Assembly (NCBI GenBank): GCA_945865665.1 | Contig: CAMBEE010000001.1 | Span: 71,874 to 135,873 of the forward strand | Origin: an uncultured Clostridium sp. | Lineage (GTDB): Bacteria; Bacillota; Clostridia; TANB77; CAG-508 | Direction of reading: 5' to 3' | DNA length: 64,000 nt | Shown: piece after piece, positions 1 through 64,000 of the stretch | How positions within the stretch are numbered: the stretch's first letter is position 1 | Layout of the letters: every line of letters starts with the position of its first letter | Notes under the pieces: model-generated | What the model saw: only the letters and a program-made list of their open reading frames with translations | Told to the model about the DNA's origin: nothing | The model's database searches: none | Translations under genes and position numbers: made by a program

Positions 1-7
1 GAATTAA

Positions 8-382
8 TCAGATTCAACTAAAGATATAAAAAACAATGTAACTGAAATTGTAAAAGGAATAACAAATGAAATAGATGCAACAGAACCAACTAGAACAGAT
101 AATCAAACAAACAATCAAACAAATACAGTGACAAATTCTGAAACAACTAAAAATACTACTAATGAAAACAAAACAAATACAAATACCACAATTAATAAAT
201 CAAATACCACAACAAATACAACTACAAACAATGAAAAGAACAATAATACTACTGAAAAAAATCATAATACTAGCAATTCAACAGAAACAAATAATAAGAC
301 AAATGCACAGCATCCAAATAATAATATAACTGAAGAAAACTCAACGAAATCAAATGCAACACGAGAAAATACAGGTCAATAG
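8..382 (+). other. N/T-rich low-complexity ORF. Possibly the C-terminal remnant of a secreted protein; a gene fragment is likely.
   Basis: The frame is open from nt 8 to 382 with no in-frame ATG (the track start is GTG at 128). The product is an Asn/Thr-rich tail similar to the PBP1A C-terminal tail in this window. All three frames have stops within the first 30 nt, so no upstream gene reads into it. Confidence 0.25.
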
Positions 383-570
383 TAAGGTATTATAATTCTA
401 GAATATATCTAACATATAGTGTGAACCAGTAGTAGATGAAGAATATAATAAATTGCTATAAGAAAATTGACAAAAATTGCATTTTTTTTTCAAAAAAGCT
501 ATTGCAAAATAAGAATTTTTTTGATATAACAGTTTTGAAGGAAAAAGGTATAGTTTTTAAGGAGGAAGTT

Positions 571-2214
571 ATGCAACAAAAAGATTTGCATAAACTTGGG
601 AAAACTGACTTATTAACTTTGATATATAAGCAAGAAAAGCAAATACAAAAACTAACAAAAGAAATAGAAGATTTAAACCAACAATTAGAGAATAGAACAA
701 TACAGATGAAAGAAGCTGGTTCAATAGCTGAAGCATCATTAAAAATAAACAAGATATTTGAAGCAGCCCAACAGGCTGCAGATGAATATCTAGAAAGCAT
801 AAAAGAAGTTAATAAGCCATCTCATGAATATGCAAAAATTAATAAAAACATAACTAAAGATGAGCTAAGCAACAAAGACGAAATTCTTAGTCAAGATACC
901 TATGAAGAACAAATAAAGCACAAAATAAAAAAAGGTAAAAAACAAACCAAAGATAAAGTAATTAGTAAAGAATTAGTACTTGTAAATAATAAGATTGCGG
1001 TAATAAAACCCAAATTTCTTAAAAAAGTAATAATTCTTTTGTCGTTTATATTTGAAAAATTGTCAAAATTTAAAAGGACATGTGTAGAAAATATCAAAAT
1101 TAAGGTATGTTCATTTAAAAACAAATTGAAGGTAAATTTTACTAAGTTCTATAACAAATGTAAATCAAAAATAGTAGCATGCATAAACAAAATAAAAAAT
1201 ATAAAATTACCTAAGAAAAAAGCTAACAAACAATTAAATACTGAAAACAAATCTAATATAGAAAATTCGTTAATAAATATAAATAAGAGAACAATTTTAT
1301 ACTATAAGATACTAAGAATTTCAAAAAAATATTTGCAAAAACTACAAAATTGCATAATTACAAGTTATGGAGCTTGTATCAAATATTTTAAAAATAAATA
1401 CAAAATGCTTAATAATGCTAGAAACAAGATTCAATTATATCTTAAAAATTTTTTGGAAGGCCTAAAAAAGAAAATTGTAGTACTAAAATCTAAAATTTCA
1501 AATAAGATACATCAGATAAGAAAAACAAATAAAATTAATGAATTTATAAAAAAAGAAAAGCACAGAACTTCAGAATTTATTTCAAAAATAGTTTCTAATA
1601 TTAAAGAAAAAAAGAAACTTAAAGAAGTAAAACAGCAGACACATGAAGCAGTTGTGAAAAACATGGAAATATCCATACCAGAAATAGAAGAAGAACTAAA
1701 GAAAAGAAAAGATAGAAAAATCAAAATAAATTTTATAAAAACATTTGGATATTCCGCAATTGTAATTATTGCATTTGCTATAATTACTTCAACATCATTT
1801 TTTAAAATCTTACAAGTAAGTGGAAGTAGTATGGAGCCAAATTTACATGAGGGAGAATTATTAATAACATCAAATTTTTTCAAATTTGGAAAAGGAGATA
1901 TTATCGCTTTTTATTATAATGATAGTGTATTAATTAAAAGAGTAATTGCAACAGAAGGCGATGTTGTTAATATTGAAGATGATGGAACTGTTTTTGTAAA
2001 TAGTGTAAAGCTAGAAGAAAACTATGTAAAAGAATTATCTTATAAAAATTGTGATATAACATTTCCATATCAAGTTCCTAAAGATAGTGTATTTATTTTG
2101 GGAGATAATAGGAAAGTTTCAATAGACAGTAGAAGCAAGGCAATAGGAAGCATTTCAAAGGATAAAATTATAGGAAAAATAAAATTCAAATTAAATCCCT
2201 TTGTAATTTATTAA
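571..2214 (+). CDS. Signal peptidase I (S26 family, SipW/LepB-like) with an about 400-aa N-terminal coiled-coil and Lys-rich extension, pilus-associated
   Basis: Strong RBS AAGGAGG 6 nt before the ATG at 571. The frame stays open for 1.78 kb in 27% GC DNA. The C-terminus has a TM segment and S26 boxes: GSSMEPNL (Ser), LIKRVIATEGD (Lys) and ILGDNRKVSIDSRS. The N-terminus (MQQKDLHKL...QIQKLTKEIEDLNQQLE) is predicted coiled coil. Confidence 0.7.
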   Translation: MQQKDLHKLGKTDLLTLIYKQEKQIQKLTKEIEDLNQQLENRTIQMKEAGSIAEASLKINKIFEAAQQAADEYLESIKEVNKPSHEYAKINKNITKDELSNKDEILSQDTYEEQIKHKIKKGKKQTKDKVISKELVLVNNKIAVIKPKFLKKVIILLSFIFEKLSKFKRTCVENIKIKVCSFKNKLKVNFTKFYNKCKSKIVACINKIKNIKLPKKKANKQLNTENKSNIENSLININKRTILYYKILRISKKYLQKLQNCIITSYGACIKYFKNKYKMLNNARNKIQLYLKNFLEGLKKKIVVLKSKISNKIHQIRKTNKINEFIKKEKHRTSEFISKIVSNIKEKKKLKEVKQQTHEAVVKNMEISIPEIEEELKKRKDRKIKINFIKTFGYSAIVIIAFAIITSTSFFKILQVSGSSMEPNLHEGELLITSNFFKFGKGDIIAFYYNDSVLIKRVIATEGDVVNIEDDGTVFVNSVKLEENYVKELSYKNCDITFPYQVPKDSVFILGDNRKVSIDSRSKAIGSISKDKIIGKIKFKLNPFVIY

Positions 2215-2251
2215 ATTATAATAAATTAAATTTTTGAAGAAAGGAGCAAAA

Positions 2252-5200
2252 ATGAATAAAGCAATGACTGATATACTAAAAAACAAAAGAAAAACAGTTC
2301 TATTTGTAGTTTTAGCAATCATCTTAGTTCTAGCTACATGGTATAAGTTAAAAGTTCAAGGAATAACTATGACAGAAGATGCTTCATATGAGCAAGTTTT
2401 AGTTTGTAAAAATTCTGATGTGAACCATGTACATTCAGCAGAATGTTATGAAAAAGTAGCAGTTACTAATCAAAATGAGAAAGAAAATGTAGTTCAAGAA
2501 GAAAAAGCGAAGGATACAACAGATTCAAAAGCTGAAGAACAACAAACTAATAAACAAAATGAAACTTCAGACCAAACTAGCAAGACTGAGTTGAAAGAAA
2601 ATACACCAGAAACTTTAAATTCAGAAGAAATTGTAAAAAATGCAGATAGAAACAATAGAATTTCAACGACAGCATTAGAGAATGTTAGACATTCTGAAGA
2701 AAGTGATGCAGTTAATTTATATGTGAATATAGATAATAATTGGACATTAATTGGGGTTTTGAACCAAAAAACTAGTAAAAAAGGGAAAAAATATATTAGC
2801 GCAGATGATGTTACAAAGTTAATTAATAAAAAATTAGATATATCTCCTAATAAAGCTAGTGAATTCAATTTATGTTACTTTGTTGGAACAAAAAATATTT
2901 TCTCTATGACAAATATAAATAAAGATAAATATAATTTAGGAAATGATAATTTATATATAGATGCTTATATAACATCAAATGTCACATCTGAAGATGCCTG
3001 GAGAAATGGAAAAAACAACTTTAAGGTATACTCAATTACAGAGAAAACTGCAGAAAATGTTCCAATAGATGGTACACCTAAATATGTATATGCAACAACA
3101 AATAAACCAGCAACATATCAGCTATCAGATGAACACAATTACTATGTAAATAATGAAAGTGAAATTAAACAAGCTGAAACACAAATTAATATATCTGGTC
3201 CAACAGTATTAAAACAAGTTCCGGTTGAAAAATGTACAGTTACAATTGTTAGCGTGGATGGAACAGTTGCTACAAAACAAGTAAATAAGGGTTCAAAATT
3301 TACACTAGGAAGTAACCTAAAATGGAAGGTTGGAGATAGCACAGAATTAACAAATGGTGGAACACAAATAACTGTAAATGAAAATATTACAGTTACAGAA
3401 TCAAATGAAATAAAAATAAACTATACAGTAGATACATCAACAACTGCAACAAATATTAATGCAAGATATAAATACGATGGAATTGCAATACCAACAGTTC
3501 AGGGAAGTAATACATATTCAACAACAATCACATATAATAGTGGAACAACAACAGAACAACTTTCAGACAAATATGTAACACCATATAATAGTGCTGCTAC
3601 AGTAACAAAGGATAGAATAATTCTTGAATTTGCCGGTTGGAAAATAAATGGTGGTTCTACAGTTGTAAACGCACAAACAGAACTTAGCTGGAATGAATTG
3701 TATTCATATGCCCAAAATGGAGAAATTAATTTTAGCACAATTTGGAACCATATTAATAACAACAAGAAATACGTAAATTTCTATATGAGATATGATTCAG
3801 TAGCAGTAGATACAAATGGAAACATTACAGGACAAGACGCAAATAAATATACCCCATCACTATGGGCAAGTTATGTTGGAAATAGTGATTTAGCAAGAAA
3901 TATAGCTGATACTTCTTCAGACAATTCATATGGAGCTAATAAAGCAATTAGACAACTAGAAGGTGTAAAGGAAAATTCTGCATATATTTATAGTATTCCA
4001 ACAGATGAATATATCTTAAGCCAATTAAAAAAATATTCAAATGATCTTTCAATTGATGGTGAAAAAGTATCAGTAGATCAATTGGATTTGGAACATTATG
4101 AAATAAGATGGTATGTATTTAAAAATCAACCTGATTGTTGGCATATAGATGGAAAATTAGTTAGAAAAGAAGGAAAAATGACTGTAAGTAAAACATTTAA
4201 AGGTTCAAAAACAGCAATAGAAGCGGTAACTGGATATTCTTTTGATACTAAAAATTCTACTAATTCTAGATATCATTTAGAAATGAAAGGTGGAAATGCT
4301 GTTGCAACAACAACAGATTTGTATCTAGATTCTGCAAAACTAGAAGATAAGTCAACAACACAAGATGGAGTTACAACATATGAATTAAAATACACATGGG
4401 AAGTTAATGTTAAATATGGAATACATTATACAATTACTGAAAAAAATTACAATGTAGATAGATATATTACAAATGCCGTATATAATATTGTTGATCCAGA
4501 GAACACAAAATATAAAAAAGTATATAATTCAGATGGAACATATTATTATGAAAAAGACTCAGAAGGAAACTTTATTACAACATACGAGAATCAATCTAAA
4601 GGTTCAACAACTGCTGATAGTGCAAATGTTATAGGTGTAAATAATTATGCAATAGATAGTGGGGAAGTTATAGATAACTCAAAACTAATAAATGTAAACT
4701 TTACAAACACATATGCACCAACATCAGCAATAACAATAAAGAAAGATGACTCTGCAACGAATAATGGGCTTGCTAATGCACAATTTTCACTATATGAAGT
4801 AAATAATGGTAATATAGATAAAAATTCACCAATAAAATTTACTTATAATGAATCAATTTACAAGTATAATGAAAATGGAGACAAAACTGTATTAACGTCG
4901 CCATCTGGTGGATCAATAATTTTAGATAACTTACCAACAGGTAAAACATATAAATTAGTTGAAATTTCTGTTCCAGAAGGATATGATGGAAACAGTTCAG
5001 TAGAGGTTACTCTTACAACACAAAATGATGGAGTTGTAGTTCCAGTAATTTCAAAAGGAACAGGAAAAGAATATGACGATAAAAACAAAGTACTAGAAGT
5101 TGATAATGCTTCTAAATTGACAGAAGTAAAAGTAACAAAAGTATGGCAAGATGTACCAGAAAAATATGTTAAAGATGTAATTGTTGAATTATATTTAAAC

Positions 5201-6058
5201 AATATGCCAATTTCAAATTATAATTTAAAATATGATTTAAATGGCGACGGAAAAATTGATGACAAAGACATTGTTACAATTCAAAAGCAAGTAACCTTAA
5301 ATAAAGAAAATAATTGGTCTAACACATGGAAAAACTTACCATTATATATTGATGGAAAAAAAGCAATATATTCAGTAAGAGAAGTACAAATAGGAGACAT
5401 AAAAGCAGTTACAAATGGCCAATATAATTCAGAAAAGGGAACATGGGAAAGTTATGATGCATATACACAATATAGGGCACATACAACTGAACAGAAAGAA
5501 ACAACTGACTCAAATGGAAATGTAACACAAGTTTCATTTGATTTAGTAAACACGATACATTTAGTAAAAATAAATATAAACAAAATTAGTCCATTAGGAT
5601 TGCCAATTGATGGTGTAAAATTCAGATTACAAAAAATAGATGATTTAGGAAACATAGATTCTACATTTGAAGCTAAAGAGCTTGTAACTTCATTAGATGG
5701 AAAGTTAAGCTTTGTTGATTTAGAATATAATACAAAATATGTAATAACAGAAATTGAAGGTAATAAGGGATATTATCTTGACAGTACACCAATTTATGTA
5801 ACAATAAATAAAGGTGAACAAGGGCAGGAAGATACTTTAACTTTATATAAAGACAATACATTTGAGGAAGAAGCACAAAAAGGCAACTATGAGTATGTGT
5901 CATTAAACGAATCAAAAGACACATTGAATATTATTAATATTTCACATACACCAATGCCAAAGGCTGGAGGATGTGGTGTTTATGGTTTTTACATTTTGGG
6001 TATTATTCTAATGGGATGCTCAATAATTATAATATATTTAAGAAAAAATAAAATATAG
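2252..6058 (+). CDS. Large surface/pilus tip adhesin (about 1270 aa) with CnaB-type isopeptide domains, a dockerin-like Ca-binding motif and a non-canonical C-terminal sorting signal
   Basis: RBS AAAGGAG before the ATG at 2252 (MNKAMTDIL...). N-terminal TM/signal anchor. CnaB-like segments (VTKVWQDVPEKYVKDVIVELYL, YVITEIEGNKGYY). Motif DLNGDGKIDDKD. The C-terminus is HTPMPKAGG followed by a hydrophobic TM and RKNKI, which is sorting-signal architecture without LPXTG. Confidence 0.7.
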   Translation: MNKAMTDILKNKRKTVLFVVLAIILVLATWYKLKVQGITMTEDASYEQVLVCKNSDVNHVHSAECYEKVAVTNQNEKENVVQEEKAKDTTDSKAEEQQTNKQNETSDQTSKTELKENTPETLNSEEIVKNADRNNRISTTALENVRHSEESDAVNLYVNIDNNWTLIGVLNQKTSKKGKKYISADDVTKLINKKLDISPNKASEFNLCYFVGTKNIFSMTNINKDKYNLGNDNLYIDAYITSNVTSEDAWRNGKNNFKVYSITEKTAENVPIDGTPKYVYATTNKPATYQLSDEHNYYVNNESEIKQAETQINISGPTVLKQVPVEKCTVTIVSVDGTVATKQVNKGSKFTLGSNLKWKVGDSTELTNGGTQITVNENITVTESNEIKINYTVDTSTTATNINARYKYDGIAIPTVQGSNTYSTTITYNSGTTTEQLSDKYVTPYNSAATVTKDRIILEFAGWKINGGSTVVNAQTELSWNELYSYAQNGEINFSTIWNHINNNKKYVNFYMRYDSVAVDTNGNITGQDANKYTPSLWASYVGNSDLARNIADTSSDNSYGANKAIRQLEGVKENSAYIYSIPTDEYILSQLKKYSNDLSIDGEKVSVDQLDLEHYEIRWYVFKNQPDCWHIDGKLVRKEGKMTVSKTFKGSKTAIEAVTGYSFDTKNSTNSRYHLEMKGGNAVATTTDLYLDSAKLEDKSTTQDGVTTYELKYTWEVNVKYGIHYTITEKNYNVDRYITNAVYNIVDPENTKYKKVYNSDGTYYYEKDSEGNFITTYENQSKGSTTADSANVIGVNNYAIDSGEVIDNSKLINVNFTNTYAPTSAITIKKDDSATNNGLANAQFSLYEVNNGNIDKNSPIKFTYNESIYKYNENGDKTVLTSPSGGSIILDNLPTGKTYKLVEISVPEGYDGNSSVEVTLTTQNDGVVVPVISKGTGKEYDDKNKVLEVDNASKLTEVKVTKVWQDVPEKYVKDVIVELYLNNMPISNYNLKYDLNGDGKIDDKDIVTIQKQVTLNKENNWSNTWKNLPLYIDGKKAIYSVREVQIGDIKAVTNGQYNSEKGTWESYDAYTQYRAHTTEQKETTDSNGNVTQVSFDLVNTIHLVKININKISPLGLPIDGVKFRLQKIDDLGNIDSTFEAKELVTSLDGKLSFVDLEYNTKYVITEIEGNKGYYLDSTPIYVTINKGEQGQEDTLTLYKDNTFEEEAQKGNYEYVSLNESKDTLNIINISHTPMPKAGGCGVYGFYILGIILMGCSIIIIYLRKNKI

Positions 6059-6074
6059 AAAGGAAAGTAAAAGG

Positions 6075-7583
6075 ATGAAAACATTTAAAAAATTATTTAC
6101 AGTTTTAGCAATTATTTTGTTTGCTATAATTTCATTATTACCAGCAAGAAGTTTATCTGCTGAAAACGACCTAACAATCACAGTAACAGGAGATGTAAAA
6201 GGTAGAACACTTTCTGTTTATAAATTATTTGATTTAACAGTAACAGGAACAGCTGAAAAACCAGTTTACAATTATACTTGGGCTGGAGCTTCAGAAAAAT
6301 TCTTTAGTGATAAAAAATATGAAACAGTTGCTAAAGCAACAGATTACTTAAAAGGACTTGAAAATAACTCAACAGCATTAACTACAATTGCTGAAGAATA
6401 TTACCAATATTGCAAAGATAATGGTCAAACAGCAATTGCTAAAAAACAAGGAATTGACACAACAGAAGCAGTATTCACTGTACCAGGTCAAGGATATTAT
6501 CTAGTTTATGATGAAACAGAAATAAATGAAACAGGTAGAGCTAGAGCTGCTGCTATGTTATCAAATGTTACAAAAAATGCAGAAGTAGCATTAAAAGCTG
6601 AGAAAACAACAGTTGAAAAAATGGCTGATAAAGCAACAGCAGCTGTTGGTGAAACAGTAAATTACACAGTAACATCAAGAGTTCCAAATGTAGTAGGATA
6701 TGACTCATACAAATTTATAGTAACAGATACATTATCAAAAGGATTAACATTAACTGACAATACAGTTGTTACAGTTACAATTGGTGGTGAAACATATACA
6801 GCTTGGACAAAAAATGTTACTCCTAACGATGGTGGTACAACAACATTAACAATAACATTTAATCCAACAGAATTTGCAAAATTAAAAGATAAAACAGGTG
6901 CAGAAATAAAAATTACATATTCTGCAGTATTAAATAATGATGCAGCAACAATCTTAGATAACACAAACGAAGTAAAAATTGAATATTCAAACAACCCAAC
7001 AACAGATGGAACAGGAACAACAAACACAGATGTAATTCACGTTTATACATACAAAATTGACTTCACAAAGAGAAATACAGCTGGAGTAGCATTACCAGGA
7101 GCAAAATTTGTATTAAAATTATCAGATGGAAAATTTGCAACATTTGATGAAAAAGGTGTATTTACAGGAACAGTTGCAACAAAAGAAGAAGCAACAGTAT
7201 TAACATCAGATGATAATGGTAATATTGCAATATCTGGATTGAAAGCTGGAACATATACATTAATAGAAACAGAAGCACCATCAGGATATAGCGTTCCAAA
7301 CTTTGAATTTGTATTTACAATTAGCCAAAAATTAGATGAAAATGGAAAATTAGAAACAGCAACATTTGACTATAAAACAGATGAAAATCTTAAAGCAGCT
7401 AAAGGATATATGACAGATAAAACAAATACATCAGCTTCATTTGCAATAGAAGTATTAAATGCTAAAGAAGGATCATTACCAACAACAGGTGGAATTGGAA
7501 CAACAATATTTACAGTTGCAGGTATAGCTGTAATGGCTGTTGCAGTTGTAGCATTAGTTGCTCACAATAAAAAAAATGATTAA
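6075..7583 (+). CDS. Major (backbone) pilin, LPXTG-anchored
   Basis: Signal peptide. E-box YTLIETEAPSGY. Pilin-motif-like VIHVYTYKIDFTKRN with a conserved Lys. C-terminal LPTTGG followed by a TM and HNKKND. RBS AAAAGGA. Confidence 0.8.
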   Translation: MKTFKKLFTVLAIILFAIISLLPARSLSAENDLTITVTGDVKGRTLSVYKLFDLTVTGTAEKPVYNYTWAGASEKFFSDKKYETVAKATDYLKGLENNSTALTTIAEEYYQYCKDNGQTAIAKKQGIDTTEAVFTVPGQGYYLVYDETEINETGRARAAAMLSNVTKNAEVALKAEKTTVEKMADKATAAVGETVNYTVTSRVPNVVGYDSYKFIVTDTLSKGLTLTDNTVVTVTIGGETYTAWTKNVTPNDGGTTTLTITFNPTEFAKLKDKTGAEIKITYSAVLNNDAATILDNTNEVKIEYSNNPTTDGTGTTNTDVIHVYTYKIDFTKRNTAGVALPGAKFVLKLSDGKFATFDEKGVFTGTVATKEEATVLTSDDNGNIAISGLKAGTYTLIETEAPSGYSVPNFEFVFTISQKLDENGKLETATFDYKTDENLKAAKGYMTDKTNTSASFAIEVLNAKEGSLPTTGGIGTTIFTVAGIAVMAVAVVALVAHNKKND

Positions 7584-7652
7584 TAAGTAAAAAACTTAAA
7601 TATATTATAAAAATAGATATAGATAAACAATACAGACTGAAGGAGGAAAAAG

Positions 7653-8513
7653 ATGAAAAAGAAATTCAACATAAAAAAACAATTACCTAATATCATATTA
7701 GCAATCGTATTTATTGTTGGTCTTTGCATATTTTTATATCCTTCAGTCAGTGATATAATAAATTCATGGCTTCAAAGCAAAGAAATCAGTAAATATGAAA
7801 ACCTTGTAGCAGGCTTATCAACTGAAGAATATGATAAAATGCTATCAGATGCAAGAGAATATAACAAGAAATTAGTAGGAAATAATTTAACACAGAACAT
7901 AGAAAAATCAAAAAATACAAATTATAACCAACTACTTTCTCTAGATAATACGGGAATAATGGGATATTTATATATAAGTAAAATAAATGTTAGATTACCA
8001 ATATATCATGGAACAGATGCATCAGTTTTACAAAATGGTATTGGACATTTAGAAGGTTCATCATTACCTGTTGATGGAGAAACACAACATGTAGTTATAT
8101 CAGGACATACGGGACTACCATCATCAAAATTATTAACTGATTTGGTTGAGCTAGAAGTAGGTGACACATTTAAGTTAGACATACTTAACCAAAGATATAC
8201 ATATGAAGTAGATCAAATACTTGTAGTTGAGCCAAATGAGACCGATGCATTAGAATTAGTAGAAGGTAAGCAATATGCAACAATAATTACATGTACTCCT
8301 TATGGAGTAAATACACATAGACTATTAGTTAGAGGAAAACTTAAAGATGAAACTGTAGATGCTAACATTTCAGGAGATGCAATAATAATAAATTCTAAAA
8401 CATTAATACCAATAATTTCAATTCCGTTAATTATAATCTTATTTATAATTATGATTAGTATAAGAAGAAAAAGAAAGGAAAGGGAAATAGATGAAGAAGA
8501 TAATATTAAGTAG
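7653..8513 (+). CDS. Class C (pilus-polymerising) sortase
   Basis: N-terminal TM anchor. Catalytic His (ISGHTG), TLxTC motif IITCTPYG, conserved Arg (HRLLVRG). C-terminal TM lid. RBS GAAGGAGG. Confidence 0.85.
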   Translation: MKKKFNIKKQLPNIILAIVFIVGLCIFLYPSVSDIINSWLQSKEISKYENLVAGLSTEEYDKMLSDAREYNKKLVGNNLTQNIEKSKNTNYNQLLSLDNTGIMGYLYISKINVRLPIYHGTDASVLQNGIGHLEGSSLPVDGETQHVVISGHTGLPSSKLLTDLVELEVGDTFKLDILNQRYTYEVDQILVVEPNETDALELVEGKQYATIITCTPYGVNTHRLLVRGKLKDETVDANISGDAIIINSKTLIPIISIPLIIILFIIMISIRRKRKEREIDEEDNIK

Positions 8514-9144
8514 TTTAATTTTTATAATACTTGTAGCTAGTTTAGTTGGAACAGTATTAGCTGTAAATTTGGGGACGATTCAATTTGTGGCAATAGATAA
8601 TACTGACTCAAAAACAATAGAAAATTTAGAAGTTTCAGTATATCAAGTAAGTACACAAGATGAACAGGGGAATTTTAAATTTGCAGCTGGATTTGAAAAT
8701 TGTACATTAAACATAGAGGACTTATCAGAAAGAAATTTACAAAATTTAAAAGAATATGCAAAAGCAAATGCAAATCCAGTATCTATAAAAACAACTAATT
8801 CAAATGGTAAATTCAGTTTGAATAATTTAGATTTAGGAGTATACTTATTTGTACAAGAAAACAAAGAAAACGAAATCACTATGCAAACAATGTTAATCTC
8901 AATTCCTGAATTGAATAAAGAAAATGGCTTGAAATATAATGTTACAGTAAAACCTAAAATACTAAACAAAGAAATAGTAGATAAAAATGAAAACCAAAAA
9001 AATAGTACACTAGTACAAGATGACAAACTGCCATATACAGGAGTTTTAAATTGGCCTATACCTGTTCTTGTAGTTGTAGGAATAGTTATTTTTTGTATAG
9101 CCTGGCTAAAAGTTTACGGTACATCTAAAAAAAAAGTAAAATAG
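8491..9144 (+). CDS. Small LPXTG pilin (minor/basal pilin candidate), signal is LPYTG
   Basis: Signal peptide. C-terminal KLPYTG followed by a TM and KKKVK. The start overlaps the end of the sortase gene, implying translational coupling. Confidence 0.6.
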   Translation: MKKIILSSLIFIILVASLVGTVLAVNLGTIQFVAIDNTDSKTIENLEVSVYQVSTQDEQGNFKFAAGFENCTLNIEDLSERNLQNLKEYAKANANPVSIKTTNSNGKFSLNNLDLGVYLFVQENKENEITMQTMLISIPELNKENGLKYNVTVKPKILNKEIVDKNENQKNSTLVQDDKLPYTGVLNWPIPVLVVVGIVIFCIAWLKVYGTSKKKVK

Positions 9145-9155
9145 GCATATTTTTT

Positions 9156-9752
9156 ATGATATTTGCTGTCTTGATGTTAGCTAGTGCAGGAATATTATTA
9201 TTATACAACTCATCAGAAGATACAAGAGTTGAAGATGATAACCTAGAAACAGTTACACAATTAGAAAACATTTTAGAAAAGCAAAATGATAATCAAAATA
9301 ATGTGCAAAATTCAGAAAAAACAGAGAATACTGAAAATAATGCTATATCTTTAAATAATAATAGGACAAGTATTAACATTAAAGGAAATAACTATATTGG
9401 AATTATCTATATACCAATATTAAATAATCTTGCTTTGCCTGTTATAGAAGATTGTACAGTAGATAACTTAAAAATATCTGTATGTAGATATTCAGGAAAT
9501 ATTAATGAAAATAACCTTGTTATTGCAGGACATAACTATAAATCATCTTTTGGAAAACTTTCAAGACTTACTGTTGGAAATCTTGTATATTTTAAAGATG
9601 TTAATGGAAATGTATATAAATATCATTGCAAAGCAATTGAAACCTTATCTCCTAAGTCTGTAAATGAAATGATAACTGGAGATTGGGACTTAACTTTATT
9701 TACTTGTACCTATAATGGTGCTAATCGTATTGCATATAGATTTGAGTTGTAA
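9156..9752 (+). CDS. Sortase, second copy (small class B/D-like transpeptidase)
   Basis: N-terminal TM. Catalytic His (LVIAGHNY), Cys (LFTCTY) and Arg (RIAYRFEL). No obvious RBS. Confidence 0.7.
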   Translation: MIFAVLMLASAGILLLYNSSEDTRVEDDNLETVTQLENILEKQNDNQNNVQNSEKTENTENNAISLNNNRTSINIKGNNYIGIIYIPILNNLALPVIEDCTVDNLKISVCRYSGNINENNLVIAGHNYKSSFGKLSRLTVGNLVYFKDVNGNVYKYHCKAIETLSPKSVNEMITGDWDLTLFTCTYNGANRIAYRFEL

Positions 9753-9809
9753 AGTAGAACTTTTAAAATAGGAAAATATTATAAAAAGCATAATTTAAAT
9801 ATTATTAAG

Positions 9810-9845
9810 AGGTTAATGTGAGAAGTTATCCTCTTTTTTATTACC
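9810..9845 (+). terminator. Putative rho-independent terminator of the pilus operon
   Basis: Stem aagagg...cctctt followed by ttttttatt directly after the last sortase gene. Confidence 0.4.
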
Positions 9846-10001
9846 TAAAAAAGCACAATTTGCAATTATATAAGAGAAGTGATGAGAAATACATAGCTGA
9901 CATTTGGTTCAGAATTTATAAAAGAATATTACCAAACAACTGTTTACAAAATAAAAATAAAGTGATATAATACAATTAAAGTTTATTTTAGGAGGTGGAA
10001 T

Positions 10002-10957
10002 ATGCAGAAGCAAAATATATATGTAGCAATAGATTTAAAAAGTTTTTATGCTTCAGTAGAATGTCGAGAAAGAGGATTAAACCCTCTAACAACTAATCTG
10101 GTAGTAGCAGACAGTAGTAGAACAGAAAAAACAATATGTCTTGCTGTAAGTCCATCTCTAAAACAATATGGAATACCAGGAAGAGCAAGGCTATTTGAAG
10201 TAGTTCAAAAAGTAAGAGAAATAAATACAAATAGAAGATATAATGCACCTGGTCATATATTAAAAGGAAAATCTTATGAAGACATAGAACTAAAAAAACA
10301 TCCAGAATATGAACTAGATTATATTATAGCACCACCTCAAATGAAAAAATATATGAAGTATAGCACTAATATATATAATATTTATCTAAAATATTTTTCT
10401 CCAGATGATATATGTGTTTATTCCATAGATGAAGTTTTTATTGATGTAACACATTATTTAAAAACCTATCAAATGAAAGCAAGTCAATTAGCCACAAAAG
10501 TTATACATGATATATATAAACAAACTGGAATTACAGCAACTTGTGGAGTAGGAACAAATCTATATCTTGCAAAAATTGCAATGGACATAGTAGCAAAACA
10601 TGCACATGGTACGATAAATTTAGACCATAAAACTTCATCGAATAAACTTATTGGTGAATCAGTTATGAAATTATATAATAGAATAATTGATAAGCGTTTA
10701 TTAACTCGGAGAATTAATATAACTGCAAATAATGTAATTAGTGAAGAACAGGCTGAAAAAGAAAATAAATTTGAACAAATTGATTTATTTACTGATTATT
10801 CAGAAGTAGAAAGAAAAAAAAGAGCAAAATCTTCAAAGATCTATACTAGATATAAAGAAAAAATATGGTAAAAACGCAATTCTAAAAGGAATGAATTTTG
10901 AAGATGGAGGAACAACAATAGAAAGAAGTGAACAAGTAGGAGGTCATAAAGGTTAAT
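10002..10957 (+). pseudogene. Y-family (UmuC/UvrX/ImpB-like) translesion DNA polymerase, degraded
   Basis: The N-terminus YVAIDLKSFYASVECRE is the Y-family palm motif. The protein is far shorter than the about 420-aa norm. A +1 frameshift lies inside an A8 run (10813-10820); the shifted frame continues as KKYGKNAILKGMNFEDGGTTIERSEQVGGHKG, the typical family C-terminus. A promoter TTACAA-17-TATAAT lies upstream at about 9943-9971. Confidence 0.6.
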
Positions 10958-11121
10958 GGGAAAATACGATGATATTATAAATTTAAAAAGACCTGTATCA
11001 AAGCATCCAAAAAATTGATATTTACAAACAAAAAATGATAATGCAAAATGGTGCAATAATTGATATTAAAGAAATTATTGATATTAATAGTGATATTTTT
11101 AAAAATTTAAAATTTGAATAA
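10956..11121 (+). pseudogene. YolD-like protein (usual partner of UvrX/UmuC in Firmicutes mobile elements), frameshifted
   Basis: MGKYDDIINLKRPVSKHPKN then a stop inside an A6 run. A second frame continues as KIDIYKQKMIMQNGAIIDIKEIIDINSDIF. It sits directly downstream of the Y-polymerase, as in uvrX-yolD pairs. Confidence 0.35.
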
Positions 11122-11193
11122 AAAAAGAACTAGAGCAGAAGTGAATCACAATGATAAATATATTTGTATTTCATTTTTAGGCTAGTTCTTTAT

Positions 11194-11454
11194 TTAAATA
11201 TTATCAATAAAATCAGAAACTAAATCTTCAAGTTTAACATTAAAAACTTTAGCAAAACCACATAATTCATAATCAACAACAGTTCTTTTTCCAGTTTCAA
11301 TTTTATAAATCTCTTGTTTATGAATATCAATTCCGTGAAGCATAAGCTTGTCTGATAAACTTTGATATGAATAATTATTTAATTCACGATAATATCTAAT
11401 CTTATCCTTAACAATATTAAGACTATTTTCGATATTTGTATTTCTTTTACTCAT
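11194..11454 (-). CDS. XRE-family helix-turn-helix transcriptional regulator
   Basis: RBS AAGGAG before ATG (MSKRNTNIENSL...). HTH segment SYQSLSDKLMLHGIDIHKQEIYKIETGKR. A hairpin with a T-run lies about 30-90 nt downstream on the - strand. Confidence 0.65.
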   Translation of the reverse strand: MSKRNTNIENSLNIVKDKIRYYRELNNYSYQSLSDKLMLHGIDIHKQEIYKIETGKRTVVDYELCGFAKVFNVKLEDLVSDFIDNI

Positions 11455-11616
11455 ATTGAAAACTCCTTTTTTACTTATTTTTCCACATTGCATTGATTTT
11501 ATAATATAATTTTGATAGAATATAACCCACAGAGGTTATATATTATTTATGTTACAAGTTTCGACAAATTTTTAAGATACAATTGTTATAAAATTGAATA
11601 AGAAAGAGGTCAAAAA

Positions 11617-11883
11617 ATGGAAAAAATAAAAGTAATAATTGCAGATGATATACAAGCTATTGTAGAAAGTAATAAACGAATTGTTGCATCATTTGATAAT
11701 GTTGAGGTTATTGTGACTGCATACAATGGCCAAGATGAGTATGAGATGATAATAAACTTACAACCAGATTTTGTAAGCAATAGAAGAGAGGTAGAAGTAG
11801 ATATGGAAAAGTGTAAAAAAAAGAATACAGAACATTGCACAAAATCAAAGTTTTGTGCAAAAAGGAATAGGAGTAAAATATAA
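11617..11883 (+). pseudogene. Truncated response-regulator receiver-domain fragment
   Basis: MEKIKVIIADDIQAIVE...IVTAYNGQDEYEMIINLQPDFV is a CheY-like receiver N-terminus. It runs into repeat R1 after about 60 aa. There is no output domain. Confidence 0.5.
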
Positions 11884-12731
11884 AACCATAGTTATATGGT
11901 CCTACCCATGAAATCTTGCTACTCCTTTAATAAAGCCTATTTTAGCATCTTATACTAACAACAAACTATACTACTTTTATATAAAAACCTCTTAAAATTG
12001 ATTCTGAAGCTTCATTAATTTAGCTTTTACTTGGTTGGATTTTTTTTCATTATTGTAACTACATATTTTCAAAAAAATTTTATATAACTTTAGATTATTT
12101 TATCAAAATTTCACAAATCCCCATATTTCAGTATTTTGCTTGATTTTGCAGACAACAAGTTATATGCCTTAAAAATAAAAACGCCTTAAAATCGATTCTC
12201 GTGCGTCACTTTTTTAGCCATTTTTAAGCATTTTTAATAAATGCCTAAAAATCAGCATTTCTACTTAAATAATATAATAAATATTAGTTTTTTTAATTTA
12301 CACATCTAATTTAAAACATATAACTTGTTAAATAAAATATTAAAATGTCTTAAAATCTATTTTGACGTGTCATAAATATAAAATTATATTATGGATTTGT
12401 AATCTAAAATTATATAATAGTTATTCAAAAATTTTTATAAAATTATAATGAAAAATTTATTTACAAACATTTTTAACAAATGTTCGTTTTTTAAAAATTA
12501 ATAATAAAAATTCACTTTACACAAAATTTTTAAATTTTTAATTATTAGATTTTAATTATAAAATTTTTTAAAATTCTAATTCTAAATTTTAATATTAATT
12601 TTTTGAAAAATTTTATTTTATATCTTTTAATAGTATAAAAAATTTCTTTATGTATTTATTTTTTTGTTTTAAAATTTATTTAAAATTTCTATTTTTGTAT
12701 TTTCTCAAAAATAGCCTATTCCCCTATTCCC
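11846..12731. repeat. Non-coding repeat module A (R-box + three degenerate about 60-bp units + about 400-bp unit)
   Basis: Homologous at about 75-90% to 13486-14208. It ends with ctcaaaaatagcctattcccctattccct. The units share cttaaaatcgattct. Confidence 0.8.
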
Positions 12732-12795
12732 TATTGATTTTTCTACGTATAGTAATTATTATTTATTGTTCTTCATTCTATTTATAAGTATGTTA

Positions 12796-12822
12796 AAAGA
12801 GATGGTACTACCATCTCTTTTA
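12796..12822 (-). terminator. Bidirectional rho-independent terminator
   Basis: aaaagagatggtactaccatctctttt is a perfect 10-bp stem with A/T runs on both sides, 3' of the 12864-13286 gene. Confidence 0.6.
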
Positions 12823-12863
12823 GTCTGAGTTAATTAAATATTATCTATTGAAGTTGAAATTTC

Positions 12864-13286
12864 TTATACTCCAATAAGATAAGTAAAAATTTGACCTTCT
12901 ATATACCTGTTTGAAAATGCAAAGTCATGATTCTTATCTAGAAGATATTTTAATTTAAGTTTATGCTGTTTACAGAATCTTTGCATATCTTTATGTGTAA
13001 TATGTAATTTAGAGCCATTTTCTAGAATGATATATTTATTAGCATTATCTGTTGGACATAACATACAAGGAGAAGCGAGATCTATACTAATAAATTTTCT
13101 TCTTCTAAAACCTATTTTTCTATAAGGTTTAGAAGAAAGTTCAATTAACAAATTGCTAATATACTTCTCAATTATATTCCAATCTTCTGGTGACCGAATT
13201 AGCTTTTTTTCTTCCTCCTTACGTTTTTCCTTTTCTAATTGTTCATGTTCTCTTAACTCAACTCTTAATTGTTTTCTTAAATTCAT
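12864..13286 (-). CDS. Hypothetical protein with a CxxC...HxxH...CxxH zinc-finger/HNH-like motif
   Basis: RBS AAGGAGG 8 nt before ATG. Contains SPCMLCPTD...HITHKDMQRFCKQH. Charged coiled-coil N-terminus. Flanked by repeat modules A and B. Confidence 0.45.
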   Translation of the reverse strand: MNLRKQLRVELREHEQLEKEKRKEEEKKLIRSPEDWNIIEKYISNLLIELSSKPYRKIGFRRRKFISIDLASPCMLCPTDNANKYIILENGSKLHITHKDMQRFCKQHKLKLKYLLDKNHDFAFSNRYIEGQIFTYLIGV

Positions 13287-13485
13287 AAAAAAACCTCCTT
13301 TAAATGTTGTATTTACAAAAGTGATAGTTATATATTAACACATTTTACATAATATTTCAATATAAATCAATTAAACTTCACATTTTTAGTATCTAATATT
13401 AAACTTAATTTCACATTTTATATATTGTTTAAGTGAATTTTTTATAAAAATTTTAGAAATTCAAAACAAGTTTTTGGTTTGTATT

Positions 13486-14208
13486 ATCAAAGTTTTGTGC
13501 AAAAAGGAATAAGGGTAAAAATACAGACCTCGCATTTAGGTCCTACCCAGTACTTTCTAGGCCTTCTAGCCATTAATACATATATTATTACTATTATTAT
13601 CTTATTATTTAATATTGCATCTTTTTTTATCTAATGTTATTCAACATCTTATATTACTTTATATATTTATCATTTATTTATTTTTAATCCTTAAATTTTA
13701 AATTTATATCTTAATATTTTTTATAATTTCAGATCCTATCTTATAATTTTATCAAAATTGCTCAAAACGCCTAAATGTCCATATTCGACGTATTTTGCAG
13801 ACAACAAACTTGTTTGATTAAATATAAAAATGTCTTAAAATCGATTTTAACGTGTCATAAATATAAAATTATATTATGGATTTGTAATCTAAAATTATAT
13901 AATGATTATACAAAAAAATTATTAATTTATAATGCAAAAATTTATTTACAAACAATTTTAACAAATGTTCGTTTTTGAAAATTACATATATAAAATTAAC
14001 TTTACACAAAATTTTAAAATTTTTAATTATTAGATTTTAATTATAAAATTTTTATAAATTCTAATTCTAAATTTTAATATTAATTTTTTGAAAATTTTTA
14101 TTTTTATCTTTTAATCATATAAAAAATTTCTTTATGTATTTATTTTTTGTTTTTAAAATTTATTTTAAATTTGTATTTCCTCAAAAATAGCCTATTCCCC
14201 TATTCCCT
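13486..14208. repeat. Non-coding repeat module B (R-box + unit + about 400-bp unit), a direct repeat of module A
   Basis: Module A is at 11846-12731. The same end motif cctattcccctattccct is present. Confidence 0.8.
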
Positions 14209-14235
14209 ACTTGTGATATATATTTAATTATAAAA

Positions 14236-14272
14236 AAACTGAGAATATCCTTTAATATTCTCAGTTTTTTAT
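14236..14272 (-). terminator. Bidirectional rho-independent terminator
   Basis: aaaaaaactgagaatatcctttaatattctcagtttttt has a 10-bp stem with a T-run. Confidence 0.6.
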
Positions 14273-14301
14273 AAAACCTAAAAAGCATCTAATATTGTAT
14301 A

Positions 14302-14688
14302 TTAACTTATGAATTTTATTTTTGCACCACATTCGCAGCAACTATGTTCATATGTATATACATAAGCATAGCATATTGGACAATGATAATGTCCTTCTTC
14401 ATCTTTTTCTTCTACACAGTATTCTTCTTGTTCATCTTTCATAATGTTTTCATACAATTTTTCGGCTTCTTTTTTCTCTTGTTCAGTTACTGGACTACAA
14501 TCTTCAAAATCTTTAAAAAAGGATTCTAATTCAGTATTATTATCAAGTAAAACTTTTTTAGCTTTAGGGTATAATTTCATCCATTGTCTTAATGTTTTCT
14601 TAGAATTTGAAAATTTTGTTAATATTTTTATGTCGATACCAATTGCCGATTTCGTTTCCTTTTTTATAATTCCTAGATATTTATCCAT
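14302..14688 (-). CDS. Hypothetical acidic protein with a C-terminal zinc ribbon
   Basis: Ends with HCPICYAYVYTYEHSCCECGAKIKF. No family assigned. It is the last gene of a - strand string that follows the toxN-family gene. Confidence 0.45.
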   Translation of the reverse strand: MDKYLGIIKKETKSAIGIDIKILTKFSNSKKTLRQWMKLYPKAKKVLLDNNTELESFFKDFEDCSPVTEQEKKEAEKLYENIMKDEQEEYCVEEKDEEGHYHCPICYAYVYTYEHSCCECGAKIKFIS

Positions 14689-14707
14689 AATATATTTACC
14701 TCCTTAA

Positions 14708-14929
14708 CTAATCAGTTTTCGAGTTGTTATTAAAGGTATTATTAAAATACCAACATGCCCATGGGATATATACAATGCTAATTCCTATTATTTTACTTGT
14801 GTCAAAAGGACTATTCAATTCAATTGGCACAATATAAACTACTGTAAGATATAACATTACTAGTCCCATATACATCAGAAATTTGTGCATAAAATTATTA
14901 TACTGTTTACTCATATTTTCCTCCTCCAA
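14708..14929 (-). CDS. Small 2-TM membrane protein, hypothetical
   Basis: Its only long ORF is closely packed between its neighbours. Hydrophobic segments LMYMGLVMLYLTVVYIV and IIGISIVYIPWACWYF. Confidence 0.35.
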   Translation of the reverse strand: MEEENMSKQYNNFMHKFLMYMGLVMLYLTVVYIVPIELNSPFDTSKIIGISIVYIPWACWYFNNTFNNNSKTD

Positions 14930-14944
14930 TATTAATTGCGTTGT

Positions 14945-15154
14945 CTACAGGTTACTCTTTACAACATCATCTTGAAAATTTTCACGTGCCATATTGAATT
15001 GGTCTGTATTTTGTTTAGTCTTTTCTCTAATTGCTTTATCCAATTCTTCCATACGAGCAGATGATACTGGTATTCTTGCTTTAGGTGGTGTACGAGATAC
15101 AGCTGACATGTAATTTAGTTTTACTTTTTTAATAGGTGTTTTCTTTTCTGACAT
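14945..15154 (-). CDS. Small basic protein, hypothetical (possible DNA-binding/RHH-like)
   Basis: 69 aa with a Lys/Arg-rich N-terminus and MEELDKAIREK. GGAGG upstream. Confidence 0.4.
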   Translation of the reverse strand: MSEKKTPIKKVKLNYMSAVSRTPPKARIPVSSARMEELDKAIREKTKQNTDQFNMARENFQDDVVKSNL

Positions 15155-15349
15155 ATTTATTCCTCCTTAAAATAATAATTTTACAATAGTTGCTTTATAA
15201 TAAAACTATGATGAAAAATAGGAAAGTAAAAATTCAATTAGCTTTTAGCTAAGATTTATGTGAATTATATCATTATTTGAGCTAAAAGTAAAGATAAACA
15301 CAATATGTATCCATTATGTGTTTATTTTCTTTCTTACTATATCATATAT

Positions 15350-15841
15350 TTATTTGATCGTTAACTGTTCTAATATTCCATCAATATCAGGAAAAATAAT
15401 ATTTTTCATTCCATGATTATATAAATTTAAAACCTTAGTAGCTTTATATATTATTTCTTCTTGCAATTTGTTTGACAGTTTTATAACAACTTTATTTTTT
15501 ATATATTGACTTTCTATATATTCCTCTGTTACTGGAAACATATTTTGTATTAAGAAAGCACTGTATGTATTTGCAACATTTCCAAAAACAATAGTATCAA
15601 TTGAAGGTTTCTTTCCTAATTTTATTTGTTTTTTTATTTTATTATCATAGATTCTTTGATACTTATCTACTTTTGTACTAACAGGAATAAACCAAATAAT
15701 ATTATTATATTCTTTACTTTTAAAGCAATAATAGCATGGTCTTTTATTTCCATTTTCTTTATTTTGCATTAGTTCTGGATCATCTATAACATCAAAAAAC
15801 GAATCTTTAATAAAATAAAAACATCCTATATCTATTTGCAT
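15350..15841 (-). CDS. ToxN/AbiQ-family endoribonuclease toxin (type III toxin-antitoxin / abortive-infection family)
   Basis: 163 aa. RBS AAGGAG 9 nt upstream. My alignment to AbiQ/ToxN is from memory: FYFIKDSFFDV..NKRP..IIWFIPVSTK..IDTIVFGNV..LIQNMFPVTEEYI against MKFYTI..FD.KV..RP..APLSSPK..GVINLNNMIPV. Preceded by tandem repeats and a hairpin. Confidence 0.6.
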   Translation of the reverse strand: MQIDIGCFYFIKDSFFDVIDDPELMQNKENGNKRPCYYCFKSKEYNNIIWFIPVSTKVDKYQRIYDNKIKKQIKLGKKPSIDTIVFGNVANTYSAFLIQNMFPVTEEYIESQYIKNKVVIKLSNKLQEEIIYKATKVLNLYNHGMKNIIFPDIDGILEQLTIK

Positions 15842-15868
15842 ATTTATATTACTCCTTATATTATGAGA

Positions 15869-15890
15869 GGCTTACCATTTCTGGTAAGCC
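15869..15890 (-). terminator. Hairpin between the repeat array and the toxin gene (leaky terminator / processing element candidate)
   Basis: ggcttacca-tttc-tggtaagcc is a perfect 9-bp stem with a 4-nt loop. There is no strong U-tract. Confidence 0.4.
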
Positions 15891-15897
15891 CCAATTA

Positions 15898-16006
15898 ATT
15901 TATTCACTCTCTCATTTGTTAGTCGCTCAAAGAGGCGGCGACAAATACATTTATTCACTCTCTCATTTATAACTCGCCAAAGAGGCGGCGACAAACACAT
16001 TTATTA
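15898..16006 (-). ncRNA. 2.2 tandem 51-nt direct repeats: candidate ToxI-like antitoxin RNA of a type III toxin-antitoxin system
   Basis: atttattcactctctcattt(gttagtcgctc/ataactcgcc)aaagaggcggcgacaaa(t/c)ac occurs twice, followed by a partial atttatt. Each unit contains a GC-rich hairpin gtcgc...gcgac. It lies immediately upstream of the toxN-like gene on the same strand. Confidence 0.5.
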
Positions 16007-16094
16007 AAAACAATGATGTTCTTAATTATTATATTCATAATAGCATGAAATATGTTACTTTGTCAATAATTTTAATAAATTTTCTTTTTAAAAG

Positions 16095-16160
16095 CAGAAC
16101 AACAATTTGGTTTGTATTATCAAAGTTTTGTGCAATAAGAGATAGGAGCAAAAATTGTTA
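16095..16160 (-). promoter_or_regulatory. R-box copy R3 (shared with R1 at 11846 and R2 at 13486); a promoter/leader for - strand transcription of the repeat-toxin unit is likely
   Basis: tttggtttgtattatcaaagttttgtgcaa is shared with R2. The reverse complement contains ttgcacaaaactttgataatac, a -10-like GATAAT. Confidence 0.35.
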
Positions 16161-16249
16161 TAATTTGTGTGATAACTTGTAATTTATCGAGATGATTGTA
16201 ACATAAAAGTTAGATATTTTCAAATCAATATATAACTTTCTAAATTTTA

Positions 16250-17686
16250 TTATGCATGTATAATATTTGTATTCTTTGAAATTTCACTATTAGTTGTTAC
16301 AATATCATAATTACTCAAATTATGAATATCCTTGTTTCCTGTTATTCTTGCAAAAGTTTTTAATTCATCATTTACAACATTAAAATAATTCTCTAACCTT
16401 TTACTGCTTTTTTCAATATTTAATCTTTTTCTTAATTCTGAATCTTGTGTTCCTACTCCTACCGGACACATTCCATTATTGCAAACTCTGTACTGTTGGC
16501 AAGCAATTGCCATCATTGCAGCTGTTCCAATAGCGATAGCATCTGCTCCCATTGCAATTGCCTTAGCAAAATCTGATGAAGTTCTTAGTCCTCCCGTTAT
16601 GACAAGTGATATATCTTCTCCATGCTCATCTAAATATTTTCTTGCTCTATATAGTGCATATATTGTAGGTACTGTTGTTGCATCTTTTATGATTTTAGGG
16701 CTTGCACCTGTTGCACCACCTCTCCCATCTATTGTAATAAAATCCGGCTTTGCAAAACAAGCAAATTCTAGATCCTCTTCTATATGTCCTGCTGCAAATT
16801 TCACACCAATTGGTCTTCCTTCTGATTTTTCTCTTAATTCATCTACTAGAGATTTTAAGTCTTCTTTTGTTTCAATCTCTTTAAATTTAGATGGACTAAT
16901 AATATCTTCTTCTACTTTTTTACCTCTTATTTTTGCAATTTCTTCTGTTACTTTTTCTCCGGGTAGGTGTCCTCCCATTCCTGGTTTTGTTCCTTGACCT
17001 ATTTTAATCTCTATTGCACTTACCTTTTTTAAGTTTTCATCCGTAACACTATATTTATTTGGCACATATTCAAAAATATATTCATAAGCATTTTCAAATT
17101 CTTCTGGTAATATTCCACCTTCTCCGCTACATATTGCTGTTTTTACATTTTTCGTTCCTATGGCCAAGGCTGTTTTGGCTTCCTTTGATAATGCACCGAA
17201 AGACATGTGTGTTACAAATACAGGTGTTTCTAAAATCATTGGCTTTTTCGCATTTTTACCAATTACTGTTCTTAGACTAACTTCTTCATCCTCAAAAAGT
17301 GGCATTTTGCTAAGTTGTCCACCTAGAATTAGAATATCATTCCAGCTAGTTACAGGTAACTTTGTTCCCATTGCTGAAATAATACTTTTTCCTGTAATAG
17401 CCATTGTATGGATATCTTCCATTCTTTGTTCTACTTCGTCTGTACTACGAGTATATTCTTTTAAATAGTTTTCTAGCTTATTTTCATTCTTTCTTGTTTC
17501 TTCTTTAGATTCTACTTTTTCTTCTTGTTTTGCATCTTCTTCTACTAATTTAAACATATTCTTTGGTGCAAAACACATTGGACATTTCCAATCATCTGGT
17601 AAGTCTTCAAATTTAACTCCCTCTTTTTCTTCATCATAAATATGTCCACATAATTGACATTTATATTTAGCCATTTTTTCCTCCAT
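16250..17686 (-). CDS. Rubredoxin-fused glutamate-synthase-domain (FMN/Fe-S) oxidoreductase
   Basis: N-terminus is rubredoxin ([11 protein letters not shown]...WKCPMC). The remainder is a GltS FMN-binding domain ([28 protein letters not shown]). Confidence 0.75.
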
Positions 17687-17702
17687 TTTTAATTTCTATA
17701 AG

Positions 17703-17730
17703 AGATACAAAAAGGTATCTCTTATTTTAC
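17703..17730 (-). other. Intercistronic perfect hairpin between rbr and the downstream oxidoreductase gene
   Basis: taagagatac-aaaaag-gtatctctta is a 10-bp perfect stem. The T-run is only on the + strand side. Confidence 0.35.
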
Positions 17731-17737
17731 TAATATA

Positions 17738-18277
17738 TTAATAATTTTCTGCTTTTATTTCAAAATATGCTTTTGGATGACTACAAACTGGGCAAATTTC
17801 TGGTGCTTCTTTACCAATTACAATATGTCCACAATTTCTACATTTCCAAATTTTATCTCCATCTTTAGAAAATACTAACCCATCTTCTACATTTTCTAAT
17901 AATTTTTTATATCTTTCTTCATGTTCTTTTTCTATCTTTCCAACCGCTTCAAATAAATATGCTATTCTATCAAATCCTTCTTCCTTTGCTTCTTTTGCCA
18001 TTCTATCATACATATCTGTCCATTCAAAATTTTCTCCTTCTGCTGCTGCTTTTAAATTTTCAGCTGTAGATGGTATATCTTCATCATGTAATAGTTTAAA
18101 CCATAATTTAGCATGTTCTTTTTCATTATCTGCTGTTTCTTGGAATATTGCTGCTATTTGCTCATATCCTTCCTTTTTAGCTTTGCTTGCAAAATAGGTA
18201 TATTTATTTCTTGCTTGTGATTCTCCTGCAAATGCCTCCATTAAATTTTTTTCTGTTTTTGATCCTTTTAATTCCAT
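17738..18277 (-). CDS. rbr: Rubrerythrin
   Basis: Ferritin-like diiron domain ([18 protein letters not shown]) plus a C-terminal rubredoxin-like CxxC...CxxC (WKCRNCGH...CPVCSHP). Confidence 0.85.
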
Positions 18278-18280
18278 TTT

Positions 18281-18679
18281 TTATTCCTCCTCATACTTTA
18301 TTTTAGATTTACATTCTTCACATATTCCATATAAAATGATACTGTCTACATTAGTAATTACACTCGTTTGATTATGGATCAATTCTTTTAGTTTTTCCTT
18401 CTTAAACTGATACATAAAATCAAAAACTTTTCCACATTTGTTGCATATTACATGATAATGTTCTTTATCAATATAATCATATTTGTCTGGTCCAGTTAAT
18501 ACTTTTATTTTCTTGATAGTTTTATTTTCCAATAAAACATTTAAATTTCTATAAACTGTACTTTTACTAATAGTTGGATTATCTTGATGTACTTTATCAT
18601 ATATTTGTTCCGCTGTTGGATGATTTAAATACTTAAATGTTTCTAGTATAATTTCTCTTTGCTTAGAATAGTTATTCAT
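18281..18679 (-). CDS. perR: Fur-family peroxide-responsive repressor (PerR-like)
   Basis: Fur family fold: DNA-binding helix STVYRNLNVL, HYHVICNKCGKV, and C-terminal CEEC. Located upstream of rbr. Confidence 0.75.
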   Translation of the reverse strand: MNNYSKQREIILETFKYLNHPTAEQIYDKVHQDNPTISKSTVYRNLNVLLENKTIKKIKVLTGPDKYDYIDKEHYHVICNKCGKVFDFMYQFKKEKLKELIHNQTSVITNVDSIILYGICEECKSKIKYEEE

Positions 18680-18693
18680 GTATCCCCTTTCTA

Positions 18694-18714
18694 AATTAGG
18701 AATTATTCCTAATT
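18694..18714. promoter_or_regulatory. 10-1-10 perfect palindrome (Fur/PerR-box-like operator) in the perR promoter region
   Basis: AATTAGGAAT-T-ATTCCTAATT lies 15 nt upstream of the perR start. Confidence 0.45.
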
Positions 18715-18949
18715 TTGTTTTATTTTATATTATTTCATATAGTTTGTCAATAACTTTATGATTATTATTACTCAATTTTTTATAATTAGAAAGATAATTT
18801 GAGCGATAACTTACTATTATTTGAGATGATTATACCATACTATTTCTGCTTTGTTTCCACTAACTGAAACAAATATGCATCAAAAGTTTTTTCTGTTACA
18901 GAAGTGTAAATATATACAACATCATTTTCATTTCCTTGTCTAGGTCCGT

Positions 18950-19252
18950 CTACCGATTTCTTTGAGTTAAATCTGAAGGTCGCCACGGACAGTCTAAATG
19001 ATGAAGTGCAATTATTTTATTTTGGCAGTTTGTTCCTGCTCCCATTTTTGCAGTAGATCCCATTAAAACTCTTATATTTCCTGCTCTTACTTTTGAAAAT
19101 AATTCTTGTTTTTGAGTATCATTATTTGCATCATGTATAAACGCAATTTCGTTTTCTGGTATTCCTTTTTCAATTAATTTTCGTTTTAAATCTGTATATA
19201 CACCTGTAAATTTCCATTCTTTTAGTTTCCATTTTCTGTCTACAAGTTCCAT
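18950..19252 (-). pseudogene. C-terminal fragment of an SNF2/DEAD-like helicase (helicase motif VI region)
   Basis: IRVLMGSTAKMGAGTNCQNKIIALHHLDCPWRPSDLTQRNR. No upstream catalytic core is in frame. Confidence 0.45.
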
Positions 19253-19341
19253 CTCATATCATAAACAAATCAGAACTTTTTTGTGCTTCAGTTTGGGCTA
19301 TTCCTCCAACATTACGCATTTTCGTGTATAAATATAGATTT

Positions 19342-20028
19342 TTAAAACCGATGCGCTTCATCAACAAATAATTTATCTGTTCTTCTGCTATTATCTTGTA
19401 ATTGTTCATTAGACCTACCCATTTCATTTAGTCTTTCATTTTCAATTTCTCGTTTACTCCATCTTGTTTCGCCATTTTCTCTACTATTTGTTTTATCATT
19501 TTCGTTGCTTGTTCTTGTATTTGTGATAGATGTAAAGCTAATTCGTTGTTCATCACTAATATTGTGTATTCTGCTTTCTTCTGTGTTTTTAGATAATGTA
19601 GTCTCATTTTTGCGTATTTTCCATCTGGAATCTTCTCCCTCTCCATTGTTAGATTTGGTATATTGTAATCTCCTACTTTCGTGTATGTTATTTTCTTCAT
19701 AATCAATTTCTCCTTCAATTTTTTCTCTAGCATTAATATTGCACCTTGTCATCATCATATATGAAACACTTGCCCATACACAAGGAACATACAAACTATA
19801 TAGTTCATCATCTGTATATTGTTCAAATTGAGTTCCTTTAATGTATTTTTTTATAGATGACATATAATCTTGAATATTATCAGTTACCATATTATAAGCA
19901 TTACGAATAAAATCATATTTGAAATTCCAACTACTACTATCTAAAAATGAGAGCAAATTTTCTTCTGTTTTAGTTACTTCCAATAATGTTTCTTTATATA
20001 ATTTTCTTGTTTCTGTTATTCTTCCCAT
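19342..20028 (-). pseudogene. N-terminal part of the same large helicase-type protein, carrying frameshifts
   Basis: The frame ends with LFVDEAHRF (motif II DEAH). The middle of this frame is junk-like. An overlapping frame (19428-19733) encodes a protein-like segment MKKITYTKVGDYNIPNL..., implying at least two frameshifts. Confidence 0.45.
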
Positions 20029-20048
20029 CTAAAACCTCCCTCCTTTAT

Positions 20049-20276
20049 TTAATTCATATCAATAAAAAAGTCCCATAATCCTTTAGTTTCTATTGCTTCT
20101 TGCATACTCCATATTGTTTCTATATCTTTTAATGTTAATTTGGGTATATTATCATTTTGATTTATCTTTTTTAATTCAGATACTTTCATGTTCAAAATAT
20201 CTTTTTCATTTGTCATATTTATACTTTTTAATTTTTTTAATAAATTCTTTTTACTTTTAGAACTATTTTCTGGCAT
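20049..20276 (-). CDS. Hypothetical small protein
   Basis: 75-aa ORF with an AGG-rich upstream sequence. No recognisable family. Confidence 0.25.
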   Translation of the reverse strand: MPENSSKSKKNLLKKLKSINMTNEKDILNMKVSELKKINQNDNIPKLTLKDIETIWSMQEAIETKGLWDFFIDMN

Positions 20277-20338
20277 TTTGCACCTCTTTCACAAAAAAAT
20301 AACCTTACTTTAAGTTTTAATCAAAATAAGGTTTTCTA

Positions 20339-20368
20339 TTGACTTTTTTATTAAATTTGTATTATAAT
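20339..20368 (+). promoter_or_regulatory. Consensus sigma-A promoter TTGACT-17-TATAAT driving a short + strand RNA
   Basis: ttgact at 20339-20344, a 17-nt spacer, then tataat at 20363-20368. No ORF follows. Confidence 0.5.
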
Positions 20369-20374
20369 AAGTAT

Positions 20375-20466
20375 AGGAAATGACAATTCCGTAAGATACG
20401 GTTTTGCCACGAAAGAGTTTTTTATAAACCATTCGCCCTGCAAAAGTAGAATGGTTTATTTTTTAT
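20375..20466 (+). ncRNA. Candidate about 90-nt antisense small RNA (type I antitoxin-like), ending at a rho-independent terminator
   Basis: It is promoter-driven. The terminator is aaaccattc-(14 nt)-gaatggttt plus attttttatttat at 20426-20466. The RNA is convergent with, and overlaps the 3' end of, the small hydrophobic ORF on the - strand. Confidence 0.35.
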
Positions 20467-20582
20467 TTATGTAGTTGCTTATCAACCCAGTTCTTATAAA
20501 GAACTGCAATTAAGGCAACGTTTAATGTTAAAGATAACATTAGCAATATTACAAAAAATAGTATTACTTTAACCATAAACAT
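20463..20582 (-). CDS. 39-aa hydrophobic peptide MFMVKVILFFVILLMLSLTLNVALIAVLYKNWVDKQLHK: candidate type I toxin
   Basis: RBS AAAGGTGGTG 4 nt before ATG. A single TM followed by a charged tail. A 13-bp inverted repeat (acggttttgccac at 20398-20410 and its complement at 20614-20626) brackets the locus. Confidence 0.35.
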   Translation of the reverse strand: MFMVKVILFFVILLMLSLTLNVALIAVLYKNWVDKQLHK

Positions 20583-20711
20583 CACCACCTTTCCTACGAT
20601 GTAATCGCAAAATTGGTGGCAAAACCGTTCCACTAATCATCAATTTCCTATACAAAATATTCTACAATATTTTTTTAATTATGTCTATAATATTTCTAAT
20701 TTTTATTTACT

Positions 20712-21191
20712 TTACTTTTTTACTTTTTTCTTATAATCATAAATTAATGTACCAACAAATAATATAGCAGATAATCCGCCAATTAAAGCAAATATTCCTG
20801 TATGTCTATCATCTCCTGTGTTTGGCACTTCGATTATATCATTTTCAAAATTAATGTTATATATTGAATCATTTTCTGCTATTAAATCCCCATCAACAAA
20901 TACCCCATTATCATTTATTTCAATATTTACTACTTTATTTGATAATTCATATCCAGCTGGTGCTTTTAGTTCTTTTATATAATATTTTCCATATCGTAGT
21001 TCTTCAAATATAACATATCCATCATTTTTATTTGATTTTACTTCTTTTATCAAATTATTACATTCTTCATCTTCATAGATTCCAAATACAAATTTTTCTT
21101 TTATTAATTCTTTGGTTTTACTATCTATTTTATTTAGTTTGATATTTTTTAATATCGGCATCTCTTTCTTCTTGTGTTGTAAAGAAATCAT
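20712..21191 (-). pseudogene. C-terminal fragment of a sortase-anchored surface protein (CnaB/SpaA-like domain + VPNTG sorting signal) lacking a signal peptide
   Basis: FVFGIYEDEE...YIKELKAPAGYEL is a CnaB-like segment. The C-terminus is VPNTGDD, then a TM, then KKKVKK. There is no N-terminal hydrophobic signal. The start overlaps the parA stop. Confidence 0.5.
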
Positions 21192-22015
21192 CTATCTTGG
21201 AAAAGTGCATTTTTTCTTCTTTCTCTTTCATTATCTTTCAAAACCTCCTTCGCAAATAATGAATAAGCCTCTGTGACTTTACTATTTTTGTTATAGGCTA
21301 TTATACTTTTTCCTTTTGATGTAGTTTCTGCTGCTTTAATAGCAAATGGAATATTGGTATCATATATTTTTACAACATTACCAAAATTATTTATCAATTC
21401 TTCTTTTATAGCACTCGGCAATTTTGTCCTATTATCAACCAATGTTAGTAATATTCCTCCAACTTTTAGTTCTTTGTTTAGTTGTCTTTTAACTTTAGCT
21501 ACTATATTCAATAAATTTCCCATTCCTCTTGCCGATAAATACTGACTTTGTACGGGGATAATTACTTCATTACTACAAGCTAAAGCATTAGTTGTTATCA
21601 TATTTAGTGATGGCATACAATCAATAATTATAAAGTCATATTGTTCTTTCAAATCTTTTAAACAACCCTCAAGTGCATACTCTCTTTTCATTGCATTCAT
21701 AAGTTCTGTTTCAACCATTGCTAATCCTAAATTAGAAGGAATCAAATCAATATTTTCTTTATGATGTAATACGGACTCATGTACATTTATGTTCTTGTCT
21801 TTAATGTATCTATCTATTAAAGTTCCTAATGTAACTGGAATATTGTCCTCATCATAAAATCCCATACAAGTTGTTAGATTAGCCTGTGGGTCGGCATCTA
21901 CCACTAAAACTTTTTTACCATTATTGGCTAAAGCAACTCCTAAACTAAAAGTTGTTGTTGTTTTACCAACTCTTCCTTTTTGATTTGCTATACTAATTAC
22001 TTTGCATTTTGACAT
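21188..22015 (-). CDS. parA: ParA/Soj-family partition ATPase
   Basis: Deviant Walker A KGRVGKTTT, VVDADPQANLT. 275 aa. Confidence 0.85.
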   Translation of the reverse strand: MSKCKVISIANQKGRVGKTTTTFSLGVALANNGKKVLVVDADPQANLTTCMGFYDEDNIPVTLGTLIDRYIKDKNINVHESVLHHKENIDLIPSNLGLAMVETELMNAMKREYALEGCLKDLKEQYDFIIIDCMPSLNMITTNALACSNEVIIPVQSQYLSARGMGNLLNIVAKVKRQLNKELKVGGILLTLVDNRTKLPSAIKEELINNFGNVVKIYDTNIPFAIKAAETTSKGKSIIAYNKNSKVTEAYSLFAKEVLKDNERERRKNALFQDR

Positions 22016-22173
22016 TTTTTAAACCTCCTTTCTTTTAAATTTGCTTTTAAATCTATTGAAATAAAAGCTATGTATAAGTGCTATAAAAAATAAGCGAATT
22101 GATAATTAAAATCAACCCGCCTATTTTTAACAATATTTTCTTTTTAACTTAAACAATATCTTATCAAGATAAT

Positions 22174-22380
22174 CTACAATATTACCTTTATAATTTTAGC
22201 TGTATGCTTTGCTCTAATTAAAGGAGAACAAATTATAATATCATAATCAATTGTTTTTATTTTTTCTCTTAATTCTTCAGCCTGTTTTATACCTTTTTTA
22301 GTTAAATCTTCATTTTCATTATTATATTGTTTTAATGCGTTATGTGGGACTTCTCCATGTCTTATTATATATACTTTCAT
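22174..22380 (-). pseudogene. N-terminal 68-aa fragment of a histidine phosphatase (phosphoglycerate-mutase family)
   Basis: VYIIRHGEVPHN is the RHG motif. It is truncated at one third of normal length. Confidence 0.5.
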
Positions 22381-22396
22381 TATATTTCACTCCTAT

Positions 22397-22543
22397 TTAT
22401 AAATTATCAATATGCTTAAAAACTTCATCTAAAGAATATATTTTATTTGATTTTATATCATCTAAACCTTGTTGTAACTTGCTTTTCAAATCATTTTTAT
22501 CTCTAATTATTACATTTTCTGGAGTATACTCATAATTTAACAT
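22397..22543 (-). CDS. 48-aa ORF with a strong RBS; possible small antitoxin-like protein
   Basis: GGAGG 7 nt before ATG. MLNYEYTPENVIIRDKNDL...KIYSLDEVFKHIDNL. Directly downstream of the Doc/Fic fragment. Confidence 0.3.
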   Translation of the reverse strand: MLNYEYTPENVIIRDKNDLKSKLQQGLDDIKSNKIYSLDEVFKHIDNL

Positions 22544-22560
22544 ATTGTTTACCTCCAATT

Positions 22561-22851
22561 TTATTCATTATTCAAAAAATTCACCACTAAATCTATAATT
22601 ACTTCTTTTTCCTTTGGATTCGATTCAGCAATTAATAAAGTAAGAGCCGTTAATGTATTATTATCAATTACTTGTTTACCGTTTTTATATAATATTCCGT
22701 AAAAATTTAGAAAATATATAAACAAAGTTGCTGCAATTCTTTTATTGCCATCTGCAAATACATGATTTTTTACTATTAAATATAAGAAATTTGCTCCTTT
22801 TTCTTCTATACTCTTTTTATCAGCAAATTCGGAATTTCCGAATTTAGTCAT
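22561..22851 (-). pseudogene. Fic/Doc-family (death-on-curing toxin-like) fragment
   Basis: The Fic motif HVFADGNKRIAAT lies only about 30 aa from the start (normally about 65). The N-terminus is missing. There is no space for an upstream antitoxin. Confidence 0.5.
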
Positions 22852-22927
22852 AGTTTCTTTTTTTATTCCTTGGTTTTCAAATAAAATAATTTAATTTCTT
22901 TTTTCGTCCATAAGAACACATCCCTTA

Positions 22928-24268
22928 TTATATAAAATTTTTTTCATTTAAATATCTTTTTAATAAAAATGTAAGAAAATATGGAAATGTATAAAATTTT
23001 CCATTAAATCCAATATTTTTATTGCAAAGTTTTATTCCGTATTTTATATCTTTATATTTATCATTATCAATTAAATTATTTAAAGATATTGTGGCATTAT
23101 CACTTGCCTTCACTTCTACTGGAATTAAATAATTTGTATCTCTTACAAAGAAATCCATTTTAAGTCTGCCCGTTTCATCCCTATAAAAGTATAAATTATA
23201 TCCTTCTTTAACTAACATATCTGCAACTATATTTTCATAAATCGCACCTTTATAAGTATTGAAATTTTTATTTCTTCTTAAATCAAGTTGAGCTTCTTCA
23301 TCCAATGTTGCAATCAGTAGACCAGGATCTCCAAAATATAATCTATAATTATCAGGATTATAGTTTCCTTTTAACGGTAAACTTACTTGTTCAAGACAAT
23401 AGCAAATATTAACTATTCCAGCATTTTCTAGCCATTCTACAACTCCAACATATTCCCTATTTCGAGCTCCAGAAGAAATTTTTGTTATTTGAAATTTTTT
23501 ATTTTCATTACCCAGAAATACAGGAATTTTTCTATATGCATTTAGTATTTTTGTTTTATCAAGTCCACCTGCATATTTAGTAATATCCTCTTCGTAGTCC
23601 AATATTATTTGTTTTTGCATTTCTAGAATTCCAGTATATGTTTTGTTTTCAACAAATGTTTTAACAATTAGCGGCATTCCTCCAACAATCATATATTCTT
23701 GAAAATTTTCCATCATAACATCATATTGTATTTTTGATAATGGTTCATTTTTTGCCATACATTGATATAAATCTTCTATTTGCTCATTGCTATATCCTTT
23801 TGCCCATAAATATTCTTCAAAATCTAATGAATGCATTATATAATCAATTTTATTGCCTACACTATTTGATTCAATTTCTTCATAATTTATTCCCATTAAG
23901 GATCCTGAGCATATAACATCAAATCTTCCGTCTTCTCTAAAGGCTTTTAAAGCCGTTGCACAACTTGGATAGTCCTGTATTTCATCAAAAAATATTAATG
24001 TTTCTCCAGGTATGAATTGAAAATCTCCATTTTTAAATGTGATATCTTTAATGACTCTATCTATTTCAAATCCTTTATCGAAAATGTCTTTATATTCTGG
24101 CTGTAAAACAAAATTTATTTCAATTAAACTTTTATAATTATTTAATCCAAAGTTTTTTATTGATTCAGTTTTTCCAATTTGTCTTGCACCTTTTACTATT
24201 AATGGCATTTTATTTTTGCTTTTTTTCCATTCTATTAAATATTCATCAATTTTTCTTTTTAATCTCAT
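22928..24268 (-). CDS. AAA+ ATPase (DUF4143-type, COG1373)
   Basis: Walker A GARQIGKT, Walker B IFFDEIQ. 446 aa. Confidence 0.8.
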   Translation of the reverse strand: MRLKRKIDEYLIEWKKSKNKMPLIVKGARQIGKTESIKNFGLNNYKSLIEINFVLQPEYKDIFDKGFEIDRVIKDITFKNGDFQFIPGETLIFFDEIQDYPSCATALKAFREDGRFDVICSGSLMGINYEEIESNSVGNKIDYIMHSLDFEEYLWAKGYSNEQIEDLYQCMAKNEPLSKIQYDVMMENFQEYMIVGGMPLIVKTFVENKTYTGILEMQKQIILDYEEDITKYAGGLDKTKILNAYRKIPVFLGNENKKFQITKISSGARNREYVGVVEWLENAGIVNICYCLEQVSLPLKGNYNPDNYRLYFGDPGLLIATLDEEAQLDLRRNKNFNTYKGAIYENIVADMLVKEGYNLYFYRDETGRLKMDFFVRDTNYLIPVEVKASDNATISLNNLIDNDKYKDIKYGIKLCNKNIGFNGKFYTFPYFLTFLLKRYLNEKNFI

Positions 24269-24394
24269 ATTATCACCTTCAGCATTAGTATATCACATTT
24301 TTTACATTGTTTTTCGACAAATTATCACATTTTCTTATATAATTTAAAAGTATGTATAAAAAGCAAAAATTTATATATTTTATAAAAGACTCTT

Positions 24395-25060
24395 CTAATT
24401 TTGTTCAACCTTAATAACATTATCAAAACTAATTAAATCAGTAACAAAAGAATGTTCAGATTTCTTTTTATCTTTACCAATTATTTTAATGATATTATTT
24501 TTATATTTAGACATATCCAATTCAGTAACAATAATATCATTATCTTCAAGCATTTTTTTAATTTGATTTAAAGTTTCTTGGCTTTGTTTTTCAAGTTCAA
24601 TTTCTAGTTCTAACATATTATAATGTTCAATTTTATCAGATATCAAATATGAGTAAGATAAAATTACATAAACTAACGCTGTAGCAATTATTCCGCATAA
24701 ATAATATCCTGCACCTATACACAATCCAATACAAGTAACTGCAAGTAATGTTGAGGCAGTTGTTAAGCCTTTAACATTAAATCCATCTCTCAATATTGTT
24801 CCAGCACCTAGGAATCCTATTCCTGATAATAATTGTGCTGGTATTCTTGAAGAATCTACACCAAATGATTTTGACATATATTCACCACATATCATGACTA
24901 AAACTGCACTTATTCCAACTAAAGCATGTGTTCTAAATCCTGCTGGTTTGCTCCAAGATGATCTTTCTAATCCTATAATTCCTGCTAATATAATTCCCAA
25001 TAACAATTTTACAATTGTTTGGAATTCGAAACTGTTAATAATTGTTTTTGCTATTTCCAT
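24395..25060 (-). CDS. mgtC: MgtC/SapB-family membrane protein
   Basis: LLGIILAGIIGLERS...AGFRTHALVGISAVLVMI is the family signature, followed by a C-terminal soluble domain. Confidence 0.8.
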   Translation of the reverse strand: MEIAKTIINSFEFQTIVKLLLGIILAGIIGLERSSWSKPAGFRTHALVGISAVLVMICGEYMSKSFGVDSSRIPAQLLSGIGFLGAGTILRDGFNVKGLTTASTLLAVTCIGLCIGAGYYLCGIIATALVYVILSYSYLISDKIEHYNMLELEIELEKQSQETLNQIKKMLEDNDIIVTELDMSKYKNNIIKIIGKDKKKSEHSFVTDLISFDNVIKVEQN

Positions 25061-25168
25061 TTTTTCTCCCTTTCTATCTTAAAATTACTAAAACAAATAG
25101 CAGACATAATTGTCTTTGATTTAAAAGCTACATTTTTGTTTGCACACACAAATCTGCTATTGTTTATT

Positions 25169-27745
25169 TTATTCAACTTTACTTTTATTTTGATTTACAT
25201 CATTTTTTGAAGATGTTGTATTTTCATTTTTCTTATTTTCACTTGATGTTGACGAAGATGTATTAGTAGTATTTTTATTGGTGTTTGTTGATGTTGATTC
25301 ATGTTTATTATCACTTGCATCTGTTGTGTTTGTGGCATTTGGTTTAGTATTAGAATTGCCATTATTATCATGTTTTGTTCCGGCACTGCTGTTATTCGTC
25401 TTATTAGTATTTGTATTTCCATTAGAATTTGTATTTTCTTCTTTAATTGTTGTAGTTGGAACATCCAAATCATCTTTCGTAGTAGTATCAAATGAATCTG
25501 CATTAGAATTTGTATTATTTGTATTTTTATTAGATGTATTACCATCATTTATTTCAGTTCCGGCATGTTTTGTACATGTTGTTGGTTTTGTACCAATCAA
25601 AAAATATTCATCATAAGTATTTGGACAGCCAGTATTTGCTTTTCTACCAGTTTCAGCACAAACAGTTACTTTGAAAACTGATGATGGCTTATCAAATTTT
25701 TCACTTTGTAAATTTGAATGTACTCTACTCATAATATTAGCCCATAAAATTCCTGCTGGATTTTTTTTGCCATTATAATTGATTGACTCATTTTTGTCAT
25801 ATCCATACCATGTAACACCTGTATAATATGGTGTAAATCCGCAAAGCCATCTATCATAATTATCATCTGTTGTTCCTGTTTTTGCAGCAACATCCATTCC
25901 AGAAATAGAGCAATATGTAGCTGTTCCATAGTTTCCTTTTACAGGTTCTGTTAATAATTCTTTTACTATGTAAGCAACTTCTTTTGAAAATACTCTTTTC
26001 TTTTTCTGCTTTACTTCTACAATAACTTTTTTATTTGATGTCTCAGCTTTTGTATAAAATGTTGGTTCTATATATTCTCCGTCATTCGCAATTGTTGCAT
26101 ATGCCCCAGCCATTTGTAATGGGCTTATTCCTTTGTCTAACCCACCTAATGCAAGTGCTAAATTTTCGTCTTTTGGGCTAAGTGTTGTAATTCCCATTTT
26201 TTCAAGATATTTCATGGCTGTTTTTGGTCCTATTTTTTCCATCATTTCTACAAATGGAATATTTTGAGAAGATTCTAGAGCCCTTCTCACAGTTATATTT
26301 CCAAGATATTTACTATAGTTTTCAGGTTTGTATCCATCAGCAAATATTGTTTGTTCGTCCGCAAATATTGTTGATCCTGTAAACTCTTTTTTAGCAATTC
26401 CAGGAACTAAAACAGCTATTGGCTTTATGCACGAACCAGTTTGCCTAATTGATTGAGTTGCACGGTTTAATCCTCTTGATGTCGTTTTTTTACCAAGTCC
26501 ACCTACACAACCTACAACTTGCCCTGTTTTATGGTCTATCATAACCATAGCAGCTTGTGAAGAGTCTCCTCCTGTTTTTGATGCAAGTTGATATTTAGTT
26601 TTTTCAAATTCTTTTTCCATTTGATTTTGAACAGATGTATTTTGAGTGCTATAAATTGTAAGACCTGCCATATTTACATAGTTTGTGGCAAATGTTTTTG
26701 CAATTTTCTTTTTATCTGCAATGTCATCTATTAGTTGTGATATTAACGCATCTGTATGATATGAATAAACTGCATCATCTGTTTCAATTTTTCCTTTTTT
26801 AAATTTTAGTCCATTGTCAACATTTGCAACAGCTGTATTATATTCATCTTCATTAATATATTTAAGTTTCAACATTTTTGACAAAACAGTTTTTGTTCTG
26901 GTTTTAATCTTTTCTGTATTATCCTTGTCACCATAAGGATTATAGGAATTTGGTGAATTATTAATACCAGCCAAAAATGCACATTCTTCTAATGATAAGT
27001 CACTTACCGATTTATTAAAATAATAGTTTGCACCTGTTTCAATTCCATAAACATTTGGTCCTACATAGATTATATTTAAATATAAAGCTAATATTTCATC
27101 TTTATTCATAAAAGATTCAAGTATTAATGCTTTCCCCCACTCGTTTACCTTTCTAGAAATCTTACTTGAAGAATCTCCCGTTAAGTTTTTTACAACTTGT
27201 TGTGTTATACTACTTCCTCCAAATGATGATGAACCACGGTGAAATACATATGATACTATTGCAGCACTTGTTCTTTTTACATCTACCCCATGGTGCTTAT
27301 AAAATCTTTCATCTTCTATTGCTACATACGCATTCTTTAAATTGCTTGGAATTTCTGATGCAGAAATTTTATTTTTTGCTTTTTCACTTCCTATTTCCGC
27401 TATAGTTTTCCCATCTGTATCTTTAACAATTGAATTTTCATTTTTTGACATTTCCTGTACTAAGCTTTTCCATCTATTTGCTGATACAGCTGTACGTATT
27501 CCAAAAATTAAAATTAAAGCAATAATAAGTGATAATATTACTAGATTTATTTTCTTTTTTCTTTTTATTTGTTCTGGGGTTTTTGTTTGCCTTCTTCTAT
27601 CAGCTTTTTCAAATTTTTGATTATTAGAATTATTTATTATATTTTGAATGTTATCTGTTTTTCTATTTTGTTTTATTCTTTTTTTATTATCTTTTTTTGG
27701 TATCTTTATTATGGTTCTTCTTTCTTTTGAATGCTTACTTTTCAT
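25169..27745 (-). CDS. Class A penicillin-binding protein (PBP1A, transglycosylase + transpeptidase) with an about 150-aa N/T/S-rich low-complexity C-terminal tail
   Basis: GT51 motifs EDERFYKHHGVD and RGSSSFGGSSITQQ. Transpeptidase motifs STGSCIKP (the SxxK-motif region) and KTGTT. The tail is NTNNTNSN... Confidence 0.9.
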   Translation of the reverse strand: MKSKHSKERRTIIKIPKKDNKKRIKQNRKTDNIQNIINNSNNQKFEKADRRRQTKTPEQIKRKKKINLVILSLIIALILIFGIRTAVSANRWKSLVQEMSKNENSIVKDTDGKTIAEIGSEKAKNKISASEIPSNLKNAYVAIEDERFYKHHGVDVKRTSAAIVSYVFHRGSSSFGGSSITQQVVKNLTGDSSSKISRKVNEWGKALILESFMNKDEILALYLNIIYVGPNVYGIETGANYYFNKSVSDLSLEECAFLAGINNSPNSYNPYGDKDNTEKIKTRTKTVLSKMLKLKYINEDEYNTAVANVDNGLKFKKGKIETDDAVYSYHTDALISQLIDDIADKKKIAKTFATNYVNMAGLTIYSTQNTSVQNQMEKEFEKTKYQLASKTGGDSSQAAMVMIDHKTGQVVGCVGGLGKKTTSRGLNRATQSIRQTGSCIKPIAVLVPGIAKKEFTGSTIFADEQTIFADGYKPENYSKYLGNITVRRALESSQNIPFVEMMEKIGPKTAMKYLEKMGITTLSPKDENLALALGGLDKGISPLQMAGAYATIANDGEYIEPTFYTKAETSNKKVIVEVKQKKKRVFSKEVAYIVKELLTEPVKGNYGTATYCSISGMDVAAKTGTTDDNYDRWLCGFTPYYTGVTWYGYDKNESINYNGKKNPAGILWANIMSRVHSNLQSEKFDKPSSVFKVTVCAETGRKANTGCPNTYDEYFLIGTKPTTCTKHAGTEINDGNTSNKNTNNTNSNADSFDTTTKDDLDVPTTTIKEENTNSNGNTNTNKTNNSSAGTKHDNNGNSNTKPNATNTTDASDNKHESTSTNTNKNTTNTSSSTSSENKKNENTTSSKNDVNQNKSKVE

Positions 27746-27879
27746 TTATCTACCTCTCAAATTTTTTCAATCAAAATTATGTTACAGTTCAGTAACATAA
27801 TTATAACATATTTTTAAAAATAAATAAATAAATTATTCCATTTTAATAAATTTTATTATATAATATCAATGAATGGAGT

Positions 27880-28878
27880 GTGAAACATATGATAAATCAT
27901 GAAGATAACCCAGAATACTTAAACTCATTTTTAGACTATACAATGACAATTTTAAATAAATCACCTAACACTGTTAAAGAATATAACTATGATTTAGCAA
28001 CATTTTTAAAGTTTATAAAAATGCACTTTGGTTTAACAACTGAAGAAGATTTTTCAAAAATAGAAATTAAAGATGTTGATTTAAATACTATAAAAAAAAT
28101 CAAATTAGACGATATTCATGCTTTTTTAAGCTATTTAACTACTACATACCACAGCAAAGCCGCAACTCGTGCACGAAAAGTATCAAGTATTAGAGTTTTC
28201 TTTAATTATTTATGTGCTAAAGCAAATCTAATTGAAAATAATCCAGCTCAAAATTTGGAAACTCCAAAATTAGATAGACGTCTTCCAAAATATTTAAGTT
28301 TAGAAGATAGTCAAAAACTTTTAGAAGTTACAGAAAATGAAGATAATAGAAATTATCAAAGAGATTATGCTATTATCACACTATTTTTAAATTGTGGTAT
28401 GCGTTTGTCTGAATTGGTTGGAATAAATATAAATGATATAGATTTTTCTGAAAATAAAATGACTGTTATTGGTAAAGGTAATAAAGAAAGAACAATTTAT
28501 CTAAATAAAGCCTGTGTAAGAGCCATTGGAAATTATTTAGAGGTTAGGCCGAAAGATGGTATTAAGACAGATAAATTAAATTCAAGAAAAGCTCTTTTTT
28601 TAAGTGAAAGACGCGAACGTATTAGTAAAAGAACGGTTCAACATATTGTTGATAAAGAACTAATGGCTGCGGGCCTTGATACAAAAAAATATTCAACGCA
28701 TAAATTAAGACATACTGCGGCTACATTAATGTATCAATATGGAAAAGTTGATATAAGGGCTTTACAGGAAGTCTTAGGGCATGAAAGTATTTCTACTACA
28801 GAAATTTATACCCATGTTGCCAATCAGCAAGCAAGAAATGCTATTGAAAGTAATCCATTAGCAAATTTCAATAAATAA
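27880..28878 (+). CDS. Tyrosine site-specific recombinase (XerC/XerD family)
   Basis: N-terminal SAM-like domain NTVKEYNYDLATFLKF. Catalytic region HKLRHTAATLMYQYG...LGHESISTTEIYTHV carrying the R-H-R-Y residues. Confidence 0.85.
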   Translation: MKHMINHEDNPEYLNSFLDYTMTILNKSPNTVKEYNYDLATFLKFIKMHFGLTTEEDFSKIEIKDVDLNTIKKIKLDDIHAFLSYLTTTYHSKAATRARKVSSIRVFFNYLCAKANLIENNPAQNLETPKLDRRLPKYLSLEDSQKLLEVTENEDNRNYQRDYAIITLFLNCGMRLSELVGININDIDFSENKMTVIGKGNKERTIYLNKACVRAIGNYLEVRPKDGIKTDKLNSRKALFLSERRERISKRTVQHIVDKELMAAGLDTKKYSTHKLRHTAATLMYQYGKVDIRALQEVLGHESISTTEIYTHVANQQARNAIESNPLANFNK

Positions 28879-28906
28879 CAAGGTGCCCTAATTAAAGGAC
28901 ACCTTC
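28879..28906. terminator. Bidirectional terminator-like hairpin between convergent genes
   Basis: aaggtgccct-aatt-aaaggacacctt pairs 9 of 10 positions and is followed by cttctttc. Confidence 0.35.
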
Positions 28907-29281
28907 TTCTTTCAGTTTATATACGTTTAATGATACCCAAAGGTATTCAGCAAGTTTTTCTTTGGCTATATTAGATGGATTACAAATATATTTTATATTA
29001 GTTGTTCCATTTTCATAATACAACAAAGTAAACTCGACTTTATAAATATCTTGCTTTTTATATTCTATTGAAGTAACTTCCTTCTTAATGTCGTTAAATA
29101 CATTTTCTAGAATATCATAAATATCCTTGTACGACATATTTTTGTCCGGAGAAGACCAATCAATATCATATCTATCATTGTTTCTTGAAATATAAACTGA
29201 AATTTGAGCTTTTAACTCATACCGGTTTGAACTGGCGCTTTTATGGAAGTTTTTATTAAACGGTATAATTTTATTCCTCAT
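28892..29281 (-). CDS. Hypothetical protein
   Basis: 129-aa ORF convergent with the recombinase gene. No motif recognised. Confidence 0.35.
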   Translation of the reverse strand: MRNKIIPFNKNFHKSASSNRYELKAQISVYISRNNDRYDIDWSSPDKNMSYKDIYDILENVFNDIKKEVTSIEYKKQDIYKVEFTLLYYENGTTNIKYICNPSNIAKEKLAEYLWVSLNVYKLKEEGVL

Positions 29282-29364
29282 TAAAATACCTCCTTATTGA
29301 TACAAACCTTTTAAGTTGCTATATAGATTATACAATGTTTTAATACATAATTCAACGTTTTCCT

Positions 29365-29658
29365 CTAAAAACTGGGAATTTTTAATTTGTCTCCTTCTTT
29401 TAAGTTTGCACTTGCTAAATTATTTACATTTTTTAATTCATTAACAACATACCTTATATCTTTACCTTCAAAGTATTTATTGTTCTCTAATTCTTCTTGA
29501 GCTATTGACCACAATGTATCTCCAGCACACACATATTCTTCCTTATATTTTGTTTCTACATTTGAATATGCTTTAGTTGCAAAAATTACTATTGAACTTA
29601 TTAAAATTGCTAATATTACATTACTTCTTATAAATTTTGTTTTATTTACTATTCTCAT
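29365..29658 (-). CDS. LysM-domain protein with an N-terminal TM
   Basis: YVCAGDTLWSIAQ...GDKLKIP is a LysM motif. Start at MRIVNK. Confidence 0.6.
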   Translation of the reverse strand: MRIVNKTKFIRSNVILAILISSIVIFATKAYSNVETKYKEEYVCAGDTLWSIAQEELENNKYFEGKDIRYVVNELKNVNNLASANLKEGDKLKIPSF

Positions 29659-29775
29659 TATAATTACCTCCAATTTGCATTAAGAATATTTGTTTGCTTT
29701 GTAAGATAATTATATACGAACACTTATTCTTTGTCAATAGATTTTAGAAAAAATGTTCGTCTTTTTTATTTTATC

Positions 29776-30009
29776 GTTACATTTCAGTAGGAAAAATCCC
29801 TGAAATACCTGTGAATGATATTTTGAATATATTTCGAATGTGACCAAAATAGTGTTACAAATTCTTAAGTAAATGCTCTAAAGGGTCCTGCCTTCGGGTA
29901 TTGTTAGAGTATTTACATTAGAATTTGTTAACATTATGTAGGGAACCTGAGAAAATATGAAAAATATCATTCACAGGTATTTCAGGGATTTTTATTACTG
30001 AACTGTAAC
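29776..30009. mobile_element. 234-bp MITE copy 1, with about 49-bp terminal inverted repeats and an 8-bp target-site duplication ATTTTATC
   Basis: Terminal inverted repeats are gttacatttcagtaggaaaaatccctgaaatacctgtgaatgatatttt and the reverse complement at the right end. The target-site duplication attttatc is at 29768-29775 and 30010-30017. A second copy lies at 35639-35872. Confidence 0.75.
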
Positions 30010-30012
30010 ATT

Positions 30013-30939
30013 TTATCTTTTAAAATTAAATCTATAATAATACGGTTTTATATCATTCAATAGTTCGTCCATATATACCATGTTTCCATAGCTATCTTGA
30101 ACCTTTAAATTTGGAAACGTTTTTAGCATTTTCTTGTCTCCCCAATATTTATAAATAAAATTAGATAATTTTTTATCATTATAAATATCATCATATTTTT
30201 GCATAATTATTTCTTTGTCTGGTACATTTAAATCATAATTATGTACCATTCTTACTAAAAAGAATGATAACGCTATTCCTGTTGCAATACAATCAACAAG
30301 TAGCAATATCGTAACTGTCGTTGCAAGTACCTCCAATGCTTTAACAGAAAGTTTGCTTTTTATACAATTTATTAGTCTGTCTATTCTAGGATTAAATGAT
30401 GCAATTAGATATAATGCTAGAAATCCCCAAAATATTGAAAAATAAACACATATTCTTCCATTTATATTAAGTGGCATGTCTGAATAGTCCCACCATTTTA
30501 CACCTAATAACATCTCACCTATCCAACTAACCAGATATTCAACAATTGAACCAACTATAAAACCTCCAATGAATAGTCGGGTATAGTTTTTTGAATATTT
30601 ATGTAAGAAAATAATCATTATTGCTGCACCTAGTCCATATATCGCACAAAATGGTCCATATAAAAAGCTCTGCCTACTTTCCCATACTCCTTTTGTTATT
30701 ATTCCGAATATTGTTTCTATTATATATCCTACTACACTATATATTATGAAGTATGCCAGTATTCTCCATACTGACAACCCCATAATTGTAAATTTTTTCT
30801 TTTGATTTGTAGTTTTAGTATTTGTTTGCTCCAATTTATTATCTATTTCCGCTTCTTTATTGCTTTTTTTTACTGTATTTTTTATTTCAGCTTCTTTACT
30901 GCCTTTTTCAACTTTATTTTTTATTTCATTTTCTTTCAT
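30013..30939 (-). CDS. Polytopic membrane protein with a repetitive charged N-terminus, hypothetical
   Basis: Five or six TM segments. The N-terminus has a tandem 13-aa repeat KVEKGSKEAEIKN / TVKKSNKEAEIDN encoded by a 39-bp duplication. Confidence 0.55.
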   Translation of the reverse strand: MKENEIKNKVEKGSKEAEIKNTVKKSNKEAEIDNKLEQTNTKTTNQKKKFTIMGLSVWRILAYFIIYSVVGYIIETIFGIITKGVWESRQSFLYGPFCAIYGLGAAIMIIFLHKYSKNYTRLFIGGFIVGSIVEYLVSWIGEMLLGVKWWDYSDMPLNINGRICVYFSIFWGFLALYLIASFNPRIDRLINCIKSKLSVKALEVLATTVTILLLVDCIATGIALSFFLVRMVHNYDLNVPDKEIIMQKYDDIYNDKKLSNFIYKYWGDKKMLKTFPNLKVQDSYGNMVYMDELLNDIKPYYYRFNFKR

Positions 30940-30963
30940 AACTTATTTTCACTCCATTATATT

Positions 30964-32736
30964 TTATAATAAATTTTTTAGTTCTTTTATCTTCTTGTTA
31001 TAAAATTCTATAGCACTCTTATATGTATCTTTACTTTCTAAATCCACATCAACCATTTTAAGTAAATCAATTGATTTTTTAGAACATCCTTGTTTAAGCA
31101 TTTCAATATACTTTTCAACAAAGCCAGGTTCTTTATTTAATATTTTAGATGCAATAGCAATAGCTGAAGAGACACCTGTACAATATTTATACACATAAAA
31201 ATCACTATAAAAATGAGGTATTCTTGCCCATTCATATTTAATTTGTTCATCTATATTAACATCAGGTCCAAAGTATTTTTTATTTAAATTATAATATAAA
31301 TTATTCAAGTCATCAGATGAAAGCATAACATTATTTTCAATTTTATCATGTACATCTTTTTCAAATTCTGCAAACATTGCTTGTCTAAATAAAGTTGCTC
31401 TAATCATTTCTAATAACTCATATAACAATTCTGCTTTTTTCCTATTATCTTTTTCATTTTTGATTTGATAATCACTTAATAAAATTTCATTAACTGTTGA
31501 CGCAACTTCTGCAACCATTATTGTATAATTAGCATTTAATACATTTTGCTCTCTATTTGAATAATATGAATGCATACTATGGCCTAATTCATGTGCTATA
31601 GTACTTACATCTCTTTTACTATTTACAAAATTAGTTAACACATATGGATGTACTCCATATACACCCATACTATATGCTCCTCCTCTTTTATTTGGTTTTG
31701 CATATACATCTATCCATCTATTATCAAAAGCTTCTTCTAATTTGTTTATATACTCTTTACCTAATATTTGTAGTGCATTTAAAACTTCTTGTTTCGCATC
31801 CTCAAATGTTATTTCATCTTTTCCTTGCTCACATGGATTTACATATAAATCATACATATGCATCTCGTCTAATTTAAGCATTTTCTTTTTTAATTTTATG
31901 AATTCGTAATTTACATTCATATCTTCATTAACCGCTTCTATTAGTCTTTCATATACCTTAAGACTTGCATCATCATTATCAACCGCCCTTTCTAAACTTG
32001 AATTATACTTTCTAAGTTTCGCTATAGTTGATTTTGCTTTTACATTTGAAATATACATTTCTGTAATTGTATTTATGAATTCACTATATTTGTTATACAT
32101 TAAATTAAAAGCTTGTTTTCTTACATTTTGGTCCTTGCTCTTTAAGTATAAAGTATATGTGCTATCTGTCATTTCAACTTCTTTACCGCCTTCGTCAATT
32201 AAAGTACCAAATTTAAACTCTGCATTTGTTAATGTATCAAATGTATTTTCTGGAGCAGATACTGTTTCTGAAAAGTTTGCAAGTATATTTTCTTCTTCTT
32301 TACTTAATATATGTTTTTTCTTTTCAAGTATATCATTTATATCTCTTGCATATCCATTGAATCTATCTTCTTTGGTGTATCCTCTTATTGCATTTTCGTC
32401 TGCATATGTTATTTCTGGTGTTATAAATGATGTTGCAACACTAAATTCTGTTCCTAATGTTTCAACTTCTTTAAATATTTTTATTCCTTCTTGGTTTGAC
32501 ATGTCTAAATGATATTTTAACATTCCATAAGCATATACTTTTTCAAATTTTTCTAGTGCTTGTTCATATAGTTTATAACAATTATATAAATTATCTGATG
32601 TATTACATAGTACCCCTTGATATTCTTTTATTTTTTCTAAAATATCTGTTATCTTACTTTTCTCTTTTTTGAATTGTTCTTCGTTTTCGAAGATGTCTTG
32701 TAAGTTCCAGTTGTATTTTTCTTCCATTTTTATCAT
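30964..32736 (-). CDS. pepF: Oligoendopeptidase F (M3B family)
   Basis: Zinc motif IAHELGHSMH. 590 aa, typical PepF length. Confidence 0.9.
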   Translation of the reverse strand: MIKMEEKYNWNLQDIFENEEQFKKEKSKITDILEKIKEYQGVLCNTSDNLYNCYKLYEQALEKFEKVYAYGMLKYHLDMSNQEGIKIFKEVETLGTEFSVATSFITPEITYADENAIRGYTKEDRFNGYARDINDILEKKKHILSKEEENILANFSETVSAPENTFDTLTNAEFKFGTLIDEGGKEVEMTDSTYTLYLKSKDQNVRKQAFNLMYNKYSEFINTITEMYISNVKAKSTIAKLRKYNSSLERAVDNDDASLKVYERLIEAVNEDMNVNYEFIKLKKKMLKLDEMHMYDLYVNPCEQGKDEITFEDAKQEVLNALQILGKEYINKLEEAFDNRWIDVYAKPNKRGGAYSMGVYGVHPYVLTNFVNSKRDVSTIAHELGHSMHSYYSNREQNVLNANYTIMVAEVASTVNEILLSDYQIKNEKDNRKKAELLYELLEMIRATLFRQAMFAEFEKDVHDKIENNVMLSSDDLNNLYYNLNKKYFGPDVNIDEQIKYEWARIPHFYSDFYVYKYCTGVSSAIAIASKILNKEPGFVEKYIEMLKQGCSKKSIDLLKMVDVDLESKDTYKSAIEFYNKKIKELKNLL

Positions 32737-32882
32737 CCTTTCTTTTGCATTTTATGTTTGAATTGTATCACATTATTAATTTGTTTGCTAGATTTATTTT
32801 ATAATTTTTAAATTATCACAACAAAATAAATTCCAATTTCATATAATATATAAATGTCGAATGAAAGGAGGTTTTGTAGATT

Positions 32883-33461
32883 TTGGAATTAGAACATAAA
32901 AAAATAGGATTTGTTTTAACAGGTTCATTCTGTACTTTTAGTAAAACAATTCCGAAAATAAAAGAATTAGTTAAAATGGGTGCTGAAGTAATTCCAATTA
33001 TGTCATATAATGCTTACAACTTAGATACTAAATTTGGAAAAGCCGAAGATTTTATAAATGAAATTGAAGAAATTACAAACAAAAAGATTATTCATACTAT
33101 ACAAGAAGCGGAACCAATTGGTCCTAAACATTTAACAGATATTATGGTAGTTGCTCCTTGTTCTGGTAATACAATGTCTAAACTTGCAAACGATATTATT
33201 GATACCCCTGCTACTATGGCTGTAAAATCTCATTTAAGAAATAATTTACCAGTTGTTATCGCTGCTTCTACTAATAATGCTTTAAGTGGCAATGCTTCTA
33301 ATATTGGTACTTTACTTAATAGAAAAAATTATTATTTCGTTCCTTTTAGACAAGATAATCCTATTACTAAGCCACGTTCTGTTGTTTTTGATTTTGATTA
33401 TCTTATAAAAACTATTGAGTCTGCTTTAGATGGAAAACAGATTCAGCCTATACTACTTTAA
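32883..33461 (+). CDS. Flavoprotein of the dipicolinate-synthase B-subunit (DpaB/SpoVFB, HFCD) family
   Basis: KIGFVLTGSFCTF...VAPCSGNTMSKLANDI is the family signature. No dpaA is adjacent. Confidence 0.55.
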   Translation: MELEHKKIGFVLTGSFCTFSKTIPKIKELVKMGAEVIPIMSYNAYNLDTKFGKAEDFINEIEEITNKKIIHTIQEAEPIGPKHLTDIMVVAPCSGNTMSKLANDIIDTPATMAVKSHLRNNLPVVIAASTNNALSGNASNIGTLLNRKNYYFVPFRQDNPITKPRSVVFDFDYLIKTIESALDGKQIQPILL

Positions 33462-33777
33462 TTAAACTTACATTATTATGAATAATATTTAAAATAGTGT
33501 ATAAAATTTTATTAATATACGGTATTGACAAAATTTTAAAAATTATGTTATACATTATACAGTAGATCAAGACTCCGGAAACCTACGAGGCCCGGGGTTG
33601 TTTTTTACTAAAAAATTCTACAAGGAGAAAAAATGAAAAAAAATTTTAAAAATGGGGTTTCCTAAAAATTATGAAAAATTATTAGAATACATAAGCTAAA
33701 TTAATTTTAAGCTTATGTATTCCGATTTTTGATTTCGACAAAATTTAATAAATTTGTGAGACAAATTCGGACTGTCC

Positions 33778-35496
33778 CTACTGTCCCAAAATCTCTTTTA
33801 ATTCTTCATTCCTTTTAACCTTCTTAGTGGTTGTCTTAATAAGTTCCTTATCAGTCAAAATCATATTCATAATATGTTTATATCTAGGAACAGTAGTATT
33901 AACCTCATTTTTTATTCTATTCCAAATAATATCTCTAATCTCATCAAAAGAAATATCACCATATTTTTGTTTTACTTCATCTTTATTATAAACAACCTTA
34001 ACAGAAAGTTTAACATCATTTTTATCAACTTCGTCAGGCATTCCAAATACCATGCATTCATCTATTAAATCTATTCTATTAACTAGTGTTTCTATTTCCT
34101 CTGGGAAGATTTTTTTACCATTTTTAAGAACTATCATATTCTTTTGTCTACCTGTTATAAAAATAAAGCCATCTTTATCAATATAACCTAAATCTCCAGT
34201 GTAGAACCATCCATCTTTAAGTACTTTATTTGTTTCTTCTTCGTTTTCATAGTAACCAAGCATTACATTTGGTCCTTTTGCACGTAACTCCCCTATACCG
34301 TTATCGTCTTTATTTACAATTTCAACAGTCACATTTTCCATTGGAACTCCTATTGAACCTGTTCTTGATTTATACATATTTTCTGCTGCAATAACTGGTG
34401 ATGTTTCTGTTAAACCATATCCTTGTGCTAAATTTATTCCTAAATCTATAAATCCTTTTTGTATTTTAGGGTCTAATGGTGCTCCACCTGAAATTACAAA
34501 TCTCATTTTTCCGCCTAATTGGTCAATTAACTGTTTGAATAATTTTCTTCTAATATCTATATGGAATTTTAATAAGAAGTTACTAACTCTTATAGCATTT
34601 TTTATAAGTTTTGTTTTTCCCTGTTTATCAATTTCTTTTACCACTTTATTGTAGATTGCTTCTACCAATAGTGGTACGCCAACAAATACAGATACTTCAT
34701 ATTCTTTTAAGTTTTGTGCCACATATCTTAATCCATCTGGGAATGATGTCCTAGCACCACATGCTAACATAACGATTAGACATGTTGAACCAAATATATG
34801 GTGCATTGGTAAAAATGCTAAATTTGAGTCTGTGCTTCTAATGTCTTCAACTCTTTGCATTGCATATACATTTGATGCAATATTTTTTTGTGATAGCATT
34901 ACAGCTTTTGATTTTGATGTTGTTCCAGATGTGAATAACAAAATATTCATTGCATTTTCATCTATTTTTGCTGATATATATTCTTTGTTTCCTTCTTCTA
35001 GTAATTTTTGTCCTTCCTCTTTTAATGTATTTATATCTTTATATCCTGCTAGTTTTGACATACAAATATATTCTTTAACATTTGTATTGTTTCTGTTTTT
35101 TATTTCTTCTATTTTTTCTATGTATTTTTCGTCAAAATATATTGCATCTGCTTTACTTCTCATTAATGAGCTTTCTAGTTCATCTATTTGTAAATCTTTG
35201 TCTAATGGAATTGATACTATTCCGCCTAATAGACTTGTTAAGTGTCCCAGTGCCCATTCATATCTATTTCGTCCCAAAATGGCTATTCTTTTATTTTTAA
35301 ATCCCATACTGTATAATTTAGTACCTAATGCATTTATTTGTTCTAAAAGCATTTTATAAGTTATATTTTCGTATGTTTTGTTTTTTCCTTCTTGGTGTTT
35401 TACTATAAATGCTATATTGTTTGCATATGTTTTGGCTGAGTTGTATATTAGTTCTTTTATGTCCTTAAATTCTTGGACTATTTTTTCTTTTTTCAT
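33778..35496 (-). CDS. Long-chain fatty-acid--CoA ligase (AMP-binding enzyme)
   Basis: AMP-binding motif LLFTSGTTSKSKAVMLSQKN. Also YGLTET and GWFYTGDLGYID. Confidence 0.85.
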   Translation of the reverse strand: MKKEKIVQEFKDIKELIYNSAKTYANNIAFIVKHQEGKNKTYENITYKMLLEQINALGTKLYSMGFKNKRIAILGRNRYEWALGHLTSLLGGIVSIPLDKDLQIDELESSLMRSKADAIYFDEKYIEKIEEIKNRNNTNVKEYICMSKLAGYKDINTLKEEGQKLLEEGNKEYISAKIDENAMNILLFTSGTTSKSKAVMLSQKNIASNVYAMQRVEDIRSTDSNLAFLPMHHIFGSTCLIVMLACGARTSFPDGLRYVAQNLKEYEVSVFVGVPLLVEAIYNKVVKEIDKQGKTKLIKNAIRVSNFLLKFHIDIRRKLFKQLIDQLGGKMRFVISGGAPLDPKIQKGFIDLGINLAQGYGLTETSPVIAAENMYKSRTGSIGVPMENVTVEIVNKDDNGIGELRAKGPNVMLGYYENEEETNKVLKDGWFYTGDLGYIDKDGFIFITGRQKNMIVLKNGKKIFPEEIETLVNRIDLIDECMVFGMPDEVDKNDVKLSVKVVYNKDEVKQKYGDISFDEIRDIIWNRIKNEVNTTVPRYKHIMNMILTDKELIKTTTKKVKRNEELKEILGQ

Positions 35497-35638
35497 TTTT
35501 ATTTTCCTTCCTTAAAATACGAAATCTGTCAAAATTATTTTTAACAGATTAGTCTTGTTAGCAGTTGAATTAAATTACAATTGCTTTTACAATAATACAC
35601 TATTTTTAAAAATTTGTCACTAGTCTTGGTGGTCAGTT

Positions 35639-35872
35639 GTTACAGTTCAGTAAGGAAAATCCCTAAAATACCTGTGAATGATATTTTGAATATATTTCTA
35701 ATGTGACCAAAATAGTGTTACAAATTCTTAAGTAAATACTCTAAAGGGTCCTGCCTTCAGGTATTGTTAGAGTATTTACATTAGAATTTGTTAACGTCAT
35801 GTAGGAAACCTGAGAAAATATGAAAAATATCATTCACAGGTATTTTAGAGATTTTTCCTACTGAACTGTAAC
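35639..35872. mobile_element. 234-bp MITE copy 2, same orientation, with 8-bp target-site duplication GGTCAGTT
   Basis: About 95% identical to copy 1. The target-site duplication ggtcagtt is at 35631-35638 and 35873-35880. Confidence 0.75.
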
Positions 35873-35924
35873 GGTCAGTTATTATTTTAAAATTTCTGCA
35901 TATTCATTAAAGAGGTGAATTTAT

Positions 35925-37424
35925 TTGAGACAAAAAAGTAAACTATTTCTAATAAATGGTGCCATACTAACAAGTACATCACTACTTATGAAATTTGCAG
36001 CACTTATTTTCAATATATACATATCAAATCAAATAGGTTCAGAAGCGGTTGGTGTATTCAGCTTAGTAATGGCTGTATACCTATTTTTCATAACTGTTGC
36101 AACATCTGGATTAAACATTGCTGTAACTGTTATTGTTTCAGAAAAGTTTGCTTTAAATAAAAATAAACAAGCTATAAAGGCAATACGTACTTGTATATTT
36201 TTCAGCTTATTATTAGGAATAACTGCAGGTGGACTAATTTTATTTTTTTCTGATTTTATTACAAATAAATGCTTACACAATATGGTTTCTTCTAAGCCAT
36301 TATTTTATATTGCTATTGGCTTACCTTTTATTGCAATGTCTTCTTGTATCAGTAGTTATTTTACCACTGTACGAAAGGCTTATAAAAATGCAATTACCCA
36401 AGTTTTTGAATTTACAATTAAAATGATTGCAACAATAATATTGCTAAAAATAAATATAGCTAATGGTGTAGAAGCGGTTTGTATTTCGCTTATTTTAGCT
36501 GATGTAATTGCAGAAGTATGTTCTTTTACATTGATTTTTATTTTGTATATTATAGATATAAGACTTAAAAAATTGGAAGATGTCCGTTCATTTGGACAAA
36601 GATTTAATATTTTAAAAATTGCTTTTCCAGTAGCTGTTACATCATATATACGCTCTGGGCTTTCAACTTTAAAACAATTGATAATTCCTACCCAACTTGA
36701 AAAGTCTGGAATTTCTTGTAGCAGAGCTCTTTCACAATATGGTATGATTAATGGAATGGTACTTCCAGTTATAACATTTCCAACTGTTCTTACAGATTCT
36801 TATAGTATGCTTTTAATACCAGAATTTTCAACATATGTAGCACAAAAAAATTATAAAGCAATTAACTATGTTGCAAATAAGATTTTTAAAATTACTTGTG
36901 CATTTTCTATGTGTGTTTGCAGTATATTTTTTATATTTTCAAATGATTTAGGGCTTGCTATTTATAACAATATTGAAACTGGGTACTTTTTTAAGGTATT
37001 TACTCCATTTATATTTTTTATGTACATGGACCATATTATCGACTGTATTTTAAAAGGCTTGAACAAACAGTTTGGTGTTATGTGCTGTAATATTTTAGAT
37101 TTAAGTATTACTACTTGCTTTATTTATTTTTTGCTTCCTGTTTTAGGCATTAAAGGATATGTACTTTCTATCTTTTTTAGTGAAGTATTAAATTTTAGCA
37201 TTAGCCTTTTTCAGTTGTATAAGTATTCTAAAATAATGCCTAATTTAATAGACTGGATTATTGTTCCTTTAATTTGTAGCTTAATTGCTTATTTTATAAC
37301 AAATATTTTCCACTTTAACTTAATTACTCTTACCATTAATTTAATTTTTAATGTATTGTTTTTTGTTTTAATTTATATAATAAGTTTCTTTATAATAAAT
37401 TTACTTAGACAAAAAAATAGCTAG
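35925..37424 (+). CDS. MOP-superfamily flippase (polysaccharide biosynthesis / SpoVB-MurJ-Wzx-like)
   Basis: 14 predicted TM segments. The N-terminus LINGAILTSTSLLMKFAALIFNIYISNQIG is typical of PST-family proteins. Confidence 0.7.
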   Translation: MRQKSKLFLINGAILTSTSLLMKFAALIFNIYISNQIGSEAVGVFSLVMAVYLFFITVATSGLNIAVTVIVSEKFALNKNKQAIKAIRTCIFFSLLLGITAGGLILFFSDFITNKCLHNMVSSKPLFYIAIGLPFIAMSSCISSYFTTVRKAYKNAITQVFEFTIKMIATIILLKINIANGVEAVCISLILADVIAEVCSFTLIFILYIIDIRLKKLEDVRSFGQRFNILKIAFPVAVTSYIRSGLSTLKQLIIPTQLEKSGISCSRALSQYGMINGMVLPVITFPTVLTDSYSMLLIPEFSTYVAQKNYKAINYVANKIFKITCAFSMCVCSIFFIFSNDLGLAIYNNIETGYFFKVFTPFIFFMYMDHIIDCILKGLNKQFGVMCCNILDLSITTCFIYFLLPVLGIKGYVLSIFFSEVLNFSISLFQLYKYSKIMPNLIDWIIVPLICSLIAYFITNIFHFNLITLTINLIFNVLFFVLIYIISFFIINLLRQKNS

Positions 37425-37449
37425 AAATACACTAGCTATTTTTTTAAAT

Positions 37450-38418
37450 CTATTTTAACCACTCAGGATTTGCTAAATACCAATCAATAGTCTTAACAAT
37501 ACCGTCTTCAAACTTAGTCTTTGGATACCAACCAAGTTCATTTTTTATTTTTGTTGGGTCAATTGCATATCTATAATCATGTCCTTTTCTATCCGCAACA
37601 TGTTCAATTAGATCTTCAGATTTACCTAATCTTTGTAAAATCAATTTAACAATTTCAATATTTCTTCTTTCATTGTGTCCACCAATGTTATATCTTTCAC
37701 CAGCAACACCATTATGGAATACTAAATCAATTGCTTCACAATGGTCTTCAACATATAACCAATCTCTAATGTTTAATCCTTCACCATAAACAGGTAATTT
37801 TTCGTCATTTAATGCTAATTTAATCATATGAGGAATTAATTTTTCATTGTGTTGATATGGTCCATAGTTGTTTGAACAGTTTGTTACATTTACATTCATT
37901 TTAAATGTTTCATGATATGCAAATGCAATTAAATCTGAACTTGCTTTTGATGCTGAATATGGACTACTTGGTTTAATTGGAGATTTTTCTGTAAAATATC
38001 CATCTTCTTTAAGTGAACCATAAACTTCATCTGTTGATATATGAACAAATTTATTTGGACTTCCTTCTCCCCATACTTGTTTAGCTGCTTCTAATAAAGT
38101 ATGTGTTCCTATTACATTTGTGTGTGTAAATATAAATGGATTTTTAATGCTGTTATCAACATGTGATTCAGCTGCAAAGTGAATTACACCATTTATATCA
38201 TATTTTTTAAATAAATCTAGTACAAAATCAAAATCACAAATATCTCCTTGTACAAATGTTATTTTGTCCATTACTTTTTTTAAATTATCTAAGTTTCCTG
38301 CATATGTTAATTTGTCTAATACCACTACTTTATAGTCAGGATGTTTATTTACAAAATATTCTGCAAAGTTTGCTCCTATAAATCCTGCTGCACCTGTTAC
38401 TAATACATTTTTACTCAT
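37450..38418 (-). CDS. rfbB: dTDP-glucose 4,6-dehydratase
   Basis: VLVTGAAGFIGANF Rossmann fold. YSASKASSD catalytic motif. ATG start with RBS AGAAAGAGG (the track ORF starts at an upstream TTG). Confidence 0.9.
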   Translation of the reverse strand: MSKNVLVTGAAGFIGANFAEYFVNKHPDYKVVVLDKLTYAGNLDNLKKVMDKITFVQGDICDFDFVLDLFKKYDINGVIHFAAESHVDNSIKNPFIFTHTNVIGTHTLLEAAKQVWGEGSPNKFVHISTDEVYGSLKEDGYFTEKSPIKPSSPYSASKASSDLIAFAYHETFKMNVNVTNCSNNYGPYQHNEKLIPHMIKLALNDEKLPVYGEGLNIRDWLYVEDHCEAIDLVFHNGVAGERYNIGGHNERRNIEIVKLILQRLGKSEDLIEHVADRKGHDYRYAIDPTKIKNELGWYPKTKFEDGIVKTIDWYLANPEWLK

Positions 38419-38446
38419 TTTAAATACCTCTTTCTTTCGAACGAAT

Positions 38447-38541
38447 TTCAACCAATGGGGACGTTCTTAAATTGGTTGAAATTCCTTTAAATTATTTTAT
38501 TTTTTTATTCAACCAATTTAAGAACGTCCCCATTGGTTGAA
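38447..38541. other. Perfect 34-bp inverted repeat (27-nt spacer) filling the rfbC-rfbB intercistronic gap
   Basis: ttcaaccaatggggacgttcttaaattggttgaa at 38447-38480 and its exact reverse complement at 38508-38541. Each arm is itself a 10-bp hairpin (ttcaaccaat/attggttgaa). Confidence 0.6.
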
Positions 38542-38542
38542 T

Positions 38543-39136
38543 TTATAAATTACTAAATAAATCTGTTTCTTTTAATTCTTTAAGTGATGGCCATTTTCCG
38601 TCTTTTTCAGATGTTAATAAATCTTCTGGTTTTAAATCACCCATAGGCCATTCAATTCCTATATCTGGGTCATCCCATTTAAGTCCACCTTCTGATTCAT
38701 GGTTATAAACATCATCACATTTATAAGCGAATTCAGCTTCATCTGATAAAACTAGAAATCCATGTGCAAATCCTTTTGGTATCATAAACATTTTTTTATT
38801 TTCTTCTGTTAATACAACACCTTCCCATTTTCCATATGTTTTGCTTCCTGGTCTTAAGTCGACTGCAACATCAAATACTGAACCTTTAATACATCTAACT
38901 AATTTTGATTGTGTATTTTCTTTTTGGAAATGTAATCCTCTTAAAACACCTTTTTTTGATTTTGATTGATTATCTTGTACAAAGTCATAATTTAATCCTA
39001 ATTCTTCAAAATCAGCCTTGCTGTACGTTTCCATAAAGTATCCTCTGTTATCACCAAATACTGTTGGTTCTACAATACATACACCTTCAATAGATGTATC
39101 AATTTTTTTAAATTTTCCCATTTTAATTATCTCCAT
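38543..39136 (-). CDS. rfbC: dTDP-4-dehydrorhamnose 3,5-epimerase
   Basis: GVCIVEPTVFGDNRGYF...GLHFQ...QSKLVRCIKGSVFDVAVDLR is the RmlC cupin fold. The start is uncertain: the track uses TTG at 39157; ATG alternatives are at 39136 and 39121. Confidence 0.9.
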   Translation of the reverse strand: MEIIKMGKFKKIDTSIEGVCIVEPTVFGDNRGYFMETYSKADFEELGLNYDFVQDNQSKSKKGVLRGLHFQKENTQSKLVRCIKGSVFDVAVDLRPGSKTYGKWEGVVLTEENKKMFMIPKGFAHGFLVLSDEAEFAYKCDDVYNHESEGGLKWDDPDIGIEWPMGDLKPEDLLTSEKDGKWPSLKELKETDLFSNL

Positions 39137-39191
39137 TCTTTCAACATTATTCGACAAATCATTGAGACATATTTGGACTGTCCCACTTGTC

Positions 39192-40064
39192 CTATTTTAT
39201 TAAAGCTTTTAAATATTTTCCATAGTCTGTTTTCATATATTTATCAGCTAATTTAGATAATTGTTCTGCTGTTATCCATTTGTTTTGATAAGCTATTTCT
39301 TCTGGGCAACATACTTGCATTCCTTGTCTTTTTTCTATTGTTTGTACAAAGCTTGCTGTTTCTAGTAATGCATCATGTGTTCCTGTATCAAACCAAGTCA
39401 TACCTCTTCCAAATGTTTCAACATATAATTTGTTCATTTTCATGTATTCTTCATTTACTGTTGTTATTTCTAATTCTCCTCTTGCTGATGGTTTTACATT
39501 TTTAGCAATTTCTACAACATCATTTGTATAGAAATATAATCCTGGTACAGCATAGTCAGATTTTGGATTTTCCGGCTTTTCTTCTATTGATATTGCTTTG
39601 CCATTTTCATCTATTTCGACAACACCATAAGCTCTTGGATCTTTTACTTTATATCCAAATATTGTTGATTCATTTTCTCTATCATTTGCTCTTTTTAGCA
39701 TTTCTGATAAATGAGAACCATAGAACATGTTGTCACCTAGAATCATTGCAACATTATCTTCTCCGATAAAATCTTCACCAATTATAAATGCTTCTGCAAG
39801 TCCATTTGGTTTTTCTTGTATTTTGTATTCAAATTTCATTCCCCATTGTGAACCATCACCTAATAATGTTTTAAATGTCTCATTGTCTCTTGGTGTTGTT
39901 ATAATTAATACTTCCCTGATTCCTGCTTCCATTAATACTGATAATGGATAGTAAATCATTGGTTTGTCGTATACTGGCATAATTTGTTTTGATATAGCAT
40001 GTGTTAATGGATATAATCTTGTTCCACTTCCTCCTGCTAAAATAATTCCTTTTCTGTTTTTCAT
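39192..40064 (-). CDS. rfbA: Glucose-1-phosphate thymidylyltransferase
   Basis: [16 protein letters not shown] nucleotidyltransferase motif. 290 aa. Confidence 0.9.
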
Positions 40065-40133
40065 TTTACATTCATTCCCTTCATTTAAAACTAAATGTTA
40101 ATTAAAAATTTATTATTAAAATTTATTTCAGCT

Positions 40134-41006
40134 TTATTCTTCTATATTTTTTGCTTCTTCTAAATATCTTCTTAAACCATCTTTCCACTCTGGAACAACT
40201 ATTCCACATGCTTCAAGTTTTGCTTTTGACATTTGAGAGTTAAATGGTCTTTTAGCTTGTGTAACTTTCATCATTTCAATATATTCTTCTGTTGTTACAG
40301 GATTTACTTTACATTCAATTCCTTGTTCTTTTAAGATTTCTTTTGTAAAGTCATACCATGTTGTATATCCATTATTTGTTGCATTATATACTCCATAAGG
40401 TATTTTTTTTGTTACTGCTTGATATATTATTTCTGTTAAATCTTTTGCATATGTTGGACTTCCATGTTGATCTGATACTACACTTATTTCATCTCTTGTT
40501 GAACCCAATTTTGTCATTGTTTTAACAAAATTATTTCCACCAACTCCATATAACCATGCTGTTCTAAAGATGTAGTATTCATCCATATTTTTTTCTATTC
40601 CTTCTTCACCATGCAACTTTGTTTTTCCATATACTGTTACAGGTGCTTTTGTATCATCTTCTTTATAATCTTTTGAAACATCTAAATCTCCACCAAATAC
40701 ATAGTCTGTTGAAATATGTACTAGTTTTGCTCCAGCTGCTTTTGCTGCTTTTGCAAGATTTGTTGGTCCATCTCCATTTATTTTATCTGCTAATTCATAG
40801 CATTCTTCTGCTTTATCAACAGCTGTAAATGCTGCACAGTTTATTACATAATCAGGTTTTAAATCTGTAATAAATTTCATAACAGCGTCTCCGTCTGTTA
40901 TGTCTAATTCTGCTACATCTGTTGCTATTATTTCATTTCCTTCTGCAAATTTTTCTTTTACTTCTTTTGCGAGCATTCCATTTGCTCCTGTTACTAAAAT
41001 TTTCAT
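40134..41006 (-). CDS. rfbD: dTDP-4-dehydrorhamnose reductase
   Basis: MKILVTGANGMLA NAD-binding fold. YGKTKLHGE catalytic YxxxK. Confidence 0.9.
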   Translation of the reverse strand: MKILVTGANGMLAKEVKEKFAEGNEIIATDVAELDITDGDAVMKFITDLKPDYVINCAAFTAVDKAEECYELADKINGDGPTNLAKAAKAAGAKLVHISTDYVFGGDLDVSKDYKEDDTKAPVTVYGKTKLHGEEGIEKNMDEYYIFRTAWLYGVGGNNFVKTMTKLGSTRDEISVVSDQHGSPTYAKDLTEIIYQAVTKKIPYGVYNATNNGYTTWYDFTKEILKEQGIECKVNPVTTEEYIEMMKVTQAKRPFNSQMSKAKLEACGIVVPEWKDGLRRYLEEAKNIEE

Positions 41007-41119
41007 TTTTTTACCTTCTTTCTTTTATTTAAGAAATTTTTGTATTTTACCGTTACAATAATATCATTAAAAAGCAAAAAGTGCAAGTATTTCTTGCACT
41101 TTTTACAATAATATAATTC

Positions 41120-42496
41120 TTACAAATGTATATATTTTATTATATTAACAAAACCTGAAACTAAAATAAATATTATTAATATAACATAAAATTTATTTTT
41201 ATTCTCATTTTTAAAGAGTTCCTTTAGTAAAGCAGAACATACAATTAAGTTCATAATATCATTAACAAAAAAGATTCTGCTTCCTGATGCAAAAATCGTA
41301 GGTGAAAAGCTCAAAGCAAGCGAAGCACAAATTCCAGCAAAATATATTAATGTATATACAATTGATTTTTTTAAGTCTTTAAAACTATAAAAAACTAATA
41401 CACTTAACAATAGTAAAACAAAAGTTCCAATTATTATTTGAAAATATTTAAATGGGCTACATATTGTATCTATAGAATATGTACTAAATGAAAATAATAA
41501 TTCATTTAATTTAGCTTCTATATTAAAACTTACAACTCTTGAAAATAAAGCATTAAAAGGTATTGTTTTTAATAAAGAGTATCCTAATGGTATTATGGAT
41601 AAAATTGTTCTATTTTTATCTTTACTTTTTATTGATAATAATGTTATTGCTATTGAAATTATTAATATAATCAATGGGCTTTTATTTATCAAATGGTCAA
41701 TTGTTAATGAACCACCTAGAAATATTTTATCAAACATAGATAACATATCAAAGTCTTGATAATATCTTAATAATTCGGCTTCAAATCTAACATTATTTCC
41801 CTTTACAGCAAAAGATGTTATAAAAACCATTATTGTAAGTATATAATTAAATATCATAGCTTTAGGAATTTTCTTTTTTCCAATTATTGATAAAATTAAT
41901 AGTATAGTGGAAAATACAACCAATACTGCTCCTGTTTGTTCAATATTGCTTGCCAAAACTCCTGATAAAAAGTATATAATATATTCCCATTTTTTTATCT
42001 TTTGACAATTTAATATTTTTACAAATGGTATCATTGCAATCACCAATGCTGTAGTAGGCCATAAATAATTAAATGCACCAGTTATCCATATTACAGCTTC
42101 TCCCAATATTAATTCATCAATACATAAGAATAGTGAAATTATCATAAATAACATAACTCCCTTATTTCCTATTTCTTTTTCTGTACTTATATTTATTATT
42201 TTATAAATTGAATAAATCAATATAGTTATTACAAATGCATTTGCAAGTATAAATATTTTTGTATTAATATTTAAAAATATTGTACACAGTCCTAGAGCTA
42301 TTATTCTTCCTCCCCATAAAGTTCTAAATTCTTTAGCCCATGTAAAAAAAGTAAAAATACTGTTAAATGTGTTTTTATATACCACGTCATCTGGTGTATT
42401 ATTTAATGGTATTGACATTACTATCAAACCGCAAATAAAAATTATTCCAAATATAATAATATTTTTTAATTTATTTTTTTTCATTATTTTCTCCAA
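41120..42496 (-). CDS. Polytopic membrane protein (polymerase/ligase- or GT-C-like), hypothetical
   Basis: More than 10 TM segments. Embedded in the polysaccharide locus. Confidence 0.5.
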   Translation of the reverse strand: MEKIMKKNKLKNIIIFGIIFICGLIVMSIPLNNTPDDVVYKNTFNSIFTFFTWAKEFRTLWGGRIIALGLCTIFLNINTKIFILANAFVITILIYSIYKIINISTEKEIGNKGVMLFMIISLFLCIDELILGEAVIWITGAFNYLWPTTALVIAMIPFVKILNCQKIKKWEYIIYFLSGVLASNIEQTGAVLVVFSTILLILSIIGKKKIPKAMIFNYILTIMVFITSFAVKGNNVRFEAELLRYYQDFDMLSMFDKIFLGGSLTIDHLINKSPLIILIISIAITLLSIKSKDKNRTILSIIPLGYSLLKTIPFNALFSRVVSFNIEAKLNELLFSFSTYSIDTICSPFKYFQIIIGTFVLLLLSVLVFYSFKDLKKSIVYTLIYFAGICASLALSFSPTIFASGSRIFFVNDIMNLIVCSALLKELFKNENKNKFYVILIIFILVSGFVNIIKYIHL

Positions 42497-43037
42497 TTAT
42501 TGTTAAATTTTTATAATATACTTTATCTAATTTTTTATAATCTTCTTTGTAATCTTTTTTAATAATTCCAACACTGTATTTATCATTCAAAATATTCTTA
42601 TTTAAGAAAATCCCAACTATATAAATATATCCATCTTTATCCATTTTATCAAAATTATCAAGCAAATTTTTGTCATCAATTATAGTTTTTACTTTATAAT
42701 TTTTATCATTATTGCTTAATATAATTGTATAATTGAAATAATAATTTCTTCCTTCTCCCAAAGTATAGTTATAACGTTTTTTTAATTCTTCTTCATTCAT
42801 TTTTTTCTTTACAGTTATTTTAGAAAAAGTATTTCCTTGTTCTATACTTTCAATTTCAAATGTTTCATTATTATTTTCAACCATTTGAACGTCATCTTTT
42901 ATTGAGACTTTTTTAGGTACTATATTATTTATATAATATATTGCTGCTCCTAAACAAACTATTATAAAAAATATTAAAGAAAGTACTATTAAATTTATAT
43001 TTTGTATTTTTTTCATTTCTAATATCTTTCCTCTCAT
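42471..43037 (-). CDS. Membrane-anchored hypothetical protein
   Basis: Single N-terminal TM LIVLSLIFFIIVCLGAAIYY then a soluble domain. It overlaps its neighbour. Confidence 0.45.
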   Translation of the reverse strand: MRGKILEMKKIQNINLIVLSLIFFIIVCLGAAIYYINNIVPKKVSIKDDVQMVENNNETFEIESIEQGNTFSKITVKKKMNEEELKKRYNYTLGEGRNYYFNYTIILSNNDKNYKVKTIIDDKNLLDNFDKMDKDGYIYIVGIFLNKNILNDKYSVGIIKKDYKEDYKKLDKVYYKNLTIIGENNEKK

Positions 43038-43111
43038 AATATATAAATTTGGTTGAAAAACAATTTAAATTAATGATATTCAAATTTATAATTATTTTTC
43101 AACCTAATTTT

Positions 43112-44053
43112 TTATTTTATATTAATTTTTTTATCAACAATATATTGTGGTCTTTGTTTACATTCATCATAGATTCTGCCAACGTATTCAGCAATAATCC
43201 AAATAGACATCAATTGAATACCTGCAAAAAATGTTATAACAACCATTATTGAAGTCCATCCAGCTGATAAATTAGGAGAATGGCAAGCAAAAGAAACTAA
43301 TGCATAGATCAATAATATAACTGATATTACAATTGATATCATTCCTAAAGCCCCAACTAATTTTAAAGGTTTTGTTGAAAAACTAATTATACCATCTGAA
43401 GCTAATTTTAACATTTTCTTTAATGGATATTTTGTTTCTCCAGCAAATCTTTCTTTTCTTTCATATTCAAATGGAGCTTGTTTATATCCAACCCAGCTGA
43501 ATAATCCTCTTAAAAATTTATTGTGTTCTGGTAAAGAATTTACAGTATCTACAACTTTTCTATCAACAAGTCTGAAATCTCCTGTATCTTTTGGAATTTC
43601 GACATCTGATAATGCATTTAAAGTTTTGTAGAACATTTTTGCTGTAAATAATTTAAATGCACTCTCCCCTTCTCTTGATTTTCTTTTTCCGTAAATTACT
43701 TCGTTTCCTTCTTCCCATAATTTTAACATATCTGGTATTAGTTCTGGTGGGTCTTGAAGGTCTGCATCCATTATTACTATTGCATCACCTGTTACATATT
43801 GAAGTCCTGCTGTTACTGCTGCTTGATGTCCAAAGTTTCTTGAAAATGATATTACTTTAACATCTGTATCTTTTTTTGCAATGTCATCAAGAATTTCTAA
43901 TGTTTTGTCTTTACTTCCATCATTTACAAAAATTATTTCATGATCATAATTTTCTAATTTTACTAAATTTTCTTTAACTCTTTTGTAGCATTCTTCTGCA
44001 ACTTTTTCTTCGTAGTACATTGGTATTACTAGTGTTACTTTTTTCTTTTCCAT
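43112..44053 (-). CDS. GT2 polyprenol-phosphate glycosyltransferase (GtrB/CsbB/ArnC-like)
   Basis: VTLVIPMYYEE...NDGSKDKT...IMDADLQDPPELI, plus two C-terminal TM segments. Confidence 0.85.
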   Translation of the reverse strand: MEKKKVTLVIPMYYEEKVAEECYKRVKENLVKLENYDHEIIFVNDGSKDKTLEILDDIAKKDTDVKVISFSRNFGHQAAVTAGLQYVTGDAIVIMDADLQDPPELIPDMLKLWEEGNEVIYGKRKSREGESAFKLFTAKMFYKTLNALSDVEIPKDTGDFRLVDRKVVDTVNSLPEHNKFLRGLFSWVGYKQAPFEYERKERFAGETKYPLKKMLKLASDGIISFSTKPLKLVGALGMISIVISVILLIYALVSFACHSPNLSAGWTSIMVVITFFAGIQLMSIWIIAEYVGRIYDECKQRPQYIVDKKINIK

Positions 44054-44116
44054 ATATATCTTCTCCTTTTTTATATAATAGAAAATTTATAATTTTCTAT
44101 ATACAATGATTTTAAT

Positions 44117-45754
44117 TTATTTGTGCTTAAAAGTCAATATTATTTTTCTTAAACTATTTGTCAAACCATATGTTCCTACCAATATAAATATTGGAATATG
44201 ATTAATTAAATACCTTGATCTACCTTCAAATAATAATATAAATAAAATTATTCCAATTATTGTTATTTTACATATGTCTATATTCTTTTTGTTTTCTTTT
44301 CTATTATTTGAAAATATTAACCCAATTGTTACCAAAATCCATGATATTTGCATTATATTTGCAGTAATATTTTTATATATTTTTGTAGTTGGATCAACGA
44401 ATTTTTGAACTTTTTTTGCTATATTACTTTTATTATAAAAAATTTCTGAATTCCAGTATCCCTCTTGTCCATAAAAAAATGTTCCATCTGATAATATCCA
44501 ATTTGCCTTATTATATAGAAATTTGGAATATCCCAATACCCCGAAATCTTTTAATCTTTCTTTTATTATTTTTATATTATGTTCTTTTTTGGCTTTACTT
44601 CCAGTAATAGCTACAGTTCCACTTACGTCATTTTCATTGTATGCCCCATATAACGTTTGATTTTTTCCCTCTGTTTTAAAATCATTTGGTCTTTCTTGCA
44701 TTCCCATCATTAAAAAATGTACAAATGATACTGAATTATTTTCATATTCTTCCTTAGAAATAATTTTGCCTAAATTTTTTTCTTTGATTTTTGAATATCC
44801 AGAAAAATATCCCCCAAATCCAATTACAAATATGGCAATTATTATTAATATATACTTAGATTTTTTTATAAAATCTTGTCTAGTAAATTTTATATTATTA
44901 ATATTTAAAATTTCTACTAGTATAATTGCTATTGGCATAATAGCTACTGTTGGTTTTAATGTTATTCCAAATGCAGTTATTATACTATTCAAAAATATCA
45001 ATAAATATTTTTTTACATCTTTACATGATTTTTCTTTTTGCTTTATATATAAATATAATATCATTATAGGAAATACCATTGTTATAGTATCTGTATATGG
45101 TATTAATATATTAGGTGAAAATATCATTAATGGTAATATAAAAATTAATGATAAATATGCTTGTTTTTTTCCTAAAATTTTTTTTGCACATAAAAATGTA
45201 AAAACTGCTGATATATCAACAACAACAATATTGAAAATTGTTGCTATAAAGAAAGCTCTTGATGCTGTTAAATTATGTATAAATATTTTAAAAAATGCAA
45301 ATAAATATTTCATTAAAAGTAATATACCAATGTTATTAGGATATCTAGAAAAATATATACTAAACAAATCATCTCCGTTTATTAATGCAAGAGCATTATT
45401 TATTACTAGGCTACAATCCCATCCACATGAGGTATATGAAAATTTTGCCAATAAAAATTGCAATAAAAAAATTACTAAAAATATGAAAAGTCCAAAAATC
45501 CATTTTGGACTTTTCTCTAAAAAACTGCAATTTTTCTTTTTATACTCATAATATATAATTAGCAGCATTAAATAAGCTAAAGCCGTCACTATTATCATTA
45601 CAGGTATACTATAATTAAAAGCTATAGTTTTATTAAAAAATAAAGTATTTAATAGAACTATACTAAAAAATATCGAAAATATTATCGAAATTATTTTAAT
45701 CACTATTCTCTCTAAATTTTTCATTTTTAATATTTTCTCCTTTATAAAGTACAA
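44117..45754 (-). CDS. Large polytopic membrane glycosyltransferase (GT-C / type-specific Gtr or YfhO-like)
   Basis: About 12 TM segments. Sits between the gtrA-like and gtrB-like genes. Confidence 0.55.
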   Translation of the reverse strand: MYFIKEKILKMKNLERIVIKIISIIFSIFFSIVLLNTLFFNKTIAFNYSIPVMIIVTALAYLMLLIIYYEYKKKNCSFLEKSPKWIFGLFIFLVIFLLQFLLAKFSYTSCGWDCSLVINNALALINGDDLFSIYFSRYPNNIGILLLMKYLFAFFKIFIHNLTASRAFFIATIFNIVVVDISAVFTFLCAKKILGKKQAYLSLIFILPLMIFSPNILIPYTDTITMVFPIMILYLYIKQKEKSCKDVKKYLLIFLNSIITAFGITLKPTVAIMPIAIILVEILNINNIKFTRQDFIKKSKYILIIIAIFVIGFGGYFSGYSKIKEKNLGKIISKEEYENNSVSFVHFLMMGMQERPNDFKTEGKNQTLYGAYNENDVSGTVAITGSKAKKEHNIKIIKERLKDFGVLGYSKFLYNKANWILSDGTFFYGQEGYWNSEIFYNKSNIAKKVQKFVDPTTKIYKNITANIMQISWILVTIGLIFSNNRKENKKNIDICKITIIGIILFILLFEGRSRYLINHIPIFILVGTYGLTNSLRKIILTFKHK

Positions 45755-46201
45755 TTATTTTTCTTTTGTTGTTTCATTTTTACTCTCTTTTTTAAAAACA
45801 AATAATTTGCTAAAAATATAATTAGATACAATTATAACTATTTGTGATATTATCTTTACTATTTTATCGTTGCAACGTAATACAGTTACACCTAGCCACA
45901 TTATTATCATATCCATTATAAGTGTTGTTACTCTTGCTAAAACAAATTTACTAGCTTCTTTTACTTTGTTTTTTTCACTACTTTCAAAAACATATTTTCT
46001 ATTGGTAAAATACGCAAATGTAACACCTGCCACCCATGATAAAATATTTGCAATTTGTAACTGTATTGCGTTATCTGGATTTAAAAATGTATACACAGAT
46101 GCATAGTATACTATTAAAGACACAACTGTTGTTAATACTCCAAATATTAAATAATTTATTACTTCTTTATATTTTTTATATAACTCTGTTATTTTTTCCA
46201 T
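45755..46201 (-). CDS. GtrA-family flippase-like small membrane protein
   Basis: 148 aa, 4 TM. YLIFGVLTTVVSLIVYY...AYFTNRKYVF is the GtrA signature. Confidence 0.8.
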   Translation of the reverse strand: MEKITELYKKYKEVINYLIFGVLTTVVSLIVYYASVYTFLNPDNAIQLQIANILSWVAGVTFAYFTNRKYVFESSEKNKVKEASKFVLARVTTLIMDMIIMWLGVTVLRCNDKIVKIISQIVIIVSNYIFSKLFVFKKESKNETTKEK

Positions 46202-46260
46202 TTACTTTTCCTCTTCTAAATTTTTATAATACATCATTATGCTATAATCATAGTCATCCA

Positions 46261-48447
46261 TTATAACATATATTTTTTGTAGCATATATTTCTATCAACA
46301 TTTCCTAATATACCACTTGTCTGTCCAGAACTTGTATATTGCCAAATAGAATATTTTCCATTATATCCAGGATCATTAGCTCTATAACTTGCAATCCAAG
46401 TATCATACGCTGACAAATCTGACATATTTAGATAATTATATGCCCAATCAACGTTACAGTATATTATTGGAACGTATCCAGCATTTTGTATTACTTCACA
46501 AAATAGTCTTGCTAGATATGTACGTGTGTTTTTGTCTAAATTTTGTGTTCTTGGTATATCTGATGGACTTTCTAATTTGGGTGCTTCTATATCAATTGCT
46601 ATAGGATAATCAATTTTATATTTTTTAACTCTTTCAACCACCCAATTAGCTTCTTGAATTGCTTCTTCACCATTTGTAGCTTGTGTTACAAAATAAACTC
46701 CAACAGGTAGCCCAGCTTGTCTTGCTCCTTGCATATTTAATCTAAACTGAGTATCTTCATTAAGTGTTCCTCTTGAACCATAACCTCTAAATCCAGCTCT
46801 TATAAAAGCAAAGTCTACTCCATCTCTTTTTACAAGTCCCCAGTTAATACTTCCATTAAACTGGCTTACATCTATTCCTTTATATGATCTTTTTTCTTTT
46901 TTAGGTACTAACCTTATTTCTATTGCCTCAATTCTTCTTCTTTGTCCAACTGTCCCTGCTGTTTCTCCATCTCTATACCAATCTGTCCATCCTTTATCTT
47001 GTATATGTACTTTATATTCCACTGTATATTTATCCATATTTTCAAGCATTATTTCTATAGCTTCTATTCTATAGGCCATTCCAGATGTTCCAGCCATGTT
47101 TCCATTTTGTTGCCAGCCTTGCCAGCCTATATTTTCTACATGAGTTCTATACACAATTTTAGCGTTTTGTGGTGCATTTAATAGGTTGATATTTAAAGCC
47201 TCTACTCTATACCCTAATCCTGTTGTACCTGACATATTTCCATCTTTTACATAACCCTGCCATCCAATTTCTTGTACATGAGATCTATATTGAACATGTA
47301 AACTATTGTCTATATTAAACGTAACGGAGTCTTTTACAAGTACAGTGTTGTCACTAGTATAAACTTCTATATATATTTTATGTTTTCCTTCAGACATTTC
47401 AGATGGGTCAATAGAAAATTCAAATCCCGGATTAGGATTTTCTATTTCTGTTCCAAATCCTTCTACCGATTTTATAACGTCTTTTCTTTCTTTATATGTT
47501 ATAAGTTTGTCTTCAACAACTTGATAATTATTGTCTATATAAGCTCTAATTTTAGTATTAGAAACATTTGACATTTTCCATCCACTTATCTTTATAGTAT
47601 TTAAGTTATAATATGTATAATCATTAGTTGGTGTATCTATATACATTTTACCTTTTTTTACTTTAGGAACTATTTTTATTTGTATTGCTTCCAAACGTAA
47701 ACATTTGCCTTGTGTACCAGCTATTTCTCCATCTGTCTTCCAGTCTTGCCATCCAATGTCTTGCACATGTACTCTATACATAATAGAATAATTTTCTGAA
47801 TGCTCCAGTTTTATTTTTATTGCTTCAAGTCTTAAGGCATTTCCTTGTGTTCCTGCCATTTCATCATCTTTCTTCCAATTTTGCCATCCAATATCTTGTA
47901 CATGTACTTGATAATCTATTTTTAAATTATTATCATTATTACCAATAAGTCTTATATTAAGCGCTTCAAGCCTATAGCACTTTCCTTGTGTTCCTGCAAC
48001 TTCTCCATTTTTAACATAATCTTGCCAACCTAGATTTTCTACATGCGTTCTATATTCGACTCCAAGTGTTTCAATTTTATTTGAATCTTCTGAACTATTC
48101 TCTAATACTTGAATATTATCCTCATATGTATTATTTCCTAAATCAGAATTATTTAGTGTGGCATTATTTTCTATAATATTATTAACAGACTCTGTATTTT
48201 CATTATTACTTTCATTTATTGCACTATTTTCTGTTTTATTTGTAGTATTATTTATTATTTCATTTAAATTGGTGTTGTTTTCACTATTTTCTAATTGATT
48301 TTCTTCTTTAGTTAATTCATTATTTGTTATATCTTTTACATTATCATTACCCAAATTCAATGCTTTTACATTATGCCCTATATTTAATAAAGCATTTAAT
48401 AAAATTACTAAAATTGTAATAATTGCTAAAAATCTACTTTTTTTCAT
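46261..48447 (-). CDS. Secreted GH25 muramidase (autolysin) with about 9 ChW-type repeats
   Basis: Signal peptide. Repeated 45-aa units Y(R/Q)(T/V)HV(E/Q)(N/D)IGWQ..AGT.G...R.EA, which are ChW-like. C-terminal GH25 domain GIDVSQFNGSINW...DFAFIRAG. Confidence 0.75.
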   Translation of the reverse strand: MKKSRFLAIITILVILLNALLNIGHNVKALNLGNDNVKDITNNELTKEENQLENSENNTNLNEIINNTTNKTENSAINESNNENTESVNNIIENNATLNNSDLGNNTYEDNIQVLENSSEDSNKIETLGVEYRTHVENLGWQDYVKNGEVAGTQGKCYRLEALNIRLIGNNDNNLKIDYQVHVQDIGWQNWKKDDEMAGTQGNALRLEAIKIKLEHSENYSIMYRVHVQDIGWQDWKTDGEIAGTQGKCLRLEAIQIKIVPKVKKGKMYIDTPTNDYTYYNLNTIKISGWKMSNVSNTKIRAYIDNNYQVVEDKLITYKERKDVIKSVEGFGTEIENPNPGFEFSIDPSEMSEGKHKIYIEVYTSDNTVLVKDSVTFNIDNSLHVQYRSHVQEIGWQGYVKDGNMSGTTGLGYRVEALNINLLNAPQNAKIVYRTHVENIGWQGWQQNGNMAGTSGMAYRIEAIEIMLENMDKYTVEYKVHIQDKGWTDWYRDGETAGTVGQRRRIEAIEIRLVPKKEKRSYKGIDVSQFNGSINWGLVKRDGVDFAFIRAGFRGYGSRGTLNEDTQFRLNMQGARQAGLPVGVYFVTQATNGEEAIQEANWVVERVKKYKIDYPIAIDIEAPKLESPSDIPRTQNLDKNTRTYLARLFCEVIQNAGYVPIIYCNVDWAYNYLNMSDLSAYDTWIASYRANDPGYNGKYSIWQYTSSGQTSGILGNVDRNICYKKYML

Positions 48448-48553
48448 AACCATTATACCCTTTTCTATAAAATATAATTTTATTATATATTTTTATTATA
48501 TATTTTTATTATATATTTTTAAAATCGTAAAATCAATGTTTTTATTTGGAAAT

Positions 48554-48934
48554 TTAAGCTGTTTGTTTCCAATTCATAACAACAATTCCAACTATTACAA
48601 GACTTGCACCTATAATTCCAGCTGTTGTTATATTTTCTTTGAATATAAATTTAGATGCTACTAAAGTTAATACTTGTACAATTCCTGTACATATTGGCAT
48701 TATATAGCTTAAATCAAACATAACAACTATTCTTGTAAATAATAAGAAACTACATAGATAGCAAACTAATCCTGCTAAACTTATTAAACTTATCCCAAAG
48801 TTTGCAGTACCTTCAGATACTGACAAACTTCCTGGATTTCCACCTTTTTTCATAAGTATTAATCCTGAAAGAGTTAATACTAAATATATTAATACTAATA
48901 CAAATTTCATAACGTTTTTTCTCCCTTTGATCAT
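48554..48934 (-). CDS. Small 4-TM SMR/EamA-like protein (ArnE/ArnF-like flippase subunit candidate)
   Basis: 126 aa with four hydrophobic helices, inside the glycosylation locus. Confidence 0.55.
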   Translation of the reverse strand: MIKGRKNVMKFVLVLIYLVLTLSGLILMKKGGNPGSLSVSEGTANFGISLISLAGLVCYLCSFLLFTRIVVMFDLSYIMPICTGIVQVLTLVASKFIFKENITTAGIIGASLVIVGIVVMNWKQTA

Positions 48935-48958
48935 TAGAATTTCTCCTCGTTTTTTATA

Positions 48959-50728
48959 TTAAATTTTATTATCTTCATCTTTTTTTGCTCTATTTATAAT
49001 TAGACAATACATTATGCTTAATGGCATATACATTGGTATAATATATCTAAATTCAGTATTAGATGGTCCCATCAAAACAATTATATAATTAAATATTGAT
49101 GGCAATAATGGAACTAGTAAATAGTATTTTCTTTTATATATAATATAGAAAATTAAGAACATAAGTATCCATAAAGTAAGACCAGCACTAAATAACATTC
49201 CAACTATTGGCAGTTGTCTATTATCTGTAAGTTTATCTAATTTATCTAATAAAGAATTATTTATTAATTGTTTAGTTTCTATTCCAAAATCATTAACAAT
49301 TACACCTTTATCAAATAGTGTTTTATGTTTTTCTGGTAACCAATATCCAGATGTATTGCACAATATAGATTCAATATAATAATTTGGATAATGAGCAAAC
49401 AATTTTATATTTAAAATTACATATTGTAATTTATGTTCTGTCATATATTCTTTTCTAAAATGTCCCATTTCTGGGTCTGCTAAGCTAGGATTATAAGAAG
49501 CGGGTAATTCGTCATATTCTACAAATAAATTTATCTCTTCTCTTTCTTGTTCTGTTAGATTGTCACCATTTAATTTTACAAGTCTTGCCATCGCTTGCAT
49601 TGGAACACATAATAATCCAAATGATGAACTTTGTGCTACATCAAATACTGCAAATGCTATAGTATTTATTAAATATACACTCAATAAAGTTGATGCAATA
49701 AATCCTGTCAATTTTAAATAATTTTTTCTTAATGTTATGTATAAAAATGGTATCAATAATACATATATGTACATTCCATTGTGTCTAACTAATGCAGTTA
49801 GTAACACAAATATAAATGATAAAATCATATAAAATTTTGATTTTATAAAATTATCTTTGTTTGTTACAAATTCAAATAATAATATAAAATCCATTACAAA
49901 TATACTTGCAAATAATGAATCTTTATCTATGCTAATTGCATAAAAAGAAAATACTGGGTTAAAAGCAAAAAATGCTAAAACTAATAAACGTATTTTATAA
50001 TTAATTCCTTTTTTGGCTAAATAATAAATACTATATGAAATTATTAATGCTGTAAACATCATTTTCAAAATTGTGCAAATAGCCATAGAAATATTCAAAT
50101 TATTAAATATTGGCATTGTAATATCAATTATAAGTTTTAACGTTAATGTTGTGCATATAGGGCTTCCATTCCACATTGGACTTGTTCCAAGTGCTTCTTT
50201 TAATTGCTCCAATGTATCAAATCCTATAATTCCAGGAAAATATTTTAAAAAATATGGTAGCCATGAAATAATTAAAATTACAAAAACAACCAATATTGAT
50301 TTTATGTTATTTGTAAATAATTTATATTTTTTTAGTTCTTCAGTATTTTCAATTTTGTCAAAATACGACATTAATATTTTTACTACAGAATATATTATTA
50401 TTAAATAATACATTAATTTTATGCTACTTTGTAAAAAAGCAACATTACTGTATAATATTCCTTCAAGATTACCATAATTTACTATTGAATTTCCTACAAC
50501 CTCAAAAATTGAAAAAATAAATCCTATAATTAAAGAAATTATATTTAGTCTTTTGTCTTTGTTTTCCAAAGCTTTACTAATAAAAAATATAAAAACTATA
50601 AATATTATAAGAACTGAAATTTCATTTCCACTAAACGACTGTAATAAGTCTAAATTTTTATCTAATTTAATATTCATTCCAACTGTAGCTATAGCTGCAA
50701 GAATAACTGCTAAAATATTTCTTATCAT
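48959..50728 (-). CDS. Polytopic membrane protein (glycosyl-transfer or polymerase-like), hypothetical
   Basis: 589 aa with more than 12 TM segments. Confidence 0.55.
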   Translation of the reverse strand: MIRNILAVILAAIATVGMNIKLDKNLDLLQSFSGNEISVLIIFIVFIFFISKALENKDKRLNIISLIIGFIFSIFEVVGNSIVNYGNLEGILYSNVAFLQSSIKLMYYLIIIYSVVKILMSYFDKIENTEELKKYKLFTNNIKSILVVFVILIISWLPYFLKYFPGIIGFDTLEQLKEALGTSPMWNGSPICTTLTLKLIIDITMPIFNNLNISMAICTILKMMFTALIISYSIYYLAKKGINYKIRLLVLAFFAFNPVFSFYAISIDKDSLFASIFVMDFILLFEFVTNKDNFIKSKFYMILSFIFVLLTALVRHNGMYIYVLLIPFLYITLRKNYLKLTGFIASTLLSVYLINTIAFAVFDVAQSSSFGLLCVPMQAMARLVKLNGDNLTEQEREEINLFVEYDELPASYNPSLADPEMGHFRKEYMTEHKLQYVILNIKLFAHYPNYYIESILCNTSGYWLPEKHKTLFDKGVIVNDFGIETKQLINNSLLDKLDKLTDNRQLPIVGMLFSAGLTLWILMFLIFYIIYKRKYYLLVPLLPSIFNYIIVLMGPSNTEFRYIIPMYMPLSIMYCLIINRAKKDEDNKI

Positions 50729-50739
50729 GCGTTTCCTCC

Positions 50740-51531
50740 CTATTTCACTTCATTTGTATCTATAGCTTTACTATAAAATTTCATTAAAAGCTTAGCAATT
50801 GGCTTTGGCCAAAATTTTGAAAACATAATTAAGTCCTCTTCTAATCTGGTGTTATTTTCAATTAAATTGGAGGTTTCTGACCCTTCATGTATTCTATGGT
50901 CCATTAGTTCTTTTGAAATGTACAAAAAGTTTCCTTTAAATTTTGTCATTTGATACCAAGTATCCCAGTCTAAATCGCATTTCAAATCTGTTTTATATGG
51001 TTCTTTTCCCACTATTTTTGTATTTACTGTAACACTTGGACAGCAAATGCTACATCCAAAAGACAATACTCTTCTCTTAATAAATATTGATTTTGGAAAA
51101 ATTTTCAAAGGACTTAATAATATTTTTTTCAATTTTAAATTTTTTGTTAAATTTATTTCTTTATTCTTTTTTATTTCTCTGTAATCAGAAAATGCAATAA
51201 CAAAATCTTTTCCTTTGTTTAAATATTTTACTATTTCTTCTAAATAATTTTCCTTATATATATCATCTTGATGAGCAACTGTTACATAGTCAGTTTTTGT
51301 ATTACTAATTCCAAAATTCCAGTCTTGACCAATTCCAGATTTACCAGTATTTACAAATAATTGTAAATTATATTTTTTAGCCAAGTTTTCTATGTATTCA
51401 TTAGGTGTTGAAGTTGACATTATAATATTACTTTTTACTGTTTGATTTAACACAGATTTTATACATTCTTCTAAGTATGGTGATTCTTTATATGCACATA
51501 TAACAAATGTATGATTTTGAAATTTTTCCAT
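50740..51531 (-). CDS. GT2-family glycosyltransferase
   Basis: FVICAYKESPYLEECIKSVLNQT...DYVTVAHQDD. Confidence 0.8.
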   Translation of the reverse strand: MEKFQNHTFVICAYKESPYLEECIKSVLNQTVKSNIIMSTSTPNEYIENLAKKYNLQLFVNTGKSGIGQDWNFGISNTKTDYVTVAHQDDIYKENYLEEIVKYLNKGKDFVIAFSDYREIKKNKEINLTKNLKLKKILLSPLKIFPKSIFIKRRVLSFGCSICCPSVTVNTKIVGKEPYKTDLKCDLDWDTWYQMTKFKGNFLYISKELMDHRIHEGSETSNLIENNTRLEEDLIMFSKFWPKPIAKLLMKFYSKAIDTNEVK

Positions 51532-51905
51532 TATTTTTCCCCCTCAATATCCTTATCTTTTTTTTCTAATTTTTCAACTCTTTTTTTCAATAATGATATT
51601 TCTTGAATTAGTAATACATTGTTTTGATATTCTTTTGATAATTTTATTGTTAAATTAAATATCAAATAGAAAGCTGTAAATATCGTTATACAAAATAACA
51701 TATTTGATGGAACTTCAAATCCTAACAATTTAGTTAAATCTTCTATAAAATTTGGTATTATAATTGATAAAATTAGTAAAGCTCCACTAATTATCCAAAA
51801 GATAGCAAAAGATAATTGCATCTTTTTCTCTCTTATTTTTTTTAACATTAATCCAACATATATTAAAGTCATAATAATTAATGCTATTTTTAAATTTATT
51901 GCCAT
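51531..51905 (-). CDS. DUF2304-like small membrane protein (GT2 partner)
   Basis: Three TM segments plus a C-terminal coiled coil. Overlaps both neighbours by 1 nt. Confidence 0.55.
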   Translation of the reverse strand: MAINLKIALIIMTLIYVGLMLKKIREKKMQLSFAIFWIISGALLILSIIIPNFIEDLTKLLGFEVPSNMLFCITIFTAFYLIFNLTIKLSKEYQNNVLLIQEISLLKKRVEKLEKKDKDIEGEK

Positions 51906-52633
51906 TATCTTCTTTCCCCTTTCTTTCTAAAGTGCATACTATCTATTATTACAGCTAAAGAGACTTTAACCATATAATCAATACTTTTCCAAACATTTAT
52001 TGATGATTTACCACCTGTTCTTTCATTCATACTTACAGGTACTTCTACAACTTTAAAATTATCCACCAAAACTTCTACTGTTGATTCAGGTTCTGGGTAA
52101 TCTGTAGGATAATCGTTTGCAAATATTTTTATAACATTTTTGTCTATTGCTCTAAATCCTGATGTTGGATCTGTTATTTTCTTATGACAGAATAGTTTTA
52201 TAAAAAATGATATAATATTTTTTCCTAATCTTCTCATAAAAGTAGATTGGAACTCACTAGAGTTTTTATCTAAATATCTTGTTCCAATACACATATTAGC
52301 TTGTCCATCAATAATTGGCTTTGTAATATTAGGTACACAATTAATATCATGTTGTCCATCTCCATCAAATTGAATTGCTATATCATAATTGTTTTCATAT
52401 GCATATTTATAACCTGTTTGAACGGCGCCACCAATTCCTAAATTATGTACTAAATTAACATGATTAAAATTATTTTCTTGTAAAATTTTAAGTGTGTTAT
52501 CTTTTGAACCATCATTAATTACAATGTAATCTACTTTTGTTTCGTTTTTCTTGTTATATTCTTCTATATTTAAGCATACATTTTTGATATTTTCTTGTTC
52601 ATTATATGCTGGTATTATTAATAAAATTTTCAT
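51905..52633 (-). CDS. GT2 polyprenol-phosphate glycosyltransferase
   Basis: ILLIIPAYNEQENI...NDGSKDNT...QFDGDGQHD. Confidence 0.8.
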   Translation of the reverse strand: MKILLIIPAYNEQENIKNVCLNIEEYNKKNETKVDYIVINDGSKDNTLKILQENNFNHVNLVHNLGIGGAVQTGYKYAYENNYDIAIQFDGDGQHDINCVPNITKPIIDGQANMCIGTRYLDKNSSEFQSTFMRRLGKNIISFFIKLFCHKKITDPTSGFRAIDKNVIKIFANDYPTDYPEPESTVEVLVDNFKVVEVPVSMNERTGGKSSINVWKSIDYMVKVSLAVIIDSMHFRKKGERR

Positions 52634-52647
52634 TTACTTCTCCTCAT

Positions 52648-54348
52648 TTATCTTAATATTGACCCTATTAAATTAACTATTATAAATGCTAATTGCATAC
52701 TTGAAATTTTTAATACTATTTCATTATCCTCTTGAGCCTTTAAGATTTTGCTTGATGCACAAATCATAATTAATGAAATAATTGGGAATATATATCTTGG
52801 TTGATATCCTAAAACATAGTTGGCTCCAACTGGTGCACACGCAATATATAATATACCACTTGTAAAACAAAATGTTAGCATAAATGCAGTTAAAAATACT
52901 ATTTTTTCTTTTTTATTAAAATTCCTTGAATCATCCCTTACTGCAACATAAAAATAATATAAAAACATAACCACAAATATATTAGATGAGTTTTGAGCAA
53001 AATACAAATTAGAGTTAAACATTTGTAACCATGTAAAATTAAGTAAACAATTTTTTACTTGATTTTTTATTACGCTTAATATAATTAATGGGTTATGTAT
53101 TGCATTTTTTATTTGCTCAGTTGCATTTACATTTTCATATCTATTGTCTGTTAAATTGATTTTTGGTTGAAGATATAATATTAATAAATTAACAATAATA
53201 AATGCAATTAATATTACAGGTATTTGTTTTTTGTATTTTTTTATAATGTCTTTTAAAGGTAATAAAAACATTATTAGCCCAACAAATATATATGACATTG
53301 ATTTAAACATCAATAACAGTGTATACAAGCATAGTAATACAATTATATTTTTTAATGTTATATTTTCTTTATCATTATACAATTTTAAGAAATATGCTAT
53401 AAACAAAGAAGCTAGTCCAACTCCAATTCCATCAACAGAGTATGTTGATGCAAAACATAAAAACATTGGAATTGTTAATATTATGAAAAACGTATTCTTT
53501 TTATATGGTAATATTTTCAATGCTAATGCTATTAATGCTATATATGTTGCTAAGTTAAAAATTCTACCCATAAAAAATACATCTGCAACACTTCCTTGTA
53601 GTATTCTACCTACAAGTATTCCCAAAGTTGATGGAATATATATTACAGCATTATATGATGTTGGCATAGAATCAACCAAATATTCTTCTGGTAAATTTCC
53701 ATTTTGGAATTCATATTTTTCTCCAAAAAGAGATACAAAAATTGAATAATGTGTTCCTCTAGGTATTTCTTCCATAAATTGTTTATCAACAACAGGATTT
53801 TCAACATCTAAATTTCCATATGATAAATTATATGCAGACATAAAATGTCTTTTTTCATCTAAAATATGATATACATTTACTGTAAAACAAAATATCATTC
53901 CTATCATAAATATTGAAATTAAATTTGTATAATATTTTTTTGTTAACATTTCAACTGACATAAATCCGGTTATTAATGATACTGATATTAAAGCAAAATG
54001 TATTAATGCCAAATCTTGTTTAACTAAAAACTTATATGCATATATTGCAATTGCTACAATTGCTAATAAAACATATAATATCATTACTGTCTTTTTTGTT
54101 TTGCTTTTAAATGATTTGCTTACATCATCTATTATTTTGCTTCTGTTTATAAAGAATATTGCTATTAGTATTCCTAAATATGTAATCCCTCTACATAAAG
54201 AAAAGTAAAATCCTTGAATAGGTTGACGTGTTACTAAATCTGTTGTGAATTTAACATTACAATATCCAAATTCAAAAATTATAAGATTTATAATTATAGC
54301 TATCCAATTAAAAATTTTTATATTTCTTTTACTGAAAATCTTTTCCAT
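52648..54348 (-). CDS. Polytopic membrane protein (DUF2142/GT-C-like), hypothetical
   Basis: 566 aa with more than 12 TM segments. Confidence 0.55.
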   Translation of the reverse strand: MEKIFSKRNIKIFNWIAIIINLIIFEFGYCNVKFTTDLVTRQPIQGFYFSLCRGITYLGILIAIFFINRSKIIDDVSKSFKSKTKKTVMILYVLLAIVAIAIYAYKFLVKQDLALIHFALISVSLITGFMSVEMLTKKYYTNLISIFMIGMIFCFTVNVYHILDEKRHFMSAYNLSYGNLDVENPVVDKQFMEEIPRGTHYSIFVSLFGEKYEFQNGNLPEEYLVDSMPTSYNAVIYIPSTLGILVGRILQGSVADVFFMGRIFNLATYIALIALALKILPYKKNTFFIILTIPMFLCFASTYSVDGIGVGLASLFIAYFLKLYNDKENITLKNIIVLLCLYTLLLMFKSMSYIFVGLIMFLLPLKDIIKKYKKQIPVILIAFIIVNLLILYLQPKINLTDNRYENVNATEQIKNAIHNPLIILSVIKNQVKNCLLNFTWLQMFNSNLYFAQNSSNIFVVMFLYYFYVAVRDDSRNFNKKEKIVFLTAFMLTFCFTSGILYIACAPVGANYVLGYQPRYIFPIISLIMICASSKILKAQEDNEIVLKISSMQLAFIIVNLIGSILR

Positions 54349-54386
54349 AATTTTTATCCGTTTTTCCTTTCATTTATATTTATTTC

Positions 54387-55433
54387 TTATTTTCTAATAA
54401 TTCTACTTTTTGTTGTCCGCTTTTGTTCTATTTTAAAAAGATTTTGGATATTTTTATTTAAAACATACAAAATTTTTGCACATATACCAATAACTATCCA
54501 ACAAGTAATATATAAACATATTGTTTCTGATATACGTAATGTTTTATTTGTAAATGTACTTTCTATTTTCATTATTATATAATGATGTACTAAAAATATT
54601 GCATATGAGTATTTACCTATAATATTAAATATTTTTTGAATATTAATATTTTCAATTTTTTCTCCTATATATCCTAATACAATAAATAAATTATATCCCA
54701 TAAAATTAGCTATTAATACAGTTTTGTTTAAACTACTTGAGCTATTTGGAATCAAATAAGCTATAATTGCTAATATAAGTGTCACTATGGTTTGCCATAA
54801 CTTAAATTGTTTTATATATTTAATAACATACATTCCTAATACAAAACTATATGTGCAAATAATTAAATTTTTATTTATAGGCATTACACCATTTCTATAA
54901 AAAATTAATAGTGCAAAATTTATAATTGTATATACTCCAATAAATGTTTTTGGATACTTATTAACAATTTTTCGTAAAATTGGAAACAGTATATATATAA
55001 ATACTATACAACCTAAAAACCATTCACCTATTAAATAAAATGTCTGTGTATATGGGCTTAAATATCCATCCATTGCTAATAATGATATTCCTAATTTATA
55101 AGTTGGTAAATCCCATATTATTCCTTTACATCCATAAAAAATGTATATAAATACAAGTGTATATGCTATCCAAAACATAGGATAAATTCCTAAAAATCTT
55201 TTCTTAGCATATTTTTTCAAATCTAATTTTTCTCCATAATTATACATTAAAGATGCACCTGATATCATGAAAAATAGTGTTACACCTATCATTCCCCATT
55301 TTCCATTTGAAAAAATTTTAAATCCTGTAATATTATTTTCTGCAAAGTGCACATAAAAATGATATGTTACTATCATAATCATTGATATAACTCTTATAAA
55401 ATCTAAATAAAAAATTTTTTTCTTTTTCTCCAT
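54387..55433 (-). CDS. Acyltransferase family 3 (O-acetyltransferase)
   Basis: YLDFIRVISMIMIVTYHF. 10 TM segments. Confidence 0.8.
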   Translation of the reverse strand: MEKKKKIFYLDFIRVISMIMIVTYHFYVHFAENNITGFKIFSNGKWGMIGVTLFFMISGASLMYNYGEKLDLKKYAKKRFLGIYPMFWIAYTLVFIYIFYGCKGIIWDLPTYKLGISLLAMDGYLSPYTQTFYLIGEWFLGCIVFIYILFPILRKIVNKYPKTFIGVYTIINFALLIFYRNGVMPINKNLIICTYSFVLGMYVIKYIKQFKLWQTIVTLILAIIAYLIPNSSSSLNKTVLIANFMGYNLFIVLGYIGEKIENINIQKIFNIIGKYSYAIFLVHHYIIMKIESTFTNKTLRISETICLYITCWIVIGICAKILYVLNKNIQNLFKIEQKRTTKSRIIRK

Positions 55434-55434
55434 T

Positions 55435-57669
55435 TTATTTTCCTTTTATCTTTCCCTTTATTTTCTTAGATATTTTCCATATCTTTGTATTTCTTAATTT
55501 TTCATATTTGTAAACAACATGTCCATATAATGCTTGATATTGATCAAAATCTTGCTCTCTTGTTTTCGTTCTATATTCCATAAAGCTGTAGACATCCGCT
55601 ACTGCTTTTGTGTTTTCAATTTTAACATTATTATATAATTCGATATAATATTTTTGCATTTCTGTAACTGTCTTAAATTTATAATTTTCAAAATTATTTT
55701 TCTTATTGTTATATTCTTCCTTATTATTACGTATTTCTTCTATTTTTTCAAGTATTTTTGTAGAATTTGTAGAAAAACTTATTGTCCATCCTAGTTCATC
55801 TTTTTTAATCCTATCCCCTACTGCTCCAATATCAAATGTAAGTACTGGTACACTTGCCATATAGCATTCTGTTAATGTATATGAATATGTTTCTGGCCAT
55901 GTTGCAAAAATGCATACCAAGTCAATGTTATTATCTATCAATAATTGAGGTAATTCTCCTCTTCTATATGGTCCATGGTTTATATAATTCTTTTGATTTT
56001 TTGTTAATTCTGGTAATTCAGATTTTCCAAATAAATGTATTTTTATGTTTAAATTATTATTTGTTCTAATTAAATCTTTTAATATGTTTCCACCTTTGTG
56101 GATAGCCATTGCTCCAACAAATGCTACATTAAATGTACTGTTTTCCGCTTTTCTTTCTTTGTTTTTTACTTCTATTACATCAACGCCATGTTCTACTACT
56201 TCAAATTTCAAACCTTTATATGTTTTTTCAAAAATATTTTTTGTGTTTTCAGATGGAACTATTATTTTATCAAACTTTTCTAATATTTTTTTACAGGTGT
56301 TTTTCCAATTTTCTATTATATTACTATTTATACCATATCTATTGTGTAAACATTCTTTGCAATCTTTTTCTTTATCATATTCACAATAAATATCTTTATA
56401 TACCATATTTATTGAAGGACAAATCATATATAAATCATGTAATGTAATTATTGAATATATGTTTCTTTCTTTTGCAACATCTATTGCATCAAACGTTTGG
56501 AATAAGAAATGATGTACATGTAATATATCAATTTTGAAACTATCAAATATATTTTCTAACATTTCTTTATACCTATTATTTGTATAAACTATTTGACCAT
56601 ATTGATTTATATCTGTTTTGTAATTTGCTATTTCTCTCCCAACTTTATCTGTATATAAATATAATTTAAATCTTGATAAATCATTTTTATCTGGTGCTAG
56701 TACAAAACTTGCTATTCCATTTTTGTTATTAGCAATAATTATATCTTTTATATGTAATGATGTTCCTCCTGTCATTTCCATATTTGCTTCCCATTCATTT
56801 ACAAGATACAAAATTCTTTTTTTGCCATATAATTGTATATTTAAGCTTACATTTTCTTGTATATCTCTAATTGGATTATTTGCTAGAAAATTATCTGTTT
56901 TTTGCACATATATTGGATGTTTTTTTCTTAATAAATTCATATGTTCTTCAATTAACGCTGCTCTTGATGCTGTAAGGTTTTCCTTTTTAAAACTTTGTGT
57001 CCCTTTATGATATATAAATGTATTGTCACATAATACATTTGTGTACCCATGGTCTAGAGCTCTATAACAAAAATCATTTTCTTCGCCATATCCTTTTCCA
57101 AATGTTTCATCATCAAATAAACCCAATTCATTTATTACATCTCTTTTAATGTACATGCAAAATCCATTTCCAGTTGTCAATTGTGGATATCTATTTTTTG
57201 ATATTTCTTCTATCATTTTTGCATATTCTTCAAGTGACATATTTTCTGGTAAATCGTTGTCTACTCCAAAATTTGGTACTGATGCAATTGTTCCATTGTT
57301 TGTAAGCGGTGTTACTGTTGCTATATACTCATTTGAATATGCACATTTTTGTATTTTTTCTGTCCATCCCTCTGTAACTTCTGTATCGCTGTTTAATAAG
57401 ATTACATCATTTTCTGAATATTGCATACCTTTATTTACTGTTTTTACAAATCCCATATTTTGTTCATTATCCAAGACTACGATTTTCTTATCTGTGTTTT
57501 CATTTTTATATTTTAATAGCATTGGTAATATTTTTTCGTCTGGGCTTTTGTCATTTATTAATACAAGTGTATGTACTGTTAAATCAGTATTTTTTATTAC
57601 ACTTTTTATACATTCTTCTGTAAATTCATATGCATTATAAATTGGTACTATTATATCTATTGGTTTCAT
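55435..57669 (-). CDS. Two-domain glycosyltransferase (N-terminal GT2 + C-terminal GT4-like)
   Basis: IIVPIYNAYEFTEECIKSV...NDKSPD, then a GT4-like C-terminal half. RBS AGAGAGG before ATG (MKPIDI). Confidence 0.8.
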   Translation of the reverse strand: MKPIDIIVPIYNAYEFTEECIKSVIKNTDLTVHTLVLINDKSPDEKILPMLLKYKNENTDKKIVVLDNEQNMGFVKTVNKGMQYSENDVILLNSDTEVTEGWTEKIQKCAYSNEYIATVTPLTNNGTIASVPNFGVDNDLPENMSLEEYAKMIEEISKNRYPQLTTGNGFCMYIKRDVINELGLFDDETFGKGYGEENDFCYRALDHGYTNVLCDNTFIYHKGTQSFKKENLTASRAALIEEHMNLLRKKHPIYVQKTDNFLANNPIRDIQENVSLNIQLYGKKRILYLVNEWEANMEMTGGTSLHIKDIIIANNKNGIASFVLAPDKNDLSRFKLYLYTDKVGREIANYKTDINQYGQIVYTNNRYKEMLENIFDSFKIDILHVHHFLFQTFDAIDVAKERNIYSIITLHDLYMICPSINMVYKDIYCEYDKEKDCKECLHNRYGINSNIIENWKNTCKKILEKFDKIIVPSENTKNIFEKTYKGLKFEVVEHGVDVIEVKNKERKAENSTFNVAFVGAMAIHKGGNILKDLIRTNNNLNIKIHLFGKSELPELTKNQKNYINHGPYRRGELPQLLIDNNIDLVCIFATWPETYSYTLTECYMASVPVLTFDIGAVGDRIKKDELGWTISFSTNSTKILEKIEEIRNNKEEYNNKKNNFENYKFKTVTEMQKYYIELYNNVKIENTKAVADVYSFMEYRTKTREQDFDQYQALYGHVVYKYEKLRNTKIWKISKKIKGKIKGK

Positions 57670-57700
57670 AATTTCCTCTCTTTTTATACTAATATTTTTA

Positions 57701-59404
57701 TTACACATTTAAGCTTAATCCTGTATTCGTTTTACTTAAATTTGGACTAAAGAATATATCACCTTTTTCGTACATATCATTCCATTTCTTTTGAATCTTT
57801 GTTTCTTCTGATGGTATTTTTTCAGCTTGTCCTAATTTTTTAACTTCAAAAGTAATTATTGGATTTATTACAACTTGTTTTCCAGAAGCTAACATTTTTA
57901 AACATGTATCTATGCTTTGTGCTAGTCCTCTAAAATCGCCTGTAAATCCGCCTGTCTGCATAAATATATCTTTGTCAATCATTGCATATTTTACATATAC
58001 ACAAGATACATTATGAATTATTAATAATCTTTGCATATATGTCCCAACATCTTTTGGTGCACCTTTATATAGAAAATCTCCAGCTCCATTCATTCCTAGA
58101 ATAATTCCACTGTGTTCTACTTGACCATCTTTATTGTACAATTTAGTTCCTACTATTCCAACATTTTTATCTTGGCAAATTCCAACCAAATCTTCTATAT
58201 ATGTTGATTTACCAATTTTATTTAAGTTTTCATCAACTATCATGAAATACTTTCCTTCTGCTTGTATAACAGCTTCGTTATAATCTTTAAATATGTCATT
58301 TGTTGGTCTTATTACTTTTTTAACATTTTCTACATCTTTGCTTGAAATCACAATTACTTCATAATTTTCATAATTTGTATTATTGTCTATTTTTCTAACT
58401 ATTTTTTCTACATCATTTTCAAAGCAATTTCTTCCATCAACTATTATACTAACTTTTGGATTATCTTTTATTGCATATTTTATTTCATAACTTCCTGGTG
58501 TTAAACCATCTGTAACTTCAACATCAGTATCTAAGCTTCTTTTTATATGGTCTTTAATAACCTTTTTTCCAACTTCAAAAGCATATGGTTTTGAATCAGA
58601 ATTTTGCGCCGTTGAATTTTTATGTGCTCTCCAATGATATAAAACCTTAGGAATGTGAACTATATTTTGTGTTAATTCAGATGCTCTTGCTACAATATCA
58701 AAATCTTGGCTTCCATCATATTCACTTCTAAATCCGCCTAGTTTATCCATTAATTCTTTTTTAAATATACTAAAATGGCAGATATAATTTGCACTATTTA
58801 ATGTATATGGTGAAAAGTCTGGTTTAAAGAATACTCCATATCTAGGTCCTTTTGCTGTTTCTAATTTATCTTCATCTGAATATAAAAATTCTACATCAGG
58901 ATCTTCGTTTATTGCTTTTACAACTTCATACAAAGAAAATACTGGTAATAAATCATCATGATCTAATAGTCCTATAAAATCTCCTGTCACAAGTGTTAAA
59001 GCTTCATTTGTATTTCCTGAAATTCCTTTATTTTCGCCTATTATTTTGTATTTAATTCTATTATCTTTTTTTGGATATTCTTGCATATATTTTATTGGTT
59101 CTGGTGAACCATCTGCTAAGCATAATTCCCAATTAGAATAAGTTTGATTTTGTAAACTTTTTACTAATTCCTCAAAGAATTTTTGTGGTGTGTTATATAC
59201 TGGAACCACTATACTAATTTTAGGTTGAATTTTAAACTTAGTGTTTCTTTGTTTTTCTAATTCTTTTTTATTTGGTTCATTTGTATCTATCCATTTTTTA
59301 TATATTCTTTCTTCTTCGTTATATTTTGCAAAAAATTTATTATATATTTTTTTTGCTACTTCTCTTCTTTTTGATCCTTCTGGTAATATTTTTTTAATAC
59401 ACAT
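57701..59404 (-). CDS. Two-domain GT2 glycosyltransferase (rhamnosyltransferase-like)
   Basis: ISIVVPVYNTPQKFFEELVKSLQNQTY..LADGS...DHDDLL. Confidence 0.8.
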   Translation of the reverse strand: MCIKKILPEGSKRREVAKKIYNKFFAKYNEEERIYKKWIDTNEPNKKELEKQRNTKFKIQPKISIVVPVYNTPQKFFEELVKSLQNQTYSNWELCLADGSPEPIKYMQEYPKKDNRIKYKIIGENKGISGNTNEALTLVTGDFIGLLDHDDLLPVFSLYEVVKAINEDPDVEFLYSDEDKLETAKGPRYGVFFKPDFSPYTLNSANYICHFSIFKKELMDKLGGFRSEYDGSQDFDIVARASELTQNIVHIPKVLYHWRAHKNSTAQNSDSKPYAFEVGKKVIKDHIKRSLDTDVEVTDGLTPGSYEIKYAIKDNPKVSIIVDGRNCFENDVEKIVRKIDNNTNYENYEVIVISSKDVENVKKVIRPTNDIFKDYNEAVIQAEGKYFMIVDENLNKIGKSTYIEDLVGICQDKNVGIVGTKLYNKDGQVEHSGIILGMNGAGDFLYKGAPKDVGTYMQRLLIIHNVSCVYVKYAMIDKDIFMQTGGFTGDFRGLAQSIDTCLKMLASGKQVVINPIITFEVKKLGQAEKIPSEETKIQKKWNDMYEKGDIFFSPNLSKTNTGLSLNV

Positions 59405-59418
59405 AATTATACCTCTTT

Positions 59419-60912
59419 TTATTTTTTTATATTCAACATTCTTTCTAAATTAGTTATATATTCTTGTTTTTTTTCATTATCATGTTTTAAATCAGAATAA
59501 TACTGTTCTAAGTTCTTTATATATTTATCTTTATTGTTTATTTCTTCTAAATATGATTTGTTTTCATTTATTAGATTATCGATTGCTTTTAAATTTTCTT
59601 TTTTATACATTGCATCATATATTTTCTCATCTAATATTTCTTCTCTTAGTTTTTTATCAATTTCATTAAAGAACTTTTTATATTTTAAAATATTCAATCT
59701 TTCTAGCAATTCATCTAAATTTATTTTTCGAACTAAATCATATGAATTAATAACTGACCTATATATTATAAATTCAACTGGCAAATATTCTTTTTCCCAT
59801 TCCTGGTCAAAAAATATAAATTTTTTATCTATATAAAAACAGTTTTTAGATATCATATCCCAATACCCATTTTTCATATAATTTAAATTTTTCATTAAAT
59901 CTTCATCTGTTCTAAAAGTCAATTTATCATTGCATTGTTCATATTTTAAAGAATTTTTCAACAATATATTTTTTAAATCATTTAAAATATTTACTATTGC
60001 ATTTATATCATCAATTTTTTCATATAATACTTCATCTAAAGTTGTTTCATTTTTTATTAATTTGCTATATATTTTTCCATCTTTTTCATAATCTAATATT
60101 TCTATATTTTCATCCTTAACATTTTGAATTATATTTGTCATATTTGCAATATGTTTATTTGCTTCTTCATTTGCTGGCAATTTTTCTACAACATTATCTT
60201 TTATTATTGTCATAAGTTGATATTGTTCTTTTCTGCAATTATTGAAAGATATATATTTTATATCATTTTTACTTTCAAAATTTGATGCCTCCATAAAATA
60301 TGAATTTGCAAATATATCAAGCATTTCTGGTGAAGATGATATTACTGTTTTTAATACATTTTTTTCATCGAACACCTTTATTTCTTCTTCTGAAATATCA
60401 GGATTATATTTATCAATTTGTCCTTTTCCAATTTTAAAATTTTTATTTATAATTAGCTCAGCTGTTCTGTAGTTTGGAAAAGCATAAAATATGTTATTAA
60501 CATTCAAGTTATTATTTTCTATTTCATTTTCAATGCAATTTATTGTTTTTATTTTGTTATTATCTTCTAGGCTTAAAACTCCATTCTGTCTGTTTATATC
60601 ATATTTACTCCAATTATTAATTCCTAAACCATTATTTCCTATAATTAATATTTTGCCAGTATCATTTAATATGTTTTTAACTATCTCAATTATATTTTTA
60701 TATCTTTCATATCCATATATTAAAATATAATCATATTTAAGGCTTTGTTCAATTTCTTCAGTATCATTAATTACATTAACACTAATAAATTTTTTCCTTA
60801 ATTCTTTTGTTATATAATTATTTATACCAATTTGAAGTATTGTTTTATTTTTTTCAAAAGGATACCATTTGATTATATTTGAATTAAATTTTTCTAATTT
60901 ATCTTGATTCAC
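59419..60912 (-). CDS. Hypothetical protein with a Rossmann-like N-terminus and a long C-terminal coiled coil. A WbdD-like chain-length terminator or ruler role is possible.
   Basis: ILQIGINNY...ILIYGYERYKN...ILIIGNNG, then an about 90-aa heptad-rich tail. Located next to a Wzt-type ABC ATPase. Confidence 0.35.
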   Translation of the reverse strand: MNQDKLEKFNSNIIKWYPFEKNKTILQIGINNYITKELRKKFISVNVINDTEEIEQSLKYDYILIYGYERYKNIIEIVKNILNDTGKILIIGNNGLGINNWSKYDINRQNGVLSLEDNNKIKTINCIENEIENNNLNVNNIFYAFPNYRTAELIINKNFKIGKGQIDKYNPDISEEEIKVFDEKNVLKTVISSSPEMLDIFANSYFMEASNFESKNDIKYISFNNCRKEQYQLMTIIKDNVVEKLPANEEANKHIANMTNIIQNVKDENIEILDYEKDGKIYSKLIKNETTLDEVLYEKIDDINAIVNILNDLKNILLKNSLKYEQCNDKLTFRTDEDLMKNLNYMKNGYWDMISKNCFYIDKKFIFFDQEWEKEYLPVEFIIYRSVINSYDLVRKINLDELLERLNILKYKKFFNEIDKKLREEILDEKIYDAMYKKENLKAIDNLINENKSYLEEINNKDKYIKNLEQYYSDLKHDNEKKQEYITNLERMLNIKK

Positions 60913-60927
60913 TTACGTTCCCCCATT

Positions 60928-61830
60928 TTAAAAAATCTTAATATTTTGAACTCCATTAAACGCTAAGTAATTCACCTTAACCTTTAAATCTTCCATCCAT
61001 TTTCTAGTTTCTTTTGTTGTCCAAGGTCCATCATCTTCAGTTCCGTACATATTGTTTTCCCATATTCTTTGTGTTGTTGGCCACAAACATATTTCTGGTT
61101 TTACAATTTTATATAACTCCTCTGTTGCTCCTGCTTGTCCATGATGTGCAACTTGAACAATATCAGCTCTTAAATTTTCGCCTTGATTTTTTATTAATTT
61201 TTCACTACTTTCAGTTCCTGTATCACCCAAAAACAATATATCTTTCTGATTTACAGCAAATTTTATTACCATACTTGAATTATTTATAGAATTTGTTGTT
61301 ATTTCAGGATTTTTGACTCCCAATATTTTAGCAGTTACATTATCAATCCTTATTGTATCATTTATTTGTGGCTCTACGATTTTTTCTTTTATTCTTTCTT
61401 GTTCTATCACGGGGAAAAACATGTCTATATCATCTTGTCTTGATGGCTCATTTTCTATATACCACTGTTTATCATTTACAGACATGTATATTTTTTCGAT
61501 GTCTATATTTTCATTTTGTGATATAATTTCAAATGCTCCCGCATGGTCTGAATGTGGATGTGTTATAAACCAAGCATCTACTTTACTTCCATTATCTACT
61601 ATATATTTTTCTAATTGTCCTGCATCATCTGTTGTTCCACCATCAATTATTATAATTTTTCCATTTATTGTTTTTATTGCATATCCCATCATTTGTCTTG
61701 CTGAACACGGAGAAAATTCTGTTAATATTATATAATCATTTCTTCTTTTTATATAAAAAATACTAAATACTATGCATATTATTAATATTGTTATTATTGA
61801 TATTTTTACAATCTTCTTTTTTTCTTTCAT
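60928..61830 (-). CDS. MBL-fold metallo-hydrolase, membrane-anchored
   Basis: WFITHPHSDHAG. N-terminal TM. Confidence 0.75.
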   Translation of the reverse strand: MKEKKKIVKISIITILIICIVFSIFYIKRRNDYIILTEFSPCSARQMMGYAIKTINGKIIIIDGGTTDDAGQLEKYIVDNGSKVDAWFITHPHSDHAGAFEIISQNENIDIEKIYMSVNDKQWYIENEPSRQDDIDMFFPVIEQERIKEKIVEPQINDTIRIDNVTAKILGVKNPEITTNSINNSSMVIKFAVNQKDILFLGDTGTESSEKLIKNQGENLRADIVQVAHHGQAGATEELYKIVKPEICLWPTTQRIWENNMYGTEDDGPWTTKETRKWMEDLKVKVNYLAFNGVQNIKIF

Positions 61831-61906
61831 TTATACATTTTCCCCCTTTGAATATATAAAATTGATTTTTAATTTACAAAATTACATTTTTTATATAATA
61901 TTTAAA

Positions 61907-63223
61907 TCATAATTTTGTAACAGTAATATCAGAATCTAATCTATAAAGTCCAACGCAATCCTTATTTGATGTTATCTCTACCAATAGAGCATCATATTTT
62001 CTACTTAAGACTTCTAATTCTCCATTAGCATTAAAGTGTGTACAACTAAAAGACAATGTATATTTGTTTGGTGCTAAACTTAATTTTTGTCTAAATTCCG
62101 CAACAGCAGTATCACCTTTTTCAAACACACCTGTTACAATTTTTTCTTGAACTGTATTTGTCCCCATCATATCTAAACCTTTAAAATCTTTTACTGTCAT
62201 TGTAAATATTGGATCTGTAACCTTATCATGGAATACAACTTTTGATTTTAATACAACTTCCTTATCATTTTCAATTGATGTTAAAATATTTCCATCTGTA
62301 TCAAAAATACCAAAATCAATTAAATCTGCCTGTCCGTTTCCATATTCTATTATATTAGGATTTATTGTATAATTTTTCTTCCATTCACCTTGTGGGACAT
62401 TAACAGCTTTTACATTTCTTATATCCTGTTCCTGTTTTAACTTTTCATTTTCTTCAAGTTTTTCTCTATCTTCGTCTAATTTAACAATTATTTTCTTATA
62501 TTTTTCTACTCCGCCTTTTACATCACCATCGTAAATTTTTTTACCACCATTTATAATTATTGCTCTAGTACAATTTCTTATAACATCTGTGACATTATGA
62601 GTAACAAAAAGTATAGTTTTACCCTTTTCTTTAAATTGTTCAAACTTTTTAAAACATTTTAATTGAAATGCCATATCTCCAACTGATAACACTTCATCAA
62701 CAATTAAAATATCTGGATCAACATTTATTGCGCATGCAAATGCTAATCTTGCAAACATTCCTGAAGAATATGTTTTTACTGGTTGATATAAATGATCTCC
62801 TATATCAGCAAATTCTATTATATCTTGTTTTGTTGCTTCAATTTGTTCATTAGTTAATCCCATTACCTGTCCATGTTGATATATATTTTCAATTCCTGTT
62901 AATTCTGAATTAAATGCTGCTCCTAATTCAAGTAATGAACTTATTTTTCCGTTGACTTTAATTTCACCACTCGTTGGCGTAACAACACCTGTTATCATTT
63001 TTAATAAAGTTGATTTTCCAGCTCCATTTTTTCCTAATATTCCAAGTACTTCGCCTTTTTTCAATTCTAGATCAAGTCCATCAATTGCACTAAATGTTTC
63101 ATGGTTTTTATAAAATGGTAATACTGCTTCTAATAATCTTGCTTTTTTACTTGTATACATTTTATAATCTTTTTTTAAATTTTTAATTTCAATTATATTT
63201 TGAGAATTTTCTTGTTTGGTCAT
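61907..63223 (-). CDS. Polysaccharide/teichoic-acid export ABC transporter ATP-binding protein (Wzt/TagH-like) with a C-terminal carbohydrate-binding domain
   Basis: Walker A GKNGAGKST, signature YSSGMFARLAF, Walker B ILIVDE. An about 180-aa extra C-terminal domain. Confidence 0.85.
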   Translation of the reverse strand: MTKQENSQNIIEIKNLKKDYKMYTSKKARLLEAVLPFYKNHETFSAIDGLDLELKKGEVLGILGKNGAGKSTLLKMITGVVTPTSGEIKVNGKISSLLELGAAFNSELTGIENIYQHGQVMGLTNEQIEATKQDIIEFADIGDHLYQPVKTYSSGMFARLAFACAINVDPDILIVDEVLSVGDMAFQLKCFKKFEQFKEKGKTILFVTHNVTDVIRNCTRAIIINGGKKIYDGDVKGGVEKYKKIIVKLDEDREKLEENEKLKQEQDIRNVKAVNVPQGEWKKNYTINPNIIEYGNGQADLIDFGIFDTDGNILTSIENDKEVVLKSKVVFHDKVTDPIFTMTVKDFKGLDMMGTNTVQEKIVTGVFEKGDTAVAEFRQKLSLAPNKYTLSFSCTHFNANGELEVLSRKYDALLVEITSNKDCVGLYRLDSDITVTKL

Positions 63224-63303
63224 TTTTTCATTCCTTCCTAAGAGAGTAAAGTTAATTATATTTTTTAAAATTCACAAATTACTTTGTAAACTATAATCTC
63301 ATT

Positions 63304-64000
63304 TTATCTTTTCTTTAAAAGTTTTAATATTTTATATCTCAATGCAAATACTGGTTTTCCTAACAATGGCATATTCATTATAACAAAGTTCATCATATAA
63401 TATTTAAAATTTTCTGTTTTATATAATTTGTGATAAATATTCCATTTTCTAAAGTTAAAGTTTTTCTTTCTTTCTACCATTTTAAAATATTCATAAGCTT
63501 CTGTATTTAATTTTTGGATATCTTTCGGAAATCTATCATTATTTTCTACATATGTTCCAAATACTCCAAGTTTTACATTTATAAAATGTGTTCTTACCTG
63601 TTCTATTTTATCAAATCCATGAGATATTTTATTTGTACCAACTTGATTGTCTCCATGCTGTCTATATTTTATATATTTTTCAGGCATATATGCTAATCTT
63701 CCATATATTCCAACCATTAATCCAATCCAGTAATCATGAATCAAAAACCTAGAATATGTAGGTAATGGTAATATTTTTTCAATAAATTTCTTTTTTGATA
63801 TTACTGTACAACCTGTTACACAATTATACAAATAGTTAACTTTATAGCTATTTATATATTTTTCTATTTTTTTATTTAATAACATAAAATCTCCAAATGA
63901 TGGATATATAGTGTTTAAACCTTGGTCAACTACCTCCAAGTCACCAAAAACCAAATCTGCATTTTTCCTTTTCAATGTTTCAACTGATTTTTCAACTTTT
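63304..64000 (-). CDS. GT2-family glycosyltransferase, partial (N-terminus beyond the window edge)
   Basis: The C-terminal half of a GT2 fold. The ORF is open to the window end. Confidence 0.5.
   Translation of the reverse strand, partial: KVEKSVETLKRKNADLVFGDLEVVDQGLNTIYPSFGDFMLLNKKIEKYINSYKVNYLYNCVTGCTVISKKKFIEKILPLPTYSRFLIHDYWIGLMVGIYGRLAYMPEKYIKYRQHGDNQVGTNKISHGFDKIEQVRTHFINVKLGVFGTYVENNDRFPKDIQKLNTEAYEYFKMVERKKNFNFRKWNIYHKLYKTENFKYYMMNFVIMNMPLLGKPVFALRYKILKLLKKR

Follow-up and report, generated by a model that had tools for sequence, protein, structure and literature searches.

The window, a 64,000-nt stretch of DNA, carries a genuine gene on the + strand (571–2214) that heads a sortase-pilus operon. 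Its 547-aa product consists of an N-domain (aa 1–85), a linker (aa 86–365) and a signal peptidase I (aa 366–547), with the following features:

559–565, + strand: Shine-Dalgarno sequence AAGGAGG, 5 nt before ATG 571 (read from the sequence)
571–2214, + strand: fused Orf-Lep gene, 547 codons plus stop
571–825, + strand: N-domain, aa 1–85, predicted cytoplasmic, helical and coiled-coil-like, with conserved core AGSIAEASLKINKIFEAAQQAADEYL; homologue of the 'orf' of GBS PI-2b
826–1665, + strand: hypervariable basic linker, aa 86–365, 280 aa (composition and predicted structure)
1666–1743, + strand: conserved juxtamembrane tail, predicted cytoplasmic, aa 366–391, EISIPEIEEELKKRKDRKIKINFIKT (motif lPs..qLE.ELkRe.Yk.rY...LRST)
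1744–1803, + strand: single transmembrane anchor, aa 392–411, FGYSAIVIIAFAIITSTSFF (Kyte-Doolittle windows >1.9; modelled helix 369–413)
1804–2211, + strand: S26 catalytic domain, predicted extracytoplasmic, aa 412–547 (PF10502, TIGR02227, structure alignments)
1828–1830, + strand: catalytic Ser420 (GSSMEP aligns with GSSMEP of 4ME8)
1936–1938, + strand: general-base Lys456 (LIKRVIA aligns with VKRVIG of SpsB)
2101–2133, + strand: box E, GDNRKVSIDSR, G511–R521 (read from the sequence)

In the ORF reading of the window, the frame from 436 to 2214 is uninterrupted over 592 codons, a run without a stop that would occur by chance with P ~5e-21 at the window's composition, bearing out the earlier note's view that one open frame of this size is very unlikely to be fortuitous. 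The 1.78 kb quoted there is correct for the open frame; the gene itself measures 1.64 kb, as a start at ATG 571 yields a product of 547 rather than 592 aa. A methionine equivalent to ATG 571 begins 61 homologous proteins (M-Q-x-K-x-L-H-K-L-G-K-T), and from this and the Shine-Dalgarno sequence we read ATG 571 as the functional start, the extended ORF beginning at 436 probably being unused. Scans for promoters and terminators gave signals no stronger than in shuffled sequence, and an Rfam scan of the entire 64-kb window returned zero RNA matches.

Judged by its residues, the C-terminal part is a complete and catalytically intact bacterial P-type signal peptidase I, closest to Lep of Streptococcus agalactiae (GBS), with which aa 366–544 align ungapped over residues 4–182 at 41% identity (E 4e-47). 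It was matched by Peptidase_S26 (PF10502; E 1.2e-31, 110.4 bits, cut-off 22.9), by TIGR02227 (118.8 bits, cut-off 47) and by the solved signal peptidases 4ME8 (E 3e-14), SpsB 4WVG (2e-13) and 4NV4, with weaker matches to the SipA and LepA structures 4N31 (2e-9) and 4K8W (1e-8). Ser420-Met421, Lys456-Arg457 and box E are invariant across 35 fused homologues. The enzyme had previously been placed among SipW/LepA-type peptidases, a class assignment that has to be dropped: the model for the SipW-like ER/archaeal type, TIGR02228, yields 26.5 bits where 51.85 are required and covers the N-terminal half of the domain only, and retention of Ser420 and Lys456 rejects the non-catalytic SipA/LepA type. 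The juxtamembrane tail motif is common to ~80 unfused peptidases encoded beside N-domain genes and is collinear with the N-terminus of GBS Lep; E373, E375, R379 and K380 within it are nearly invariant in fused homologues. There is one hydrophobic segment in the protein, immediately ahead of box B, and the strongly basic flank upstream of this anchor points to an N-in, C-out orientation.

The N-domain belongs to a family of 3465 cluster representatives (E <=1e-3), mainly stand-alone proteins of 83–250 aa, whose core, AGSIAEAxLxxNxxFEAAQxAAxxYL, is present in the window protein. AlphaFold2 predicts a helix over residues 11–80 (pLDDT 88), and aa 17–78 share 48% identity (E 4e-15) with the Orf protein of GBS PI-2b. 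That the 90-aa N-domain gene of S. agalactiae is the 'orf' of PI-2b follows from exact matches of the published ORF1/ORF2 qRT-PCR primers inside it. For the N-domain itself, neither the window protein nor 10 stand-alone members gave a Pfam, NCBIfam or PDB sequence match. The DivIVA/Wag31 scaffold family did not match the window protein, and some stand-alone members scored 21–31 bits, chiefly across their coiled-coil tails, where its cut-off is 260; we rejected DivIVA/Wag31, ATP-synthase-b and FliH as N-domain families because such weak scores, far under the cut-offs, reflect coiled-coil composition.

The linker is rich in lysine (24%), isoleucine (13%) and asparagine (10%), with a net charge of +53 and a pI of 10.2, and is predicted to be disordered at 81–148 and to form long helices over 149–209 and 227–346, according to a full-length AlphaFold2 model of low confidence (mean pLDDT 59) that we used for secondary structure alone. 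Fused homologues span 369–775 aa, and across them the linker has a mean identity of 23% with 31% gaps, against 72–75% identity in the flanking domains. A tandem-repeat search of the gene's DNA found nothing significant, just trivial A-rich micro-repeats, so the linker of the window protein is not a recent tandem array. The general anatomy proposed in the earlier note (helical N-domain, basic region, transmembrane segment, catalytic S26 domain, all in a pilus locus) is thus confirmed, and its description of the extension as a coiled coil is apt for the N-domain, the sole convincingly coiled-coil-like part; the Lys-rich 280 aa are a fast-evolving, weakly conserved helical spacer.

Downstream of the fused gene lie five genes, all on the + strand:

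2252–6058, + strand: tip adhesin with SpaA domains and a PKAGG-type sorting signal (domain matches, sequence)
6075–7583, + strand: major (backbone) pilin with an LPTTG sorting signal (GramPos_pilinBB, SpaA, Gram_pos_anchor; NF033902, 102 bits)
7653–8513, + strand: class C (pilus-polymerising) sortase (NF033745, 254.9 bits, cut-off 160)
8491–9144, + strand: small LPYTG-anchored protein, probably the basal pilin (sequence; NF033902 E 2e-10, below cut-off)
9156–9752, + strand: second, short sortase (PF04203 E 1.8e-15; under the NCBIfam class cut-offs)

The adhesin probably starts at ATG 2252, with AAGGAG at 2242–2247, and the automated ORF listing gives TTG 2234. Its N-terminus is unusual: a basic n-region leads into ...LATWYKLKVQGITMTED, and the Cys/His motif C..HVHSAECY comes after this; ...WYKLKVQGITMTED together with that motif places it in the class of LILPAIT or WxLKLxGI N-termini. 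From gene order and this shared unusual N-terminus, the bases of the assignment, the tip adhesin is likely to be the preferred substrate of the peptidase.

To see the N-domain in its wider genomic setting, we used 120 listed loci from a one-genome-per-species collection, retrieved by a degenerate DNA pattern encoding G-S-I-A-E-A...F..AQ.AA..Y; the sample is arbitrary rather than exhaustive, and with a best N-domain identity of 51% to the window protein it includes no close relative of it. These loci hold 121 N-domain genes: an S26 gene follows 96 of them, one is part of a fusion, 14 have no such neighbour and for 10 the locus ends too early to tell. An S26 gene thus comes directly after the N-domain gene in 96 of the 111 informative cases listed, often overlapping it, and the two are separate genes in 96 of the 97 peptidase-linked loci. 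Ser and Lys are retained in 94 of these 97 N-domain-linked peptidases. The gene after the peptidase mostly encodes a large surface protein, and at least one feature of the unusual N-terminus (LILPAIT/WxLKLxGI or Cys/His) was present in 60 of 77 listed loci; sortase or LPXTG genes come next in 26 of the 42 listed loci with sufficient flank. Some other family members have an LPXTG anchor or a receiver-like region at the N-terminus as partner, and together with the 14 of 111 genes that lack an adjoining peptidase these indicate that the N-domain is not exclusively a peptidase accessory. Seen against this sample, the extension of the window protein is the usual genomic neighbour of the peptidase, joined to it in cis as a Rosetta-stone fusion. 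The suggestion that the extension tethers the peptidase to a cytoplasmic partner was close, with the difference that the partner itself, an Orf homologue, has been fused on.

The fusion recurs, both domains being found in one frame in 61 protein clusters at 90% identity. It arose at least twice and was split again in a sister clade. A GC-rich fusion of separate origin, joined by a short acidic linker, occurs in a Ruminococcaceae MAG. In the sister clade the gene is divided into two or three ORFs whose frames have shifted within the linker; an ORF for a 199-aa peptidase of normal size is kept, and that for the N-part remains open across ~60% sequence divergence. Tethering as such is thus dispensable. 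Two separate orthologous genes had been named beforehand as an observation that would speak against the fusion; they do occur, in most other lineages and in this split clade, and they explain where the fusion came from rather than refuting it.

We put at roughly 70% the probability that the gene encodes a natural fusion of a cytoplasmic Orf-type protein with a Lep-type peptidase dedicated to the pilus operon, acting in the roles proposed below. An artefact of assembly or sequencing, in which a missed stop or a frameshift joined two neighbours, is scarcely credible and has effectively been refuted already. The unfused two-gene layout is the rule in other lineages, linker frames are shifted in the sister clade and the linker DNA contains four homopolymer runs (A or T) of 7 nt, all of which speak for such an error; however, at 90% identity the window protein clusters with others into a set of 30 members, all 15 listed are 547 aa long, and these 15 occupy ~96 contigs assembled independently (ENA, Logan, NCBI), which tells against the artificial fusion that the earlier note named as a possible refutation. 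The 61 clusters with both domains in frame weigh against it as well, as do the unfused pairs of the listed loci, whose genes abut or overlap without any coding spacer resembling the 280 aa. It is also unlikely, though less so, that aa 1–365 are evolutionary baggage from the loss of a stop codon and that the protein works as an ordinary pilus-locus peptidase whose N-terminal tail is inert. The hypervariable linker is biased towards Lys, Ile and Asn as expected from AT-rich drift, and the sister clade re-broke the frame and kept its peptidase; yet within the fused clade the ungapped N-domain is conserved like the catalytic domain (mean identity 72% against 75%), with 21 invariant positions that include the core residues G50, I52, A55, F63, A66, A70 and Y73, and the N-part ORF of the split clade has stayed open despite its divergence.

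We consider it distinctly improbable that the extension binds nucleic acid or serves in regulation, making the protein a membrane-tethered regulator or 'DNA repair protein' that couples pilus export to expression. The charge of the linker would suit such a role, NCBI names one stand-alone N-domain homologue 'DNA repair protein', and in two family members (P0127 and P0134) the N-domain is preceded by a long region that looks receiver-like by eye and has no Pfam or NCBIfam match. Against this, searches of Pfam, NCBIfam and PDB sequences returned zero DNA-binding or repair domains, and the conserved neighbours encode surface proteins and a peptidase of the secretory pathway rather than repair functions; the tails of stand-alone homologues are mostly acidic or Glu/Ala-rich coiled coil, which makes the basicity of the linker a lineage-specific trait. 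Very improbable, too, is a non-catalytic pilus chaperone like SipA/LepA of Streptococcus pyogenes, a reading that accords with the location in a sortase-pilus operon and with the similarity to 4N31 and 4K8W, but which has to contend with an intact and invariant Ser420, Lys456 and box E and with the better scores of the active peptidases 4ME8 and SpsB, SipA/LepA being defined by the loss of catalytic residues (PMC7900414).

Under the favoured reading of an Orf-Lep fusion, the N-domain and spacer would lie in the cytoplasm, a single helix would cross the membrane and the catalytic domain would face outward. There the peptidase would remove the atypical signal peptide of the tip adhesin, and probably also those of the pilins, allowing the class C sortase to polymerise the pilins. 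The Orf-like domain, helical and probably dimeric, would act with the juxtamembrane tail at the cytoplasmic face, where its role may be to bring about dimerisation of the peptidase, to place it at the site of precursor export or to gate it there, and covalent tethering would make the partnership between Orf and peptidase obligatory and 1:1 in the window lineage.

What is new here is the single-gene, fused form of the known orf-lep module. In the literature we found no described function for Orf and no report of the fusion. Taken together, the fusion, the near-obligate pairing (~100 species listed) and the tail motif offer the first concrete, testable hypothesis for the GBS 'orf', namely that, at the inner face of the membrane, the Orf-type protein and the peptidase are physical working partners. 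Several streptococci depend on pilus-operon signal peptidases to assemble their pili. More tentatively, and with odds that we place a little short of even, the Orf protein, the peptidase with its tail motif and the LILPAIT/Cys-His adhesin may constitute an unrecognised, dedicated system of export and processing, widespread among Clostridia, streptococci, Erysipelotrichia and Coriobacteriia, in which Orf binds the tail, and possibly the n-region of the adhesin, and positions or gates cleavage. If so, the fused gene is the Rosetta stone for a physical partnership, and the label 'DNA repair protein' is a misannotation wherever it is used; we saw it on one stand-alone member, and it is likely to be a misnomer for a family that counts at least 3465 sequence clusters. 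The probable dedicated substrates would be giant adhesins whose signal sequence is atypical. What is gained is a corrected annotation and a lead for experiments rather than a new biological principle.

Among known systems, the SipW protein of Bacillus subtilis is a signal peptidase devoted to the fibre proteins that it processes, with which it shares an operon (tapA-sipW-tasA). The window locus resembles it in placing a dedicated peptidase within a fibre operon; SipW differs in being of the ER/archaeal type and in having no N-terminal coiled-coil extension, whereas the window protein passes the bacterial model. Housekeeping Gram-positive signal peptidases have very short cytoplasmic N-termini. 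Such enzymes (SpsB 4WVG, 4ME8, 4NV4) share with the window protein the catalytic domain, the Ser/Lys dyad and the single N-terminal anchor, but they are without the lPs..qLE.ELkRe.Yk.rY tail and without an Orf partner. In Actinomyces oris, the signal-peptidase antagonist SafA, a transmembrane protein of small size with a link to the housekeeping sortase, protects that sortase from cleavage (PMC9282373). The likeness of LepB2/SafA to our locus is one of concept, a specific type I signal peptidase tied to pilus or sortase biology and modulated by a small, genetically linked protein; in sequence and topology SafA is unrelated to the cytoplasmic coiled-coil N-domain.

Closer in setting are SipA/LepA of the S. 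pyogenes FCT-2/3/4 loci and SipA of Streptococcus pneumoniae PI-2, which share the S26 fold and are encoded in sortase-pilus operons. They are reported to be required for pilus polymerisation (PMC7900414, PMC4049620), and the GAS SipA/LepA proteins have lost their catalytic residues and are thought to act as chaperones (PMC7900414), in contrast to the window protein, which keeps Ser/Lys and box E. Neither PMC7900414 nor PMC4049620 reports a coiled-coil partner or extension for SipA. The closest parallel is the PI-2b operon of S. agalactiae, whose first two genes, orf and lep, are co-transcribed (Perichon et al. 2017, PMC5249243). Pilus assembly in PI-2b and PI-2 reportedly needs Lep homologues, a statement that for GBS Lep is made at second hand (PMC7900414, citing Perichon 2019). 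Both the GBS pair and the window gene stand at the 5' end of their operon, where the next gene encodes a large adhesin whose unusual N-terminus is of one class in the two species and pilins and sortases come after it, and the catalytic residues are kept in Lep as in the window protein. The difference is one of gene architecture: in GBS, two genes of 90 and 189 aa overlap by 17 nt; in the window, one 547-aa polypeptide joins the two partners through a 280-aa basic spacer.

The window gene lies within a single open frame of 592 codons at 436-2214 (+) in the ORF listing; with a stop expected about every 13 codons at the base composition of the window, the chance of 592 open codons is ~5e-21. ATG 571 is the likely start: this coordinate, proposed in the earlier note, agrees with a Shine-Dalgarno-like AAGGAGG at 559-565, 5 nt 5' of the ATG, and with the N-terminus M-Q-x-K-x-L-H-K-L-G-K-T shared at the equivalent position by all full-length homologues. 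The C-terminal 150 aa of the 547-aa product match Pfam Peptidase_S26 (E 1.2e-31) and TIGR02227 'signal peptidase I' (118.8 bits vs a cut-off of 47); the ER/SipW-type model TIGR02228 scored 26.5 bits, below its cut-off of 51.85. The sole hydrophobic segment (aa 392-411) would anchor the protein N-in, C-out, and is followed by the boxes GSS420M421EP, LIK456R457VIA and G511DNRKVSIDSR521, which match those of the solved peptidases 4ME8, SpsB 4WVG and 4NV4 in alignment and are invariant among 35 homologues. The genes of the operon are:

Genes of the pilus operon in the window
571-2214 (+), fused gene encoding the signal peptidase
2252-6058 (+), SpaA-domain tip adhesin, first gene 3' of the fusion
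Second gene 3', LPXTG major pilin (NF033902, TIGR04226)
Third gene 3', class C sortase (NF033745, 255 bits)
Fourth gene 3', small LPYTG protein
Fifth gene 3', second sortase

The S26 match, the anchor, the catalytic boxes and the downstream pilin and sortase genes therefore bear out the earlier description of a signal peptidase that belongs to a pilus locus and has a long extension at its N-terminus.

The 5' edge of the window (1-382, +) holds the C-terminal part of an upstream ORF, almost all Asn/Thr/Lys/Glu low-complexity sequence (...TNTNTTINKSNTTTNTTTNNEKNNNTT...), which stops 188 nt 5' of the peptidase gene; four loci of relatives (L005-L007, L133) have a divergent 164-167 aa Spo0A_C-domain gene there instead. 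Right after the operon, 10002-15850 holds an apparently truncated 289-aa impB/mucB/samB (Y-family polymerase) ORF and ~4 kb of very AT-rich DNA (GC 0.20) with short ORFs only; an XRE-like 99-aa ORF occupies the minus strand at 11194-11493, and gene orientation and GC skew change sign near 12 kb. The polymerase-like ORF, the AT-rich stretch and this switch suggest that the pilus locus adjoins accessory or mobile DNA.

The first 85 aa (the N-domain) returned 3465 proteins at E<=1e-3 and 1122 at E<=1e-10 from 1.84 billion cluster representatives, nearly all small (83-250 aa), with the domain N-terminal and a tail that varies but is Glu/Lys/Ala-rich or coiled-coil. A leucine-zipper-like helix comes before the conserved core, AGSIAEAxLxLNxVFEAAQxAAxQYL, and AlphaFold2 predicts one long helix (pLDDT 88); searches of Pfam, NCBIfam and PDB sequences gave no match. 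The sole source name in the family, NCBI 'DNA repair protein' for one Oscillospiraceae member, found no support. Variants of the architecture also occur. The stand-alone P0149 (164 aa) carries the N-domain, without a signal peptide, followed by an acidic linker and a bona fide LPETG sorting signal with hydrophobic segment and basic tail (TIGR01167, 28.4 bits vs a cut-off of 15.9). This fits poorly with a protein confined to the cytoplasm; P0149 is a tail-anchored variant or else an oddity of gene fusion. In P0127 and P0134 the domain is C-terminal to a 215-260 aa region, receiver-like by eye and without a Pfam or NCBIfam match. At L019, L091 and L093, extra coiled-coil repeats (EKDRQL..., ~200 aa) separate zipper and core in proteins of 420-560 aa, still 5' of a peptidase gene at L019.

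The genomic context of stand-alone N-domain genes is decisive for what the extension is. In two of three lineages looked up, the small gene lies directly 5' of a signal peptidase I of normal size (193-197 aa), with genes for an adhesin, a SpaA pilin and a sortase coming next. A one-genome-per-species collection was scanned with a degenerate DNA pattern built on the domain core, and the 120 loci listed, containing 121 N-domain genes, were annotated with custom HMMs. The loci listed come from Lachnospiraceae, Oscillospiraceae, Ruminococcus, Blautia, Dorea, Faecalibacterium, three streptococci, Coriobacteriia and Erysipelotrichaceae.

Context of the 121 N-domain genes
S26 gene immediately next, frames usually overlapping or within tens of bases: 96
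Fused to an S26 gene: 1
Without an S26 gene: 14
At a locus end, uninformative: 10

Thus 97 of the 111 informative genes among the loci listed have an S26 partner, adjacent or fused. The catalytic Ser and Lys are kept in 94 of these 97 peptidases, which have in common a cytoplasmic tail motif just before the anchor, lPs..qLE.ELkRe.Yk.rY...LRST (aa 366-391 in the window, EISIPEIEEELKKRKDRKIKINFIKT). Where >=4.5 kb of downstream sequence was available (42 loci), sortase or LPXTG genes follow further on in 26, a lower bound because the detectors were crude. In a minority arrangement (L011 6001-8282, and L012), a family gene without an adjacent peptidase precedes two genes whose products match no Pfam domain: the first encodes 130 aa with a hydrophobic segment at the C-terminus, the second a polytopic membrane protein of 464 aa. 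Membrane proteins other than the peptidase may also pair with the coiled-coil protein.

Streptococcus agalactiae ATCC 13813 (L121) was among the sampled loci; its 90-aa N-domain gene (1345-1617) and the peptidase gene after it (189 aa, 1601-2170) overlap. The PI-2b pilus operon of this species (GBS) starts with orf and lep, transcribed from 37 bp 5' of orf (Perichon et al. 2017, PMC5249243), and the qRT-PCR primers ORF1/ORF2 of that study (supplementary file 4) have exact matches in L121, both within the N-domain gene (1396-1414 and 1540-1558). Orf aligns with window aa 17-78 (48% identity, E 4e-15) and Lep 4-182 with aa 366-544 (41%, gapless, E 4e-47); the window gene is therefore Orf, a spacer and Lep in a single polypeptide. 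Such a fusion is classic Rosetta-stone evidence, and points to a putative Orf-peptidase partnership, physical or functional.

A search of 5.8 billion proteins gave 76 relatives of the window protein, 61 of them with N-domain and S26 in one chain (369-775 aa). Its 90%-identity cluster has 30 members; among the matches listed, 15 of 15 are 547 aa, from ~96 contigs of independent ENA, Logan and NCBI assemblies. Relatives such as P0005 share the gene order of the window operon: the fusion, then adhesin, pilin, sortase, small pilin and a further sortase. With the fused form recurring in so many independent assemblies, an assembly or sequencing artefact, against which the earlier note had cautioned, is extremely unlikely. 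That note had also held that orthologues in two genes would speak against a fusion; the separate adjacent pair occurs in 96 genes, and fused chains still in 61 relatives.

Within the window's clade, mean identity is 72% for the N-domain, 54% for the tail and 75% for S26, all gapless; with conservation of the N-domain equal to that of the catalytic domain, an inert leftover tail is an unlikely reading. The linker (aa 86-365) has 23% identity and 31% gaps, with total protein lengths of 369-775 aa. In the window it is 24% Lys, 13% Ile and 10% Asn (pI 10.2, net +53), without a significant DNA tandem repeat in the gene; a low-confidence full-length AlphaFold2 model (mean pLDDT 59) has disorder at 81-148 and 347-368 and helices at 149-209 and 227-346 (pLDDT 63-71). 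The linker of the fused relative P0044 is a Glu/Lys repeat of a kind typical of single alpha-helices, and tails of stand-alone relatives are often acidic or Ala/Glu/Arg coiled coil. We read the linker as a spacer, its sequence free to drift towards AT-rich codons, and set aside a DNA-binding module. That the extension is a nucleic-acid-binding regulator is improbable, as no such domain was found and basicity is restricted to certain lineages; a non-catalytic SipA-like chaperone, with the catalytic dyad intact, is more doubtful still. We favour an Orf-like partner joined to an active peptidase.

A second fusion, in a GC-rich Ruminococcaceae MAG (L108), is only 45% identical, and its linker, short, acidic and Pro-rich, leads directly into the tail motif; fusion therefore arose at least twice. 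In a sister clade the frame is broken again, with N-part ORFs of 387-566 aa (P0066, P0068-P0074) and C-part ORFs of 339-552 aa (P0031-P0035). The frame changes twice at L003, where the last ORF (199 aa, TTG start) is a normal-size peptidase keeping tail, anchor and catalytic domain; at L133 the split ORFs overlap by 29 nt. The P0073 form recurs as an identical allele in 60 indexed blocks of the assembly collection, its N-part open despite ~60% divergence. These split forms are real alleles, not errors, and both fusion and its reversal are tolerated, as one would expect of proteins working together.

The sister-clade gene lies in two or three ORFs, with frame changes in the linker (L001-L004, L133), and could reflect stable fission, pseudogenisation or phase variation; IS66- and IS4-family transposase genes are directly 5' of it in L001 and L002. 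In one metagenomic relative, on the P0068 contig (L134 5001-11701), the linker of the fused gene is interrupted by a block of at least 5 kb, which encodes a flavoprotein, Abi_2 and two serine recombinases and resembles an integrated element or an intervening one. At the matching position in L003 (1780-1880), a GC-rich 33-bp unit, GCAAAAACGGAACCGACCCCGAATGTCCCAAGG, is present three times in tandem (AKTEPTPNVPR in one frame), and could be a scar or attachment site.

The large surface protein next after the peptidase has a distinctive N-terminus, with at least one of its features in 60 of 77 loci (L014-L129): a long basic n-region, then ...VVFCTTYALILPAITxE or ...FWSLKLTGIxxAGE (more loosely, ...YALILPAIT(M/L/V)E or ...W.LKL.GI..AGE), often followed by one or more, possibly metal-binding, CGxEEHxHTxxCY Cys/His motifs. 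The window adhesin has the FWSLKLTGI-type form (LATWYKLKVQGITMTED...C..HVHSAECY, within 2252-2500), a region covered by no Pfam or NCBIfam model. We propose that the peptidase would trim this atypical signal peptide, with the pilin signal peptides as probable further substrates, ahead of polymerisation by sortase. We also propose that the Orf-like helix, probably dimeric, may work with the cytoplasmic tail on the enzyme, by dimerising, positioning or gating it.

Neither pilus-operon signal peptidases nor the orf-lep pair is new; our literature search found no description of the fused form, of a family-wide pairing of Orf with tail-motif peptidases, or of a link to adhesins with an unusual N-terminus. 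The kind of result will not surprise specialists, and its value lies in an annotation correction and a sharp experimental lead on an uncharacterised protein family. Pilus assembly needs the signal-peptidase homologues of GBS PI-2b and pneumococcal PI-2, according to a review (PMC7900414). Whereas GBS PI-2b makes Orf and Lep from two overlapping genes, the window encodes both in one polypeptide.

Follow-up and report, generated by a model that had tools for sequence, protein, structure and literature searches.

In the framework of IMEX (integrative mobile elements exploiting Xer), the integration of an element regenerates a functional site at one junction (PMC5357621). The locus described here, which lies in a 64-kb window (the whole stretch of DNA analysed) from an uncultured Clostridium sp., shares with CTXphi, VGJphi, TLCphi and the gonococcal genetic island the presence of integrase-less elements that sit in tandem at a palindromic terminus site, as well as the site plan of the element, in which a good and a degenerate arm enclose a matching central region, with arrays that are split by hybrid sites. 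It differs from these IMEX in that the host belongs to the Firmicutes/Clostridia, that the core, an almost perfect palindrome, is non-canonical, and that the units are not phage genomes or large islands, but cassettes of 1.6–2.7 kb with one to few genes and a non-coding arm of 0.4–0.9 kb. Furthermore, the autonomous relatives found here carry their own Xer-like integrase together with a small partner, and the use of a host Xer is putative. The CIME, which belong to the accretion-mobilisation model of ICE-derived elements exemplified by ICESt3 of Streptococcus thermophilus, likewise lack an integrase, are flanked by direct att sites, have their site in common with autonomous relatives and build tandem arrays by successive site-specific integration, for which they use a gene's 3′ end as target. 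The window cassettes resemble them in their integrase-less state, direct att sites, autonomous relatives at the same site and tandem arrays, but target a terminus palindrome and keep a large conserved arm, and as cassettes they recur with 99.5% identity across species.

At the level of the site, the single-recombinase Xer systems XerS/difSL and XerH/difH show the same near-symmetric arms, AAAA/TTTT inner positions and site-linked Xer-family gene (PMC5357621), whereas the recombinase at this locus has 327–332 aa and scores best against XerC/XerD models, not XerS, and the core differs. Integron arrays and the pdif modules of Acinetobacter also consist of small gene units that lie between recombination sites, are shuffled among replicons and carry accessory or defence genes. 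Unlike integrons, the array has no integrase, attI or attC, and its cassettes have their own promoters; unlike pdif modules, for which alternating sites have been reported, its sites are in direct orientation and the array is chromosomal, at the terminus. The reading we favour, with a probability of roughly 0.65, is that the window contains an IMEX/CIME-like tandem array of integrase-less cassettes at a non-canonical dif-like terminus site, which are exchanged between species of gut Clostridia.

A Palindromic Core With Full and Hybrid Sites

A box recurring upstream of three minus-strand units had been reported in the first-pass annotation, and the 26-nt R-box pattern indeed occurs three times in the window, always on the plus strand, against a chance expectation of 0. 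The copies start at 11844, 13486 and 16119; the position given earlier for the third, 16095, takes in a left flank that is common to B and C. The R-box represents the right arm and central region, together with some 20 nt of flank, of a palindromic site of 28 bp that reads ATTGCACAAAA-TCAAAG-TTTTGTGCAAW in an 11-6-11 layout; of the three window copies, copy A alone has both arms. Sites of the dif type likewise consist of two inverted recombinase-binding arms around a central region of 6–11 bp, and span about 28–31 bp. This full (F) site A (11834–11861) reads ATTGCACAAAA TCAAAG TTTTGTGCAAA and is preceded on the plus strand by a conserved purine-rich left flank, the L-box (11777–11833, GAAGAGAGGTAGAAGTAGATATGG...AAAGGAATACAGAAC), which is common to loci L015, L024, L084, L099, L116 and L167. 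Sites B (13476–13502) and C (16109–16153) are plus-strand hybrid (H) junctions: B combines the degenerate left arm GGTTTGTATT with the core ATCAAAG and the right arm TTTTGTGCAA, and C combines the arm GGTTTGTATT with the core and the R-box extension, with no module after it. A search of the window for more sites or left-arm-only junctions revealed none beyond A, B and C. Past site C, a promiscuous 2.65-kb segment begins at 16174.

To the left of the L-box lies the truncated N-terminus of a response-regulator receiver (11617–11775, plus strand, from translation), the sequence of which diverges past ...LQPDFV, at the start of the conserved left flank; homology to other loci starts only at about 11777, past this fragment. 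The fragment has no Pfam match, and a six-frame search for the missing remainder of the gene found no continuation. The possibility that a disrupted gene left its 3′ end as the R-box is ruled out, since the box is half of the palindromic site and the disrupted gene adjoins the site rather than lying within it. The statement that each R-box lies 90–200 bp upstream of a minus-strand gene fails for R-box A, which abuts this plus-strand fragment, and the GATAAT −10-like element is seen at B and C only, at the join of the core with the arm GGTTTGTATT, and lacks a usable −35. No tRNA or tmRNA is present as an integration target.

Distribution of the Site and Position at the Terminus

The same site was found in at least 120 genomes of uncultured Clostridia, the loci lying in different MAG species. 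The matches listed comprise 79 F sites and 54 H sites, and the left arms of these hybrids form recurrent families of the GGTnnCCATT type. Among the matches listed there is at most one full site per assembly, the genomes being fragmented MAGs, and F precedes H in all seven multi-site loci. Within a context of ±3 kb per locus, the GC skew switches from +0.19 to −0.21 at 27 of 28 testable F sites, and a comparable switch was seen at just one of 21 H sites. The cumulative GC skew of the window peaks at 11–12 kb, at site A, where the genes converge. Chromosomal synteny is kept on both sides, with rho on the left in 45 loci and MgtC, PBP and Xer on the right. The canonical Firmicutes dif (B. subtilis type, up to 3 mismatches) is absent throughout the 64-kb window, and the core of the site differs from it. 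The site behaves like a non-canonical dif-like site at the replication terminus of an AT-rich clade of uncultured gut Clostridia, and is also the attachment site for many mobile elements. No empty site was seen among the 43 F sites with enough right-hand sequence, all 43 of which are followed by a module, and a scan of metagenome_contigs for an empty site returned 0 matches.

Cassettes and Cargo

Each site-to-site interval is a discrete cassette, in which the site is followed by a non-coding module of 0.7–0.9 kb, a terminator, cargo on the minus strand that has a promoter of its own, and the next site. Between 11844 and 16153, neither ORFs nor family matches point to a recombinase. In cassette 1 the cargo is a minus-strand gene for a 140-aa orphan protein (12864–13286), followed by a terminator-like bidirectional hairpin (12796–12822, AAAAGAGATGGTACTACCATCTCTTTT). 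The protein has only seven close homologues and no family assignment, and searches of Pfam, NCBIfam, PADLOC and PHROGs do not support its earlier description as Zn-finger/HNH-like. Cassette 1 is also present in L148–L153 with 90–97% identity and a different downstream neighbour.

Cassette 2 (13483–16153, from core B to core C plus R-box extension) is defined as a transferable unit by its sequence identity to L166 and L168, which amounts to 99.4–99.5% over 2671 bp, compared with just 80–87% for the backbone; in both loci it sits in a different array. The cassette reading of the first-pass annotation is borne out by these units, which are bounded at the recombination core and recur intact at 99.5% identity in other arrays and species. 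The cargo of cassette 2 comprises three small minus-strand genes (14302–15154; 128, 73 and 69 aa), to which family searches assigned no function, the 128-aa protein carrying a CxxC...CxxC motif at its C-terminal end, and a CptIN-family type III toxin-antitoxin system, also on the minus strand (15350–16066). The toxin gene (15350–15841) matches the NCBIfam CptIN model with 1.6e-50 and 170.8 bits (cut-off 90), and the repeats previously noted as toxI-like are indeed the antitoxin RNA repeats preceding it (about 15872–16005, with repeats of about 50 nt at 15893–16005; families D11 and D13). The best promoter of the region, TTGACA-18-TATTAT with a TG before it, lies on the minus strand at 16066–16037. 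A terminator-like hairpin (14232–14271, AAAAAAACTGAGAATATCCTTTAATATTCTCAGTTTTTT) follows the cargo operon. BLASTN of 11500–16250 against plasmid and phage collections gave no match, and no circular excision product was found (0 of 25 complete short contigs with terminal repeats).

The Non-Coding Modules

Modules A (11844–12733, plus strand) and B (13486–14209, plus strand), the non-coding arms of cassettes 1 and 2, are homologous direct repeats 1.5 kb apart, as had been proposed. Their distal 298-nt core is 89% identical and they share the end CCTATTCCCCTATTCCCTA, module A being longer by about 165 nt of extra box units; the degenerate units of about 60 bp around CTTAAAATCGATTYT were recovered at 11991, 12185, 12349 and 13834, and no ORF of at least 40 aa is common to both modules, in line with the description of the repeats as non-coding. 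Along module A, the R-box extension AAAGGAATAGGAG comes first, then a hairpin (11885–11900) and three boxes of the AAAATCGATT type (11991, 12185 and 12349); these are followed by ACAAATGTTCG, the core arm in inverted copy (12517–12526) and a C-rich end (12715–12733). Module B contains a terminator-like minus-strand hairpin (13525–13543), a box at 13834, the inverted arm copy (14002–14011) and the C-rich end (14191–14209).

Homologues of the modules occur in more than 80 loci, and the homology ends precisely at the C-rich end. Of 82 modules, 68 contain palindromic AAAATCGATTTT boxes. The density of these boxes is 2.1 per kb, compared with 0.07 per kb in control sequence, and they are directly repeated (148 on the plus strand versus 22 on the minus strand); the inverted core-arm copy was found in 38 of the 82, and about 400 bp of DNA with 15–18% GC adjoins the boxes. 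The conserved blocks, in particular the palindromic AAAATCGATTTT box and the inverted core-arm copy, look like protein-binding DNA, and judging from these motifs the module is probably the cis-acting recombination arm of the element. Left and right flanks are exchanged exactly at the core: a single family of modules occurs next to 19 different clusters of left flanks, and identical left flanks occur with different modules. At L166, the last module passes into chromosomal genes and a junction search up to the MgtC gene found none, so that the module may belong natively to the site region instead of coming solely with the elements. The purine-rich boxes that face the site were also considered as KOPS/SRS FtsK-orienting motifs, which was unsupported genome-wide, the k-mer skew being mostly general purine skew, GGAATAGG being confined to modules and the motif words being rare in 595 kb of flanking DNA; the boxes may have a local role.

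Recombinases and Autonomous Relatives

A Xer-family tyrosine recombinase gene of the chromosomal backbone (27880–28878, plus strand, 332 aa) adjoins the PBP gene, as indicated by NCBIfam matches and synteny. Its best NCBIfam scores, 242 bits for XerC and 220 bits for XerD, are both under the equivalog cut-offs. Orthologues with 68–75% identity lie near the site in L025, L050, L076 and L093, and the synteny is kept in L165–L172. The gene lies 12 kb from the array end in the window, and 1.7–7 kb away in other loci. This gene is a candidate, on the basis of its sequence and position, for the enzyme that acts on the site. Exact-protein look-ups for 27880–28878, 16250–17686 and 11194–11493 returned no record.

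The core is also found in autonomous elements, namely phages, a conjugative element and a two-recombinase element, where it adjoins a Xer-like integrase and a small partner protein (93–109 aa) of no known function. In the phages of L121, L122 and L141 the att core is followed by 250–450 bp, the small protein and the Xer-like integrase, with a box between int and the att core in L121, and the conjugative element of L173 and the two-recombinase element have the same end structure. In L001 and L107, module A-type arms lie directly beside the small partner gene. A Phage_CRI replication gene of the filamentous-phage type adjoins the F site of L166. Many site-using elements encode their own integrases, so that a dependence of the cassettes on the host Xer is putative.

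Proposed Mechanism and Alternative Explanations

As we picture it, the window holds an intact site A followed by two integrase-less cassettes in tandem, each composed of a good right arm, a module of 0.7–0.9 kb, a terminator, minus-strand cargo with its promoter and a degenerate left arm. Integration of a circle at the chromosomal site would always rebuild a full site at the left junction, beside the module of the newcomer, and leave a hybrid site at the right junction, which would lead to the sequence of parts seen in the window: F, module, cargo, H, module, cargo, H. Strand exchange would take place in the TCAAAG spacer and be catalysed by a Xer-family recombinase, either that of the host (27880–28878) or an element-encoded one acting in trans, the latter being as possible as the former, since relatives with their own Xer-like integrases exist. 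The module would recruit accessory proteins and confer mobility on the cassette in cis, with the AAAATCGATTTT boxes, the inverted arm copy and the purine- and C-rich boxes as its putative working parts, while its terminator-like hairpin would shield the core. A bolder proposal, which we put forward tentatively and think rather unlikely, is that the clade has a Xer/dif-based, integron-like gene-cassette system, in which the module and not an integrase gene is the mobility determinant, and the single Xer of the host, acting on the non-canonical palindromic dif, captures, stacks and exchanges integrase-less cassettes, often with defence genes, at the chromosome terminus.

The palindrome could instead be merely a popular attB for elements with their own Xer-like integrases and not a dimer-resolution site, the cassettes being decayed CIME-like remnants, mobile only upon the integration of a complete element beside them. 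Such a scenario would account for the core lying beside an integrase and partner protein in the phages, the ICE-like element and the two-recombinase element, for the module A-type arms next to the partner gene in L001 and L107, and for a site unlike the canonical Firmicutes dif. However, it leaves unexplained why the site falls exactly on the skew switch in 27 of 28 species, has the 11-6-11 architecture of dif with no more than one full copy per assembly among the matches listed, lies near a conserved backbone Xer gene and in one case adjoins a filamentous-phage-type replication gene, and a cross-species cassette identity of 99.5% argues against old debris; a chance worth keeping in mind, though a minor one, is how we would put it. 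It is extremely unlikely that the repeats arose by a recent tandem duplication at this locus or form an array of integron cassettes: the direct repeats 1.5 kb apart and the superficially integron-like order of repeat, gene and repeat would fit, but a purely local duplication, the simpler outcome that the first-pass annotation had considered, is ruled out by the occurrence of modules and site in at least 120 genomes, and the cargo genes between the repeats are unrelated. With regard to integrons, integrase models score far under their cut-offs, no recombinase lies beside site A, attC-type sites are lacking, and each cassette has a promoter and a terminator of its own.

Other alternatives concern the module. 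It may serve as a cis-acting origin of the excised circle, that is, as replication iterons with an AT-rich unwinding region, as an oriT or in phage packaging, such that the cassettes would be satellites using the Rep, relaxase or terminase of a helper. The directly repeated boxes (148 plus versus 22 minus) beside about 400 bp of 15–18% GC DNA, the conservation of the modules across species without coding capacity and the existence of relaxase-bearing and phage relatives would be expected of an origin; yet the window cassettes lack any linked gene for a Rep, a relaxase or a terminase, the box in L121 occupies the usual place of a recombination arm rather than that of a replication module, and the module is invariably attached to the good arm of the site, so that we regard this function as improbable. 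A long non-coding RNA, as envisaged in the first-pass annotation, or small RNAs, for example a transcript of some 400 nt that has the C-rich, anti-Shine-Dalgarno-like CCUAUUCCCCUAUUCCCU as its end, are very improbable products of the module. Folding is better than that of shuffled sequence on either strand (z of −4.3 and −6.1), and the hairpin beside the R-box, terminator-like on the minus strand, varies in sequence among families while staying a hairpin, but the folding signal in DNA of 18% GC stems largely from A/T palindromes. Moreover, Rfam gave no match for the region, either at gathering score or at E≤1, and nothing relevant at gathering score for the window as a whole. There is no covariation of the C-rich end with the R-box extension (7.61 for own pairs, 7.59 for mismatched pairs), promoter-like matches are near chance (59 versus 46 ± 7 in shuffles), and conservation is highest in palindromic boxes, as is typical of sites that proteins bind.

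Implications

If the IMEX/CIME-like reading is true, the conserved non-coding module would be a testable candidate for a cis-acting element that makes integrase-less DNA mobile, and the 28-bp core with its flanks could be used in practice to mark the terminus and the cassette boundaries in such MAGs. A non-canonical dif-like site and its likely recombinase would have been identified for a large, uncultured and abundant gut lineage, and integration at dif, so far known mainly from Proteobacteria, would extend to small cassette-like elements of Firmicutes. The site would then constitute a hotspot at which defence and accessory genes, including CptIN, restriction-modification, RhuM-like and other genes, are swapped between species as near-identical units.

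Repeat modules and a palindromic site at the terminus

The direct repeats described by the first-pass annotation are real, with corrections. As genuine direct repeats, module A (11844-12733) and module B (13486-14209) are 89% identical over the distal 298 nt and share CCTATTCCCCTATTCCCTA as their terminus; the degenerate units around CTTAAAATCGATTYT are present in each, with two additional units of this type in A, and no ORF of at least 40 aa is common to the two. The 26-nt R-box repeat occurs exactly three times in the window (about 25% GC; chance expectation 0), at 11844, 13486 and 16119, all on the + strand, the third copy starting at 16119 and not at 16095 as reported. Its proposed location upstream of a nearby minus-strand gene is false for copy A, and the Zn-finger/HNH label of the gene between the modules, whose 140-aa product has only seven close homologues, found no support in four libraries.

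In a scan of one genome per species the R-box was present at more than 120 loci, nearly all in MAGs of uncultured gut Clostridia, and module and site at these loci exclude a purely local duplication. ATTGCACAAA directly precedes the R-box in most loci listed, and the two combine into a palindrome of 11-bp arms around a 6-bp spacer, ATTGCACAAAA|TCAAAG|TTTTGTGCAAW. In the window such a full site (F site) exists at copy A alone (11834-11861); the left arm GGTTTGTATT makes copies B (13476-13502) and C (16109-16153) hybrid junctions with a degenerate left arm (H sites). The loci listed comprise 79 F sites and 54 H sites, the latter with left arms of recurrent families; the F site never occurs more than once per locus or assembly in these fragmented MAGs, and it precedes the H sites in 7/7 multi-site loci.

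Of 28 F sites flanked by at least 1.5 kb on either side, 27 show a GC-skew change from about +0.19 to -0.21, which is a terminus-type switch, compared with only 1/21 H sites. In the window the cumulative GC skew has its maximum at 11-12 kb, where gene orientation over the whole 64 kb converges. To the left of the site the flank is chromosomal and conserved in many species (rho in 45 loci). The right-hand backbone carries MgtC, a penicillin-binding protein and an Xer-family recombinase (27880-28878 in the window), for which XerC and XerD are the top models with scores below the equivalog cut-offs; its orthologues (68-75% identity) lie a few kb from the site in other species. Such arm and spacer anatomy, at most one full copy per assembly in these MAGs, a terminus position and a linked Xer gene agree with the published hallmarks of dif, and single-recombinase Xer systems with near-symmetric sites are the best fit for the window's site (PMC5357621). 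We infer from these four features that the 28-bp site acts as dif. Canonical Firmicutes dif was absent from the 64-kb window. The main rival, that the palindrome is merely a popular attB, appears less likely.

Where many other species have rho, the window has a pilus locus (SpaA-type pilins, an LPXTG anchor and two sortases) and, beyond it, a Y-family polymerase of reduced length (ImpB/UmuC type, 289 aa) and an XRE regulator; this left flank (436-10871) may be acquired DNA. The N-terminus of a response-regulator receiver (11617-11775; MEKIKVIIADD...LQPDFV) is cut exactly at the start of the conserved left flank, and the remainder of the gene is absent from the window.

Mobile cassettes and their relatives

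The array runs from the F site through module A, a terminator, the 140-aa orphan gene with its own promoter and H site B to module B, a terminator, three small genes, a CptIN type III toxin-antitoxin with its own promoter and H site C. Across loci, left and right flanks reassort with a breakpoint exactly at the core: one and the same left flank is joined to differing modules, and one module family (21 sites) adjoins left flanks from 19 clusters, F as well as H in type. Copies of cassette 1 (12178-13419) that are 90-97% identical occur in metagenome contigs, followed by the same arm and core and then by a different element. Cassette 2, which extends from core B through core C and its R-box extension (13483-16153), is decisive: in L166 and L168, which match the window at only 80-87% in their chromosomal backbone, it is 99.4-99.5% identical over 2671 bp and lies within a four-cassette array with different neighbours. 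The cassette architecture suggested earlier is thus supported, with discrete, mobile units that, as judged from these alignments, would be exchanged intact between arrays. In another contig (L171) the 99.5% identity begins at 13807, at a conserved box inside module B, so that the modules are themselves mosaic. The window's cassettes carry no recombinase gene and are therefore non-autonomous members of a site-specific element family. An integron cassette array was excluded, integron-integrase models scoring far below cut-offs.

Relatives with recombinases are found elsewhere. Temperate phage contigs have an H-type site and, within the next 250-450 bp, a 93-97-aa protein and an Xer-like integrase; in L121, with holin, endolysin and tail-like genes, the spacer between core and these genes contains a AAAATCGATTTT box block, and L122/L123 and L141 share its lysogeny layout. 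In at least 10 species the F site with a module (about 850 bp) lies ahead of the same small protein and two tandem Xer-like recombinases. This protein, with 479 homologues, has no Pfam domain. Together with an integrase fragment it also lies at the end of a conjugative element with relaxase and coupling protein (L173), and a filamentous-phage-type replication gene (Phage_CRI) is about 1 kb away from the F site of L166. Mirror-arranged elements (integrase, small protein, F site, with inverted module-like blocks) occur left of the F site in L021, L015, L024, L084, L116, L125, L054 and L102, with recombinase sets on either side in L021; L166, L167 and L168 have identical right-hand arrays and differing left flanks.

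Ahead of the tandem recombinase pair, a conserved block of about 230 nt, non-coding and GC-richer, separates a promoter-like region from the RBS of a small ORF (L021 stored 2200-2560; also L011, L023, L058, L060 and L095); it includes GTCATAGTTCGAGCGT...GCGTCCCAAGC. Across 5 sequences 11/33 of its predicted pairs show compensatory changes, Rfam gives no match at E<=1, and the block may be a structured leader not yet described. In another species a c-di-GMP-I riboswitch (81.6 bits) is located in the cargo right of the site (L102 5681-5767, - strand).

Role of the module

Among 82 modules surveyed the order is conserved: core arm, R-box extension AAAG-RR-ATAGGRG, hairpin, boxes, ACAAATGTTCG, inverted arm and C-rich end. 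The hairpin, terminator-like on the - strand, is kept between families while its sequence varies. One to three AAAATCGATTTT boxes occur in 68/82 modules (2.1 per kb; control sequence 0.07 per kb), ACAAATGTTCG in 46/82 and the inverted core-arm copy, 600-900 nt from the core, in 38/82; the C-rich end lies 0.5-1.0 kb from the core. The module is always joined to the good arm of the site, lying to the right in all 43 F sites with enough sequence and missing after 14 of 39 H sites. Whenever an element integrates by exchange at the core, its module would end up next to the regenerated full site. This integration logic, the attachment to the good arm and the AAAATCGATTTT-type blocks between integrase gene and core in a phage suggest that the module is most likely a cis-acting recombination arm, with putative recombinase and accessory-protein sites predicted from motifs.

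An origin of replication, transfer or packaging is improbable, the window having no linked helper gene. Even less probable is an RNA gene, as in the long non-coding RNA reading of the first-pass annotation: the module folds better than shuffled sequence (z -4.3 and -6.1), but such scores are expected from A/T palindromes in 18% GC DNA, no covariation links the R-box extension to the C-rich end, and Rfam gives no relevant match, either for the whole window at gathering score or for the region at E<=1. Purine boxes as genome-wide FtsK-orienting motifs were unsupported by motif and skew tests.

Homologous recombination between these 0.7-0.9 kb direct repeats would also delete the cargo and leave one module, which could account for the absence of empty sites from the metagenome contig scans. 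Circular forms were likewise not found, 25 complete short contigs being without terminal repeats. In L166 the last module runs directly into chromosomal genes with no further junction, and a module may be native to the site region.

Flank of site C

The R-box extension of site C is followed after 14 nt by a 2.65-kb segment (16174-18820) that recurs at 99.5% identity in many unrelated contexts, so that the lack of a module there may reflect later insertion and not the native array end. The segment encodes Fur, rubrerythrin (indexed in 4997 collection blocks) and a rubredoxin/glutamate-synthase-like protein between fixed ends (A[AC][AT]TTGTAATTTATCGAGATGATTG ... GAGCGATAACTTACTATTT). Genes for a large serine recombinase, Mob_Pre and TnpV are frequent neighbours, and the segment resembles a promiscuous cargo unit concerned with oxidative stress. 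At 18840-20028, several short ORFs on the - strand are similar to helicase C-termini and are apparently pieces of a large SNF2/helicase gene that is probably a pseudogene. Beyond them, 20764-21149 and 22447-24288, the latter with a RhuM-like fragment (PADLOC PDC-S23) and a DUF4143 ATPase (PDC-S01, 2.9e-147), are missing in L165, elsewhere 98-99% identical to the window; they represent indels specific to the strain, in a zone rich in defence genes between array and backbone.

Taken as a whole, the array is supported as a tandem integration of a known kind at a dif-like terminus site, resembling integrative mobile elements exploiting Xer (IMEX) and integrase-less, att-flanked ICE-derived elements (CIME). 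Compared with the known systems, it is new in its lineage, in its core sequence and in having a large non-coding arm that is conserved.

Follow-up and report, generated by a model that had tools for sequence, protein, structure and literature searches.

The best described relative of the locus reported here is the CptIN system of E. rectale (PDB 4RMO), for which killing by the toxin and rescue, self-processing of the RNA to a 2',3'-cyclic phosphate, a 2:2 complex and plasmid stabilisation have all been reported (Rao et al. 2015, PMC4627078). The cptI repeats are 45 nt long in E. rectale and 40–48 nt across 33 loci, where they occur in 1.9–3.4 copies (Blower et al. 2012, PMC3401426), and in the literature the repeats of cptI are called nearly identical. 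Toxicity, neutralisation by the repeats and processing are on record only for the cptIN loci of E. rectale, R. torques and C. catus. The ToxIN systems of Pectobacterium and Bacillus and the AbiQ/AntiQ system of Lactococcus follow the same principle, in that the repeated pseudoknot RNA of each system is first processed by its endoribonuclease toxin and afterwards inhibits that toxin, and they share the order of elements and a distant structural kinship in the Kid/MazF-like superfold. They differ from CptIN in their repeats (34–36 nt in 2.8–5.5 copies) and in forming heterohexameric 3:3 rather than 2:2 complexes, and less than 15% identity is reported between the toxin families. ToxIN and AbiQ are also proven abortive infection (Abi) systems (PMC3401426), whereas CptIN has no such proven phenotype: in E. 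coli it gave no protection against 6 and later more than 200 coliphages (PMC3401426; PMC4627078).

The DNA analysed here is a stretch of 64,000 nt from an uncultured Clostridium sp. (contig CAMBEE010000001.1), hereafter the window. It very probably contains a complete and apparently functional type III toxin-antitoxin module of the CptIN family, the support being homology, fold, locus architecture and RNA covariation. RNA processing, complex stoichiometry and toxicity would follow those of the E. rectale CptIN structure and assays, by analogy. A preliminary description of this DNA had proposed a type III module laid out as promoter, repeat RNA, hairpin and toxin; this was correct, as every element is present and the ORF is a clear CptN. 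The locus is thus a further member of a known and already annotated family. Its parts all lie on the minus strand, in the same order as in the cptIN family (promoter, about two tandem repeats, palindrome, toxin):

16037..16066, minus strand: sigma-70-type promoter, TTGACA-18 nt-TG-n-TATTAT, 11 of 12 positions, extended −10
16005..16030, minus strand: leader of about 25 nt, predicted to be transcribed, with a weak AU-rich stem-loop ahead of unit 1
15955..16004, minus strand: cptI unit 1, 50 nt; model stems S1 UCGCC/GGCGA and S2 CUCUUU/AGAGAG, A-rich L2 GUUAUAAAUG
15904..15954, minus strand: cptI unit 2, 51 nt; model stems S1 GUCGC/GCGAC and S2 CUCUUU/AGAGAG, A-rich L2 UAACAAAUG
15893..15903, minus strand: partial third repeat (AUAAAU + UAAUU), giving unit 2 its 3' boundary motif
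15867..15892, minus strand: hairpin between repeats and toxin, GGGGCUUACCA-GAAA-UGGUAAGCCUC, with a GNRA-like GAAA loop
15852..15857, minus strand: RBS AAGGAG, 10 nt 5' of the ATG, read directly from the sequence
15350..15841, minus strand: cptN, a 163-aa CptN-family endoribonuclease toxin (NCBIfam, PDB 4RMO_A, AF2/Foldseek)

Of 80 related loci from gut Clostridia genomes, about 50 have the same layout ahead of the homologous gene, and the arrangement is therefore not due to chance.

The key difference from the preliminary description lies in the family to which the toxin belongs. The cptN ORF (15841..15350) is full length, begins with ATG and encodes 163 aa; the good RBS described for it was borne out, and AAGGAG or GGAG is kept at the equivalent place in related loci. 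The protein matches the CptIN equivalog NCBIfam NF047359 over profile positions 1–150 of 150 with 170.8 bits (cut-off 90) and PDB 4RMO_A over residues 7–160 (phmmer E 7.4e-27), and it is 36–43% identical to the E. rectale toxin. An AF2 model built from 45 diverse representatives reached a pLDDT of 94.6 and a pTM of 0.89 (21 close homologues, 81–94% identical, had given an unusable pLDDT of 43.6). In a Foldseek search of the PDB its top match was again 4RMO_A (TM 0.81/0.85, E 9.6e-13), followed by MazF/CcdB structures at TM 0.41–0.49 (MazF about 0.46). The CptN fold is a twisted antiparallel beta-sheet flanked by helices and stands nearer to Kid/MazF than that of ToxN does. A relative that is 89% identical already carries the NCBI name “type III toxin-antitoxin system CptIN family toxin”. 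The earlier assignment to ToxN/AbiQ is not upheld, as the best matches in profile, sequence and fold are all to CptN. Against PF13958 (ToxN_toxin) the score was 18.8 bits with partial coverage, below the gathering score of 25, and neither ToxN nor AbiQ was among the top 50 Foldseek PDB matches, where CptN ranks first. A significant match within the ToxN, AbiQ and CptN families taken together does exist, that to CptN being clear.

Six residues are invariant among the 45 diverse relatives (R34, W50, S55, K60, Q99 and P103) and the window toxin keeps all of them. They include Ser55 of the catalytic loop, and Thr56, Ser94 and Tyr112 are also present. The active site of CptN(Er) comprises a Ser-Ser/Thr-Arg triad together with Asp81, Ser85 and Tyr104. 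Where CptN(Er) has Ser-Ser-Arg the window toxin has Ser-Thr-Lys, with Lys57 in place of Arg, and Asn90 replaces Asp81. The third triad position is R, K or Q across the CptN family, and Tyr104 of CptN(Er) is not kept family-wide. These active-site substitutions, which speak against the CptIN reading, are conservative and common to the whole clade.

Tandem repeats were found by TRF at 15898–16005 (period 50, 2.1 copies, 91% matches, score 181), and a separate repeat search gave start-to-start spacings of 51 and 50. Read directly, the sequence consists of a unit of 50 nt, a unit of 51 nt and a stub of 7–12 nt that is also present in relatives. The preliminary description, which counted 2.2 perfect-period repeats of 51 nt, was right about two units and a stub, but the units are 50 and 51 nt long, about 91% alike and differ by one indel. 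The G44-A45 cut of E. rectale CptI served as the analogue for placing the predicted boundaries of unit 1. A degenerate 24-nt pattern of the unit occurs at only two places in the window, both of them the repeats, where shuffled sequences would be expected to give none. The repeats lie on the toxin strand in 2.1–2.2 copies and end 44–63 nt before the ATG. It had also been noted that the unit is longer than the 36-nt ToxI and 35-nt AntiQ repeats, which is so, but the proper comparator is CptI and the excess over it is only slight, 2–3 nt above the published range. Nor does unit length make this a divergent member, as had been suggested, since 50/51 nt is the norm in its subclade, where 51 loci have repeat periods of 50–52. 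As in E. rectale, the units start with AAAU, and both loci are chromosomal and from gut Clostridia. The window units differ from those of E. rectale in being non-identical, in two conserved forms R1 and R2 (units 1 and 2) whose difference is kept across about 25 genomes, and in an extra AU between the cut-site G-A and AAAU, because of which the position of the cut is ambiguous.

Each unit was said to carry its own GC-rich hairpin (gtcgc..gcgac). A hairpin is found in both, but the registers are shifted, with UCGCC/GGCGA in unit 1 and GUCGC/GCGAC in unit 2. The preliminary description had named a pseudoknot as the structure to look for in one unit, and covariation backs an H-type pseudoknot formed by S1 and S2. 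In S1 and S2, 94.1% of cells are paired among 47 distinct units from the clade, and four pairs show compensatory change; the paired fraction and covariation score were reached by 0 of 500 shuffles and the count of compensatory pairs by 1 of 500. In the wider family S2 changes completely from locus to locus, and even from one repeat to the other within a locus, while complementarity is kept (CUCUUU/AGAGAG, UCUAC/GUAGA, AUCGGC/GCCGAU, CCGAC/GUCGG, GUGAU/AUCAC and ATTCGT/ACGAAT). The cognate loop and tail score 12.95, a value reached by 0 of 1000 shuffled tails (8.83 ± 0.46). The A-rich ..AUAAAUG loop of the units matches the L2 A-minor-twist loop of CptI. As in E. rectale CptI, a GC-rich S1 would be combined with an S2 in which the 3' tail pairs with the S1 loop, and the comparison of sequences supports each repeat as a CptI-type H-type pseudoknot with an A-rich L2. 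Nested minimum free energy folding of the single units was no better than that of shuffles (z −1.9 and −0.4), as expected because the fold would be a pseudoknot, and lends no support either. The sequence CCCCUUU in the first repeats of many relatives creates a C.A mismatch in S2, and five non-paired cells fall at pair 20–46. An Rfam scan of the 10–20 kb region at E ≤ 1 gave only a chance match to PVX_3 and no ToxI- or CptI-like family.

The promoter hexamers TTGACA and TATTAT/TAATAT are kept in relatives, and the leader before the first repeat is nearly invariant among them; the start of transcription was placed from the −10 box alone. The 9-bp stem reported between the repeats and the ORF is indeed formed by nine Watson-Crick pairs, extended to 11 by an added G.U and G-C. 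This hairpin (15867..15892) has a folding energy of −19 kcal/mol (z = −5.7), and across 36 distinct relatives 97.5% of its cells are paired and 6 of 11 pairs show compensatory change, matched by 0 of 500 shuffles. It had been taken for a terminator. The conserved palindrome is there, but it has no U-tract, which sets it apart from E. rectale and the cptIN family, and a scan for terminator-like sites in the window returned none, so that the label is an assumption; T-runs follow the hairpin in some relatives. It is presumably an attenuator, a terminator or an RNA-stability element.

By analogy with E. rectale, the module could work as follows. The strong, constitutive-looking promoter would give a single transcript of leader, two CptI units and stub, hairpin and cptN mRNA, in which the hairpin probably either keeps down read-through or protects the RNA 5' of it, leaving antitoxin RNA in excess of toxin mRNA. 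CptN, as an RNase of Kid/MazF-like fold, would separate the repeat units by cleavage at their A-rich boundaries (GUGA/AUAAAU). Each released unit may then fold into an H-type pseudoknot in which the CUCUUU of the S1 loop pairs with the downstream AGAGAG to form S2 and the A-rich loop (..AUAAAUG) sits in the groove of S1, and two such units would join two CptN monomers in a closed 2:2 ring that holds the toxin inactive. Should transcription of the locus stop, or the locus be lost, the RNA would decay before the protein and free CptN would cleave cellular RNA and arrest growth. The most likely role of the module would therefore be to make its cassette hard to lose (addiction), because it opens a short integrase-less cassette bounded by dif-like sites at the presumed replication terminus. 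Phage defence by the locus is possible but unsupported. The abortive infection label of the preliminary description is likewise without support in the CptIN family, where the E. coli phage tests were negative and plasmid stabilisation positive.

Elements that integrate at dif sites without an integrase of their own offer a model for such a cassette. Among these IMEX/dif modules, TLC-phi, CTX-phi and GGI lie at chromosomal dif, and the pdif modules of Acinetobacter often carry toxin-antitoxin genes (PMC5357621; PMC5790767). The preliminary description had found an “R-box” in front of the module and again in front of another cassette at 13.5 kb. This holds, and the box is a 26-bp dif-like site of which the window has three copies (at 11810, 13452 and 16085 in the repeat search):

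16110..16135, minus strand: dif-like half-site 1, TTGCACAAAA-CTTTGA-TAATACAAAC, outer boundary of cassette A, which begins with cptIN
13477..13502, minus strand: dif-like half-site 2, sequence as half-site 1, boundary between cassette A and cassette B
11835..11860, no strand assigned: perfect 10-6-10 palindrome, TTGCACAAAA-CTTTGA-TTTTGTGCAA, candidate chromosomal dif

Cassette A consists of cptIN and three small ORFs and cassette B of a 140-aa ORF; neither cptN nor the cassette ORFs (69, 73, 128 and 140 aa) matched a recombinase family. Both half-sites share one arm and the centre with the palindrome and have a divergent other arm, and a shared arm and centre with different right arms is also seen in L002/L081–86, L024, L037 and L053. 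The cumulative G-C curve of the window peaks at 11750, and gene orientation converges at the palindrome. In 10 other genomes the same palindrome was found where the skew changes sign and genes converge (10 of 10 loci), and in 5–6 of those it adjoins a convergent rho gene. Strains of one species differ by an insertion exactly at the dif-like site: the palindrome is intact in L081–83, while L084 has another sequence in place of the right arm, with a ParA/ParB/TraG element after it. On the viral contig L087 the site adjoins a tyrosine recombinase and a lysin. About 70–700 nt of conserved non-coding DNA runs alongside one side of each dif-like site. Matches to the canonical dif core of the B. subtilis/E. 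coli type in the window were fewer than expected by chance, and no tRNA gene that could be an integration target was found at 10–18 kb. Integron attC and IS200/IS605-PATE readings of the R-box were rejected, there being no integrase or transposase and no GTTRRRY-type box, and a 10-6-10 palindrome at the skew switch. The 16-nt half-site has more than 120 matches in viral contigs; with a 16-mer and this much sequence we take most of them to be chance matches.

The window cassettes resemble IMEX/pdif modules in several ways. They are integrase-less and flanked by direct copies of a site about 26–28 bp long, one arm and the 6-bp centre of which match a full palindromic site while the other arm diverges. 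Their array lies directly beside the full site, where the GC skew switches, and its passenger is a toxin-antitoxin module. Unlike those modules they have conserved non-coding DNA on one side of each site, and the host belongs to an uncultured low-GC lineage of Clostridia. The site also differs from canonical XerCD dif: it matches the XerD arm of E. coli at 8 of 11 positions, by eye, and, being perfectly palindromic, suggests a single recombinase. The context of cptIN in turn suggests an addiction role on a Xer-type cassette. Taken jointly, these features could mean that in a lineage of uncultured low-GC gut Clostridia the site of chromosome dimer resolution is a non-canonical perfect palindrome by rho that serves as a landing pad for arrays of small integrase-less cassettes, prophages and conjugative elements, with CptIN as a recurrent first gene that penalises Xer-mediated loss. 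This wider reading is put forward tentatively. If true, it would assign CptIN a definite function in a system that can be tested. The cassette beside the dif-like site also points to a dif/IMEX system of gut Clostridia that may be undescribed.

Other explanations of the locus deserve weighing against a CptIN addiction module. One is that its primary function is altruistic death on phage infection, as a ToxIN/AbiQ-type system with a ToxN/AbiQ-family toxin. The order of elements is that of toxIN and abiQ, both proven Abi systems; there are weak matches to Pfam ToxN_toxin (E 0.002) and PADLOC AbiQ (E 0.008), and a match of the toxin to phrog_33519 (E 3e-21), a group of unknown function, implies that relatives occur in phage or prophage DNA. 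The Pfam match is however below its gathering score, the best sequence, profile and fold matches are to CptN, and the coliphage tests of CptIN, in E. coli only, were negative. In addition, tblastn against 50,697 phage records gave no match, the neighbouring genes match no defence family, and the cassette ORFs have no significant family. We regard an abortive infection system as unlikely.

Decay of the locus, with a non-functional toxin or RNA kept by drift in a degenerating or domesticated remnant, is less probable still. Several relatives have one repeat or none (L037, L047, L049, L053 and L057) and others have truncated or interrupted toxin ORFs (114 aa in L038, 16 aa in L055), and in the window itself the two repeats differ and the hairpin has no U-run. 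The window ORF, however, is full length with all family-invariant residues, its promoter and RBS are near consensus, S1 and S2 are retained in both repeats, and the conservation of the R1/R2 difference across genomes argues for selection rather than decay. That the repeats act as DNA (iterons or operator sites) or as coding sequence, rather than as an RNA antitoxin, is hardly credible. A 42-aa ORF (15872–16000) does overlap them and a repressor could bind direct repeats beside a promoter, but the 50/51-nt period breaks the frame between units and the ORF is not kept in frame in relatives. The repeats are moreover downstream of the promoter and inside the predicted transcript, and their substitutions are compensatory for RNA helices, including the pseudoknot, which neither a binding site nor a reading frame predicts.

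As a single example of CptIN the locus is of small weight, the family being described, its structure solved and proteins 89% identical already named by the NCBI pipeline. The subclade of 51 loci with CptI units of 50–51 nt, often in two conserved non-identical forms, widens the range of unit lengths on record and is a natural source of covariation data on the CptI pseudoknot. A blastn search of plasmids with the CptIN locus gave no match; homologues of the CptN protein were found on plasmids, contrary to the 2012 picture of an all-chromosomal family, and the protein is present in thousands of gut metagenome assemblies.

The type III toxin-antitoxin locus occupies 15350-16066 on the minus strand of the window and is arranged in the following order:

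16066..16037, minus strand: promoter TTGACA-18-TG-n-TATTAT, matching 11 of 12 consensus positions
16030..16005, minus strand: leader of about 25 nt between the promoter and the first repeat
16004..15955, minus strand: cptI unit 1, a direct repeat of 50 nt
15954..15904, minus strand: cptI unit 2, a direct repeat of 51 nt
3' of unit 2, minus strand: stub repeating only the first 6-7 nt of the unit, AUAAAU(U)
15892..15867, minus strand: hairpin GGGGCUUACCA-GAAA-UGGUAAGCCUC
15857..15852, minus strand: ribosome binding site, AAGGAG
15841..15350, minus strand: cptN, an ORF of 163 codons with an ATG start

The preliminary description had proposed a 163-residue ORF with a ribosome binding site on the repeat strand, and a hairpin between repeats and ORF, and both are borne out. 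The repeats do lie upstream on the same strand, but the "perfect period" of 51 nt does not hold. Five positions and a 1-nt indel distinguish the two units, and the indel puts their internal GC hairpins in different registers; Tandem Repeats Finder reports a period of 50 with 2.1 copies and 91% matches, while a repeat search gives start spacings of 51 and 50. A degenerate 24-nt pattern of the unit was not found outside the two repeats in the 64 kb searched. A stem-loop lies just 5' of the first repeat in both CptIN subclades, AU-rich in the window and GATAGAGAAATCTATC in the Lachnospiraceae (leaders of related loci L066-L080), and may have a conserved role in protecting or processing the 5' end.

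The type III reading is correct, while the proposed assignment to ToxN/AbiQ is replaced by CptIN, for which the evidence is much stronger. The cptN product scores 18.8 bits against the Pfam ToxN_toxin model, below the cut-off of 25, and its AbiQ match in PADLOC is marginal. It aligns along almost all of its length with CptN of Eubacterium rectale, whose structure is solved (4RMO), with an E-value of 7.4e-27, and scores 170.8 bits (cut-off 90) with NCBIfam NF047359, an equivalog-level model named "type III toxin-antitoxin system CptIN family toxin"; NCBI already gives the CptIN family toxin name to a protein 89% identical. An AlphaFold model from a shallow alignment (pLDDT 43.6) was discarded, and one from an alignment of 45 diverse representatives reached a pLDDT of 94.6. 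The best match of this model in the PDB was 4RMO_A (TM 0.81/0.85), with MazF, Kid-like and CcdB toxins well behind at about 0.45 and no ToxN or AbiQ structure among the best 50, a ranking consistent with the report that CptN is closer to Kid than ToxN is (PMC4627078).

The CptN family comprises 962 clusters at 50% identity (E <= 1e-3). R34, W50, S55, K60, Q99 and P103 are invariant in the 45 diverse members and all six are present in the window protein. The Ser-Ser-Arg triad of E. rectale CptN is Ser-Thr-Lys here, and Asp81 is Asn; since the third triad position is R, K or Q across the family, we treat Ser-Thr-Lys as tolerated variation.

To compare the repeat RNA we used 80 related loci on contigs from one genome per species, among which the whole cptIN layout recurs. 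Repeat periods are 50 nt in 38 of these, 51 in 12 and 52 in one, and 46-47 nt in more distant CptN relatives (36-43% identity, mostly Lachnospiraceae); the published range is 40-48 nt, with 1.9-3.4 copies (PMC3401426). E. rectale CptI, 45 nt long, folds into an H-type pseudoknot in which stems S1 and S2 are joined by a 1-nt L1 and by an A-rich L2 making an A-minor twist (PMC4627078). The window units conform to this design, with the predicted elements:

S1, minus strand: UCGCC/GGCGA in unit 1 and GUCGC/GCGAC in unit 2
S2, minus strand: CUCUUU from the S1 loop, pairing with AGAGAG
L2, minus strand: GUUAUAAAUG or UAACAAAUG

In an alignment of 47 distinct units from the clade, the S1+S2 model pairs 94.1% of cells, with compensatory changes at four pairs (at pair 16-26, 30 units have C-G, 13 have U-A and 3 have U-G). 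None of 500 shuffles equalled the alignment in paired fraction or covariation score, and pairing fell to 43-66% when the partners were slid by 1-3 columns. S2 is almost invariant within the clade, so the family-wide comparison is its stronger test. There the S2 sequence is wholly different between loci, even between repeats of one locus, yet complementarity is kept: cognate pairs score 12.95, non-cognate pairs 8.31 and shuffled tails 8.83 +/- 0.46 (0/1000). In many relatives the first repeat has CCCCUUU, and S2 then contains a C.A mismatch.

The E. rectale unit ends in G44-A45 with a cyclic phosphate, followed by U4 (PMC4627078). Unlike that RNA, the window units have two extra nucleotides between G-A and the AAAU motif, so GUGA^AUAAAU and GAAU^AAAU are both candidate cut sites. 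Published cptI repeats are described as nearly identical. In about 25 genomes there are two conserved, unlike forms, R1 of 50 nt (..GGCGAG UUAUAAAUG) and R2 of 51 nt (..GAGCGAC UAACAAAUG), and in about 24 other genomes the two units are near-identical to each other; given the two conserved forms, the 2:2 complex might be heterotypic in RNA.

The hairpin between repeats and toxin folds at -19 kcal/mol (z -5.7). In relatives 97.5% of its cells are paired and 6 of 11 pairs have compensatory changes, with none of 500 shuffles as good, and it is clearly under selection. No U-run was found 3' of it in the window or in most of the clade, so a terminator role, as in ToxIN, is an assumption; it may just as well attenuate transcription or protect the RNA upstream of it.

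The analysis shows the homology, the fold, the architecture and the covariation of the RNA; from homology with CptIN systems that have been solved and assayed we infer processing, stoichiometry and toxicity, and the locus most likely works as follows. The promoter would give a single repeat-hairpin-toxin transcript, whose repeats CptN would cleave into two units; two pseudoknots would then link two toxin monomers in a closed, inactive ring. Should synthesis stop, the RNA would decay and free CptN would degrade cellular RNA. The "abortive infection" label of the preliminary description is unsupported for this family, as CptIN loci gave E. coli no protection against six coliphages (PMC3401426) and later against more than 200 (PMC4627078). 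With cptIN(Er), however, plasmid retention went up to 100%, from about 50% (PMC4627078). We found no CptN homologue in 50,697 phage records and CptN relatives (30-47% identity) on 15 plasmids, including 12-kb C. perfringens plasmids and others from Megamonas and Fusobacterium; in a 2012 survey all 33 cptIN loci were chromosomal (PMC3401426). Several relatives look degraded, with one repeat or none (L037, L047, L049, L053, L057) or a toxin ORF interrupted by stops (L038, L055; 114 and 16 aa), which suggests that the module decays frequently.

The window locus is a typical member of a populous, already annotated CptIN subclade, with minor departures in its non-identical 50/51-nt units, S-T-K loop and U-less hairpin. 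Most interest lies in its context, a candidate non-canonical dif with cassette arrays, which suggests an addiction role. The "R-box" that had been noted before this module and another cassette does precede both, and read on the minus strand it contains a 26-bp site. Three copies bracket two cassettes:

11860..11835, minus-strand reading: perfect 10-6-10 palindrome TTGCACAAAA-CTTTGA-TTTTGTGCAA
13502..13477, minus strand: half-site, left arm and centre identical to the palindrome, right arm TAATACAAAC
16135..16110, minus strand: half-site, left arm and centre identical to the palindrome, right arm TAATACAAAC
Cassette A: cptIN together with three small ORFs; its non-coding tail is AT-rich and about 700 nt long
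Cassette B: one ORF of 140 aa, with a tail homologous to that of cassette A

Cumulative G-C in the window peaks at 11750, about 100 nt or less from the palindrome, and gene orientation converges there. In ten other genomes the full palindrome is 0.9-2.4 kb downstream of cptN, with a switch in skew sign and convergent ORFs, the convergent neighbour being rho in 5-6 of them. Together these place the palindrome at the replication terminus, in a fixed chromosomal position. The site also behaves as an insertion point: in the very widespread gut species P0010 (about 3000 assembly blocks) a half-site on one side and the full palindrome on the other enclose cptIN and two ORFs, in one strain of that species the right arm is replaced and a conjugative-type ParA/ParB/TraG element follows, and on a viral contig the same site adjoins a tyrosine recombinase and lysin of an integrase-bearing element. 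Family searches of the ORFs in cassettes A and B found no recombinase gene, and neither a tRNA gene (10-18 kb) nor a canonical dif was found in the region of the site. One conserved arm and centre with a divergent other arm is the hallmark of IMEX att sites (TLC-phi, GGI) and also of dif modules (PMC5357621; PMC5790767). On this basis we infer that the palindrome is a candidate dif of the lineage, or failing that an att site located at the terminus, and that cptIN is carried by an integrase-less cassette; low-GC gut Clostridia may thus have a dif/IMEX system not described before. Besides the window, the site occurs at loci L003, L005, L015, L050, L053, L058, L059, L061, L063, L074 and L081-L087. 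In many other relatives the flanks of cptIN are unrelated and lack a site of this kind close by, so the association is frequent, not obligatory.

The cassette tails are 89% identical over 298 nt (12322-12619 and 13807-14104), with further similarity between 12687-12733 and 14163-14209, and hold copies of a repeat, D3, at 11949, 12143 and 13792. They carry tandem repeats of 37-38 nt, a CCTATTCC doublet and a palindrome (ACGCCTTAAAATCGATT..) with a T-run after it. The stretch of about 70 nt that adjoins each site is conserved from genome to genome and includes a hairpin that covaries (ACCATA/TATGGT vs GACCT/AGGTC). The tails have no Rfam match and might serve as arm or accessory sites, as a terminator or as a small RNA.

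Beside the palindrome, ORF 11617-11883 (plus strand) starts as a response-regulator receiver domain but has no more than its first ~53 residues (11617-11775; Spo0A/CheB-like, weak NCBIfam matches) before running into the palindrome region, and looks like a gene truncated beside a recombination site. ORFs for a Y-family polymerase (10002-10871, plus), an XRE-type repressor (11194-11493, minus) and helicase fragments (18840-19252, minus) are probably what is left of other mobile elements in the terminus region; the ImpB/MucB-type polymerase has a weak C-terminal domain, and two short overlapping ORFs resemble helicase C-terminal fragments. A Gram-positive pilus cluster at 436-9752 (plus) encodes SpaA/Cna-B LPXTG pilins and two sortases along with a large protein that has an S26 signal-peptidase domain, and across the terminus a short SpaA-domain ORF (20712-21191, minus) adjoins a ParA-like ATPase (21188-22015). 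Immediately upstream of the cassette array, an oxidative-stress cluster (16250-18679, minus) encodes a rubredoxin-fused glutamate-synthase-like flavoprotein, rubrerythrin and a Fur/PerR-family regulator.

Follow-up and report, generated by a model that had tools for sequence, protein, structure and literature searches.

A conserved ~375-bp cassette of uncultured gut Clostridia, a candidate type I toxin-antitoxin module with a predicted 5'-3' fold-back of the toxin transcript

Toxin-antitoxin (TA) systems of type I are hard to detect through homology. Within Clostridia they have been experimentally validated in C. difficile alone (PMC6563280), where CD2517.1/RCd8, CD0956.2/RCd10 and their relatives consist of convergent, overlapping genes for toxin and antitoxin in mobile regions and encode toxins of 34-59 aa with an N-terminal transmembrane (TM) helix and a charged C-terminus (PMC6563280). 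The txpA/RatA and bsrG/SR4 systems of B. subtilis, carried on integrated mobile elements, have a convergent antitoxin RNA that overlaps the 3' end of the toxin mRNA, and duplex-triggered decay is the expected action (PMC6563280). The par locus of the E. faecalis plasmid pAD1 (fst RNA I/RNA II) is a ~350-400-bp cassette with convergent promoters at its ends, a single hairpin common to both transcripts, and an intramolecular stem-loop that hides the Shine-Dalgarno (SD) sequence; its toxin of ~35 aa has a TM helix and a charged tail, and intramolecular pairing buries the 5' end of the toxin mRNA (PMC7472228). In hok/sok of plasmid R1, the ends of the toxin mRNA form a long-distance 5'-3' stem (tac/fbi), and an upstream complementary box holds the SD (PMC9841398). 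These features have observed or predicted counterparts at the locus described here, the hok-like ones in silico, and its layout is closest to that of par/Fst (PMC7472228).

The locus is a discrete ~375-bp cassette with a peptide ORF on the minus strand and a small-RNA gene on the plus strand. It lies at 20331-20706 of the window, by which the whole analysed stretch of 64,000 nt from an uncultured Clostridium sp. is meant. Its features are as follows.

20331-20706, no strand: whole conserved cassette, delimited by blastn and spanning the -35 box of the small-RNA promoter to the -35 box of the toxin promoter.
20339-20368, plus strand: small-RNA promoter TTGACT-18-TATAAT (11/12 matches), with the -35 box at 20339-20344 and the -10 box at 20363-20368.
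20373-20468, plus strand: candidate antitoxin small RNA (sRNA) of ~96 nt, comprising a single-stranded 5' part (AUAGGAAAUGAC), a hairpin, a spacer, and a terminator.
20373-20413, minus strand: predicted panhandle 3' arm, found only in toxin transcripts that pass the shared hairpin and exactly complementary to the sRNA 5' domain.
20389-20401, plus strand: sRNA 5' hairpin CCGUA-AGA-UACGG, the complement of which on the toxin strand was flagged as a weak terminator-like site.
20424-20459, no strand: shared hairpin, the intrinsic terminator of the sRNA and the smallest stretch over which sRNA and mRNA overlap.
20463-20576, minus strand: candidate toxin ORF of 37 aa plus stop (39 aa if the start is at 20582), encoding one TM helix and a polar tail.
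20583-20594, minus strand: SD region GGAAAGGUGGUG, predicted to be paired with a probability of ~1.
20595-20611, minus strand: leader hairpin, enclosed by the anti-SD/SD helix.
20613-20651, minus strand: predicted panhandle 5' arm, the first ~38 nt of the toxin mRNA, near-identical to the first ~38 nt of the sRNA.
20615-20620, minus strand: anti-SD GCCACC, pairing with GGUGGU.
20659-20687, minus strand: toxin promoter TAGACA-17-TAGAAT (10/12 matches), with a predicted transcription start at ~20651.

The observation of this cassette is confirmed as real. In the blastn comparison of 80 related loci with the window, similarity ended at ~20331 and ~20706 in nearly all of them, and the flanks did not align. 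The unit was kept from one predicted transcription start to the other in 65 of the 68 loci having full flanks, and the start-to-start length was nearly constant, at 274-284 nt in 61 of these 65. Promoter-like sites were not enriched in the AT-rich window (17 found, 20.7 expected from shuffles); the motif scan by itself is not significant, and chance is excluded because the module is conserved across loci. The window transcripts were predicted to fold far better than shuffles, with z values of -2.9 (sRNA), -5.6 (toxin mRNA up to the hairpin), and -9.6 (start-to-start transcript of 279 nt). The cassette reaches further than the segment delimited in the preliminary description and also includes the toxin promoter (20687..20659) and the leader up to ~20651.

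The peptide proposed there, of 39 aa with one TM segment, a charged tail, and a ribosome-binding site, is borne out by the sequence, in which all of these elements are present: MFMVKVILFFVILLMLSLTLNVALIAVLYKNWVDKQLHK is encoded by the minus strand ORF 20582..20463, preceded by GGAAAGGTGGTG. Both ATGs are conserved among the related loci. Since GGTGG is separated by 8 nt from the second (20576) and by only 2 nt from the first (20582), the 37-aa product from the second ATG is more likely. The predicted peptide comprises one TM helix followed by the tail KNWVDKQLHK, with GRAVY values of 2.73 (residues 4-27) and -1.83 (residues 28-37); its last ten residues are polar or charged, including a Trp, and it is free of Pro and Gly. 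Across 50 distinct ORF sequences, variation per codon position was 39/24/109 and the pooled pN/pS was 0.25, the apparent purifying selection being inflated by the choice of loci through peptide similarity; at the level of codon variation, purifying selection on the predicted ORF is nevertheless shown. Codons 17-23 and 30-39 were invariant, third positions included, and sit in helices predicted to pair with the SD/start region and inside the ORF, which points to an RNA-level constraint on the ORF besides the coding constraint. The motif S[LI][TI][LI]NVAL..[VI][LI]Y..W[VA][DN]K[QE] was conserved even in the most divergent members. The peptide family is tight, because a profile search of 1.84 billion protein representatives retrieved only 26 clusters at 50% identity. 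Protein-cluster look-ups yielded no name for the peptide. Comparison with Pfam, NCBIfam, PHROGs, and PADLOC gave no match (Pfam and NCBIfam including Fst_toxin/Ldr, E up to 10), so that the search for Fst/Ldr/TxpA-like families suggested as a check at the outset matched no toxin or antitoxin model.

The small-RNA promoter had been read as TTGACT-17-TATAAT; both boxes are present, and the spacer is 18 nt rather than 17. TTGAC[AT]-17/18-TATAAT was found in 68/68 loci, and conservation of the small-RNA region starts 4-5 nt past the -10 box. The statement that the RNA has no ORF holds, as the plus strand contains no ORF of at least 20 aa within 20373-20468, the sole one being the 4-codon AUG-ACA-AUU-CCG-UAA, and no ORF in the sRNA is conserved across loci. 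A small ORF, mok-like or sRNA-encoded, starting at the conserved AGGAAAUGA was also considered and rejected, since indels break the frames. No other non-coding portion of the cassette is as conserved as the sRNA 5' domain, and the stem of the hairpin in this domain is retained with other sequences in other lineages (CCAC/GUGG, UGCA/UGCA, and CCGCA/UGCGG). Pairing of this domain in trans with the toxin leader or ORF was rejected: the duplex energy of the 5' 50 nt with leader plus ORF was -19.1 kcal/mol against -19.7 kcal/mol for shuffles, and no above-chance target was detected there.

The hairpin previously taken as a terminator shared by the two RNAs is indeed common to both transcripts and strong for the sRNA, with an 11-bp perfect stem (20424-20434/20449-20459) followed by TTTTTTATTT, a U-tract that overlaps the toxin stop codon. 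In the sRNA direction, a U-tract of at least 5 T in 8 was present in 46/55 loci. The toxin-direction tract mostly has 2-4 T in 8 and only 1 T in 8 in the window, where the hairpin therefore does not strictly qualify as a shared terminator. The hairpin occurs in at least four alleles of unrelated sequence, all with a 9-12-bp stem and including C-G to U-A exchanges. Judged from these stems and tracts, the shared hairpin is shown to be an efficient predicted terminator for the sRNA and a poor one for the toxin transcript. In some loci (e.g. L082), the hairpin also has a long U-tract in the toxin direction, and toxin read-through may be rare there for this reason.

The toxin promoter is conserved in position, occurs in about three sequence versions across loci, and is weaker and more variable than the small-RNA promoter. 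It precedes a leader of 75 nt, in which the SD GGUGGUG is predicted to pair with GCCACC located 25 nt upstream, with a probability of ~1 whatever the 3' end. This pairing co-varies in L082, which has GGAGGU as SD and GCCUC as anti-SD (GCCUC:GAGGU). The position of the leader hairpin is taken by four unrelated sequences across divergent loci and lineages, and the start-codon region is predicted to be paired with invariant sequence inside the ORF. In these folding models the primary toxin transcript is translationally inert, with the SD sequestered. A local GUGG/CCAC hairpin that would free the SD once the 3' arm is gone was not supported, the SD staying paired in the short transcript. Nor was a mok-like overlapping frame detected: the uORF of the leader is anywhere between 2 and 60 codons long and meets the toxin start in only 30/56 loci.

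The inverted repeat noted at first as 13 bp long is present and proved far longer, belonging to a repeat of ~35 nt with a second pair of arms. The first pair (20398-20413/20613-20628) covers 16 nt at 94% identity, and the second (20357-20381/20643-20667), at 80%, takes in the -10 boxes together with the initial 9 nt of either RNA. Owing to the repeat, both predicted RNAs open with AUAGGAAAUGA...GUGGUUUUGCC, also given as AUAGGAAAU...ACGGUUUUGCCAC. In a read-through toxin transcript, the last ~35 nt are predicted to pair with the first ~35 nt. This panhandle was predicted by RNAalifold for 54 loci, with four compensatory pairs, and is present in the MFE fold of the start-to-start transcript. 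The mean energy of the 5'-3' duplex was -43.7 ± 3.6 kcal/mol on the toxin strand, -30.5 ± 2.9 kcal/mol on the opposite strand, and -12.4 kcal/mol for shuffled sequences. The toxin strand paired better in 54/54 main-family loci and in all five divergent loci, and the imperfect positions of the arms are G.U on the toxin strand. This asymmetry would not be expected of a repeat acting at the DNA level, of an operator bound by a protein, or of plain duplication.

The arms also appear to have evolved together. The MAFFT alignment of the arms was poor across divergent lineages, and per-locus duplex energies and a cognate/non-cognate matrix were used instead. Cognate arms paired with a mean of -37.2 kcal/mol and non-cognate arms with -28.9 kcal/mol, the cognate partner ranking first or second in 8/9 rows. 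A tetranucleotide of the toxin UTR and both arms of the sRNA hairpin switch together, with one form in 4/4 loci of the window lineage and the common form in 50/50 others. The divergent loci L082-L086, the toxins of which are ~40-60% identical by inspection and the start-to-start lengths of which are 267-280 nt, form a strong 5'-3' duplex with altered sequences (UUAAUUGCC/GGCAAUUG, GGUUUGCC/GGCAAACC, GUUACC/GGUAAC, and GUUGCCAC/GUGGUAAC), and their extreme 5' ends are altered as well. Compensatory changes in the arms were seen in six lineages, the covariation coming mostly from a handful of lineages and being partly read by eye; in the terminator, leader hairpin, sRNA hairpin, and anti-SD/SD helix, pairing is likewise kept while sequences are replaced. 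The hok fbi-like 5'-3' fold-back envisaged in the preliminary description agrees in silico with the co-evolution of the arms and the strand asymmetry of pairing, and as a structural model it is supported. The strict conservation of the sRNA 5' domain, together with its lack of an above-chance target in the leader or ORF, implies that it needs the read-through transcript as a partner, and a common 3' segment with which both have to pair would account for the likeness of the sRNA to the toxin 5' end. No terminator is evident past the 3' arm. A read-through toxin transcript would meet the strong small-RNA promoter head-on.

A mechanism can be proposed on this basis. The toxin transcript would mostly pass the shared hairpin and extend to the far end of the cassette, ~279 nt in total, where pairing of the ~35-nt ends would give a closed, stable, and untranslatable RNA analogous to that formed by the hok tac/fbi stem. 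The sRNA would be the exact complement of the final ~95 nt of this transcript and hence mimic the 5' end of the toxin mRNA. It could then displace the 5' arm and make a long duplex, perhaps beginning at the complementary terminator loops as in par, and the duplex would be cut by an RNase III-type activity, as for RatA/txpA and SR4/bsrG, or the message would otherwise be kept silent. Upon loss of the cassette or the mobile element, the short-lived sRNA would vanish, and the stable toxin mRNA would be processed and translated into a peptide presumed to damage the membrane. An antitoxin acting by mimicry in this way, as a near-copy of the 5' end that competes for the 3' segment, opens the panhandle, and exposes the ends to decay with no masking of the ribosome-binding site, is a tentative proposal to which somewhat less than an even chance is given. 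Displacement of the 5' arm without decay might activate the mRNA instead of silencing it.

The resemblance to fst/RNAII and txpA/ratA pointed out earlier is one of layout only, and the locus falls outside those families. Compared with par/Fst, the repeats are inverted here, whereas those of par are direct (DRa/DRb); the sRNA 5' domain copies the toxin leader rather than complementing it and leaves the start site uncovered; the segment with which the mRNA 5' end would pair is located past the shared hairpin, within the antitoxin gene; and the sRNA is ~95 nt long instead of ~40-65 nt. Of the convergent promoters and bidirectional intrinsic terminator of par, the promoters are present and the hairpin is shared, with a U-tract that in most loci and in the window is strong in the sRNA direction only. 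The peptide lacks both the PXXXG motif of Fst/Ldr and a match to Fst_toxin. The differences from hok/sok are the Gram-positive host, the absence of a conserved mok-like overlapping frame and of Hok_Gef homology, an antisense RNA that complements the 3' arm and the terminator instead of the 5' leader and is encoded at the 3' end, and an SD that in silico is sequestered even without the 3' arm. Neither the peptide nor the RNA has sequence similarity to txpA/RatA or bsrG/SR4 (no Pfam, NCBIfam, or Rfam match); unlike in those systems, the sRNA is half as long, the overlap with the coding region is confined to the stop codon, and there is an additional 5'-3' panhandle. The C. difficile systems share only general features with the cassette; their toxins have lysine-rich tails in place of KNWVDKQLHK, and the cassette is not phage-associated. 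In place of a pairwise comparison, the peptide was searched by tblastn, with the low-complexity filter on, in collections of 50,697 phage and 72,556 plasmid records, which are presumed from the review (PMC6563280) to contain C. difficile toxin homologues, and no match was obtained at E up to 10. Rfam gave no match at the gathering threshold in the whole window and none below E = 0.1 in 20200-20800, with chance-level matches only up to E 10, and literature searches returned no account of the present cassette family.

A scan of 185,579 genomes, one per GTDB species, yielded 291 confirmed loci. The carriers are mostly low-GC gut metagenome-assembled genomes labelled 'Clostridia' or 'Clostridium sp. 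CAG', and some are labelled Bacilli, Anaeroplasma, or Tenericutes. A 56-aa extended ORF matched 53 unnamed relatives, and 1000 contigs or more carry one of the member peptides. Within the set of 80 retained loci, two copies are present in at least five genomes, and a tandem pair of cassettes was found in L084. Decayed copies comprise L015, L021, and L029, which are without a toxin promoter, and P0048 and P0050-P0053, which have a broken ORF. No neighbour gene family was common to more than 13/81 loci. Genes next to the cassette encode, among others, TnpV, Mob_Pre relaxases, a serine recombinase, TrbL, a VirB4-like ATPase, an M23 peptidase, and a SpaA adhesin, and also RNase J, GltX, and ABC-F. 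The copy in the window is embedded in the remnant of a decayed mobile element, which contains TnpV and Helicase_C fragments (18950-19733), a 159-aa C-terminal stub of a SpaA/LPXTG protein (914 aa in L001), ParA, and a Fic fragment. The remnant is flanked by chromosomal genes, with Fur, rubrerythrin, and a glutamate-synthase-like gene on one side and MgtC and PBP1 on the other. The 75-aa ORF at 20049-20276 was rejected as a part of the module, being common only to L001 and L002. The cassette was absent from PLSDB plasmids and had no match in INPHARED phages (blastn and tblastn in both cases), and a single match was obtained in 2.9 million viral contigs. With the module absent from PLSDB and almost absent from phage collections, a role in plasmid addiction is at most putative.

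Among the alternatives, the peptide may be a non-toxic small membrane protein under cis-antisense control, for instance an accessory or regulatory peptide of the mobile element, the level of which is tuned by the sRNA. The evidence for expression control would fit a non-toxic peptide equally well, and there is no homology to any proven toxin in Pfam, NCBIfam, PHROGs, or PADLOC. This explanation is nonetheless considered unlikely in view of the self-contained and multi-copy nature of the cassette in unrelated contexts, the predicted multilayered silencing of the message (through the SD, the start codon, and the 5' end), an antisense promoter that is always stronger than the sense promoter, and the existence of decayed copies that have lost the toxin promoter or have a broken ORF, a combined pattern that is typical of toxins and unusual among benign small proteins. 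A miniature inverted-repeat mobile element, or else a repeat in decay, with an ORF and promoters that are fortuitous in AT-rich DNA, would account for a discrete unit found in many unrelated contexts, often at contig ends, with inverted repeats near both ends. Such an origin is highly improbable and was rejected, as the outer edges are not conserved: the repeats start at the predicted transcription starts and not at the ends of the conserved block, and the outer side of the toxin promoter exists in about three unrelated versions. The ORF variation is, moreover, codon-position-specific, and divergent members retain the ORF, the SD, both promoters, and all hairpins despite changed sequences.

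A further possibility keeps the type I TA assignment with short transcripts only. The mRNA would stop at the shared hairpin, the sRNA would act through the ~40-nt terminator overlap by par-like kissing, and the inverted repeat would be either a shared 5' stability element (SD-like AGGA plus AUG, as STAB-SD) or a gene-converted ancestral duplication. Some alleles of the hairpin make good bidirectional terminators (L082 and the GCTCACATCT alleles with TTTTT), AGGAAAUGA begins both RNAs, and the first contact of Fst RNA I and RNA II is made through terminator loops (PMC7472228). Even so, short transcripts alone are considered quite improbable: neither a shared element nor a DNA-level account predicts the strand-asymmetric pairing, with its G.U mismatches on the toxin strand in 54/54 main-family loci and all five divergent ones; the arms differ in local structure and yet co-vary to the extreme 5' nucleotides; and the hairpin of the window has no U-tract in the toxin direction.

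The cassette is probably a type I TA module of a previously undescribed family, with toxicity and transcripts being putative. Generic sequence features of such modules are present, namely a small hydrophobic single-TM peptide with a polar or charged C-terminus, and an overlapping antisense RNA gene with its own promoter (68/68) and terminator (46/55) and a predicted transcript. The assignment is supported because the ORF is selected, the sRNA gene is conserved, the SD is predicted to be sequestered, and the cassette stands alone, is sometimes multi-copy, and is often on mobile elements; every sequence-level prediction that can be tested in silico held. In the best reading, the new family would blend a par-like shared terminator, a RatA-like 3' antisense overlap, and a hok-like fold-back. 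The general principle of type I TA systems is familiar already, and the combination of a 5'-mimic antitoxin with a panhandle is a plausible new variant.

Hundreds of uncultured gut species carry the candidate family, frequently on mobilisable or conjugative elements, and no examined copy bears a functional name. With its compact size (~375 bp), it is a module for studying the stabilisation of mobile elements in gut anaerobes, and its six compensatory lineages provide a natural comparative set for long-range 5'-3' control of toxin mRNA in a Gram-positive background. The module is also a potential tool for counter-selection or containment. If true, the mimicry logic would represent a form of regulation not described for type I TA systems of Firmicutes, in a family widespread among uncultured gut Clostridia.

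The region around the candidate type I toxin-antitoxin cassette contains the following features:

18950-20028, - strand: fragmented, mutually overlapping ORFs, comprising a Helicase_C fragment, TnpV and relatives of a protein encoded at L001, a related cassette locus in another genome
19428-19733, - strand: TnpV, nested within a 228-aa ORF in a different frame
20049-20276, - strand: 75-aa ORF with a good Shine-Dalgarno (SD) sequence, directly downstream of the cassette
20712-21191: SpaA/LPXTG-type ORF of 159 aa, adjoining ParA

The ORFs at 18950-20028 indicate a large mobile-element gene that was pseudogenised; the L001 protein with relatives among them has a length of 852+ aa. Among the related loci compared, the 75-aa ORF was common to L001 and a second locus, L002, only, and a family search with it returned no match. 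The 159-aa ORF corresponds to only the C-terminal end of the L001 adhesin, which is intact, with 914 aa and eight SpaA repeats. The ORF in the window is a truncated remnant.

The stretch of about 900 nt at 11844-12754 contains no ORF of at least 50 aa and was 80.8% identical in nucleotide comparison to positions 624-1497 of the related locus L022, which are likewise free of ORFs and lie about 1.5 kb from the L022 cassette copy. An Rfam search of the window stretch gave no match. This stretch may represent a long non-coding element, or else what remains of a decayed gene.

The candidate toxin mRNA and the candidate antitoxin RNA both start with AUAGGAAAUGA (20643-20651 and 20373-20383, respectively), which comprises an SD-like AGGA and, at +8, an AUG. 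The sequence after this start contains no ORF that is conserved. Besides its role in the predicted 5'-3' panhandle of the read-through toxin transcript, AUAGGAAAUGA might also act at the 5' end as an element for ribosome binding or for stability.

At locus L084 (1178-1613), two cassette copies are arranged head-to-tail, with about 120 nt between the end of the first and the start of the second. Three related loci (L015, L021, and L029) retain the ORF and the small RNA gene despite the loss of the promoter and 5' leader of the toxin gene, and the ORFs of five further copies (P0048 and P0050-P0053) are frameshifted or fused. Such promoter and leader loss and ORF damage are consistent with the inactivation of a harmful gene.
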